A stretch of DNA of 32,000 nucleotides from the NCBI RefSeq assembly GCF_000009705.1, contig NC_003272.1, forward strand, positions 4,860,001-4,892,000, read 5' to 3'. This DNA is from Nostoc sp. PCC 7120 = FACHB-418 (GTDB lineage Bacteria > Cyanobacteriota > Cyanobacteriia > Cyanobacteriales > Nostocaceae). Below the pieces are notes generated by a model, which was not told where the DNA came from, ran no database searches, and saw only the letters and a program-made list of their open reading frames with translations. Positions 1-32,000 of this stretch are shown in pieces (position 1 is the first letter of the stretch; every line of letters starts with the position of its first letter). The position numbers were made by a program, and so were the translations under genes.

Positions 1-77
1 GGTAGGTTTTCAGAGAAGCCAATAGTCATTACTTGAGGACTTACGCATGAAAACGAAAAATCAAGGGTTTGGAGAAG

Positions 78-120
78 GGTATAGGGGTGTCAATGTTTAA
101 AATCCTTACACCCCTATATC
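78..120. repeat. Stem-loop GGTATAGGGGTGT-N17-ACACCCCTATATC just downstream of the nrdJ stop. Belongs to a dispersed ACACCCCTATAC repeat family.
   Basis: Arms 78-90 and 108-120 pair over 13 positions with one G:U. The arm plus loop (GGTATAGGGGTGTcAATGTTTAAAAtCC) recurs in reverse complement at 21611-21650. Confidence 0.6.
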
Positions 121-195
121 CTTACCCTCTTATACCCAGTCTTAACAGGAAACCTGGGTGTGTAAGTCCTATACTTTTGACTATTGACTTTGGAA

Positions 196-3100
196 TTAAT
201 TAGGACTTTGTTCAGGCATCATGCACTTATCAGAGTCACAACCGGCTGGGCCGACTTCCATTAAATCGCCGAAATCGTAGCGACTTAAGACGGCGTAAAA
301 ATCATCTGTTTTACGACGTTGTACAACTTCTTTCACCATTTGCTCATACTGTTCTTTTGAGATTGGCTCAAATGGTAAACGGGGGAAGGTTTGGTGGTCA
401 TCGAATCTGGCGAGGAGTGCTGCACTGATGTAGCCTTCATCATTTTGAATGGCTTGCCAGATTTGTGTGCCTAAGGTTTCCACTTCGTGTTCTCGCACTT
501 CGATGGTTGCAGATGTGTTGTGGGTGACATAGAATTTCTGCACCTGCATATAGAAATCCATTTGGGCGATCGCATTAAATTTGCTAATGTCGATGGTATC
601 CGCCCCCGGTATATCAGCCCAAGATACAGCCACGGGGATTTCTACTAACCATTCACTCACCCGTGGATCTAACGGATCGTTCAGCAAATTACCCTGTTCA
701 TCCTTGTCTGACTGGGAAGGTATGACATTGTAACCGTAGTCAATACAAGCCAAAGCCACCGGGTCATTTTTGCGGAATGTAATCCGACGAATAAACCTTT
801 GAGCTTTGGGGGGATGCCAACCGGGACTAGCACCAGTTAATAAAGACTTTGTGCCACTAGGTTGGACGGTGGTACAGCGATTTGGACGCTTAATGTTATG
901 GCGATCGCAATAATCCCACACAACACGCTGCACAATCTCGCGCCAAGAACTGAGGTATTTTTCTTCCTCGCGCTTAAATGCCAATCCTTGGGGCGTTGCT
1001 GGTCGTCCTGCTTCCCACCATTGCAGCCACTCTGCACCAAAAGCATGAACAAAGAAATCAAATAAACCAGTGAAAGAAACACCGACAATGGGGTCTAGTT
1101 CCCGACTATATTGATAACGCGGTTCTGGGAATTTGTGATTTAACAGTGTCGCTACAGACAAAGCCCCAGCAGTGAAGGCCTCCTCTTGTTCTTTGTAATT
1201 AAATGGGTCAATTTGATTTAAGTGGATTTCCGATAAGTTGCAGTGAAAATTGCTACCTATTATTTCTCCGCACGGATTTAAAGCATAACGAGCCAAACGG
1301 TGTTTTAGCTCTTTTTCATCAAAATGAGGGTGTCGTTTTTGCAACCAGTCTTTAGCCGTTCCTTGTTCATAAGCTTTGAGAAACTCTACTTTCAAAGCTT
1401 GTGTTGGTAGTAAATCAATATTGGCTCTAGCTACAGCTTCACCAGCCCATTGAATTGCCCCTTCGCCACTGTAGTATTGTTTACGTACAGCATCAACGCA
1501 CTCTTCTAATGTGGGCTTGCGGTGAAAGACTCTGGTGTGGTTCGCCATCCGCAAAGAATCACGCTCAGGATCAATACGCCATCTGCCATTTTCATCTTGC
1601 TGCCATAGGTTATCTTTGGCAGCTGCCCCTAATTGGTCATCAGAGATGAACTGACGCATTCCGGCACTGTTATGTGTGAGATAGCCGTCGCAGTAGAAGC
1701 AATGAGCTTCATCGACTTCTATATCATAGGTTTGAACATGATCGTAACTGCCTAATCCTTTCACTGTGACAGGAATATCTAAGGAAATATCTGCCTCAGC
1801 AACGTAGCGTTCGTAATTAGCATCTACAGTACGGGAGCCTTGAAATCCCATCTCGCGCATTTCGCTGTAGGTGTAAGTTTCCCGCATGACTGCACCAGGA
1901 ACGGTAAAACCATACATTTTCAGGCCTTGACGTAGTTCACCTTTAGCTGAATGCGGCGAAATCAGGGCATTGTAACGCTCCTTTAGCGCTGGAATTGTCA
2001 AGTTGTATTTGACTTGCCAATTTGAATTTTGCGGGTAAGTTGTGGTAAGTCTCCCAGCAATACCCAGGCTAGATAGAACTACACTTACTTGTCGAATAAA
2101 TGACCGATAAACTGAGGTAATTAGGTGAGGAGGACGGTTATTAACAGCACCATCACTATCCATTAAGCCAGCTAGATATGCAGCCCTGATATCTACTGAA
2201 CCTTGCAAGATAAAACTAGGAACTGTCAGGGGAATATTGGGCTGTTTGATGTGACGATGGAAATACTCAGCTAGCCGAATTGATGAACAGATTGATTTGG
2301 CAGTGTTCTCACCTTTGGTAATGCTATGAACAGCACTCAAGCCAAATAAAGCCAAAGCAGCATCGATTTTAGCTTGTATTCTACTTGTGACTTCAGCATC
2401 TAGGCTGTTCATTGACCACTCAACACGACCGTATGGTTTATCGTATTTATTGCGCCCAAGAGCTACATAGCCATCACCGTGGGTAAACCCGATGAGCCAA
2501 GCCACTTCCGCCGTTAGTTCAGGAACAACGAAGGATTTAGCTGTGCGGCTGTGGGAGGGACGAGATTCTGTAAAATCGGCGGGTAGATGGGTAACTGTAC
2601 CAGGTAGAACTTGCTTGTTGTGCAGTAGGCGATCGCCTGCTTCTAAACTAGCAATATGTTTCCAGACAATGCCACCCTTAGCATCTTCTAACACAGCTTG
2701 TCTGTGGTTTAAAGTCGCCCTGGGGTAGGTGGCATTAGTTTCAATTTCGTAGACATCTTGAAACCCTTGGTCGAATTTATCAACAACTCGCCGGAATCCT
2801 AAAGGAGTCTGTACCAAGTCACCAACTTGCACGTCACGAATCGGAACTAAACCTTTAGCAGTATGAACTAAAGCATCTTCTGGGAGACAACGCCGGATAT
2901 TGCCTGCAACAATTGTTACAGCACCTTCGTCAATCAACAGACAGCACTCTACAGAATTTAATTTTCTGCCTAAGGCTTTGTTGAGAATGGCTGCACAACG
3001 CTGATAAAGTCCAGGTAATTTAACGGGATTGGCAACGCCACCAAAACCGTTGAGGGTTTCCCCAGATTGGCGCACGTCGCTAACATCAACAAACACTTGT

Positions 3101-3714
3101 ACTTCATCAGTAAATCTTTCATCTGTGGAGAGTTCCAGAAGGGCTTGATAAGATTCAACCCAACCCTCACGGCTATCTCCAACGTAGATAGTAGCGCTAT
3201 TGCCTTCTATATGGGTTTGTGTATATTCACGACGTAAATGTTTAGGGGTAGTACCAATTTCCCCTTTAACAATGATATTCAGGTGATTACGAATGGGTGG
3301 CAGTTGATTAATATATTCCGGTTCGATGACGGCTCCCGTGCCACACCCCATCATCGCTAGGTTCATCATCAACCCGAAGGCTTTCCAGTCTTGGAGGTTG
3401 GTGGATGTGCAGTTATAGGCACCGGAGAAGTTTTTGGATTTATTGATCCAATCTGTGCCGCCCACCCACAACCAGCGTCCACTGGGTAAGGCTGTTAAAT
3501 TACGCTGTGTCTTGTCTAAAATTGCTACTTCTTCCGGACTCAGCTTACCTAATTCGATTAAATCTTTGAGGGTGCGATCGCACACCTCATCCCACGTTTC
3601 CCTTAACCCCGCTTCTGTACGGCGGCTATAGGTTCTAAAAAATACCGGATTGGCAGCTGGGGCAGATTCAGGAAACCTTGCACTCTGACGTTTTCTCTCA
3701 AGCTCACGAACCAT
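196..3714 (-). CDS. nrdJ: Class II (adenosylcobalamin-dependent) ribonucleoside-triphosphate reductase NrdJ, interrupted by one intein (1172-aa precursor, 765-aa extein)
   Basis: A single 1172-aa ORF. The extein parts carry RNR-type motifs (FFRTYSR, NPCGEI, TVQPSGT). The conserved segment VAGNIRR / SAGMRQF is split by the intein. The lengths match my recollection of the published Anabaena PCC 7120 NrdJ (1172 aa with a 407-aa intein). Confidence 0.93.
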   Translation of the reverse strand: MVRELERKRQSARFPESAPAANPVFFRTYSRRTEAGLRETWDEVCDRTLKDLIELGKLSPEEVAILDKTQRNLTALPSGRWLWVGGTDWINKSKNFSGAYNCTSTNLQDWKAFGLMMNLAMMGCGTGAVIEPEYINQLPPIRNHLNIIVKGEIGTTPKHLRREYTQTHIEGNSATIYVGDSREGWVESYQALLELSTDERFTDEVQVFVDVSDVRQSGETLNGFGGVANPVKLPGLYQRCAAILNKALGRKLNSVECCLLIDEGAVTIVAGNIRRCLPEDALVHTAKGLVPIRDVQVGDLVQTPLGFRRVVDKFDQGFQDVYEIETNATYPRATLNHRQAVLEDAKGGIVWKHIASLEAGDRLLHNKQVLPGTVTHLPADFTESRPSHSRTAKSFVVPELTAEVAWLIGFTHGDGYVALGRNKYDKPYGRVEWSMNSLDAEVTSRIQAKIDAALALFGLSAVHSITKGENTAKSICSSIRLAEYFHRHIKQPNIPLTVPSFILQGSVDIRAAYLAGLMDSDGAVNNRPPHLITSVYRSFIRQVSVVLSSLGIAGRLTTTYPQNSNWQVKYNLTIPALKERYNALISPHSAKGELRQGLKMYGFTVPGAVMRETYTYSEMREMGFQGSRTVDANYERYVAEADISLDIPVTVKGLGSYDHVQTYDIEVDEAHCFYCDGYLTHNSAGMRQFISDDQLGAAAKDNLWQQDENGRWRIDPERDSLRMANHTRVFHRKPTLEECVDAVRKQYYSGEGAIQWAGEAVARANIDLLPTQALKVEFLKAYEQGTAKDWLQKRHPHFDEKELKHRLARYALNPCGEIIGSNFHCNLSEIHLNQIDPFNYKEQEEAFTAGALSVATLLNHKFPEPRYQYSRELDPIVGVSFTGLFDFFVHAFGAEWLQWWEAGRPATPQGLAFKREEEKYLSSWREIVQRVVWDYCDRHNIKRPNRCTTVQPSGTKSLLTGASPGWHPPKAQRFIRRITFRKNDPVALACIDYGYNVIPSQSDKDEQGNLLNDPLDPRVSEWLVEIPVAVSWADIPGADTIDISKFNAIAQMDFYMQVQKFYVTHNTSATIEVREHEVETLGTQIWQAIQNDEGYISAALLARFDDHQTFPRLPFEPISKEQYEQMVKEVVQRRKTDDFYAVLSRYDFGDLMEVGPAGCDSDKCMMPEQSPN
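1669..2889 (-). mobile_element. Class 1 intein (407 aa) with a LAGLIDADG homing-endonuclease domain, inserted in nrdJ
   Basis: Starts at Cys276 (codon 2889-2887, CLPEDALV, block A). TLNH forms the block B TxxH. Two LAGLIDADG motifs are present (LIGFTHGDGYV and YLAGLMDSDGAV). The C-terminal block is DIEVDEAHCFYCDGYLTHN, ending at Asn682 (codon 1671-1669) and followed by +1 Ser683. Confidence 0.92.
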
Positions 3715-4108
3715 AAATCAAGTCTTGTTGCTTGTTAACAGATTACGACTATACGCCAAGTAGATTGAGGATAAAAGATTGAAAAATTTGCCACTTTACG
3801 CTAGGCCAGTGCTGTACAAATTGCCACATAAGTTTATGGTGTATAATAACTTTTCCTACCCAGAAAGTTTATATACTGAGTTGCAATTATTAACAGTGAC
3901 AAAGCGTGAAAATGATAGGCGATAGGGCAAATTTAACTTAATCTCTACTTCCATTCAAATAACAAATTTTAGTAATAAGCAATATATATCAATCTAAAAT
4001 AAGGTGAAATCACACACCTTACGATAAATCTGACATTAGCTGATCGCCATCAAACTTAATTAACCAAGCAAAAGAGTAATATAAATTACGAATTATAAAT
4101 TATTTAGT

Positions 4109-4693
4109 ATGTCTCTAGCTCCTTGGCGAAGCGCGATCGCCCATGCTCTCCATTGTAACCGCAGCCTAGTTTACTCCCACTACTTACAACTAGCCACAGT
4201 CAAAGCAAACGGTCATCCAGCTAACCGGACTATCGTATTTCGCGGTTTTTTGGCAGACACCAACCAACTCAAATTTATCACCGATGCTCGTAGTGAGAAA
4301 ATCGACCAGATACAGCATCAACCTTGGGCAGAAGCTTGTTGGTATTTTCCCAATACCAGAGAGCAGTTTCGCATCACCGGACAATTAACTTTAGTGGCAA
4401 GTGATGAATCTCATCCTCATCTCCAACCAGCCCGGATTAGCACTTGGCAAGAACTGAGTGATGCTGCACGCTTACAATTTGCTTGGCCTCACCCTAGCCA
4501 ACCAAGAGGGGAGGATCAGGCGGCCTTTAACCCACCGCCACCAAATCCCCAGCAACCAATACCTAATTTTTGCCTACTACTATTGGAACCCACCCAGATA
4601 GACCATTTGGAATTACGAGGTGAACCACAAAACCGTTATCTTTATCGTCGTGATCATAACCAAGAGTGGACCATCCAAGGTGTTAACCCATAA
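4109..4693 (+). CDS. PPOX-class FMN-binding flavoprotein, Alr4036 family (pyridoxamine 5'-phosphate oxidase-related)
   Basis: 194-aa ORF. The N-terminal PWRSAIAHAL..., NRTIVFRGF and WYFPNTREQFRITG resemble the Alr4036-type PPOX split-barrel family as I recall it. Confidence 0.7.
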   Translation: MSLAPWRSAIAHALHCNRSLVYSHYLQLATVKANGHPANRTIVFRGFLADTNQLKFITDARSEKIDQIQHQPWAEACWYFPNTREQFRITGQLTLVASDESHPHLQPARISTWQELSDAARLQFAWPHPSQPRGEDQAAFNPPPPNPQQPIPNFCLLLLEPTQIDHLELRGEPQNRYLYRRDHNQEWTIQGVNP

Positions 4694-4730
4694 TCGGGAG
4701 CGCTGAACCCTGAGTCAAGTCGCTTTGCTC

Positions 4731-4808
4731 CAATTCAAAATACTCTACGAGACGCTACGCGTTGGCGGTTAGCTTCTCGTAAGAGATGCCGTAGGCTATT
4801 TTGAATTG
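4731..4808. repeat. 78-bp element flanked by perfect 12-bp inverted repeats (CAATTCAAAATA / TATTTTGAATTG) between two convergent genes. Possible bidirectional terminator or small dispersed repeat.
   Basis: Arms at 4731-4742 and 4797-4808. The GC-rich core contains CTACGAGACGCTACGCG, whose reverse complement is related to 23277-23300. The right arm abuts the cysE stop codon (4809-4811). Confidence 0.6.
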
Positions 4809-5570
4809 TTAAATGCCAGCACCATCTAAGAACTCTTGAATTGCCTTATCTCTGAGGTTGCACCACTGGGAATCGTGGGATCTCTCTGCTTCCTGTGAAC
4901 TTGCAGCAACCAAAGCAGGAATTTTAGCAGCAGATTGATTATTTTGTAAGGCTTGTATTTGTTGTTCTAGCGATTCAATGCGGTCAACCAAAGCGCGAAT
5001 TGCTTGAGCTTCCGAGTCTGGTAAATTGTTATGTTCTAGGGGGTCAACTCGTCCACCAGAACGATAAACAATGCGCCCAGGAATACCTACAACAGTACAA
5101 TTGGCGGGTACATCCCTAAGGACAACAGAACCAGCACCAATGCGGACGTTATTCCCGATTTGAAGATTGCCCAGTACCTTAGCACCAGCACCAACAACAA
5201 CATTTTCGCCTAAAGTAGGGTGGCGTTTACCGCTTTCTTTACCCGTTCCCCCAAGGGTGACACCTTGATAAATCAAAGCATAGTCTCCCACGATCGCAGT
5301 TTCACCAATAACCACACCCATACCGTGGTCGATAAATACACCTTGTCCAATTGTGGCACCAGGGTGAATTTCAATGCCCGTCAAAAACCGGGCTATGTGA
5401 GAAATTAAGCGGGGAATAAACGGTAATCCAAGGCGATACAGCCAGTTAGCTACCCGATGGAATAATAAGGCTTGCAAACCAGGGTAACAAAACAAGACTT
5501 CCAGCAAATTACGAGCAGCCGGGTCACGTTCAAAGATGATACGGAAGTCAGCACGCAGTATAGAGAGCAT
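4809..5570 (-). CDS. cysE: Serine O-acetyltransferase
   Basis: [35 protein letters not shown] is a typical CysE N-terminal domain. It is followed by left-handed beta-helix hexapeptide repeats ([16 protein letters not shown]..., [27 protein letters not shown]). I prefer the ATG at 5570, which has GAGGG about 12 nt upstream, over the longest-ORF ATG at 5594. Confidence 0.9.
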
Positions 5571-5625
5571 CGAGATAGCACCCTCGGAAAGCATAACAAG
5601 GTACTATCCCATAATATCTTTAATA

Positions 5626-5657
5626 GGGATTGGGTATTGGGTATTGGGTATTGGGGA
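5626..5657. repeat. STRR-type heptamer tandem repeat (TTGGGTA x3 perfect, plus degenerate flanking copies)
   Basis: TTGGGTA at 5630-5636, 5637-5643 and 5644-5650, then TTGGGGA at 5651-5657. It lies in the cysE upstream intergenic region. Confidence 0.85.
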
Positions 5658-5707
5658 TAAAGTAAATGTTTTCTCCCCTGCTTCTCCTGCCTCTTCCAGT
5701 TCCCAAG

Positions 5708-6196
5708 CTATTGCTGTACAGTCAAAGTGTAGTTAGTTTTGACTCCAGAGTGGAATTTACCTATCCAAATTCGATAGGTTCCAGTTTTCCAGTCGATATC
5801 GTCAATGCTAGCGTCTTTACTCTTTCCTGTATCATCACCACAGCGAATTGTGGTGTCGTCTGGTCCTTGAATTAATAAAGTAGTATCTTTCCCGCCACTA
5901 TTGATGAATAATTTCAGGCGAGGAAAGTCCTTTTCCAAAACCATAATGTGATCCGGCTTAGGGTCAGCAAAGCCAATGCAGGGTTTTCTTGAGCGATCGC
6001 GGTTACTAATGGCAGACAATGAATAAGAGCCACCCGTATAACCGGAAACTTTCCCCTTTGCCGGTTCAAACCCTGGTGATAGATGAAGTGTGGCAAAATT
6101 AGCTGTCTGAGCGATGACAGGTGTCGTAATGACGGTAGTGACTATAGCCAACAGCCAACCGCCTCGCCAGTGAAGTCGAGGGCGACAATCTTTCAT
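5708..6196 (-). CDS. Secreted or periplasmic protein of unknown function (162 aa, N-terminal signal-like hydrophobic segment)
   Basis: The ORF has an N-terminal WLLAIVTTVITTPVIAQT signal-like region, followed by a mixed beta-type composition. I recognised no family. Confidence 0.6.
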   Translation of the reverse strand: MKDCRPRLHWRGGWLLAIVTTVITTPVIAQTANFATLHLSPGFEPAKGKVSGYTGGSYSLSAISNRDRSRKPCIGFADPKPDHIMVLEKDFPRLKLFINSGGKDTTLLIQGPDDTTIRCGDDTGKSKDASIDDIDWKTGTYRIWIGKFHSGVKTNYTLTVQQ

Positions 6197-6471
6197 AGCA
6201 GCCCTCCAACAGGCTCTAATAATAGTTTAGTAATGGTATATACATATTCTATTAAAAAAGTTTCGGAAAAATATAAACAGTTTGTGAAACCTTTGAATGT
6301 GGCACAAATTACGTATTTATGATTAGTATCAATTATGTTTTTTTCATGAAAATTAAAAGTTTTCACACCATCTTTATTAGAGTATATTCTTTGCTTGATA
6401 AATGCTGATGAGGAAGATTTCACTCACAAAAGTGAAAACTAGTAAGAAAAGAGGTATGTTTCACATTTTGA

Positions 6472-7515
6472 TTAATTGCTGGGATTCCAGATAAACTCTC
6501 CTATTTTATTGATATAGCCAGCCTTGCCATCAACATATACCAACGCCAGTTCATTTGTAAAACTCAAAGCCAAGTCAAATTTTGGCTGGATTACCATCTT
6601 ACCTTGAGTATTAATATAGCCATACTTGTTATCAATTTTGACGGCTGCTAATCCTTCAGCAAATTTTGTGACTCTATCAAATTCAGCAGCAATTACTATC
6701 TCACCACGAGGATTAATATAACCCCATTTTTCACCGATTTTTACTACTGCTAAGTTAAAAGTAAATTCCCAGGCATCATCAAATTGTGGTGGGATAACAA
6801 GCTTACCAGATGTATTAATATACCCATATTTATTACCAATTTTAACTGCTGCTAAACCTTGGTAAAAAGCTATGGTTTCGTCAAAACTTGGTTGTACAAC
6901 TATATGTCCTTGAGAGTTTATATAGCCCCATTTATTGTTGATTTGAACGGCTGCTAATCCTTCGTTAAAGTGTAAAGCTTTATCATACTGTGGCTGAATG
7001 ACTAATTTACCACTAAAGTCTATATAACCCCACTTTTCATCAACCTTAACTGCTGCTAAACCATTTCTAAAAGCTAAAGCTTCCTCAAATTGAGGTTGGA
7101 TAACTAATTTTCCGTTAGGGTTAATGTAGCCATATTTATAATCAATCAATACTAAAGCGAGTCTGTTGGAGAAAGCAAAGGCTAATCGAAATTGTGGAGG
7201 TATAATCTGTTTACCTGTAGTATCAATATATCCATATTTATCACCAATTTTAACCTGCGATCGCTCGTCGATAAAGCCCCACGCTAAATCAAATTGTGGC
7301 TCGATAACTATTTTGCCATTTTTGTCGATAAAACCATATTTGCCATTTTTAAGAATACGAAACAATGGACTTGTCACACGCTGAGATGCTAATGATTGAT
7401 TAGGGTTTTGCTTTTGTCTAACAATGATACTTGATGCTTGTAATTTTGGATGATAAATACCAATTAGAGCATTAATGATAGTCAAACAGAGAAAAAGACA
7501 AATATATTTCTGCAT
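6472..7515 (-). CDS. WG-repeat (KWG) containing secreted protein with 9 tandem ~34-aa repeats
   Basis: The N-terminal segment is hydrophobic. Nine repeats follow, of the form K(Y/W)GYI(D/N)xxGKxVIxPQFDxAxxFxxGLAxVK. Confidence 0.85.
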   Translation of the reverse strand: MQKYICLFLCLTIINALIGIYHPKLQASSIIVRQKQNPNQSLASQRVTSPLFRILKNGKYGFIDKNGKIVIEPQFDLAWGFIDERSQVKIGDKYGYIDTTGKQIIPPQFRLAFAFSNRLALVLIDYKYGYINPNGKLVIQPQFEEALAFRNGLAAVKVDEKWGYIDFSGKLVIQPQYDKALHFNEGLAAVQINNKWGYINSQGHIVVQPSFDETIAFYQGLAAVKIGNKYGYINTSGKLVIPPQFDDAWEFTFNLAVVKIGEKWGYINPRGEIVIAAEFDRVTKFAEGLAAVKIDNKYGYINTQGKMVIQPKFDLALSFTNELALVYVDGKAGYINKIGEFIWNPSN

Positions 7516-7549
7516 TTATTGATATGCAAATATTTTAGTAAGTTTATAT

Positions 7550-8143
7550 TTATTGATTCATCCCTTGTAAAAATTGTTTTCTTGCATCAATAATTGAAGG
7601 CATTAAAACACAGCTTACCAATAAACTTATATCTAAATCCGGGAATAACTCACTTTGATTAATTTGTTCATAATTATCATTTTTGAGACGATATAATAGT
7701 AATTGATTTTTTTCCCAAAACAAAACTTCAGTAATATTGAACCGTTTGTATTTTTCTAGTTTATCAATACTGCCACTGGTAATATTGACTTCAATTGCTA
7801 AATCGGGATTTTCTTTTTTTTCTCCGATGTAATAAGATTCATCAGGTTCAAAGGATACACTTTTTTCTTTTGCCCGTCGCGTAGCACTCCCTACTGGAAT
7901 AAAGTTTATACCTTTTTCAAAAAAGTATAATGCCAATAATATACTAATCACACTTTTAATCATTTCGTGTTGTTCACCAAGAGTCATAAATTCAATGCAC
8001 CCATCAAGATAAGTTATTCGCAAACCTGCTGCATCTGCGGTTAAAGTTTCTATTGTCTCTAATTCTTCCCAGGTATAATGACCTGGTAGGAGAAATCGCT
8101 GCTCTGAAATCGTGGTGTTTTTATTTAAGATTTGTAGTGTCAT
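7550..8143 (-). CDS. Uma2-family (DUF820) putative restriction-endonuclease-like protein
   Basis: 197 aa. YTWEELETIE..., RITYLDGCIEFM, PDLAIEV and KLEKYKRFNITEVLFW fit the PD-(D/E)xK Uma2 pattern that is abundant in cyanobacteria. Confidence 0.75.
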   Translation of the reverse strand: MTLQILNKNTTISEQRFLLPGHYTWEELETIETLTADAAGLRITYLDGCIEFMTLGEQHEMIKSVISILLALYFFEKGINFIPVGSATRRAKEKSVSFEPDESYYIGEKKENPDLAIEVNITSGSIDKLEKYKRFNITEVLFWEKNQLLLYRLKNDNYEQINQSELFPDLDISLLVSCVLMPSIIDARKQFLQGMNQ

Positions 8144-8210
8144 AGTTAGTGCTAGTAGAATAGTTTAGACAAAAATTATATTTAGGTAAATACTCAAAGT
8201 CCCATTTTTG

Positions 8211-8342
8211 ATATAGGAATCCGATTTGATTATTGAATTTATCTAAGTATCTGTAGGGTGGGCATTGCCCACAGTATCATGGTTGTGGTGGGCAATGCCC
8301 ACCCTACTTATATTTTAGAAATAAAATACTAGTCCTATATAT
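8211..8342. mobile_element. MITE-like dispersed repeat, full copy. It has terminal inverted repeats ATATAGGAAT / AGTCCTATAT and an internal perfect 20-bp hairpin.
   Basis: Internal arms are GTAGGGTGGGCATTGCCCAC (8253-8272) and GTGGGCAATGCCCACCCTAC (8288-8307). Related copies lie at 19783-19882 and 16745-16803. Confidence 0.7.
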
Positions 8343-8531
8343 GTAAAAATTTGAATATTTTTGTATAAAAATTAAGCTTAATCGAGAATAAGTCAGTAGC
8401 CTGAGCAATTTGTTTGTAAATGGAACAAATATTTAACAAATTTAACTTTTGTCGCCAATGGGATTAATAATATTATAAAAGCTTTTGTCTGACTCGGTAA
8501 ATGGCTAGCCTTTTCTTGCTCCCATTGTAAT

Positions 8532-8569
8532 CAAGCGATCGCCTGCTCTTCATCAGGTGCGATCGCTTG
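8532..8569 (-). terminator. HIP1-containing stem-loop immediately downstream of the DUF3352-like gene
   Basis: CAAGCGATCGC (8532-8542) pairs with GCGATCGCTTG (8559-8569). The stem is 11 bp with a 16-nt loop. No clear U-tract follows. Confidence 0.35.
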
Positions 8570-8575
8570 GCTAAA

Positions 8576-10231
8576 TCAATGATCAAGTTGGAATAAAATA
8601 CCGCCTTTAAGCGTTCCAGGCTCATTACCGTAACTACTGAAGGTCAGCGATCGCAAATTCTCAAAGAATGGTTTCCCGACTAATTCTATGAGCTTAAGTA
8701 TGGGTATTTGCTGCTCTACTAAATTCTGACTTTTTGACCAGTCCAGATAGATATAACCTTGATTTGGTTGGGGAATGGTAGCGATAGTATCTTGGAAGTT
8801 GCGGTTATTGATTAAAGATTTGTCTTTAGTTGTAAAAACCTCATAGATAGTTGCTAGGTCAGAGGTAAAAATTTCATAATTGCCTAAGGTTGTATGTACC
8901 CCTTTTACATTGGCTTCCACTATAAATGATGGTTTGTTTTTGCCATCAGCTTTTTGAGTTGCGGTTGTTAATTCTGTCCAGGCGACGACTGTTTGCTTGT
9001 CCAGTTTAATTGTATTAGTACTGAGTCCTTGAGATGAGGCGATCGCATCTAAACGCCCAATAGCTTCTGGTACATTTTCTGACTTTTCTGTCACAAAAAC
9101 CCAGTCAGGAATGCTCTGTCCTGTACGGGGGATTAATGCAACTGCGTATTCTCCCTGTACCCAGCTAAATATATCTTGTCCTAAATTGATACCCTGACTT
9201 TTCTGCACATCGGCTAAGGGTTGAATCAATCGGGAAATTATATCTGTTCCTGAACCAGAGATGGCTGTTTTTGCTTGTGTCCAGAGTTTGGCTAAATCGC
9301 TGTTACCCAAATTGTCTAAGTGGGAACCAGAAATGACCAACCCTGCTGATGCGGGAATATATTGTAATGCGCCTACAGGTTTAGATAGTGGGGGTGATGT
9401 TGGTAAAATTTCCGATGCAGTGAGAAAGCTAGTTTCTGCTAATATTCCTTGAGGATTTAAGGTGAAAGCGACAATTTCACTATCGTAGGTTGGTTCTGGT
9501 AAATCTAAACCTTGCCATCGTGCCACTAGAGGGAGATTGAGAAAAGCCGTAGCTAGAGAACCTTTAGGTATTTGTTCAATAGCTTTTTGGTATTGGGTAG
9601 AACTCAGCAAATTTAAATCAGGAGCCTGGACATTATTAATCGCATCACGCAATACTTTAGGATTATTGGCGAATAACACAAAGTTATCAACCACTGCACC
9701 AGCCAGAGAATCGGACTCTGGTAAAGAACTATCATAGATAACCTTTGCGCCTTGATATTCTTCTGTTGCTAAGTTCGCTCCAGCTAATACTCTTTTAGAG
9801 AACAATAATTGCAGAAATTCTTGGCTTTTCTCTGGTTTGCTGGTTGCTAGCGCCATTAAATAGCCTGGTTGTCTCCCATTCTCCGGGTCACGGTCAATAT
9901 CTAGGGTAGTGACAGCCAATGTAATTTCATCTTTTAGCCAAGGTTGAATGTCTTGCTTATAATCTATGCCACTCTTAGCCAATAAGCTGGTTTTGAGTTT
10001 AGTTAATTCGCCTGAACTGTCGAAAGATTGCAACCGGTCAGGATTTACCAGTAATGAAACTGTTACAGGAGACAGCTTCGATATAAATATGGCTGCACTA
10101 GGTTGAGAACTAGAAGAGACAAGGTTAACCGGACTTTTAGCGAAGAACCAGTAAAAGCCTGCGATCGCCGCTACAATCAAAGCGATCGCCCCTGCAACAA
10201 TAAAACCAGAAAAAGAGCGTTGTGTGTTCAT
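8576..10231 (-). CDS. Membrane-anchored protein, probably DUF3352 family (551 aa)
   Basis: Long ORF with a single N-terminal TM segment (FSGFIVAGAIALIVAAIAGFYWFF). The size and composition resemble cyanobacterial DUF3352 proteins. The family call is from memory only. Confidence 0.55.
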   Translation of the reverse strand: MNTQRSFSGFIVAGAIALIVAAIAGFYWFFAKSPVNLVSSSSQPSAAIFISKLSPVTVSLLVNPDRLQSFDSSGELTKLKTSLLAKSGIDYKQDIQPWLKDEITLAVTTLDIDRDPENGRQPGYLMALATSKPEKSQEFLQLLFSKRVLAGANLATEEYQGAKVIYDSSLPESDSLAGAVVDNFVLFANNPKVLRDAINNVQAPDLNLLSSTQYQKAIEQIPKGSLATAFLNLPLVARWQGLDLPEPTYDSEIVAFTLNPQGILAETSFLTASEILPTSPPLSKPVGALQYIPASAGLVISGSHLDNLGNSDLAKLWTQAKTAISGSGTDIISRLIQPLADVQKSQGINLGQDIFSWVQGEYAVALIPRTGQSIPDWVFVTEKSENVPEAIGRLDAIASSQGLSTNTIKLDKQTVVAWTELTTATQKADGKNKPSFIVEANVKGVHTTLGNYEIFTSDLATIYEVFTTKDKSLINNRNFQDTIATIPQPNQGYIYLDWSKSQNLVEQQIPILKLIELVGKPFFENLRSLTFSSYGNEPGTLKGGILFQLDH

Positions 10232-10253
10232 TAGTTATTTAATTAGTTGTTAG

Positions 10254-10273
10254 AGACGCGATTAATCGCGTCT
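10254..10273. repeat. Perfect 20-bp palindrome AGACGCGATTAATCGCGTCT in a divergent promoter region
   Basis: AGACGCGATT (10254-10263) is the exact reverse complement of AATCGCGTCT (10264-10273). It is flanked by STRR-like AGTTGTT/CAGTTGT units and followed by a pyrimidine-rich tract (10297-10353). Confidence 0.8.
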
Positions 10274-10391
10274 GTACAGTTGTCAGTTGCCAATAGTTTT
10301 CTCTTCCCCCCCCTGCTTCCCCTGCTCCCTACTCCCCACTCTTCCCCTTTTCTGTCAACATAAATAATATAGGATTGTTTACTAAAACCTC

Positions 10392-10751
10392 ATGACTGGG
10401 AATACTTCTGGGCAACCAATGACTCAAATTAGTGTAAATGAATTAGCTCTATATCTTGCTAATGAAAATGCAGATATTCAGTTAATAGATGTACGGGAAC
10501 CGCAAGAGTTAGCGATCGCCCAAATTGATGGCTTTGTCAACCTACCCCTGAGTGAATATGCTCAGTGGTCAGAAAAAGTCCCAACTATGTTTAATCCAGA
10601 AGCAGAAACCCTTGTATTATGTCACCACGGTGTCCGCTCTGCTCAGATGTGTCAGTGGTTAGTCTCTCAGGGATTCACCAATGTCAAAAATATTGCTGGT
10701 GGTATTGCTGCCTACTCTTTGCTAGTTGACTCCTCAATTCCCCAGTATTAG
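10392..10751 (+). CDS. Single-domain rhodanese-like sulfurtransferase
   Basis: 119 aa. LIDVREPQE, an active-site loop CHHGVRS, and NIAGGIAAY. Confidence 0.88.
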   Translation: MTGNTSGQPMTQISVNELALYLANENADIQLIDVREPQELAIAQIDGFVNLPLSEYAQWSEKVPTMFNPEAETLVLCHHGVRSAQMCQWLVSQGFTNVKNIAGGIAAYSLLVDSSIPQY

Positions 10752-10778
10752 CGGCTTACTAGCTCATTAAATGATCTC

Positions 10779-10810
10779 AAGCTGGAATACTAAACTCCAG
10801 CTTATTTGTG
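10779..10810 (+). terminator. Candidate rho-independent terminator after the rhodanese gene
   Basis: AAGCTGGA (10779-10786) pairs with TCCAGCTT (10796-10803) and is followed by ATTTGTG. Confidence 0.5.
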
Positions 10811-11167
10811 CTATTGTTGACAAAATTCTCGGAGTTTGAGATTGCAGTAATGAAGCCCAATATAGTTAGGTTCAACCTAAATTTAGCTAGCATTATTAGT
10901 ATATATATCAACCATAAAAATACGTATCTTACAATACATTTTATCTAATTTATATATGCAAAAATACTGAGAAAATTAAATAGCAATACATCAATTTTTT
11001 TCTTTCATCAGCCGACTCAAAAAATAGCAACCACAGAATTTTAATAATAGTTATTACAATAGAAATATATATTTTGCGTTTCTAATTAACTATTATGAAT
11101 TTTTGCTTTAAAATTTCACAATTTTTCAAAATCTACTTAGCATTTGCCTTCCGTCAAACATATCCCT

Positions 11168-12265
11168 ATGCAAGTCCAGTTGACTAATCGACAACAGCAT
11201 ATACTTTGGGCAACGGTACGTCATTATATAGCTACAGCAGAGCCTGTTGGCTCAAAAGCTTTGGTCGAGGAATACGACTTGGGCGTTAGCTCTGCCACAA
11301 TTCGCAATGTAATGGGCGTACTAGAGAAATCTGGGTTATTGTACCAACCGCATACATCTGCTGGACGAGTACCTTCTGACTCAGGTTATCGCATTTATGT
11401 TGACCAGTTAATTACCCCCTCTCTGCGAGACACTACACGAGCAGAAGTTTTAGCAAAAGAGGTAGAATCAGCCCTACAACAGCATCTGCAATGGGAAGAC
11501 TGGAGTCTGGAAATACTGTTGCAAGGAGCCGCCCAGATTTTAGCTAGCTTGAGTGGGTGTATTAGCTTGATTACTATGCCCCAAACCAACACAGCATCCG
11601 TAAGACATTTGCAGTTAATGCAGATAGAAACGGGACGAATCATGCTGATATTGGTGACGGATAGTTATGAAACCCACTCAAAGCTGATGGATTTACCCCC
11701 AGCGAGGAGCGAAACAAAACCCGACCCAGAAGTAATTGACAGGGAATTACAAATTGTTTCTAACTTCTTAAATAGTCACTTACGGGGGCGGAGTCTGTTA
11801 GAAATCAGTACTCTGGATTGGAGTCAATTAGATCGAGAATTTCAAAGTTATGGAGAGTTTCTAAAAAATTCCGTAGCAGAATTAGCCCACCGCAGTGCTG
11901 CGCCGGCTGCAACTCAAATCATGGTGCGGGGTTTGGCAGAAGTGTTGCGTCAACCGGAATTCTCCCAGCTTCAGCAAGTGAAAACGATTATACAACTATT
12001 GGAAGAAGAACAAGAGCAACTGTGGCGGCTAATATTTGAGGAACCAGAGTTAGAAGATACGCACAAATCCAAGGTAACAGTGCGTATCGGCGCAGAAAAC
12101 CCGTTAGAACCGATACGCACCTGCTCCTTAATTTCTTCTACCTATCGCCGGGGAGGAGTCCCGTTGGGTAGTGTGGGAGTTTTGGGGCCGACACGCCTAG
12201 ATTACGAAAGTGCGATCGCAGTTGTAGCGGCTGCTGCTGATTACCTCTCAGAAGCCTTCAGTTAA
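11168..12265 (+). CDS. hrcA: Heat-inducible transcription repressor HrcA
   Basis: [28 protein letters not shown]...[42 protein letters not shown] is the canonical HrcA winged-helix N-terminus. I prefer the ATG at 11168 to the in-frame TTG at 11144. Confidence 0.9.
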
Positions 12266-12278
12266 ATTAGATGAAATC

Positions 12279-12959
12279 ATGGTCAGAAAAATTGCCTTTG
12301 GGGTGCTGTGGTTAGGGTTTACGTTTTATGCTTTTGTCCTTGCTCCTCCCGATCAACCCGATACATTTGAGCTAATCAAAAACTTGTCCACCGGTCAATG
12401 GCAAGGTGTAAATCCCCTAATCATCGCCTTATTCAACCTCATGGGTATCTGGCCTATGATTTACAGCGCCCTCATGTTTATTGACGGTAGAGGGCAAAAA
12501 ATCCCAGCTTGGTTATTCGCCACAGCTTCATTTGGCGTAGGTATTTTTGCACTATTGCCTTATTTAACTTTGCGAGAACCCAATCCCCAATTTCCTGGCA
12601 CAAAGAACACCTTAATTAAACTATTAGATTCTCGCGTGACTGGTATGATTCTCACTATAGTCGCAGCGATTTTAGTAGCCTATGGTTTACAGCAAGGAGA
12701 TTGGAGCAACTTTCTCCAGCAATGGCAAACCAAGCGCTTTATCCATGTCATGAGCCTAGATTTTTGCCTACTTTCGCTATTATTTCCAGCATTGTTAGGA
12801 GATGATATGACGCGGCGCGGTTGGCAAAAACCCCAGTTATTTTGGGTATTTGCTTTGATTCCTCTATTTGGCCCGTTGCTTTATCTGTGCTTGCGTCCAC
12901 CACTACCAGAAGCAAGTGTAGATTTACTATCTAGTCAGCCGCAAAAGGTAGCAAGTTAG
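12279..12959 (+). CDS. Conserved integral membrane protein of unknown function (226 aa, about 6 TM segments)
   Basis: Hydrophobic ORF that starts 13 nt after the hrcA stop. No family recognised. Confidence 0.7.
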   Translation: MVRKIAFGVLWLGFTFYAFVLAPPDQPDTFELIKNLSTGQWQGVNPLIIALFNLMGIWPMIYSALMFIDGRGQKIPAWLFATASFGVGIFALLPYLTLREPNPQFPGTKNTLIKLLDSRVTGMILTIVAAILVAYGLQQGDWSNFLQQWQTKRFIHVMSLDFCLLSLLFPALLGDDMTRRGWQKPQLFWVFALIPLFGPLLYLCLRPPLPEASVDLLSSQPQKVAS

Positions 12960-12970
12960 GCAATTTAATC

Positions 12971-13978
12971 ATGACAGGTATCAGTAAGACTCAGAAAAAA
13001 GGCAAGTCATTACCACCTAAATTGATTATTGGGTTAGGTAAGTTTGTGTGGACAACCCTTTGGCAAATCATGATGTCAAAACTTGCCCCCCGTAATCAAT
13101 CAGGAGAATATATTCGTCCTAGTAGCCAGTTTAGGAATTCTGTCAAAACTGGAGAAGATAGCCCCTACCAACCAGCCACAGGACGTTACACTCTCTATGT
13201 TGGTTTGGGTTGTCCTTGGGCGCACCGCACGCTAGTAGTCCGGGCGTTGAAAGAACTAGAGGATACAATTTCGGTATCTATTGTTGTTCCCTCTCCCGAT
13301 TCAGGCGGCTGGGTGTTCAACACTCCAGAGGAAGGTTGTCAGACTTTAGCGGAATTATATGCCCTAGCAGAACCTGGCTATAGTGGACGCTCTACTGTGC
13401 CGGTGTTGTGGGACAAAGAAACCAAAACTATTGTCAATAACGAGAGTGCAGACATTATCGTCATGCTGAACTCTGAATTTAATGAGTTTGCGAAGAATTC
13501 CACACTGAATCTTTATCCTGAAGAACTAAAACAAAAGATTGACTGGTGGAACGAGAAGATTTACGCCAATGTCAATAACGGCGTATATCGTTGCGGTTTT
13601 GCCCAAACCCAAGAGGCGTATGACAAAGCCTGTGATGAATTATTCACCACCTTGGATGAGATTGAGGTTGCACTTGCCAATAGTCGCTATCTTTGCGGTG
13701 ATCAAGTCACTTTAGCCGATGCGCGCCTATTTACAACATTGTTCCGTTTTGACATTGTTTATTACGGCTTATTTAAATGTAATCGCCGCAGGATACAAGA
13801 TTATAAAAATTTAGGCGCATATCTGCGTAACTTATATCAGCTAAAGGGCGTTGCTAGTACCTGTGATTTAGACAGCATCAAGCGGGACTATTATGGGAAT
13901 CTATTTCCGTTGAATCCTGGTGGTATTATTCCCTCTGGGCCAGATATGGCATATTTATTAAAACCGAGCGATGTCTAA
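12971..13978 (+). CDS. Xi-class glutathione S-transferase / glutathionyl-hydroquinone reductase (YqjG/ECM4-like)
   Basis: YTLYVGLGCPWAHRTLVVRAL (CPWA active site), VPVLWDKETKTIVNNES and NGVYRCGFAQTQEAY. An alternative start is the ATG at 13070. Confidence 0.85.
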   Translation: MTGISKTQKKGKSLPPKLIIGLGKFVWTTLWQIMMSKLAPRNQSGEYIRPSSQFRNSVKTGEDSPYQPATGRYTLYVGLGCPWAHRTLVVRALKELEDTISVSIVVPSPDSGGWVFNTPEEGCQTLAELYALAEPGYSGRSTVPVLWDKETKTIVNNESADIIVMLNSEFNEFAKNSTLNLYPEELKQKIDWWNEKIYANVNNGVYRCGFAQTQEAYDKACDELFTTLDEIEVALANSRYLCGDQVTLADARLFTTLFRFDIVYYGLFKCNRRRIQDYKNLGAYLRNLYQLKGVASTCDLDSIKRDYYGNLFPLNPGGIIPSGPDMAYLLKPSDV

Positions 13979-14050
13979 AGACAAGACGAAAAGCGATCAG
14001 CTACGCTGGTCGGAACGCCATCGCCACAACAAAGGCAATGTAGGATCAAA

Positions 14051-14281
14051 TTAACCCGCACTCAAATTTGCAGTTGTGATTTGTCTATCTACAACTGTTG
14101 ATTCTGTAAAAGGATCAGTAGGCTGGGGAGTGGGAACATCAATGTTCTCATAACGATTAGCAGAATCATTCAAGTCATCATTATTTCCCAAGTCTCCTTC
14201 ATTCTGGTTACCACTAATAATACTTGGGTCAGACGATTCATGAACTGACAAATTAATTAACTTTCTCGGTTCTTGATTCAT
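14051..14281 (-). CDS. Small acidic, low-complexity (likely disordered) protein, 76 aa
   Basis: The ATG at 14281 is preceded by AAAGAGGTAAAC. The composition is rich in D, N, E, S and P. No family recognised. Confidence 0.5.
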   Translation of the reverse strand: MNQEPRKLINLSVHESSDPSIISGNQNEGDLGNNDDLNDSANRYENIDVPTPQPTDPFTESTVVDRQITTANLSAG

Positions 14282-14554
14282 GTTTACCTCTTTATACAAA
14301 TTGCTTAGTTGATTTATCTTAATTATTGTTCATCTAACGAGCAGTAACTTCTAACAAATGATATATTTATTAGCGCGCTCATTTTTATTATTTATTATTA
14401 TTTTTGCCAAGACAAAAGTAATAGTCTACTTTTTAAATTTTATATCTAAAGGCTAGATTATCGAATAAAGGATACGAGTCTTACGATAGGTAGTTTCTCA
14501 TAGTTTAAATGTTTAAACTGAGTATAGTTGAATATAAAAATGAGGTAAAGTATT

Positions 14555-14758
14555 ATGCCTAGTGGTCACGCTAGCCATAAAGGCACTGGTGATAAACCTA
14601 ACATTAATGCCAATGGAGTAATTGGTGATGCTGCTGATAAATCAGTAGAACCAGAAGAACTTCTACCTGAAAATCTGACAAATACAGAAACTCTGAGAAC
14701 TGATGAGTACGTCGATTTTCCTCCAGCTACCCAGCGACCAGAACAGGAAACAAAATAA
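14555..14758 (+). CDS. Small hydrophilic (likely disordered) protein, 67 aa
   Basis: The ATG is preceded by an AATGAGGTAAAG Shine-Dalgarno. The composition is acidic and proline-rich. It is divergent from the 14051-14281 gene. Confidence 0.5.
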   Translation: MPSGHASHKGTGDKPNINANGVIGDAADKSVEPEELLPENLTNTETLRTDEYVDFPPATQRPEQETK

Positions 14759-14845
14759 TTCGTAATTGGTAAAGCATAATGGGTAATTAGTTGATTAGTT
14801 ACCCATTACGCATTTACATAAAGTATTGACTTTTGACTTCCGGTA

Positions 14846-15391
14846 CTAGGTATCAGCCGATTTTTCGTGTTTTGATAGCTGACCATGAGAGCAACGGTCA
14901 AACCACTCTTGGTATTTCTTTTGGTGTTCTTCGTCTTCAACAACAATAGAGACTCGTACCTGTTGACAACCATGTTTGCGTTCTAGAGCGATCGCATTTA
15001 ATAATAAACTAGCAATTTTAGGAGAGCTAAAGCTACCACTTACCGTTAAACCACCATTCCAACCTCGTAGTTCGTGGCTAGCATTTTGAGCTAATTCAAT
15101 GCCAGTAATCTCACCTTGGCTTAAATCGATCTCTGCAAGTTGCTTGTGTTCTGGGCCTATTTGTTCCACAATCAGCTTTTCGCGCCGTACAGGAACTTGC
15201 ACCATCTGAGTTTCGATTACCTTACGGACAACGACCTCACCAATTTTCTGCCTACTTATATCAACTAAGAGCCTTTCTTCCAGTAAGCGAATGTTCTTCT
15301 CTTCCTCAATTATATGGTGATTGTTTTGCTCACTTGAATTATCAGTTATTGGTTGGTGAATTGGTATTTCTGCGGCTAAATTATCGGACAT
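14846..15391 (-). CDS. DUF2382 (YsnF/AvaK C-terminal) domain protein, 181 aa
   Basis: IRLLEERLLVDISRQKIGEVVVRKVIETQMVQVPVRREKLIVEQ matches the DUF2382 repeat pattern also seen in the two downstream paralogs. Confidence 0.75.
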   Translation of the reverse strand: MSDNLAAEIPIHQPITDNSSEQNNHHIIEEEKNIRLLEERLLVDISRQKIGEVVVRKVIETQMVQVPVRREKLIVEQIGPEHKQLAEIDLSQGEITGIELAQNASHELRGWNGGLTVSGSFSSPKIASLLLNAIALERKHGCQQVRVSIVVEDEEHQKKYQEWFDRCSHGQLSKHEKSADT

Positions 15392-15429
15392 ATAATCTAC
15401 TTTTAAAACTTATCTCTAGAGTTATTACA

Positions 15430-15479
15430 AGTACAGGTAAAGCTAATATTGATAATAAAAAGCCTTACTTACCTGTACT
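15430..15479 (-). terminator. Long stem-loop between the AvaK-like gene and the DUF2382 gene
   Basis: AGTACAGGTAA (15430-15440) pairs with TTACCTGTACT (15469-15479). The pairing can be extended imperfectly inward (GTAAAGCT with AGCCTTAC). No obvious U-tract follows. Confidence 0.4.
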
Positions 15480-15529
15480 GCATTAGGACGAGTTATTAGA
15501 TAATGACTAATAACTCTATTGATGAACAA

Positions 15530-16465
15530 TTAGCGTTCTTCAATGGGAAGACCAGGAGCATTCACGTCTAATTCTTCACGACGGATTTTTTCTTGAGCTT
15601 CCACAGTTTCATGCTCGACAACTTTTTGAACTCTAACTTCTTCCCGTACGAAAGCTTCTTTGCGAATGTCAGGAGTTTCTTCATGAAGTTCTACACGGGC
15701 AACTTCGCCTTCACGGAAGTCAGCAGTACCAGGAGCAACAGACCTACCAGCATCATCTGGCGTAACGCGTTCAATCACCACGCGTTCTCTTTCCACGGGT
15801 ACTGCAACCCGTGCAGTTTCCGTTTCTACGTGCTTGCCAACAGCTACTTCACCAGTTTTTTGACGGCGTTTATTGGCAATTAGCCGTTCTTCATAAAGTC
15901 TCAGCGTTTGGTGATCTTGCTCATTAATTCCGAACAAAGCAGGCTCTTGCTCGTAATTGTAAGTGTCACGGGTATAAGTGGGTGTTGCTGGCGTAGTTGT
16001 TTTATAGCTTGTGTCTAGAGGTGTAGAAGCTTCTAGAGGTGTTCTGCTTTCCAAAGGTGTGGATGTTTCCAAAGAAGTTGATCTGTCTGCGCTTGTATTA
16101 GCGTAACTGGGATTACGATATACTCCGCGTACTCGTTCTTCATAATCGTAATCAACAGCTAAACGGTCGTTGAATTCGGGTAAATTTTCAGCTTGGTCTC
16201 TGGTCATCCCAATTGCATAAACACGACCAGCGCCATAATCAATACGAGAACGACCCACTGGTAGTAATACTTTTTTACCAAAAATCCAAAAACCTAAGTC
16301 AACGATTAAATAGCGGAAGTGGCCTTCATCATCCACTAAAACATCGTTGACAGTACCAATTTTTTCATCGCTTCTTTCTGTATAGACACCAAGTCCTTTA
16401 ATGTCGTTACCTTGAAAGGAGTCTTGATAATTAGGATCAAAATCAGCTAACTTGTAAAGTGCCAT
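15530..16465 (-). CDS. PRC-barrel + DUF2382 protein (AvaK-like, akinete/stress-associated family), paralog 1, 311 aa
   Basis: MALYKLADFDPNY...GTVNDVLVDDEGHFRYLIVD forms the PRC barrel. LRLYEERLIANKRRQKTGEVAVGKHVETETARVAVPVERERVVIER and a second half-repeat form DUF2382. The ATG at 16465 is preceded by GAGGTGGA. The longer ORF from 16504 is unlikely. Confidence 0.85.
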   Translation of the reverse strand: MALYKLADFDPNYQDSFQGNDIKGLGVYTERSDEKIGTVNDVLVDDEGHFRYLIVDLGFWIFGKKVLLPVGRSRIDYGAGRVYAIGMTRDQAENLPEFNDRLAVDYDYEERVRGVYRNPSYANTSADRSTSLETSTPLESRTPLEASTPLDTSYKTTTPATPTYTRDTYNYEQEPALFGINEQDHQTLRLYEERLIANKRRQKTGEVAVGKHVETETARVAVPVERERVVIERVTPDDAGRSVAPGTADFREGEVARVELHEETPDIRKEAFVREEVRVQKVVEHETVEAQEKIRREELDVNAPGLPIEER

Positions 16466-16744
16466 GTGATTCCACCTCAAATATATAAAATGCCTCTTAA
16501 TCACTAACCTAAGTATTTATGATTTAAATTGCCTCTTTCTAGCGAATGAAGTCAGTTTTTAAATAAAAAATCAAAAGTAATAGATATTTTAAATTAATAA
16601 AATATTTTTTAGTTGATAGAGTGCAAATAAAGAATCATTCGCTATTTATGTCATTACTTTTCAGGAGATTAAAACTATAGCAATCAGATTTTATTGTTAA
16701 AAAACTATCTCTGCAAGATTATTCCTGCCTGCTTTATAGTGACT

Positions 16745-16803
16745 ATGGTGGGCATTGCCCACCCTACGTATACTCCAGAAAGCAAGCAAGTATCATCTAT
16801 CTT
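16745..16803. repeat. Partial copy (right half) of the MITE-like repeat
   Basis: GTGGGCATTGCCCACCCTAC at 16748-16767, followed by GTATACTCCAGAAAGCAAGCAAGTAT. This resembles the right halves of the copies at 8288-8342 and 19840-19882. Confidence 0.6.
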
Positions 16804-16815
16804 TTAACTAATTTT

Positions 16816-17661
16816 TCAACCATTTTCATGTCTTTCCACATTAGTTTCATTGACGAGTAAATTACCAGCAGTATCAATATCTAACTCTTCCCGACGAATT
16901 ACATCTTGGGCTTCAACGGTATCGCTTTCTACTACTTTTCTTACCCGGACTTCTTCGCGTACAAAAGCTTCTTTGCGAATTTCTGGGGTTTCTTCGTACA
17001 ATTCGATGCGCGCCACTTCCCCTTGTTGAAACTTAACCTCTTTGGGATCTACTATCGTATCTGGCGATGTTGGTGCGGCTCTTTCAATTACTACACGTTC
17101 TCTTTGAATAGGCACAGCCACCCGTGCGTTTTCTGTTTCAATGTGTTTACCAACAGCTACTTCACCAGTTTTGACACGATGCTTGTTAGCAATTAATCTT
17201 TCTTCGTAGAGTCTGAAAGTTTGATGATATTGCTCATTCAAATTATATAAAGCTGGTTCTTGCTGATAGTTGTATGACTGACGGTCATAAGTTAAATTGC
17301 TAGTCTGTGTCCGAAAGACACCGCGTACTCTTTCTTCGTATTCTTCATCAACTGCAATATTGTCGTGATATTCAGGTAAATGTTCTACTTGTTCTTTGCT
17401 CAGTCCGTCAACATAAACGCGTCTTTCTGGATAATTGATCTGGGACAGCCCAATTGGTAGTAAAATTTTCTTGCTAATTGAATCATCAATATGAGTGTCA
17501 ATTACTAGATAACGAAAACGTCCTTCATTATCAACTAAGACATCAGCGATCGCTCCAACTCTCACGCCACTTTGGGTATAGAGTTCTAAAGCTTTAACAT
17601 CATCCCCACCAAAGGTTTCTCTGTAGTTAGGGTCAAATTCTTCAAGTTTATAAAGAGGCAT
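16816..17661 (-). CDS. PRC-barrel + DUF2382 protein (AvaK-like), paralog 2, 281 aa
   Basis: Collinear with paralog 1 (MPLYKLEEFDPNY..., FRLYEERLIANKHRVKTGEVAVGKHIETENARVAVPIQRERVVIER, EAFVREEVRVRKVVE). It lacks the S/T/P-rich linker of paralog 1. Confidence 0.85.
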   Translation of the reverse strand: MPLYKLEEFDPNYRETFGGDDVKALELYTQSGVRVGAIADVLVDNEGRFRYLVIDTHIDDSISKKILLPIGLSQINYPERRVYVDGLSKEQVEHLPEYHDNIAVDEEYEERVRGVFRTQTSNLTYDRQSYNYQQEPALYNLNEQYHQTFRLYEERLIANKHRVKTGEVAVGKHIETENARVAVPIQRERVVIERAAPTSPDTIVDPKEVKFQQGEVARIELYEETPEIRKEAFVREEVRVRKVVESDTVEAQDVIRREELDIDTAGNLLVNETNVERHENG

Positions 17662-17765
17662 AAACTGTTACCAATTGTGCAAGATAGAATAATCTGTCTA
17701 TCAGCTTAAAAAAGTTTTGTCTCGTTTCCCTCTGGCTGACGACTGAAGTCAGTTGACAGATTTTA

Positions 17766-19667
17766 TTAAGGATGTATTGAAATTCTGGCACCAATAGGAT
17801 GTCTGACTTGCAATTTTACGGCTTCGACGATCGCATCAGCGTCAATTTTGGCTGCATGGAGTAATTCTTCTGGTGTGCCAGAACCTGGCATATTATGAAC
17901 TGCTAACTTAATTAGTTGCAATGGAGGGCCATCGTAGCTAGAAAGGTTACCAACACCAGCAAAGGCATCCAGTACGGCTGCACCTAATCCGCCTTCATGC
18001 CAATGGTCTTCGACGACTACTAAATTGCCTTCTGTGTCATTGGCTGCTTGATGCAGAGTCTTTACGTCAATGGGTTTAACAGAGTAAGCATCGATGATGC
18101 GGACTATAATGCCTTCGTTTTTGAGGTGATCGCCTGCTTTGATGGCTTCGTGTAAAGTTATACCTGCACCAATGATGGTGGCTTGGTCTTGGTCGGAACT
18201 ACGAATAACTTTACTGCCGCCGATGGGAAAATCTTCTTCAGTTCCGTAGATCACTGGTGTATTTTCTCTGGTGGTACGCAGATAAACAATACCCTGGAGA
18301 TCGCTCATCTGTTCTACTAATTTCGCTGTTTGATTGGCATCACAGGGGTAGAGTACGGTACTATTCCACACTGCTCGAAAGGCGGCTAAGTCTTCCAATG
18401 CCATTTGTGAAGGGCCGTCTTGACCAATGGATACACCCGCGTGGGAACCCACTAATTTAATATTGGCGCGAGAGACAGCAGCCATCCTCACAAAGTCGTA
18501 GGCACGACTTAAGAAGGCGGCGAAGGTCGAAGCAAAGGGTTTATACTGGCGTACTTGCAAGCCAACAGCAGCTGCAACCATTTGCTGTTCGGCAATGTAC
18601 ATCTCAAAGTATCTTTCTGGGTAAGCTTCGGCAAAATCTTCAGTGTAAGTGGAATTGCTCACCTCTGCATCCAGGGCAACAACATCAGGTTGAGCAGCAC
18701 CTAAGGCTTTGAGAGCATCACCATAGGCGCGACGGGTGGCAACTTCTGCACCTTGTTCATAGGTTGGTAGTTGGAAGGGTTGGGGGTTAGCTAATGCGGG
18801 TTGTTCTGGCTCCGGTTTGGCTACTTGAATAGTAATCTGACGTTCACCACCTAATTCAGCGATCGCTTGTTTTGCTGCATCAGGCTTTAAAGCTTTGCCA
18901 TGCCACCCACCCAAATCTTCCAAAGATGCTACGCCTTTACCTTTTTTGGTACGGGCAATAATTACAGTGGGGCGATCGTTAATACTGACAGCAGCGCTAA
19001 AGGCTTGGTCAATTTCCGTCAAATCGTGACCATCTATTTCTATTGCTTGCCAACCAAAAGCCTTGGCACGATTAGCATAGGCTTGAGTATTCCAGCCTAG
19101 TTCTGTCTGACCCCGTTGACCAAGGCGGTTAACATCGATAATGGCAATGAGGTTGTCTAGGGTGTAGTGTGCGGCATGGTCGAAAGCTTCCCACACTGAA
19201 CCTTCGGCTGTTTCACTGTCACCTAATAACACCCAGACGTTATAAGGTAGCTGGTCTAAATATTTCCCCGCTAACCCCAACCCCACACCGATGGGTAATC
19301 CTTGCCCTAAGGAACCAGTCGCCACATCCACCCAAGGTAATACCGGTGTGGGATGACCTTCCAGACGGCTGCCCATTTGTCGTAGTGACATTAATTCCTC
19401 ATCAGTGATGACCCCAGCCGCTTTATACATGGCGTAAAGTAAGGGTGCAGCGTGTCCTTTTGAGAGAATAAAGCGATCGTTATTAGGGTGATGTGGATTG
19501 TCAAAATCGTAGTGAAGATAATTAGTTAATAAAACCGCCATTAAATCGGCAGGGGACATGGAAGAAGTAGGGTGGCCTGAAGTAGCGCCAGTTGTGGCGC
19601 GAATACTATCTATTCGCAATTGTTGCGCTAATTCATGCCATTGGTGTAGTTGCTCTTGTATAGTCAT
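17766..19667 (-). CDS. tkt: Transketolase of the short (about 620-635 aa) animal-like type
   Basis: LRIDSIRATTGATSGHPTSSMS, NDRFILSKGHAAPLLYA, DVATGSLGQGL, LLGDSETAEGSVWEA, NLIAIIDVNRLGQ and GPSQMALEDLA. Its length and N-terminal motifs resemble human-type TKT more than the ~670-aa TktA type. Confidence 0.9.
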   Translation of the reverse strand: MTIQEQLHQWHELAQQLRIDSIRATTGATSGHPTSSMSPADLMAVLLTNYLHYDFDNPHHPNNDRFILSKGHAAPLLYAMYKAAGVITDEELMSLRQMGSRLEGHPTPVLPWVDVATGSLGQGLPIGVGLGLAGKYLDQLPYNVWVLLGDSETAEGSVWEAFDHAAHYTLDNLIAIIDVNRLGQRGQTELGWNTQAYANRAKAFGWQAIEIDGHDLTEIDQAFSAAVSINDRPTVIIARTKKGKGVASLEDLGGWHGKALKPDAAKQAIAELGGERQITIQVAKPEPEQPALANPQPFQLPTYEQGAEVATRRAYGDALKALGAAQPDVVALDAEVSNSTYTEDFAEAYPERYFEMYIAEQQMVAAAVGLQVRQYKPFASTFAAFLSRAYDFVRMAAVSRANIKLVGSHAGVSIGQDGPSQMALEDLAAFRAVWNSTVLYPCDANQTAKLVEQMSDLQGIVYLRTTRENTPVIYGTEEDFPIGGSKVIRSSDQDQATIIGAGITLHEAIKAGDHLKNEGIIVRIIDAYSVKPIDVKTLHQAANDTEGNLVVVEDHWHEGGLGAAVLDAFAGVGNLSSYDGPPLQLIKLAVHNMPGSGTPEELLHAAKIDADAIVEAVKLQVRHPIGARISIHP

Positions 19668-19782
19668 AAGCTATGAAGCTTTTAAATTACATAGTCACTT
19701 GTATGGTTTGTTAACAGTTGACAGCCAACACGAAAAGATGTGAAAGTTAAATAGATTCTTATTATGTAAATAGAAAAAATTT

Positions 19783-19882
19783 TTATAAGAATCTGATTTG
19801 ATTATTGGAAAAATATAAGTATCTGTAGGGTATGTAATGCCCATCCTACGTATATTTCAGAAATCAAGTATGAATCCTATAG
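19783..19882. mobile_element. MITE-like dispersed repeat, shorter and diverged copy with a collapsed central hairpin
   Basis: TTATAAGAATCTGATTTGATTATTG...GTATCTGTAGGGTATGTAATGCCCATCCTACGTATATTTCAGAAATCAAGTATGAATCCTATAG aligns with 8211-8342. Confidence 0.65.
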
Positions 19883-20115
19883 TCAATTTCTATTCAACCA
19901 AGACAAGACATTCGTGCTATTTAGTTCACTCTAGAGAGTTAAAAGATTAATTACTTCTTTCTAATGGAATAATCATTTTTTCTTCCAAAAGTAGTAGAAA
20001 ATTAACAAAAATAAAATAATATTCAAGGCTAGAAAGTTCACAGACCTATAGAAGACAATTCAAAGCACCAGAAGGTAATACTAAGTTTAAGGATTTATGC
20101 AACATAGGGAAACCT

Positions 20116-20141
20116 TAGGGGCTTACATCTGTAAGCCCCTA
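20116..20141. other. Perfect 12-bp inverted repeat TAGGGGCTTACA-TC-TGTAAGCCCCTA in a long intergenic region
   Basis: Arms at 20116-20127 and 20130-20141. No flanking U-tract on either strand. Confidence 0.6.
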
Positions 20142-20259
20142 CCAAGGTATCTGCCACATTCTTTTTTCAAACAGATCTTAACTATTAAGTTAAGGCGATC
20201 GCCTACACTTATCTTGGTGGTTTATTTTGAATTGGTTTATTAGGAATTTCTTGTTGCCG

Positions 20260-20463
20260 TTAATCTACCACCTTGAGCAATCCGTTTTGCAAAGCAGTAA
20301 ATACTCGGCTGATTTGCTGTCGCTCACCTTCGCTTAAACCGTCTTTGGAGAGCAGTGTAGACATTAATAACTGCTGATCTCGGCGTGAGATTCTGCCAAT
20401 ACTAAAAATGCGCTCAAAAACTGTTTCTAAATTGATTTGGGTTGAGGGGCTAGTAATTTGCAT
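20260..20463 (-). CDS. Small conserved hypothetical protein, 67 aa
   Basis: The ATG at 20463 is preceded by GGTGAGGAA. The composition looks helical (RRDQQLLMSTLLSKDGLSEGERQQISRVFTALQNGLL). No family recognised. Confidence 0.55.
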   Translation of the reverse strand: MQITSPSTQINLETVFERIFSIGRISRRDQQLLMSTLLSKDGLSEGERQQISRVFTALQNGLLKVVD

Positions 20464-20646
20464 ATTCCTCACCAAAATTTATGTTTTTTAAATTTATCCC
20501 AAGAGAATAACAATTTTCTGTAAAGTCTGACATGAGTAGGCACACGGAATAGCAAATGCTCAATATTTATAAGCTTTATGCCTCCTCTGATACTCGCCTT
20601 TTAGGTACAATAACTGGGCAGTTCTGCAAGCAACAGGTAAAGAATC

Positions 20647-21519
20647 ATGGCTCACGCACAGATTGGGATTATTGGTGGTAGTGGTCTCTACAAAATGGAA
20701 GCCCTGAAAGATGTAGAAGAAGTACAAATGGAAACGCCTTTTGGTTCGCCCTCTGATGCGTTGATTTTGGGAACATTAGATGGAACAAGAGTAGCATTTC
20801 TAGCACGGCATGGTCGTAATCACACGCTGTTACCTACAGAGTTACCCTTCCGTGCCAATATTTATGCTATGAAGCAATTGGGTGTGGAGTACTTAATTTC
20901 AGCTAGCGCCGTGGGTTCGTTGAAAGAAGAAGCTAAACCACTGGATATGGTAGTCCCAGACCAGTTTATTGACAGGACGAGAAATCGAGTTTCGACGTTT
21001 TTTGGGGAAGGTATTGTGGCTCACATTGCCTTTGGTGACCCGATTTGCAAAAATTTAGCTGGAGTTTTAGCTGATGCGATCGCATCCTTAAATTTACCAG
21101 ATGTCACACTCCACAAAGGTGGCACGTATATTTGCATGGAAGGCCCGGCATTTTCCACCAAAGCCGAATCAAATCTATATCGTAGTTGGGGTGCAACAAT
21201 CATCGGCATGACCAATTTACCAGAAGCCAAGTTAGCTAGAGAAGCAGAAATCGCCTATGCAACTTTGGCATTAGTCACAGATTACGATTGTTGGCATCCA
21301 GACCACGATAGTGTCACCGTGGAAATGGTAATTGGTAATTTACTACGCAATGCAGTTAATGCTCAAAAAGTTATTCAAGAAACCGTGCGGCGCTTGAGTG
21401 AAAATCCGCCACATAGTGAGGCTCATTCGGCTTTGAAATATGCGATTTTGACCAATCTAGAGAAAGCACCTGTGGCGACAAAAGAAAAGTTGGGCTTATT
21501 GTTGCAGAAGTATCTATAA
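20647..21519 (+). CDS. mtnP: S-methyl-5'-thioadenosine phosphorylase
   Basis: [52 protein letters not shown] and [12 protein letters not shown]...[15 protein letters not shown]. Confidence 0.9.
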
Positions 21520-21556
21520 TATCTTGTCTGTTTCAATACTGGTCATATTTGTAGTG

Positions 21557-21584
21557 ATGGGTAATGGGTAATGGGTAATGGAAA
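21557..21584. repeat. STRR heptamer tandem repeat (ATGGGTA x3 plus a degenerate copy)
   Basis: ATGGGTA at 21557-21563, 21564-21570 and 21571-21577, then ATGGAAA at 21578-21584. Confidence 0.85.
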
Positions 21585-21610
21585 ACATAATTAATTACGC
21601 ACAGGGTTAA

Positions 21611-21650
21611 GGGTTTTAAACATTTACACCCCTATACCCCTATACCCCTT
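21611..21650. repeat. ACACCCCTATAC-family repeat abutting the stop codon of the ygfZ-like gene
   Basis: GGGTTTTAAACATTTACACCCCTATACCCCTATACCCC. Its reverse complement matches 78-105. Confidence 0.6.
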
Positions 21651-21651
21651 T

Positions 21652-22644
21652 TTAAGGGTATTCATGAGAAACAAAGGGGATAGCAACTACTTCTCCCTCA
21701 CTGTTTCCTACCTGCACTTTTAAACCCACACCACCAGCTTTGCTACGAATGTAAGCTAGACCAAAATAACCATCAGGAGTTTCTGTATAACTGGTGAGTT
21801 TACCAACTTTTTCATCACCAATATTAATACTATCGCCAATTTCTGCCGGAGCGTTAAGACGGATACCCCAAAGATGTTGTTTGACACCTTTATATGTATT
21901 TAATCTAGCGATGGTTTCTTGCCCGATATAGCAACCCTTGCTAAAAGAAATAGTCTGCCATAAACCCACTTCCAACGGGTTGTAATCATCAGTTAATTCT
22001 GCATCTGGTGCTGGTCTTCCTTGTAATATGCGTAAAGTATCCCAAGCGCGATCGCTTAATTCTACCGCCCCTGAGTCGAGAATTTGCTGCCATACTTGCT
22101 GTTTTTGGGACACTGGCAAAATCAACGTATAGCCAGGGGAAGCCAAACCACTACCCACCGCAGCGACGACACCGCCATCGATAGTAATATGATTGCCGTG
22201 GGGTTGACCGATAATTTCTCCCGCACCCAATTTTTCTACTACAGCGTCACTACCTGGGCCAATAATACTCAAAGTTGCAGTTTCATCAGTAATATCAGTT
22301 AACTGCACCTTATCAGCAAAGAAGATGTAACGATCCAGCCATTGCAGCAAAAACTCCCGACGACTGGAGGAAACTAAAAGTATGACTGCATCATTAAGAA
22401 CATAGCTACTCACCAAATCTATAGTCCGGGCTGTAGATGTCACCATAACTGTCTCACAGCCCTGTCCTGGCTTCAGACTCTGGAAATCATTGGTACTTTG
22501 ATTGTGTAAAAACCGCAAACGGTCATCATCAGAAACACGGATAAGTCCCCAATTGGAGCGATCATATACAGCAACTTCTGCTGTTGCGGCTTGGATAGCG
22601 GCTGTGTCTTTACCGTCTAAGGCAGATGTCGGCATGATAGTCAA
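21652..22644 (-). CDS. ygfZ: Folate-binding YgfZ / glycine-cleavage-T family protein
   Basis: 330 aa with the KGCYIGQETIARL signature and a GcvT-like N-terminal region (WGLIRVSDDDRLRFLHNQSTND). Confidence 0.8.
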   Translation of the reverse strand: MTIMPTSALDGKDTAAIQAATAEVAVYDRSNWGLIRVSDDDRLRFLHNQSTNDFQSLKPGQGCETVMVTSTARTIDLVSSYVLNDAVILLVSSSRREFLLQWLDRYIFFADKVQLTDITDETATLSIIGPGSDAVVEKLGAGEIIGQPHGNHITIDGGVVAAVGSGLASPGYTLILPVSQKQQVWQQILDSGAVELSDRAWDTLRILQGRPAPDAELTDDYNPLEVGLWQTISFSKGCYIGQETIARLNTYKGVKQHLWGIRLNAPAEIGDSINIGDEKVGKLTSYTETPDGYFGLAYIRSKAGGVGLKVQVGNSEGEVVAIPFVSHEYP

Positions 22645-22767
22645 GCGTTAAATTTAATTTATGTTAAATAAGGACGGAAGTAATTACTTTAGATATATCC
22701 TAATTTCAATTGACATATCTAAAAATATATTTTGTCCTTTAGATGCTAACGTTATCCCCAAAAATGA

Positions 22768-23103
22768 ATGCTCCATTTTCATGTTTTATCTGAGTTCTCC
22801 CGTGCCAACTGTATCGGTATTTGTGCGTTTCTTGTCCCAGCCAATTTACTCGCTACATTGTTAACAATTATCCTAGCTGTCGTAGGTCGCCCAACCCATC
22901 AAATTTGGCAAGCCGTCAGCCTAGCTAGTGTTTTTGCAACTTTGATGATTTTACACGTATATACATGGTTCCAAATTGGCGTGGTCATGGCTCCTACGTA
23001 TATTTTGTTAGGTTTAGCGATCACTTGTTTGGTCAGTAACTTTGCCGTAGTAATTCTACATAAGCGCTACTTTTATCAGCACAGTATTTCTCAAAACGCC
23101 TAA
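22768..23103 (+). CDS. Small integral membrane protein (111 aa, about 3 TM segments), unknown function
   Basis: Hydrophobic ORF. The start codon is uncertain. Confidence 0.5.
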   Translation: MLHFHVLSEFSRANCIGICAFLVPANLLATLLTIILAVVGRPTHQIWQAVSLASVFATLMILHVYTWFQIGVVMAPTYILLGLAITCLVSNFAVVILHKRYFYQHSISQNA

Positions 23104-23202
23104 CATCCAGACTTTAGTTGGGAGAAGGGAATGTTGAATGGTGATTCAGAATGTCTCCCTCATCTCCCTAATTACACTATCTTGGCAACCTAGCATCAAA
23201 CT

Positions 23203-23350
23203 CTCAGCGTAACTCCCTTCGGGTGACGCTCCTAACGTCGCTAACGCTGCGCTAACACCAGTCGCCTGCGGTTCGTGCAGCGTCTCGTAGCAGAGAGAAA
23301 CCCTCCCGCAGCGCTGGTTCACCGCGCTAACCTCAGCGCCCCCCTGCGTT
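23203..23350. repeat. GC-rich island of degenerate short repeats inside an otherwise AT-rich 640-bp intergenic region
   Basis: Repeated CGCTAAC, CTCAGCG and CCTGCG(G)TT units. It also contains GCAGCGTCTCGTAGCAGAGA, related in reverse complement to the core of the 4731-4808 element. Confidence 0.55.
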
Positions 23351-23743
23351 TAACAGTCCCCCATCAACTCACCACGAATTTACGCAAAGGGATACCAAGT
23401 AATTATAAATTTTCATAGTAAATTTATAATCTCTCTTCACCCCCACATCAATAGAGAGACGGTAAATGCTTACAAAATCAATACTTTGCTTCATCTACAC
23501 TTACTTACATTTGCAGATCACTTATGGTGTAAATTTATTTTTTTAGTGAAAACACCGAGTAATATCTTCCGATAAGTAGATGGTTGTGTCAATATTACTG
23601 AATCAATAGGTAACAAAAATCCCTGGCAAGCCTATATCCGAAAGCAGCACATCTGCAAAAAGTAAGATATGTGATGCCATAGTTTCCAGATAAGTTTTGG
23701 AAACACCAAATGACTCACTGCCTAACTATCCAAGAAGTTGCCA

Positions 23744-25552
23744 ATGACAAACGTCTCTACCCTGGTTGAACTGCTACGCGCTCGTGCTAATCATGAGCCG
23801 GACAAGCTCGCCTATATGTTTCTCATCGATGGGAAAACAGAAGGCCCAAAGTTAACATACGCAGAATTGGATCGTCTAGCCCGTGCAATTGGTGCATTAT
23901 TGCAGAAACATAATGCTAAAGGTGAACGTGTTTTGCTGCTGTACCCCCAGGGATTAGACGTGATGGCAGCATTTTTGGGTAGTCTTTATGGTGGAGTCAT
24001 TGCCATCCCTGCACCTCCTCCTGATGCTGGTAGATTGAAACGGGCTTTGCCTCGGTTACGGGCTATTGTTAAGGATGCCAACGCTAAATTTGTCTTCACC
24101 AACCAGCACCTTTTGGGTGTTCTGCAAGCAGCCAAGTTAGATTTTCCCGAATTTGAGGAAATGACTTGGTTTGCCAGCGAAGACATCGATTTAGAACTAG
24201 CAGACCAATGGCAAGACCCTGAAATTACTCCAAATACCCTGGCATATTTGCAGTACACATCAGGCTCGACTTCCACACCAAAGGGTGTGATGATTAGCCA
24301 CCACAACATCATGCACCACTGCGCTTATCTACAAAAAGCTTGTGGCTATGATACTGAGAGCGTTTCCATCACCTGGATGCCATATTTCCACGATTACGGG
24401 CTAGTAGAAGGGTTGACCGTACCCATTTACAACGGTCATCCTTGCTATGTTATGTCCCCTATGTCCTTTATTAAACAGCCTGTACGTTGGTTACAAGCAA
24501 TTTCTCGCTATCGCGGTACTCATAGTCAAGCTCCTAACTTTGCTTATGAACAGTGCATTCGCCGCGTCACCGATGCACAACTAGCTACCCTGGATCTCAG
24601 CAGTTGGGTAGCAGCCGGGAATGCCGCCGAACCAATTAACCCTAGAGTGTTAGAAGAGTTTTTTGAGAAGTTCGCCCCTAGTGGGTTCAAGTGGGAAACC
24701 TTTGCACCCGCTTATGGATTGGCAGAAAATACACTGTTGGTTTCTACCAGCCCCAGAAATACACCACCTGTCCTGTGTTTGGTAGAAAAAACCAAAATTG
24801 AGCAGAACAAAATTGTGGAAGCCACTACCTGGGACGATGGAGTCCGGGCTATCCCTGGATGCGGTCGCTTAGTTTGTGAGACGCAAGTGGCAATTGTCAA
24901 TCCAGATACTTTGACTCGTTGTGGGACGGATGAAGTAGGCGAGGTATGGGTAGCAGACCCTAGCGTGGCTGGTGGTTATTGGCAACGCCCCCAAGAAAGC
25001 GAAAGTACCTTCCGTGCCAAGATTGCCGGGAATAATCAAGTCTCTTTCCTCCGCACAGGTGACTTGGGCTTTATCAAGGGTGGTGAGTTGTTCATCACCG
25101 GACGGATCAAAGATTTGATTATTATCCGGGGGACTAACCATTATCCCCAAGACTTGGAATGGACTGTACAGGAAATTCACCCAGCCCTTCGCCCAGACTA
25201 TGGTGCAGCCTTCTCCATCGATGTGGATGGAGTGGAACAACTGGTAGTCGTCCAGGAAGTTAAACGCAAACCAGAAGAAGAGTTTAACTCAGATGAGGTA
25301 TTGACCAATATTCGGCAAGCGATCGCCGAAATTCATGAACTGCAAGCATACGCTGTGGTTCTTGTCAAGCCTGGTAATGTTCTCAAAACCTCCAGTGGCA
25401 AAATTCAACGACGTGCCTGCAAAGCCAGTTTCCTCGCCGGTGAGTTGGAAGTTTTAGCCGATTGGAGCGAAAACCCCAAATACACCGCCAGCTATCGGCG
25501 ACTACAAGGGGAAGTAAATTCTTTGCTGGAAAAGGTGCAAGTTACTCACTAA
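23744..25552 (+). CDS. Fatty acyl-AMP ligase (FAAL, FadD32-like adenylating enzyme)
   Basis: [85 protein letters not shown] and [11 protein letters not shown]. I prefer the ATG at 23744 to the TTG at 23738. Confidence 0.9.
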   Translation: [602 protein letters not shown]

Positions 25553-25562
25553 GGAGAAAATT

Positions 25563-27371
25563 ATGCAGCCACTCAAGCAATATTGGATCGCAGAAGCATT
25601 AGAGAAAGATTTGGGCGACCCTAGCAACCCAAATAATGTGATGTCGTTTAAGCAGGTAATTGACCTGGACGAACGAGAAGAGTTTCCCCATGAGATTATT
25701 AATTGGCTCTATAACTGGAAACTCCAGCACTATTACATCCCTACAGAATGCGGCGGTGAATTTACCTCCTTTGACGAGTTTATCGCCTTTGTGCGCGTCC
25801 TTTCCCGCCGTGACCAAACCGCAGCGATCGCCTTCACCACCATGTTCTGGTCATACCTGACATGGATGGCAGGCACGGACGAGCAGAAGCGCACCCTAGC
25901 CAGCTTCATGAAAGATGCCAACGGGGCTATGTGTCTGGCTTATTCAGAGAAAGCCCACGGTAGCGATTTACTCGCCAGTGATGTGAGAGCGACAAAAGCC
26001 CCTGGTGGCTACATCCTCAACGGCGAAAAATGGCCGATTAACCGCGCCACCATCTCCGGGGTTACCTTCGTCCTAGCCAAAACCGACGAAGAAGGCGGAG
26101 CGCGTAGCCTCTCCCTATTCATGATAGAAAAGAGCAAAATCGACCCCGCCAACTATAGCCACCTACCAAAAATCTTTACCCACGGTGTGCGCGGTTCAGA
26201 TATGAGTGGGATCAAATTTGAGAACTGCTTCATCCCCGAATCTATGCGGTTGGGGGCAGAAGGGGCAGGACTAGAACTAGCACTCAAAGGCTTCCAAATC
26301 ACCCGCGCTTTATGTGCCGCCTTTTCCCAAGGGGCTGCTGATACTGCCCTGCGGACTACCCTCAAGTTTGCCTTGGGGCGGCAGTTATACGGCAAGACCG
26401 TTTATGATATGCCCCAACCCAAACGCACTTTAACAGATGCGTTTCTGGATATCCTGATTTGCGACTGCGCCACCATTGGCGTTACCCGTGGGTTTAACAC
26501 CATGCCAGAGCAAATCAGCGTCTGGTCAGCCGTGGTGAAATACTTCGTCACCACCAACCTAGAAACAGTCGTGCAGAATGTCTCCGTCGTTTTAGGTTCA
26601 CGCTTTTATATGCGTGAAGAACACGACTATGGCATTTTCCAAAAAGTACTGCGGGATAACGCCATCATCAGTATGTTTGATGGCAGTACTGTAGTTAACC
26701 TCCATGCTTTGTTGCTGCAACTACGTCAACTCGCCAAGTCCCGCGCCAGAAATGCTGGACGCAACCAAGAAACCTTACAAGCACGTCTAGCAGCCACCTT
26801 TGACTTAACCCAAACCTTACCCGCTTTTGATGGTAAGAAGTTGGAACTAGTCAACCGGGGTGGTGATGACGTTTTGCAAGGATTAGGTTTAGCCCTGACA
26901 TCTTTAATTGATTTAAAGGCAGACTCCAGCCTCAATTCCGAAGTATTGCAGCAAATTATCCAACTAACCGAAATAGTACAGGAGGAATTAAACACTCTTG
27001 ATCATCAGATTACAGAGTCTACCTTCCAGTTTGGGCATGAGCAAGCACCAGAAGTCTTCGACATAGCCAAACAATACTGCGTCCTGCACGCGGCTGCTAG
27101 CTCTGTCTATATGTGGCTTCACAACCGCCATCATTTGGGAGACTTCTTTAGTCATGGCGAGTGGTTGGCACTCGGCCTCCGCAAACTACTGTTAACCTTC
27201 CGCCCAGCTAAAGCCTTACCAGGGCGCATTGATGACGCAGCAGTTGCCCAAGAGTTAGTCCGGTTGTACACCGACAATCGGATGTTTTCCATCGTTCCCT
27301 TCCAATTAGCAAACCCTCAACTACAAGAGACTAAAACTGATGCAACTCAAAGACTCCAACTCCAAGCCTAG
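25563..27371 (+). CDS. Acyl-CoA dehydrogenase-family flavoprotein (602 aa, long form), likely acting on ACP-tethered acyl chains
   Basis: It has a strong AAGGAG Shine-Dalgarno 10 nt after the FAAL stop. ACAD-like regions include CLAYSEKAHGSDL, GEKWPINRAT, MSGIKFENCFIP and ALKGFQITRALCAA. About 180-200 extra residues follow at the C-terminus. Confidence 0.8.
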   Translation: MQPLKQYWIAEALEKDLGDPSNPNNVMSFKQVIDLDEREEFPHEIINWLYNWKLQHYYIPTECGGEFTSFDEFIAFVRVLSRRDQTAAIAFTTMFWSYLTWMAGTDEQKRTLASFMKDANGAMCLAYSEKAHGSDLLASDVRATKAPGGYILNGEKWPINRATISGVTFVLAKTDEEGGARSLSLFMIEKSKIDPANYSHLPKIFTHGVRGSDMSGIKFENCFIPESMRLGAEGAGLELALKGFQITRALCAAFSQGAADTALRTTLKFALGRQLYGKTVYDMPQPKRTLTDAFLDILICDCATIGVTRGFNTMPEQISVWSAVVKYFVTTNLETVVQNVSVVLGSRFYMREEHDYGIFQKVLRDNAIISMFDGSTVVNLHALLLQLRQLAKSRARNAGRNQETLQARLAATFDLTQTLPAFDGKKLELVNRGGDDVLQGLGLALTSLIDLKADSSLNSEVLQQIIQLTEIVQEELNTLDHQITESTFQFGHEQAPEVFDIAKQYCVLHAAASSVYMWLHNRHHLGDFFSHGEWLALGLRKLLLTFRPAKALPGRIDDAAVAQELVRLYTDNRMFSIVPFQLANPQLQETKTDATQRLQLQA

Positions 27372-27720
27372 TACTAATAACGCCGTTGACACTATCCAAG
27401 GGTGGTTAGTTAACCAGATTGCCACACAATTAAACATCAATGCTCAAACCATCAAAGTTACTGAACCCTTGACTCGCTACGGTCTAGATTCCATTGATTC
27501 AGTCACTATCGTCGGTGAATTGGAAGATTGGCTTGATGCAGAACTACCCCCTACCTTACTCTGGGATTACCCCACCATTGAAAAAGCGTCTCAATATTTG
27601 GTGAACGAAGTAGGTGTAACACCTGCGGAAACAGCAACGGCTGAACCCGCTACCAAACCTCAAGAAGCCCCCAAAGAAAAAGCCTGGGGTGGTCTGTGGA
27701 ACAAAATTAGTGGCAGTTAA
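27340..27720 (+). CDS. Acyl carrier protein (PKS/NRPS-type PP-binding domain) with a ~35-aa C-terminal tail
   Basis: RYGLDS51IDSVTIVGELEDWL (Ser codon 27490-27492) and LLWDYPTIEKASQYL. The start overlaps the dehydrogenase 3' end by 32 nt. Confidence 0.85.
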   Translation: MQLKDSNSKPSTNNAVDTIQGWLVNQIATQLNINAQTIKVTEPLTRYGLDSIDSVTIVGELEDWLDAELPPTLLWDYPTIEKASQYLVNEVGVTPAETATAEPATKPQEAPKEKAWGGLWNKISGS

Positions 27721-27780
27721 TTAATTCGTAATACCCTACGGGTTCGCGGTAGTGTTGCGTAGCAAAGGCTAACGCCTACG

Positions 27781-27819
27781 TAATTCGTAATTCCCATCTT
27801 AACGACGAATTACGAATTA
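27781..27819 (+). promoter_or_regulatory. Perfect 13-bp stem-loop built from STRR heptamers, in the ACP-MBOAT intergenic gap
   Basis: TAATTCGTAATTC (27781-27793) pairs with GAATTACGAATTA (27807-27819). The loop is 13 nt. It lies 32 nt before the MBOAT start. Confidence 0.6.
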
Positions 27820-27850
27820 TTAATTATCAATTATTCATGGGGGATGTTAA

Positions 27851-29314
27851 TTGAATTTCTCAGAATTTTCTTTCTGGTGGGTGCTGCTACTTTTTAGCAT
27901 CCCTTTCTTTACAGTCCGGTATGTTGCCAAATCATTGAACCTGTGGAGAGGAATCTTTGATGCAGTTGGTTTGGCAGCAATTTCTTCCCTATTATTTGTC
28001 AACGCTTCTCGTTCTAGTTTTGCCATCTTCGTCTGTGAAATCATCTTCAACTACGTCATGGTGTGGTTGATGTTGCGTCAACAAGGATGGAAAGCTAAAG
28101 CGATCGCTACTACTGTCATCATTATAGATATTGCTATTCTTGCCTACTTCAAATACCTAAACTTTTTTGTTGAAGATGTTTTAGGGTTGTTAGTCCCAGG
28201 ATTAGCCGACAATTGGCAATCCAAGAGTATTCCCGGTATGGGTTCCATTCCCCCAGGATTGTCTTTTTACACCTTCCAGATGGTGGCGTTTGTTGTTGAC
28301 TCCTACACCAGCCGCAAAAAACGTGCTATTGGCGCATTAGATTATCTCAATTTCGTCTCCTTCTTCCCCCAAGTGGTGGCAGGCCCCATCGAACGCCGGG
28401 GTGATTTGTTTCCCCAAATTGAGTCATTCCGCTTTAAATTTACTTATGACAACTTTGAAACAGGCTTTCGCTGGTTGTCGTTAGGACTATTCATGAAGTT
28501 TGTCCTAGCAGATAATATTTCACCTTATATCAAATTAGACCAAGCCCAAAACCCTTGGCTAGTATGGTTCTTTGCCTTCTTATTTACATTACAAATTTAC
28601 TTTGACTTCGGCGGCTATAGTTTTATTGCTCTGGGTTTAGCAAAATTTTTAGGCATCAACTTAACTATTAACTTTTTGGCTCCTTACACATCCCAAAGCA
28701 TTAACGAGTTTTGGCGCAGATGGCACGTCACACTTAGTACTTGGTTTCGGGATTACGTCTTCTTACCTCTCATGGGTAAGAACAAACAGTGGGCCCCATT
28801 TTATCTATTTCTCACCTTCACCCTTTCGGGATTCTGGCACGGAGCCGCGTGGAACTTTGTCTTCTGGGGCGCATACCACGGGCTATTGTTATTAGTTATA
28901 CGTTACGCCGGACGACCTTTTTACAAACTTGTTGGACAGCAAAGGTTCCTCATGCCACAGTTTATTTCCTGGGCATTAACCTTCGGTTCGATCATCTTGG
29001 GATGTCTGTTTTTTATGGAAACCAAGACACCAAGACTATTAGAGAAGTTGCAAACAATCCTGAACCCTTGGACATATTCTTTAGCCAATCTTGGCGAAGC
29101 CATGAGTTTCTTCAGTGGTAACGAAGCGATCGCACTAGGATTTACTCTAGCATTAGCCATCACCTTGTTACTCATGGAACACATTGGAGTCTGGCAACAA
29201 CGGGCGTGTGAATATGACTTGTTACTCTCTCCCTGGGTTTCGCGGGTGCTATTAGCGTTAACCGTCTTACTAGCTGCGAATACACCATCGCCCTTTATCT
29301 ACTTTGAGTTCTAA
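27851..29314 (+). CDS. MBOAT-family membrane-bound O-acyltransferase (AlgI/DltB-like)
   Basis: LSFYTFQMVAFVVD, FFPQVVAGPIERR, FDFGGYS, EFWRRWHVTLSTWFRDYVFLPL and GFWH330GAAWNFVFWGAYHG (His codon 28838-28840). The start appears to be TTG at 27851 (MNFSEFSFWW..., typical of an AlgI N-terminus). Confidence 0.9.
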   Translation: MNFSEFSFWWVLLLFSIPFFTVRYVAKSLNLWRGIFDAVGLAAISSLLFVNASRSSFAIFVCEIIFNYVMVWLMLRQQGWKAKAIATTVIIIDIAILAYFKYLNFFVEDVLGLLVPGLADNWQSKSIPGMGSIPPGLSFYTFQMVAFVVDSYTSRKKRAIGALDYLNFVSFFPQVVAGPIERRGDLFPQIESFRFKFTYDNFETGFRWLSLGLFMKFVLADNISPYIKLDQAQNPWLVWFFAFLFTLQIYFDFGGYSFIALGLAKFLGINLTINFLAPYTSQSINEFWRRWHVTLSTWFRDYVFLPLMGKNKQWAPFYLFLTFTLSGFWHGAAWNFVFWGAYHGLLLLVIRYAGRPFYKLVGQQRFLMPQFISWALTFGSIILGCLFFMETKTPRLLEKLQTILNPWTYSLANLGEAMSFFSGNEAIALGFTLALAITLLLMEHIGVWQQRACEYDLLLSPWVSRVLLALTVLLAANTPSPFIYFEF

Positions 29315-29322
29315 GGAATTAT

Positions 29323-30264
29323 ATGGCTGCTCTGAAAAAATTTCTACAGCTTAATAGTTGGTTGGCGATCGCCGTTTTAGCCTGGGGTGTTGGTTACTTA
29401 TACAATGCTCGTTATGGGGGCGAACTCAGTTGGCTACGCATCATGTATGAGCAGAAAAAAGCGATCGCAAGTGAAGTCCAAGCTCCCCAACGGATTTTGA
29501 TTGTCGGTGGTTCTGGGGCGCACTACACCGTAGACGCAGGATTGATGCAGCAACAATTAGGCATCCCGGCTCTCAACATGGCCACAGATGGCCCAGTCGG
29601 CTTAAATGTCATCCTGCCCAGTGTCGCCGATAGCATTAAAAAAGGTGATATTGTCGTACTAATACCGGAGTATCTCATCTTAAATGATAAAGATGGCTTT
29701 GGCGATCGCTCTGGTCAGTTTAGTGTAGCCATTGGTAAACCCGGACTTGGGGGTGTTCCTGCCAAACAACTAGCCCAAGATATCATGTTGCTTGGTGTTC
29801 CTACCTTGCGCGCAGTTACCAAGTCATCTGTAGAATTAGTAGAAAAAGGCCGCTTCACTGGTTATTACTCCGATCCCATCACTGCGAATGGAGACCCTAC
29901 AGTGATGAAACAGCGCCTTAAGTCAGCTTGGTGGCAACTAAAAATCCAAGAGCCAGTTTCTCCCCAGGCTTTACGACGTATTCGCCAGTTTAAAAAAGAA
30001 GTTGAAGCTAAAGGCGCAACTTTAGTTCTCGGACTTTCGTGGATTTACGCCAGTACTGATACTAAAACCATCGGTAATATCAGCAAAACTGCTGAGAAAC
30101 TAAGTGAAATTGCCCCTCTACTCTACGACAAACAAACCTTGAACGTAAAAACCGATTCGAGTCTGTTTGCCGACACCCACTATCACCTCAATCCTCCAGG
30201 TCGCCGCACCCGCACCACCGAGTTAGTAGAACAACTCAAGACCCTCAATATTATTCGTAACTAA
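29323..30264 (+). CDS. N-terminally membrane-anchored extracytoplasmic protein, putative SGNH/DltD-like partner of the MBOAT
   Basis: It starts 8 nt after the MBOAT stop, with an AAGGA Shine-Dalgarno. There is one TM segment (WLAIAVLAWGVGYLY). Candidate block I is ILIVGGS64GAHY and candidate block V is FAD284TH286YH288LNPPG. The fold assignment is an inference. Confidence 0.55.
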   Translation: MAALKKFLQLNSWLAIAVLAWGVGYLYNARYGGELSWLRIMYEQKKAIASEVQAPQRILIVGGSGAHYTVDAGLMQQQLGIPALNMATDGPVGLNVILPSVADSIKKGDIVVLIPEYLILNDKDGFGDRSGQFSVAIGKPGLGGVPAKQLAQDIMLLGVPTLRAVTKSSVELVEKGRFTGYYSDPITANGDPTVMKQRLKSAWWQLKIQEPVSPQALRRIRQFKKEVEAKGATLVLGLSWIYASTDTKTIGNISKTAEKLSEIAPLLYDKQTLNVKTDSSLFADTHYHLNPPGRRTRTTELVEQLKTLNIIRN

Positions 30265-30313
30265 TCCGCAGGTACAGGGCAAGGGGCAGAGAGAGGAGCA
30301 GAGGAAAAATATT

Positions 30314-30338
30314 GACAACTAACAACTGACAACTGACT
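30314..30338. repeat. STRR heptamer repeat (GACAACT / AACAACT / GACAACT)
   Basis: Units at 30314-30320, 30321-30327 and 30328-30334. A GA-rich tract precedes it at 30270-30310. Confidence 0.8.
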
Positions 30339-30359
30339 CTTACCTCCACACTTTTAATT

Positions 30360-32000
30360 ATGGTTGCAAATGAAGGAATATCCAAAAACATATTGACAAG
30401 GAAGCTAGATGATGTATTTGGGCTGGATTTGCGATCGCTAGCGGCTTTTCGCATCGGTATCTCATTAATTCTTTTGATCGATTTGGGCATTCGTTTCAGT
30501 GATTATATCGCCCACTACACCGATGCAGGCGTTATGCCCCGCGCCTTACTGGCAGACATCAGCAAACCTTGGCACTGGTCACTCCATGCCATGAGTGGCG
30601 AACCCATCTTTCAAGCGGTATTGTTTGGCATTGCGGCTGTGATGGCGCTCCTGATGCTAGTGGGATATCGCACGCGGATTGCCACGATTGCATCTTGGGT
30701 TTTGCTCATCTCCCTCCACAACCGGAATCCGGCATTAATTTTTGCCGCCGATGATGTGTTGCGTGCGCTGATGTTTTGGGCAATGTTTCTGCCCCTGGGT
30801 GCTAGTTACTCCATTGAAAGCGCTCTGAATACTAATACGCGCAAGTTACCGGAAAGGGTGGTTTCTGGGGCTACTTTTGCCTTAATTTGCCAGCAGTGTT
30901 TTATTTATATATTCTCTGCTGCCTTCAAAACTAAAAGCCCAGTCTGGGTTGATGGTAGTGCTGTTTACTATTCTCTCAGTTTTGATCAATACACCACTCC
31001 TCTCGGTCATTTTCTGCTCAACTTCCCGCCACTATTAACCCTGTTTACCTACGTTACCTTGGTGCTGGAATGGGTAGGGCCGTTATTGCTGTTTATTCCC
31101 TTCCGTAACAGCTTCTTTCGGATGTGTGCTGTTACTACCTTCGTCTTGCTGCACGCAGGATTTGGCTTAACTTTGAACTTGGGCATCTTCCCATTTTTAA
31201 GTATCTTCAGTTGGTTAGCCTTCCTCCCCAGTTCCTTTTGGGATGGGCTACACAAGCGCCTGCAAACACCAGAACATAAAGGCTTGACAATTTACTTCGA
31301 TGCCGATTGTGGTTTCTGTAAAAAAGCAGTACATCTGTTGCGGACACTCTTGATTTTGCCAGGAACGCCGTTACTCATGGCGCAAGAATACCCAGATATC
31401 CATACTGATATGCAAACCTACAATTCCTGGGTAGTGGAAGACTGGCAGGGAAACCGACATTTCAAATTTGAGGGAATAGCCTACATCGTTAGTCTCTCAC
31501 CTGTATTCCGCTTTCTGGTTCCCTTGCTCACATGGAAACCAGTCATGGCAGTAGGTACAAAATTTTATGAGGTAATTGCTTCTAACCGCAAAATAGCAGG
31601 TAATTTCACCAAACCCTTTAAATTCAAACCAATACAGATACGCTCATCACGGATTCTGAATATTTTGGCGCTGTTATTGCTGTTGTATACTTTTGTCTGG
31701 AATATCAGTAGTTATTCCCCCGATGCCTTTAAACGCAAGGTTTGGCAAAGTACAGAATTCATTGGCCGGGCTACACGCCTAGACCAATCTTGGAGTATCT
31801 TTGCGCCCGCACCACCGAGAGATGACGGCTGGCACGTAATTCCGGCTCGTTTGCAAGATGGAACTGAGGTTGATATTTTCCGGGGAGGAAGTCCAGTAAC
31901 TTGGGATAAACCAGACTTGGGTTTACGAAGTGCCATCTACCAAAATATGCAGTGGCGTACTTATTTTATTAATTTGAATCGGGCAATCGGTAAAAAGCTC
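30360..32000 (+). CDS. HTTM (vitamin K-dependent gamma-carboxylase-like) membrane domain fused to a DCC/DUF393 thiol-disulfide oxidoreductase domain. Partial: it runs off the window end.
   Basis: This ORF is not in the supplied track. My hand translation from the ATG at 30360 gives 547 codons with no stop. It begins MVANEGISKNILTRKLDDVFGLDLRSLAAFRIGISLILLIDL...SLHNRNPALIFAADDVLRALMFWAMFLPLGASYS (HTTM-like). Later comes LTIYFDADCGFCKKAVHLL (CxxC at 31308-31319, DCC-like), then a region QSWSIFAPAPPRDDGW. Confidence 0.75.
   Translation, partial: MVANEGISKNILTRKLDDVFGLDLRSLAAFRIGISLILLIDLGIRFSDYIAHYTDAGVMPRALLADISKPWHWSLHAMSGEPIFQAVLFGIAAVMALLMLVGYRTRIATIASWVLLISLHNRNPALIFAADDVLRALMFWAMFLPLGASYSIESALNTNTRKLPERVVSGATFALICQQCFIYIFSAAFKTKSPVWVDGSAVYYSLSFDQYTTPLGHFLLNFPPLLTLFTYVTLVLEWVGPLLLFIPFRNSFFRMCAVTTFVLLHAGFGLTLNLGIFPFLSIFSWLAFLPSSFWDGLHKRLQTPEHKGLTIYFDADCGFCKKAVHLLRTLLILPGTPLLMAQEYPDIHTDMQTYNSWVVEDWQGNRHFKFEGIAYIVSLSPVFRFLVPLLTWKPVMAVGTKFYEVIASNRKIAGNFTKPFKFKPIQIRSSRILNILALLLLLYTFVWNISSYSPDAFKRKVWQSTEFIGRATRLDQSWSIFAPAPPRDDGWHVIPARLQDGTEVDIFRGGSPVTWDKPDLGLRSAIYQNMQWRTYFINLNRAIGKKL

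Follow-up and report, generated by a model that had tools for sequence, protein, structure and literature searches.

In the Dlt system of Gram-positive bacteria (DltA, DltC, DltB, DltX and DltD), a small carrier protein is charged by an adenylating enzyme. From this thioester, an MBOAT brings the acyl group through the membrane to the tyrosine of an FXYXXF motif, and an N-terminally anchored SGNH protein hands it to a surface polymer. The PatA/PatB, AlgI/AlgJ/AlgF/AlgX and WssH-type systems do without a carrier protein; their MBOAT has the catalytic His and a fused C-terminal FXYXXF, and is accompanied by an anchored SGNH-like partner. For a FAAL, an ACAD and an ACP acting together with an acyltransferase, the characterised precedent is the mycobactin pathway, in which the FAAL MbtM loads the ACP MbtL, and the ACAD-family acyl-ACP dehydrogenase MbtN introduces a double bond into the bound chain. 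Transfer then falls to a dedicated acyltransferase instead of a synthase; this enzyme, MbtK, is a soluble cytoplasmic GNAT acting on a lysine amine. HHAT, PORCN and GOAT are enzymes of MBOAT fold that use long-chain acyl-CoA and directly acylate proteins in the ER lumen, without a tyrosine shuttle or SGNH partner. The FXYXXF acyl-shuttle motif and the shuttle mechanism have been defined and described, and the fused-motif MBOATs of the PatA/AlgI type use acyl-CoA or acetyl-CoA (PMC12148441). Cassettes of FAAL and ACP usually prime assembly lines (PMC11837247).

Here we analysed a 32,000-nt stretch of Nostoc sp. PCC 7120 (the window), in whose positions all coordinates are given. Five tightly packed genes on the + strand, alr4057-alr4061, encode a FAAL, a 602-aa ACAD, an ACP, an MBOAT and an anchored SGNH-like protein, referred to as P5 (Table 1). 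A reading made earlier from the nucleotide letters (the sequence-only reading) had described these five ORFs, and their strand, positions, gaps and overlap were reproduced by the ORF list and by direct reading of the sequence; its motifs were all found at the quoted residues, including Ser51 of the ACP and His330 of the MBOAT, and its gene content was supported by profile and structure searches. The first start codon of the FAAL gene is TTG at 23738, and the earlier choice was ATG at 23744. Read from the sequence, the ACAD and ACP genes overlap by 32 nt, the gap between the ACP and MBOAT genes is 130 nt and that between the MBOAT and P5 genes is 8 nt. The inverted repeat in the 130-nt gap (27781..27819) is composed of copies of the dispersed repeat TAATTCGTAAT. 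Its hairpin (folding -34 kcal/mol, z = -2.2) is mildly unusual at most, and is not a canonical terminator because a T-run is absent after it. The upstream intergenic region gave no Rfam family match and no convincing match to a sigma-70 promoter or a terminator. The operon had been taken to end at 30264, but a conserved sixth gene begins at 30360, and the conserved unit comprises at least six genes in PCC 7120 and seven to nine elsewhere.

Table 1. Features of the alr4057-alr4062 region, in positions of the 32,000-nt window
Feature	Position	Strand	Size and basis
Upstream intergenic region (presumed promoter/leader)	23104..23737	+	634 nt; without ORF
FAAL, alr4057	23738..25552	+	604 aa; AMP-binding and FAAL models
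AAGGAG ribosome-binding site	25551..25556	+	in the 10-nt FAAL/ACAD gap; read from sequence
ACAD, alr4058	25563..27371	+	602 aa; Pfam ACAD N/M/C
ACP, asr4059	27340..27720	+	126 aa; PP-binding
Perfect 13-bp inverted repeat	27781-27793/27807-27819	+	inside the ACP-MBOAT gap
MBOAT, alr4060	27851..29314	+	487 aa; Pfam MBOAT
P5, anchored SGNH-like protein, alr4061	29323..30264	+	313 aa; AF2 model and Foldseek
Sixth gene F4, alr4062	30360..32000 (cut by window end)	+	547 of ~602 aa; tblastn

The first three genes resemble the starter cassettes of PKS/NRPS systems (FadD32/Pks13 N-ACP, JamABC, olefin synthase). By family membership, alr4057 is a fatty acyl-AMP ligase: it matched the Pfam AMP-binding domain (1e-62) and the FAAL models of NCBIfam (1e-133 to 1e-110; PRK05850 8e-133, FadD32 model 2e-124), and its residues 7-576 aligned with gaps of only 1-3 residues to the closest solved FAAL (7R7E, 5e-164), which is the FAAL domain of the olefin synthase of PCC 7002. 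Full-length alignments were also obtained with Legionella 3KXW (1e-125), FadD32 (1e-98), FadD23 and FadD28. The similarity covers the full length, including the FAAL-specific insertion region, and an ACP is encoded two genes downstream. The Dlt counterpart is, in contrast, the D-alanine ligase DltA, and the donor module of Nostoc has an ACAD in addition. This ACAD, alr4058, is a putative dehydrogenase with ACAD N, M and C domains in residues 33-380 (Pfam) and a C-terminal extension of ~220 aa, for which no PDB sequence match was found. It is ~220 aa longer than MbtN, and none of the equivalog models of NCBIfam was reached at cut-off (MbtN, E 0.008). In the PDB alignment 'MFDGST' stands opposite 'IYEGTS', with Asp373 (26679-26681), invariant in 61 of 61 orthologues, at the usual position of the catalytic Glu; this Asp in place of Glu counts against the desaturation step proposed below. 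The ACP, asr4059, matched PP-binding (2e-15), with a predicted phosphopantetheine-attachment site at Ser51 (27490-27492) in GLDS. Its best NCBIfam match was the N-terminal ACP of Pks13; it is a PKS-type carrier unlike DltC, although, as in Dlt, the carrier is encoded together with the MBOAT. An ACP gene followed the ACAD gene in every metagenome locus with room to show it (62/62; 44/44 in the ACAD-anchored sample) and lay directly upstream of the MBOAT gene in 63 loci. Moreover, a gene for an Sfp-type PPTase adjoins the cluster in 17 loci.

The MBOAT, alr4060, matched the Pfam MBOAT family (1e-26). Its AF2 model (pLDDT 90.1) was closest in the PDB to DltB (6BUG, E 2e-12, TM 0.62/0.71), with HHAT and PORCN as the second and third matches. 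In the alignment with DltB, His330 (28838-28840) of GFWHGAAW falls on the catalytic His, and it was invariant in 36 of 36 sequences. The C-terminus is FIYFEF (29294-29311), which contains Tyr484, and FIYF[EDS]F terminates all 65 of the 65 MBOAT orthologues that precede P5. The likeness to Dlt asserted by the sequence-only reading therefore stands for the fold but not for the class: alr4060 is a PatA/AlgI-type MBOAT with a fused FXYXXF shuttle. Its identity as a DltB-type MBOAT was rejected on the fused FIYFEF, the length of 487 aa and the score of 172 bits against the NCBIfam DltB model, which is below the cut-off of 375. While DltB has ~400-420 aa and works with a separate DltX, alr4060 carries its own shuttle on extra C-terminal helices, and no DltX is needed in the Nostoc operon because the MBOAT itself has the motif. 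On the other hand, PatA/AlgI-type systems lack a carrier protein, and the gene content here departs from the use of acyl-CoA alone: FAAL, ACAD and ACP stand in a conserved operon, and therefore a long-chain, carrier-bound donor is implied. With regard to chain length, the FAAL is closest to an olefin synthase domain, as noted above, and in the cyanobacterial clade smaller residues replace several bulky ones close to the MBOAT core (W315A, W385C, Y389M, F/Y215M); the latter is suggestive only.

P5 gave no sequence match in Pfam, NCBIfam or the PDB, the DltD family included, and DltD was absent from the top 50 Foldseek matches. The PDB matches of its AlphaFold model (pLDDT 88.5) by Foldseek were SGNH hydrolases (best E 9e-6), at moderate TM-scores of 0.37-0.42 on the query, and there is an N-terminal helix at residues 2-31. 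As had been supposed, P5 is thus predicted to be a membrane-anchored, extracytoplasmic protein with an SGNH-like fold. Ser64 (29512-29514), Asp284 (30172-30174) and His288 (30184-30186) are invariant, and the D-x-x-x-H spacing of block V is atypical for SGNH enzymes. The P5 family has 376 members, and all named ones among the best 120 listed are cyanobacterial. With its predicted topology and its Ser/Asp/His, P5 next to the MBOAT corresponds to the SGNH partner of PatA/AlgI-type systems.

To see how far this arrangement is conserved, we compared 81 cyanobacterial loci, 69 of which have upstream DNA long enough to show all five families. FAAL-ACAD-ACP-MBOAT-P5 occurred in one order in 59 of the 81 loci and in 56 of these 69, spanning Nostocales, Pleurocapsales, Coleofasciculaceae, Leptolyngbya/Phormidesmis and others (~60 species). 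Such synteny across cyanobacterial orders had been named by the sequence-only reading as a check of its proposal, and it was borne out. Secondary metabolism varies greatly between the lineages from which many of the genomes with the cluster come. In the ACAD-anchored sample of metagenome contigs, the MBOAT gene lay downstream in 23 of 34. Two exceptional arrangements tie the ACP module to the MBOAT, to which the ACP would hand over its acyl group. In Hydrococcus rivularis, FAAL-ACAD-ACP-MBOAT stay together and P5-F6-F4 are on another scaffold (F6 being a further gene of the cluster; Rippkaea and Crocosphaera have the order ACAD-ACP-MBOAT-F6). In seven loci of a soil lineage, the FAAL-ACAD-ACP trio is divergent to genes for an anchored 363-aa protein, a 38-aa microprotein and a 424-aa MBOAT. 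The microprotein is DltX-like and ends in (F/V)LYAQF, and the MBOAT has no fused motif, so that the soil lineage has a DltB-type MBOAT with a separate DltX. An unrelated lineage thus joins the trio to an MBOAT relay a second time, with a different architecture.

The sixth gene, F4, is found in 61 of the 81 cyanobacterial loci, and in 55 of these the other five are all present. Its encoded part is 96% identical to a full-length orthologue over residues 1-547 (tblastn) and consists of a multi-pass membrane N-domain weakly like SdpB/HTTM (NCBIfam SdpB family, 28 bits, E 1e-6, far under the cut-off) and a DCC1-like CxxC domain (C317GFC), for which the Pfam DCC thiol-oxidoreductase model scored 30.5 bits, above its cut-off of 27.8. 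An NDH-2/SQR-like flavoprotein adjoins F4 in most other cyanobacteria. F4, as an HTTM-like plus DCC protein, probably adds a redox step.

We therefore favor, at a probability of roughly 0.55, the reading that alr4057-alr4062 is an envelope-acylation operon in which a carrier-protein donor module is joined to an MBOAT/SGNH transmembrane acyl relay. The FAAL would adenylate a long-chain fatty acid and load the dedicated ACP, as expected from their families, and the long ACAD, whose translation is coupled to that of the ACP, would act on the ACP-bound chain, with a 2-enoyl thioester as the simplest product. On the cytoplasmic side, the MBOAT would take the acyl group from the ACP thioester and pass it, by way of His330, to Tyr484 of FIYFEF at the outer face; this mechanism was shown for PatA and DltB/DltX and is inferred for alr4060. 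The anchored SGNH-like P5 may then take the acyl group on Ser64, with Asp284 and His288, and esterify an extracytoplasmic acceptor, most probably a polysaccharide. Thus, a transmembrane MBOAT relay would stand in the place that the soluble GNAT MbtK has in mycobactin synthesis, and a surface polysaccharide that bears a long fatty chain is the probable product of the operon. We found no paper on a FAAL-ACAD-ACP-MBOAT-SGNH system, in line with the earlier remark that no characterised system has this composition, and such a reaction is undescribed for this enzyme class.

The donor module could instead have nothing to do with the relay. Methylocaldum has a homologous trio followed by a C-A-PCP-TE NRPS module and preceded by an MMPL transporter; this trio feeds an NRPS, and therefore the trio is not intrinsically committed to an MBOAT. 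Priming assembly lines is the usual role of FAAL plus ACP cassettes, and the Nostoc trio might be a free-standing starter cassette for a PKS/NRPS elsewhere in the genome, with the MBOAT pair unrelated. We regard this as very improbable, because ~60 cyanobacterial species keep the trio beside the MBOAT with gaps of 0-400 nt, despite their divergent secondary metabolism, and no PKS/NRPS gene (KS, C or A domain) was found within 10 kb of the cluster in ~60 cyanobacterial loci, as the sequence-only reading had it for this one; the receiving KS or C domain of JamABC-type cassettes is present only in the Methylocaldum relatives. A stronger alternative is that the MBOAT and P5 are an ordinary polysaccharide O-acyltransferase pair using acetyl-CoA or short acyl-CoA, and that the trio makes a lipid for another enzyme of the same pathway, such as the HTTM-DCC protein, or for a lipid anchor or primer. 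The proximity of the genes would then reflect a shared product and not docking of the ACP on the MBOAT. The nearest non-cyanobacterial MBOATs, from Verrucomicrobiota/Kiritimatiellia (PVC; 35-45% identity), all have downstream a P5 homologue (hhalign 98-99%; hmmsearch 7e-30 to 2e-15) that keeps Ser/Asp/His, and all five end in FIYF[ASN]F. In favor of this alternative, the closest pairs lack a carrier protein and belong to polysaccharide clusters of the standard kind. They presumably use acyl-CoA, as fused-motif MBOATs do (PMC12148441), and the cyanobacterial MBOAT could do the same while the trio serves something else. Moreover, F4 and F6 are, like the trio, cyanobacteria-specific additions, and in some genomes the modules occur apart from each other: ACAD-ACP stands alone in Microcystis and P5 in Okeania, and three loci have MBOAT-P5 with no trio within 8-10 kb. 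Against this, when the cluster is split, the MBOAT follows the trio and not P5, F6 and F4, the soil lineage couples the trio to a relay of Dlt architecture without F4 and F6, and a second MBOAT that ends in FLYFQF, present with its own partner in 22 loci, could cover acetylation. On balance, we consider the ordinary pair unlikely.

With regard to the acceptor, it is rather doubtful that the relay acts as proposed on an envelope lipid (lipid A/LPS core or a glycolipid), peptidoglycan or a secreted protein or peptide. In its favor, no polysaccharide genes were found flanking the PCC 7120 operon, the next fold matches of the MBOAT after DltB are HHAT and PORCN, which lipidate proteins, and the GT-C (PMT_2; ArnT-like) or GT2/GtrA (GtrB-like) genes that adjoin the cluster in 18 cyanobacterial loci would also suit targets of lipid-linked or lipid A type. 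On the other hand, no conserved candidate for a substrate-peptide gene was found beside the cluster, and the related MBOAT/P5 pairs of PVC bacteria lie amid Wzy, Wzx, glycosyltransferase, NeuB, sulfotransferase, exosortase or AlgF genes (AlgF once), a point of likeness to PatA/AlgI-type systems. The GT-C or GT2/GtrA genes beside the cluster also speak for polysaccharide, as does a 2.5-fold rise of alr4057 in a sigJ over-expressor, which makes exopolysaccharide in excess (PMC2779892). Against the proposal, we know of no cyanobacterial polymer shown to bear such an acyl chain. The host is a Gram-negative phototroph without the teichoic acids served by Dlt. Among the acceptors listed by the sequence-only reading, polysaccharide, in transit or at the surface, is thus favored as the most probable, and a heterocyst-specific one is unlikely, given that the cluster also occurs in unicellular and non-heterocystous cyanobacteria.

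Finally, the envelope-acylation operon could be read jointly with its redox neighbors, as an MBOAT-SGNH relay rewired for a long, desaturated acyl group borne by a dedicated ACP and complemented by an HTTM-DCC/NDH-2-like redox pair, which as a whole we hold to be quite improbable. If it were true, cyanobacteria and, independently, the soil lineage would covalently lipidate an extracellular polysaccharide or other envelope polymer, and the MBOAT would be the first ACP-dependent long-chain bacterial MBOAT. Together, the conserved HTTM-like/DCC protein and the flavoprotein of NDH-2 type would be a quinone- and thiol-dependent pair, resembling the vitamin K cycle, that acts outside the cytoplasm to modify the acyl group or the acceptor further in these phylloquinone-making organisms.

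The sequence-only reading had described a Dlt-like pathway of five same-strand genes in which a carrier protein serves an MBOAT. The ORF listing of the window contained all five ORFs as claimed, and the details of their junctions held: a 10-nt gap with AAGGAG, a 32-nt overlap of the ACAD and ACP genes, a 130-nt gap and an 8-nt gap. The quoted motifs were likewise all found at the residues named. The five genes thus stand, but the unit is larger, because a sixth gene starts behind them and runs to the window end. The MBOAT matched alr4060 (BAB75759) exactly in the database, so by position the operon is alr4057-alr4062; the ACAD, the ACP and the fifth protein (P5) similarly matched entries of PCC 7120 or close Nostocaceae exactly. 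The hairpin claimed for the 130-nt gap between the ACP and MBOAT genes exists as a perfect 13-bp inverted repeat. It was rejected as a terminator. It consists of a short repeat, TAATTCGTAAT, that is dispersed over the window with five exact copies and one with a single mismatch (0.9 matches expected); three of the five exact copies build the hairpin. An Rfam scan of the window gave no regulatory RNA match.

Coordinates of features in the window and in compared loci (L numbers)
Feature	Sequence	Position	Strand	Remark
alr4057-alr4061 (FAAL, ACAD, ACP, MBOAT, P5)	window	23744-30264	+	
alr4062 (F4)	window	30360-32000	+	runs off window end; tblastn with orthologues; 547 of ~602 aa
Dispersed short repeat	window	4085, 14756, 27722, 27781, 27809		
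Ribonucleotide reductase ORF, 1172 aa	window	196-3714	-	B12-dependent-type insertion domain
WG-repeat protein (PF14903, eight repeats)	window	6472-7515	-	
Three adjacent DUF2382 paralogues	window	14846-17661	-	two larger ones also with PRC-barrel
Second MBOAT and partner F7	L001	14116-16859		cyanobacterial locus
Soil-lineage trio and divergent three genes	L151	2410-8883		
Methylocaldum-like trio locus	L158 and L166	2877-13261		
Second WG-repeat protein (PF14903, seven repeats)	L104	5552-6739		directly upstream of Microcystis ACAD-ACP

The remaining window is housekeeping, with a class II ribonucleotide reductase, HrcA, a transketolase-family enzyme, MTA phosphorylase and a YgfZ-like protein. 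Residues 497-573 of the reductase ORF carry LAGLIDADG and homing-endonuclease domains, presumably an intein. The occurrence of WG-repeat proteins both in the window and beside a Microcystis ACAD-ACP pair is probably a coincidence.

The first three genes encode what we call the donor module or trio. The first protein is a FAAL according to Pfam (AMP-binding, 1e-62) and NCBIfam (FAAL models, 1e-133 to 1e-110), and it aligned over its full length with solved FAALs, best with 7R7E (5e-164), the FAAL domain of the olefin synthase of Picosynechococcus PCC 7002. FAALs transfer their acyl groups to ACPs but not to CoA (PMC11837247). The second protein contains three ACAD domains within residues 33-380 and behind them a C-terminal stretch of some 220 aa, for which no relative was detectable in the PDB by sequence. 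The Asp of its MFDGST motif occupies the position of the catalytic Glu of ACADs ('YEG'), and is invariant in 61/61 orthologues and kept in soil relatives too. The third protein is a PP-binding carrier, whose best named match in NCBIfam was the N-terminal ACP of Pks13, which partners the FAAL FadD32. The module follows the MbtM/L/N logic of mycobactin. A homologous trio lies between an MMPL transporter and a single C-A-PCP-TE NRPS module in Methylocaldum-like loci (L158 and L166), an arrangement that looks like a lipo-amino-acid pathway. Thus, the trio is a portable donor module without intrinsic commitment to an MBOAT.

The fourth protein is an MBOAT (Pfam, 1e-26), though it scored only 172 bits with the DltB equivalog model of NCBIfam, against a cut-off of 375. 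Its AlphaFold model (pLDDT 90.1) was nearest to DltB (E 2e-12, TM 0.62/0.71), then to HHAT and PORCN, and His330 aligned with the catalytic His of DltB. The C-terminus reads FIYFEF, and FIYF[EDS]F ends 65/65 orthologues that precede P5. In bacterial MBOAT-SGNH pairs, the acyl group goes via the Tyr of a C-terminal FXYXXF motif, which the Dlt pathway has in the microprotein DltX, whereas MBOATs such as PatA and AlgI carry it themselves, on two additional helices; MBOATs of the fused type work without a carrier protein because acyl-CoA is the donor (PMC12148441). Because of its terminal motif, fold matches and His330 alignment, alr4060 is a fused-shuttle MBOAT of the PatA/AlgI type, yet its operon includes a carrier protein gene. 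In the sequence alignment, the cyanobacterial clade has small residues in place of large ones near the core and a GRPF insertion at 354-357, and these changes may be compatible with a bulkier donor.

P5 gave no match in Pfam, NCBIfam or PDB (phmmer) and was resolved by structure prediction only. Its AlphaFold model (pLDDT 88.5) has an N-terminal helix at residues 2-31 and then an alpha/beta domain, for which the best Foldseek matches were SGNH hydrolases (rhamnogalacturonan acetylesterase, YxiM, TesA and the C-domain of OatA). The model and these matches bear out the anchored SGNH-like protein proposed earlier. Ser64 (GGSGAH), Asp284 and His288 (both in DTHYH) are invariant. By analogy with DltD and PatB, and with Lys5 and Lys6 ahead of the helix, P5 would be on the periplasmic side.

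The sixth protein, F4, scored above the Pfam cut-off (30.5 bits) for a DCC1-like thiol-disulfide oxidoreductase domain, in which the motif is CGFC. Its N-terminal domain is multi-pass membrane and weakly matched the SdpB model of the HTTM superfamily (28 bits), that is, the vitamin-K carboxylase superfamily. A profile of the F4 family found no match in the PDB, so this kinship rests on one weak NCBIfam match.

To see how far the arrangement is conserved, one genome per species was scanned with a P5 profile, and 80 of the 126 relatives found were kept, all with cyanobacterial titles or no taxon name save one contig binned as Chloroflexaceae. When ORFs were clustered over 81 loci (these 80 and one further locus), the families were counted as P5 79, MBOAT 70, ACAD 63, ACP 63, F4 61 and FAAL 60. 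The five genes occurred in the same order in 59/81 loci, or 56/69 with enough upstream DNA, and a PKS or NRPS was present in none of the 59, in agreement with the lack of a synthase in the sequence-only reading. An Sfp-type PPTase was found at 17/81 loci and GT-C (PMT_2) or GT2/GtrA glycosyltransferases at 18/81. A heterocyst-specific role was rejected, as the cluster also occurs in Stanieria, Hydrococcus, Coleofasciculus, Leptolyngbya and Crocosphaera. Between P5 and F4, 58 loci encode a Pyr_redox_2 (NDH-2/SQR-like) flavoprotein, F6, which the PCC 7120 group lacks; F4 and F6 could be a quinone/thiol redox pair. Moreover, a second MBOAT (ending in FLYFQF) and a 405-aa partner, F7, follow the cluster in 22 cyanobacterial loci. 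F7 had no Pfam or PDB match, and no kinship was detectable to P5 or to the 363-aa partner of a soil lineage. GT-C (PMT_2/ArnT-like) and GtrB/GtrA-like GT2 genes often follow too.

Three lines of evidence, with counter-examples, point to coupling of the trio to the MBOAT. Where the cluster is split, the MBOAT stays with the trio: in Hydrococcus rivularis, one scaffold bears FAAL-ACAD-ACP-MBOAT, and P5-F6-F4 and the second MBOAT are on a separate scaffold. The order in Rippkaea and Crocosphaera is ACAD-ACP-MBOAT-F6. In a second, independent sample of 80 metagenome loci anchored on ACAD, ACP was next in 44/44 loci of the cyanobacterial tier and 18/18 of the distant tier, and 23/34 cyanobacterial loci had the MBOAT downstream. 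Most of the others are from Microcystis, where a rearranged region has ACAD-ACP only (Microcystis-type contigs L100, L102-L105, L112, L115 and L116; the L102 ACAD matches Microcystis aeruginosa records). Okeania (L073-L076, L079 and L080) has P5 alone; these, the Microcystis loci and those of Crocosphaera are natural partial systems. In addition, three loci have MBOAT-P5 without the trio within 8-10 kb. At L104, a group II intron reverse transcriptase lies beside the Microcystis ACAD-ACP pair.

The third line is the soil lineage of seven metagenome loci (L144, L146, L148, L149, L151, L156 and L164), whose ACADs belong to the distant tier (48-53% identical). Here FAAL-ACAD-ACP is divergent to three genes, for an anchored 363-366-aa protein with GNS and D-x-x-H motifs, a DltX-like 38-aa single-helix microprotein ending in (F/V)LYAQF, and a 424-aa MBOAT without the fused motif. 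The 363-aa partner had no Pfam or PDB match and no detectable kinship to P5. Judged from sequence, a FAAL-ACAD-ACP donor module is here combined with the DltX/DltB/DltD architecture. The seven loci are closely related to one another and therefore count as one evolutionary instance. Taken with the fused cyanobacterial set, this Dlt-format set suggests that the joining of trio and MBOAT arose twice, in two relay formats.

With regard to the acceptor, an exhaustive search of 1.84 billion representatives gave 26,844 MBOAT matches, among which full-length relatives at 35-45% identity formed a distinct shell. The shell profile retrieves proteins whose few named members are Verrucomicrobiota, and one shell cluster has a Kiritimatiellia member. 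FIYF[ASN]F is the MBOAT C-terminus in 5/5 contexts read, an unannotated P5 homologue of 300-340 aa comes next (hmmsearch 7e-30 to 2e-15 for all five; hhalign 98.8% and 98.3% for two), and none of the five contains FAAL, ACAD or ACP. Polysaccharide genes flank four of them, the exception being L088: three lie among Wzy, Wzx, glycosyltransferase, WecG, NeuB, sulfotransferase or exosortase genes, and upstream of the fourth are genes for a GT4 glycosyltransferase and AlgF. These contexts place the MBOAT/P5 pair in a polysaccharide O-acyltransferase subfamily, with the trio, F4 and F6 as additions. Moreover, alr4057 is up 2.5-fold in a sigJ over-expressor with tripled released exopolysaccharide (PMC2779892), weak circumstantial support for a polysaccharide acceptor.

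Several known systems resemble parts of this one. A true Dlt system shares the proposed path from carrier protein to MBOAT, Tyr, SGNH protein and polymer, but was rejected on three defining features: the operon departs from it in DltA specificity and DltB/DltX format, and P5 gave no DltD-family match by sequence. PatA/AlgI-type pairs have the structural features found here, whereas their carrier-free donor is contradicted by the trio. FAAL-ACP starter cassettes use the same loading logic, here without a synthase. Literature searches on MBOAT with FAAL, ACP, ACAD or cyanobacteria found no description of such a system, and a microarray table was the only mention of alr4057-alr4062 found. We favor a fatty-acyl relay, in which the FAAL would select a long chain, the ACAD may convert the tethered chain to 2-enoyl, the ACP thioester would be the acyl donor of the MBOAT, and the acceptor would probably be a polysaccharide. 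Relays of MBOAT His, Tyr shuttle and SGNH Ser carry acyl groups outward (PMC12148441).

If a fatty acyl-ACP feeds the relay, bacteria could lipidate extracytoplasmic polymers by Hedgehog/Wnt/ghrelin chemistry. Eukaryotes lipidate Hedgehog, Wnt and ghrelin in this way, and to our knowledge bacterial MBOAT-SGNH relays are known only for acetyl (peptidoglycan, alginate, cellulose and secondary wall polymers) or D-alanine (teichoic acids). The cyanobacterial fused-shuttle form and the DltX-type soil form are a natural pair for studying how an MBOAT recognizes a carrier protein and not CoA. The fatty-acyl relay, if true, would explain what a conserved cluster of six to nine genes does in many filamentous and colonial cyanobacteria, and it is directly testable since the cluster is present in the genetic model PCC 7120. 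Sheath or exopolysaccharide modified in this hydrophobic way would matter for desiccation tolerance, cohesion of biofilms and mats, buoyancy and surface adhesion.

Follow-up and report, generated by a model that had tools for sequence, protein, structure and literature searches.

An HTTM-DCC1 membrane protein with the overall build of animal GGCX, encoded next to a Dlt-like acyl-relay cluster in Nostoc sp. PCC 7120

To our knowledge, MloH is the only bacterial HTTM/GGCX homologue with an assigned reaction. This Streptomyces HTTM carboxylase belongs to malonomycin biosynthesis and is reported to carboxylate a non-protein PK-NRP intermediate (Law et al. 2018, as cited in later work). In the animal gamma-glutamyl carboxylase GGCX, D263 is the partner of K218 and the D263E variant keeps activity (PMC13486548), while F299 stacks on CO2 (PMC12647623). 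The giant-virus protein VKED has been proposed to couple epoxidation to the modification of lipids (PMC13486548). A fusion of HTTM and DCC1 in the Firmicute Melghirimyces, together with an adjacent DUF5819 protein, is predicted to form a GGCX-like whole (bioRxiv 10.64898/2026.08.19.745780). When the literature was searched for the cyanobacterial cluster of fatty acyl-AMP ligase (FAAL), acyl dehydrogenase (ACAD), acyl carrier protein (ACP) and MBOAT described below, or for the function of HTTM-DCC proteins, only a DUF-interaction preprint was found.

Here we describe a gene at the end of a 32,000-nucleotide stretch of Nostoc sp. PCC 7120 DNA (the whole of this stretch is called the window). It encodes a membrane protein that is conserved in cyanobacteria and built along the same general lines as animal GGCX.

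A three-part membrane protein with the build of GGCX

Translation from the ATG at 30360 on the + strand gave 547 codons without a stop up to the window end at 32000, in agreement with an earlier note made from the sequence alone, which had read at least 547. The frame is preceded by an in-frame TGA at 30327, and the ATG at 30360 is the first start codon after it. With the downstream sequence added, the complete gene has 602 codons and ends with TAG, 168 nt lying beyond the window; the part inside the window is identical to positions 10001-11641 of locus L001. The ORF list of the window excludes frames that run off the source, which is the reason that the note had suspected for the absence of this one. 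The product already has a public annotation: a sequence from the Anabaena/Nostoc PCC 7120 group that matches it at 100% is listed by NCBI as "HTTM domain-containing protein". The peptides quoted in the note were all found in the translation: FGLDLRSLAAFRIGISLILLIDL at aa 20-42, SLHNRNPALIFAADDVLRALMFW at aa 118-140, FKTKSPVWVDGSAVYY at aa 189-204 and IYFDADCGFCKKAV at aa 311-324. Its division of the protein into HTTM, DCC/DUF393 and a third region proved correct by Pfam, orthologues, family profile and AlphaFold model. The protein begins with an HTTM domain and ends in a small C-terminal module that follows the last TM helix; a DCC1 domain interrupts the loop leading into that helix. The features are as follows (evidence in brackets).

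30360..32000, + strand: HTTM-DCC1-C-terminal-module membrane protein (P0001), first 547 of 602 codons (translation, NCBI match, complete gene)
30360..31259, + strand: HTTM (GGCX-type) membrane domain, aa 1-300 (Foldseek, family profile, PF05090 in orthologues)
30927..30929, + strand: K190, aligned with GGCX K218 (catalytic base), in 48 of 48 family members (family profile alignment)
31068..31070, + strand: E237, aligned with GGCX D263 (partner of K218), Glu in 45 of 48 (family profile alignment)
31188..31190, + strand: F277, aligned with GGCX F299 (stacks on CO2), in 48 of 48 (family profile alignment)
31290..31592, + strand: DCC1-like thiol-disulfide oxidoreductase domain, aa 311-411, in the loop that precedes the last TM helix (PF04134; flanking charge)
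31299..31319, + strand: DxxCxxC motif, D314, C317 and C320 (translation, family alignment)
31650..31715, + strand: last TM helix, aa 431-452, at the position of TM9 in GGCX (AF2 helix; hydropathy, charge)
31716..32000, + strand: extracytoplasmic module at the C-terminus, aa 453-602, of which aa 453-547 lie in the window (AF2, charge, alignment)

The Pfam HTTM model PF05090 did not match the window protein at E values up to 10, either as a whole or as a 305-aa segment, and the assignment therefore required evidence at the level of the family. Two orthologues of about 60% identity passed the cutoff of 27.7 bits, P0055 with 30.4 and P0106 with 30.0, their alignments covering positions 5-257 of the 259 in the profile; in the wider family, the model matched 19 of the 48 members. 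At the level of Pfam, the HTTM call is carried by these relatives and not by the window protein itself. The AF2 model of the ORF product (pLDDT 87.9) was compared with the PDB by Foldseek. Human GGCX occupied all of ranks 1-16 (best E 2.5e-7, probability 1.00); the best alignments, which included substrate-bound GGCX, spanned about 580 columns, and the first non-GGCX match had an E value of 0.69. As modelled, the protein has the GGCX-type membrane-domain fold. Identity to GGCX is only 12-18%. Of the sequence searches against the PDB, only the broad family profile A2 reached GGCX (residues 114-313, E 0.008); the single-sequence search and the narrow cyanobacterial profile A1 returned chance matches only.

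Residue conservation was counted over 48 family members and mapped via the alignment to GGCX, as the earlier note had proposed. The catalytic Lys, which deprotonates the quinol in GGCX, and its acid partner have aligned equivalents in K190 and E237, the latter position being Gln in the remaining three members. R276 and G297 of GGCX correspond to R254 and G275, each present in all 48 members, and the equivalent of H287 is also conserved. The alignment likewise retains the CO2 pocket, with F277 at the position of F299 and, at that of W223, Trp in 44 of 48. However, the residues that hold the glutamate substrate in GGCX were not conserved: N159/H160 are A129/A130 here and Gly/Gly in most of the family, and Y395 falls where the alignment offers no counterpart. 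The quinol ligand N290 is not conserved in the family either. It follows that the substrate site differs from that of GGCX and that the quinone site may differ as well; as the glutamate-holding residues are not conserved, gamma-glutamyl carboxylation of proteins by the ORF product is unlikely. The match of the family profile to GGCX ends at residue 313, and neither the propeptide-binding lumenal domain of GGCX nor its conserved segment 374-418 has a counterpart in the C-terminal module of about 150 aa.

The activity of the DCC1/DUF393 family itself is largely predicted, and we know of no DCC domain that has been shown to reduce quinone epoxides. The domain in the window protein was recognized by PF04134 (DUF393) with 30.5 bits in the whole protein and 34.2 bits in the isolated segment, above the cutoff of 27.8, and the same model matched 45 of the 48 family members. 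The CxxC (C317, C320) lies at 31308-31319, exactly where the note had placed it. Within D314-A-D-C317-G-F-C320 the Asp is kept in 46 members, C317 in 46 and C320 in 47. Profile and DxxCxxC motif place the domain in the DCC1-like family. The linkers on both sides of it are positively charged by hydropathy and charge analysis. On the basis of this charge distribution and of the topology of GGCX, the DCC1 loop is predicted to be cytoplasmic, opposite an outward-facing active site. The idea of a "built-in" reductase coupled directly to the active site was therefore rejected, and any role of the DCC domain in recycling requires the quinone to cross between leaflets.

The third region is real as well: in the AF2 model, a mixed alpha/beta domain of about 150 aa comes after helix 431-452, and this region as a whole had no Pfam match. 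The module carries the motif QxWxxFAPxP...DGW and a conserved Cys pair, C556/C600, located beyond the window end. Identification as DUF5819, SdpA or LMF1 was rejected, since ten sequences (the window module and nine diverse family members) gave no Pfam match at E values up to 10. At locus L092, which encodes a split relative, the 171-aa neighbour was not similar to the module by BLASTP and had no Pfam match. The likeness to DUF5819 is an analogy of position only, with no demonstrated identity.

Linkage to the upstream acyl-relay cluster

The genes upstream of the HTTM/DCC gene encode the following proteins.

23738..25552, + strand: fatty acyl-AMP ligase, FAAL (PF00501 1.2e-62; NCBIfam FAAL models)
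25563..27371, + strand: acyl-CoA/ACP dehydrogenase-family flavoprotein, ACAD, carrying about 220 extra aa at its C-terminus (Pfam, NCBIfam)
27340..27720, + strand: acyl carrier protein, PP-binding (Pfam)
27851..29314, + strand: MBOAT, DltB-like membrane acyltransferase (PF03062 1.3e-26; TIGR04091)
29323..30264, + strand: X313, membrane-anchored SGNH-fold protein, DltD/PatB/OatA-like (AF2, Foldseek, invariant residues, linkage)
30265..30359, no strand: spacer of 95 nt between X313 and the HTTM/DCC gene (promoter/terminator scan)

An adenylating enzyme, a carrier protein, an MBOAT and an SGNH-type protein are thus encoded in one gene run on one strand, with gaps of 10, -32, 130, 8 and 95 nt; the last is the spacer, whose length the earlier note had given correctly. 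The MBOAT matched the DltB model TIGR04091 with E 2.4e-50, but its 171.9 bits did not reach the equivalog cutoff of 375, and the cluster is therefore called Dlt-like rather than Dlt. X313 had no Pfam or DltD profile match. Since its sequence profile found nothing in the PDB, a fold search was needed: the AF2 model (pLDDT 87) matched SGNH esterases, TesA, PatB and OatA in Foldseek, and S64 and D284/H286/H288 are invariant. By consensus scan, the spacer contained no terminator-like site and no promoter-like site on the + strand, and no significant site was found at the 3' end of the HTTM/DCC gene; the scans are therefore uninformative about co-transcription.

Linkage was evaluated in the 69 species loci whose sequence extended 8 kb or more upstream of the HTTM/DCC gene. 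FAAL, ACAD, ACP and MBOAT genes were upstream in 48 of them, and X313, the most constant neighbour, was present in 51; seven had none. At the loci of Microcystis and several other organisms, no cluster gene lies nearby. Gene order and strand are shared by Nostocales, Coleofasciculaceae, Microcoleaceae, Pleurocapsales and Leptolyngbya-like lineages. In the reverse test, the HTTM/DCC gene was downstream in 26 of 30 metagenome loci centred on X313. The linkage, which the note had proposed from proximity to the MBOAT cluster, is real and holds in both directions.

A gene for an NDH-2/FSP1-like NAD(P)H:quinone reductase was directly upstream, within the same gene run, in 50 of the 69 species. The flavoprotein is closest to NDH-2 (2e-29); FSP1 was also matched. 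This gene and the conserved Lys/acid pair lend indirect support to the quinone-epoxide cycle that the note had suggested. However, the reductase gene is absent from the locus of Nostoc sp. PCC 7120 itself, and the CxxC is predicted to be cytoplasmic.

With 4,118 clusters (50% identity) at E<=1e-30, the family is very large, and it is widespread beyond the producers of phylloquinone. For this reason phylloquinone is not the specific rationale for the protein. In non-cyanobacterial relatives the gene for this three-part protein is found on its own or beside polysaccharide genes, without FAAL/MBOAT and without X313, so the acyl relay is no universal partner. Taxon labels of matches from metagenome-assembled genomes ("Gracilibacteria", "Nanoarchaeota") were unreliable; locus L057 carries such a label and is clearly cyanobacterial.

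Candidate reaction and alternatives

The reading that we put first, giving it a little less than an even chance, is that the protein is a GGCX-type enzyme, driven by quinol and O2, that modifies the acylated envelope product of the Dlt-like relay. It draws on the aligned catalytic residues, the predicted fold, the conserved CxxC, the linkage to the acyl relay and the flavoprotein gene, the SGNH fold of X313 and the precedent of MloH. The HTTM enzyme would bind a naphthoquinol (phylloquinol in Nostoc sp. PCC 7120) at the outer leaflet and oxygenate it through K190/E237, generating the strong base typical of GGCX chemistry. This base would take a proton from a substrate other than a protein and most likely carboxylate it; the substrate would be a fatty-acylated molecule of the envelope, produced by the relay and presented by the SGNH partner X313. 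The cytoplasmic DCC CxxC and, where present, the NDH-2-like flavoprotein would return the oxidized quinone or epoxide to the quinol. Carboxylation appears the most likely of the possible base- or oxygen-driven reactions, only the retained Phe and Trp pointing to it.

More doubtful is a general form of this proposal, a lipid-directed bacterial "vitamin K cycle" operating in cyanobacteria and many other bacteria. Here phylloquinol and O2 would drive carboxylation, or another C-H activation, of the relay-attached fatty acyl to give a Gla-like, metal-binding malonyl lipid, and the DCC CxxC and the NDH-2/FSP1-like flavoprotein would recycle the epoxide in place of VKOR.

The most probable of the alternatives, although we think it rather improbable, is that the HTTM domain oxygenates the quinol as an epoxidase or oxidant generator and thereby drives a reaction of the lipid other than carboxylation (desaturation, hydroxylation or 2-enoyl isomerization). 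It would account for the conservation of the K218/D263 equivalents but not of N159/H160, and for an acyl dehydrogenase-family gene within the cluster; a Leptospira GGCX orthologue reportedly has epoxidase but no carboxylase activity, and the best viral structural match was the HTTM epoxidase-desaturase (VKED) of Yasminevirus (E 4.4e-8). However, the viral precedent is itself a proposal, and the invariant or nearly invariant equivalents of F299 and W223 are not needed by an enzyme that is solely an epoxidase.

We consider it unlikely that the DCC CxxC is the working centre of a quinone-linked thiol-disulfide relay, in which HTTM would only bind a membrane quinone as electron sink or source and a protein or small-molecule thiol would be oxidized or reduced, by analogy with DsbB or VKOR-thioredoxin fusions. 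The nearly invariant CxxC and the adjacent quinone reductase-like flavoprotein agree with such a relay; moreover, JGI labels some members DoxX/SURF4-like and one member has a weak DoxX match. But disulfide formation is not expected on the cytoplasmic side, where the DCC domain is predicted to lie, the membrane domain has no conserved cysteine through which electrons could pass, and it would be left unexplained why the GGCX Lys/acid pair and the CO2-site Phe are so strictly conserved.

Still less probable is a non-catalytic role as a scaffold, export or maturation factor for the SGNH partner or its product, similar to that of SdpB for the SDP toxin. The tight pairing with one small membrane-anchored protein, X313, would fit this, but X313 is missing beside the non-cyanobacterial relatives, and residues of catalytic type that are invariant across relatives of about 40% identity favour catalysis. 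The sub-threshold SdpB match (TIGR04033, 1.9e-7) reached 31 bits, far under the cutoff of 178.4, and membership in that family was rejected.

That the HTTM/DCC gene is an unrelated neighbour, transcribed and used independently of the cluster, is very improbable: the spacer, the loci of Microcystis and others that lack cluster genes and the different contexts of the non-cyanobacterial relatives would be consistent with it, but gene order and strand recur as described in both directions and the scan found no terminator in the spacer.

The operon link in cyanobacteria suggests a candidate substrate class, a fatty-acylated envelope component, and a quinone reductase for bacterial HTTM enzymes, in a group (Anabaena/Nostoc PCC 7120) that is genetically tractable. 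If the GGCX-type reading is true, strong-base or carboxylation chemistry of the vitamin K type extends from proteins to lipids, phylloquinone has a second use outside photosystem I, and the DCC/DUF393 domain acquires its first physiological role.

Comparison with known systems

SdpB of B. subtilis (TIGR04033) resembles the cyanobacterial protein as an HTTM-type membrane protein, with a weak match over aa 84-280. In contrast, SdpB has no DCC domain or C-terminal module, and SdpA and SdpC are absent from the cyanobacterial locus.

The upstream genes recall two other systems. Like the mycobactin module MbtM/MbtL/MbtN, the cluster contains a trio of FAAL, ACP and acyl dehydrogenase, with weak NCBIfam matches to MbtM and MbtN. 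In common with the D-alanylation system DltA/DltC/DltB/DltD, a single operon combines an adenylating enzyme and a carrier protein with an MBOAT and an SGNH-type protein anchored in the membrane. However, its predicted cargo is a fatty acyl and not D-alanine, and Dlt has no HTTM or quinone component.

MloH can be compared by description. It is likewise a bacterial HTTM enzyme in a biosynthetic cluster, acts on a non-protein intermediate of a carrier pathway and has a C-terminal region of extracytoplasmic type. No DCC domain is reported for MloH, and its cluster is of the PKS-NRPS kind rather than a Dlt-like MBOAT relay.

The Firmicute HTTM-DCC1 protein has the same domain order, and a TM helix and domain in the position of those of its partner are part of the cyanobacterial polypeptide. 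The C-terminal module of the latter, however, lacks a Pfam DUF5819 match, and the gene contexts differ. The giant-virus VKED (PMC13486548) shares the Lys, a Glu at the D263 position and the lack of the carboxylase-specific region of GGCX; its HTTM domain is also fused to a cytoplasm-facing partner domain, and action on lipids has been proposed. In VKED the partner is a di-iron desaturase and the recycling neighbour VKOR, whereas here they are a DCC domain and an NDH-2-like flavoprotein.

Unlike GGCX, the cyanobacterial protein has about 110 aa of DCC1 inserted before the last TM helix and a far smaller C-terminal module without the propeptide-binding domain, and its genomic partners are lipid and acyl enzymes instead of Gla proteins. 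What the two share is a fold match over the whole protein and the equivalents of K218, D263 (as Glu), R276, H287, G297, F299 and W223. In the AF2 model, the Lys helix is also capped by short helices, and the final TM helix leads into an outward-facing C-terminal domain.

The reading frame and its three parts

The frame opening with the ATG at 30360 (an in-frame TGA lies at 30327, and this is the next start codon) runs for 547 stop-free codons to the end of the window (30360-32000, +). It was missing from the ORF track because frames running off the source go unlisted. The translation was 100% identical to a 602-residue protein present on 151 contigs and listed at NCBI as "HTTM domain-containing protein [Anabaena sp. 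FACHB-709]". In locus L001, a fetched copy of the region, the gene is complete: its first 1,641 bases equal the window sequence and a TAG stop ends it 168 nt further on. The open frame claimed by the earlier note is thus genuine, yet already in the databases. All peptides quoted there were found in the translation, the CxxC at 31308-31319 and the 95-nt distance to the upstream gene were correct, and the completion from downstream sequence it had proposed was achieved with L001.

The division into HTTM, DCC/DUF393 and a third region was borne out. PF04134 (DCC1-like) matched aa 311-411 with 30.5 bits (34.2 bits on the isolated segment; cutoff 27.8), and the DxxCxxC motif is D314/C317/C320. Pfam HTTM (PF05090) did not match the window protein even at E=10, and the only NCBIfam match, to the HTTM-type SdpB family, was sub-threshold. 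However, orthologues of about 60% identity passed PF05090 over the whole profile, and in the wider family 19 of 48 sequences did so too; the suggested Pfam search thus detected DCC in the window protein itself and HTTM in its relatives. Using 34 orthologues, AlphaFold2 gave a model (mean pLDDT 87.9, pTM 0.87) that was then compared with the PDB. The best 16 matches were all human GGCX, the gamma-glutamyl carboxylase that depends on vitamin K (top E 2.5e-7), followed by a match at E 0.69; alignments to substrate-bound GGCX structures extended over about 580 columns. The GGCX sequence was also matched, at residues 114-313 (E 0.008), by a profile made from 48 varied relatives that share 35-61% identity with the window protein. 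Because the orthologue, fold and profile matches agree, HTTM membership holds at the family level. As judged from fold and catalytic residues the protein belongs to the HTTM/GGCX superfamily and carries a bona fide DCC1 domain, and we regard this structural assignment as highly probable.

In the model, the third region consists of a transmembrane helix (aa 431-452) and a module of roughly 150 aa that mixes alpha and beta structure, with the motif QxWxxFAPxP...DGW and near-invariant C556 and C600. It matched no Pfam family. In a Firmicute, a fused HTTM-DCC protein whose DUF5819 partner is separate has recently been noted (bioRxiv 10.64898/2026.08.19.745780). Equating the C-terminal module with DUF5819 could not be demonstrated, as there was no Pfam match and the neighbour of a split relative was dissimilar.

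Active-site residues and topology

Residues were mapped from the profile alignment to GGCX and script-checked over the 48 family members.

GGCX residues, their counterparts in the window protein, and occurrence in the family
K218: K190; 48/48
D263: E237; Glu in 45 and Gln in 3 of 48
R276: R254; 48/48
H287: H265; His in 37 and Gln in 10 of 48
G297, F299: G275, F277; 48/48
W223: Trp in 44/48
N159, H160: Ala, Ala; Gly, Gly in most relatives
N290: a hydrophobic residue

In GGCX, vitamin K hydroquinone is deprotonated by the base K218, whose partner is D263 (25% activity is left in D263E), and N290 is a quinol ligand (PMC13486548). The glutamate substrate is held by N159, H160 and Y395, and F299 and W223 form part of the CO2/active-site pocket (PMC12647623, PMC12589487). 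The alignment, which the earlier note had recommended, showed the Lys/acid pair, Arg, Phe and Trp retained and the Glu ligands gone. By this mapping the quinol-activating core and the CO2-site aromatics are kept and the glutamate site is not, a pattern consistent with GGCX-type chemistry acting on something other than protein glutamate. Since no counterpart was found for the Glu-site residues or for the propeptide-binding domain, the protein, judged by its sequence, is unlikely to be a functional gamma-glutamyl carboxylase.

The membrane domain of GGCX has nine helices, with the active site at the lumenal leaflet. In the model, the DCC domain is inserted after the helix with which the GGCX match ends (aa 277-300) and before the last helix (aa 431-452). 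In the family as a whole its flanking linkers are positively charged (K+R 3.0 versus D+E 0.6, and 2.5 versus 0.9), and a net negative charge is found in loop 47-81 and in the cap following K190. The positive-inside rule therefore predicts a cytoplasmic DCC domain and an extracytoplasmic C-terminal module. The only conserved cysteines of the whole protein are the DCC CxxC and the C556/C600 pair, and the location of this pair in the C-terminal module fits the predicted placement.

Genomic partners

Upstream of the HTTM/DCC gene the window contains the following genes.

23738-25552 (+): fatty acyl-AMP ligase (FAAL)
25563-27371 (+): acyl-CoA/ACP dehydrogenase-family protein (ACAD), 602 aa, Pfam ACAD domains stopping near aa 380
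27340-27720 (+): acyl carrier protein (ACP)
27851-29314 (+): DltB-like MBOAT
29323-30264 (+): X313, 313 aa, without Pfam family

Successive gaps from FAAL through the HTTM/DCC gene are 10, -32, 130, 8 and 95 nt, the negative value being the 32-nt overlap of the ACAD and ACP genes. The C-terminal extension of the ACAD (about 220 aa) had no Pfam match. X313, labelled hypothetical everywhere and found in cyanobacteria only, was modelled (pLDDT 87) as an SGNH fold with a membrane helix at the N terminus. Its nearest structures were rhamnogalacturonan acetylesterase, TesA and the peptidoglycan O-acetyltransferases PatB and OatA, and its sequence has a DTHYH motif and a GGSG stretch whose serine is invariant.

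Several features of the surroundings were recorded. A 111-aa ORF without Pfam family (22768-23103, +), called as a gene in L001, is separated from FAAL by 634 nt (23104-23737), likely the promoter region of the cluster. In L002, a JGI metagenome copy, FAAL, ACAD and MBOAT are each broken into shorter called genes, which may be assembly errors or real decay; X313 and HTTM/DCC are intact. In the window-identical loci (L001-L003), Lpt-type LPS transport genes (LptD_N-like, ABC ATPase, LptF/G; L001:15090-17565) lie about 3-6 kb 3' of the HTTM/DCC gene. At the other end of the window, a 1,172-aa ORF (196-3714, -) that contains the insertion domain of a class II (B12-dependent) ribonucleotide reductase is interrupted by LAGLIDADG/homing-endonuclease domains at aa ~497-573 and is probably an intein-containing NrdJ.

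Eighty loci of different species from GTDB genomes were scanned by tblastn, including Nostocales, Coleofasciculus, Microcoleus/Okeania, Pleurocapsales and Leptolyngbya-like strains; 69 had at least 8 kb upstream. The FAAL, ACAD, ACP and MBOAT relay was present upstream on the same strand in 48/69 and X313 in 51/69; seven of the 69 had neither these nor the flavoprotein described below. X313 alone stands before the HTTM/DCC gene in Aphanothece (at a distance of 3 nt, 56% identity), Cyanothece and several Coleofasciculus, and in the full clusters of Okeania/Dapis X313 was not detected. Conversely, starting from X313 on metagenome contigs with at least 2.5 kb downstream, HTTM/DCC followed on the same strand in 26/30 loci. 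By these counts in both directions X313 and HTTM/DCC are a tight conserved pair, usually within the full relay. The link to the MBOAT cluster suggested earlier is upheld, and a functional connection is probable. Taxon labels of metagenome matches (for example 'Nanoarchaeota' for the homologue P0423) should be treated with care; the 'Candidatus Gracilibacteria' contig JAAUUT010000099.1 carries a typical cyanobacterial X313-flavoprotein-HTTM/DCC locus (58% identity) and is probably mis-binned.

In 50 of the 69 loci an extra flavoprotein gene lies directly 5' of HTTM/DCC (L004:6602-7942, L006:6651-7874 and 48 others). It is absent from the window, the PCC 7120 clade (L001-L003, L007-L010) and L080, the window clade belonging to the minority without it. 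Among solved structures the flavoprotein is closest to type II NADH:quinone oxidoreductases (Caldalkalibacillus NDH-2, 2e-29; S. aureus NDH-2; Ndi1), with further matches to sulfide:quinone reductases and FSP1 (4.8e-15), the mammalian warfarin-insensitive vitamin K reductase. A putative quinone reductase gene next to a GGCX-like gene in most species gives independent genomic support to quinol-dependent chemistry.

A weaker context was found in 33 of 83 cyanobacterial loci, within 10 kb: GT2 (polyprenyl-phosphate-sugar-synthase-like, sometimes fused to GtrA) and GT-C-like LA_3751/LA_3752-family glycosyltransferases (L066:6172-9549, L004:9855-14260, L005:5029-6882, L091:2686-3960). Several genomes, Okeania among them, carry two HTTM/DCC paralogues, one per context (L054+L066, L061+L071, L056+L079, L042+L064). 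An exhaustive profile search returned 10,786 representative proteins with E<=1e-3, of which 4,118 had E<=1e-30. Among the top 150, almost every one had 580-640 aa and spanned all three parts; one representative was cyanobacterial-like and the others were about 35-41% identical. Near four non-cyanobacterial genes on long contigs no FAAL, MBOAT or X313 was found: three stand alone, and the fourth lies in a polysaccharide-export cluster directly 3' of a DAO/Pyr_redox_2 flavoprotein. This distribution indicates that the three-part architecture is ancient and widespread and the relay partnership specific to the cyanobacterial lineage. All these contexts suggest that envelope lipids or glycans are modified outside the cytoplasmic membrane.

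Proposed chemistry and related systems

The proposal starts from the GGCX-like fold, the conserved Lys, Glu, Arg, Phe and Trp, the inserted DCC domain with its DxxCxxC motif, and the synteny with the acyl relay and the quinone reductase. The enzyme would oxygenate a naphthoquinol at the outer leaflet, and the resulting strong base would take a proton from a weakly acidic C-H in a substrate of lipid type supplied by MBOAT and X313; we lean slightly towards such quinol/O2 chemistry. The alpha carbon of an acyl ester would be chemically comparable to the glutamate gamma-carbon. Since the CO2-site residues are retained, carboxylation would be the most likely outcome, albeit a doubtful one taken by itself; MloH carboxylates a non-protein intermediate and offers a precedent. 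Regeneration of the quinol would fall to the DCC thiols, predicted to be cytoplasmic, together with the NDH-2-like enzyme. With DCC and active site predicted on opposite faces, the quinone or epoxide would have to cross between leaflets, so that the "self-contained" cycle of the earlier note is possible only in a looser sense. Recycling through DCC is rather unlikely.

A serious alternative is an enzyme that is an epoxidase only and drives another lipid modification, as has been proposed analogously for giant-virus fusions. A thiol-disulfide relay linked to quinone, with the DCC domain at its centre, is at odds with a CxxC predicted to be cytoplasmic and would leave the conserved GGCX core unexplained. 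A non-catalytic SdpB-like helper conflicts with the invariance of the catalytic-type residues, and mere adjacency to the cluster with the synteny counts.

Through this protein, the old question of what bacterial vitamin-K-carboxylase homologues do can be turned into concrete experiments in a model cyanobacterium. The literature searched did not contain the single-chain three-part protein, its conserved association with an SGNH protein and a Dlt-like fatty-acyl relay, or the adjacent NDH-2/FSP1-like reductase. The giant-virus HTTM proteins resemble the present family in keeping the Lys, having Glu at the D263 position and losing N290 (PMC13486548), and the best viral structural match of the model was the vitamin K epoxidase-desaturase (VKED) of Yasminevirus (E 4.4e-8). 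The FAAL/ACP/dehydrogenase trio resembles MbtM/L/N (weak NCBIfam matches). The adenylating enzyme, carrier protein, MBOAT and membrane-anchored SGNH-type protein together follow the logic of the Dlt system; to judge from that trio, the cargo here would be a fatty acyl group, probably 2-enoyl.
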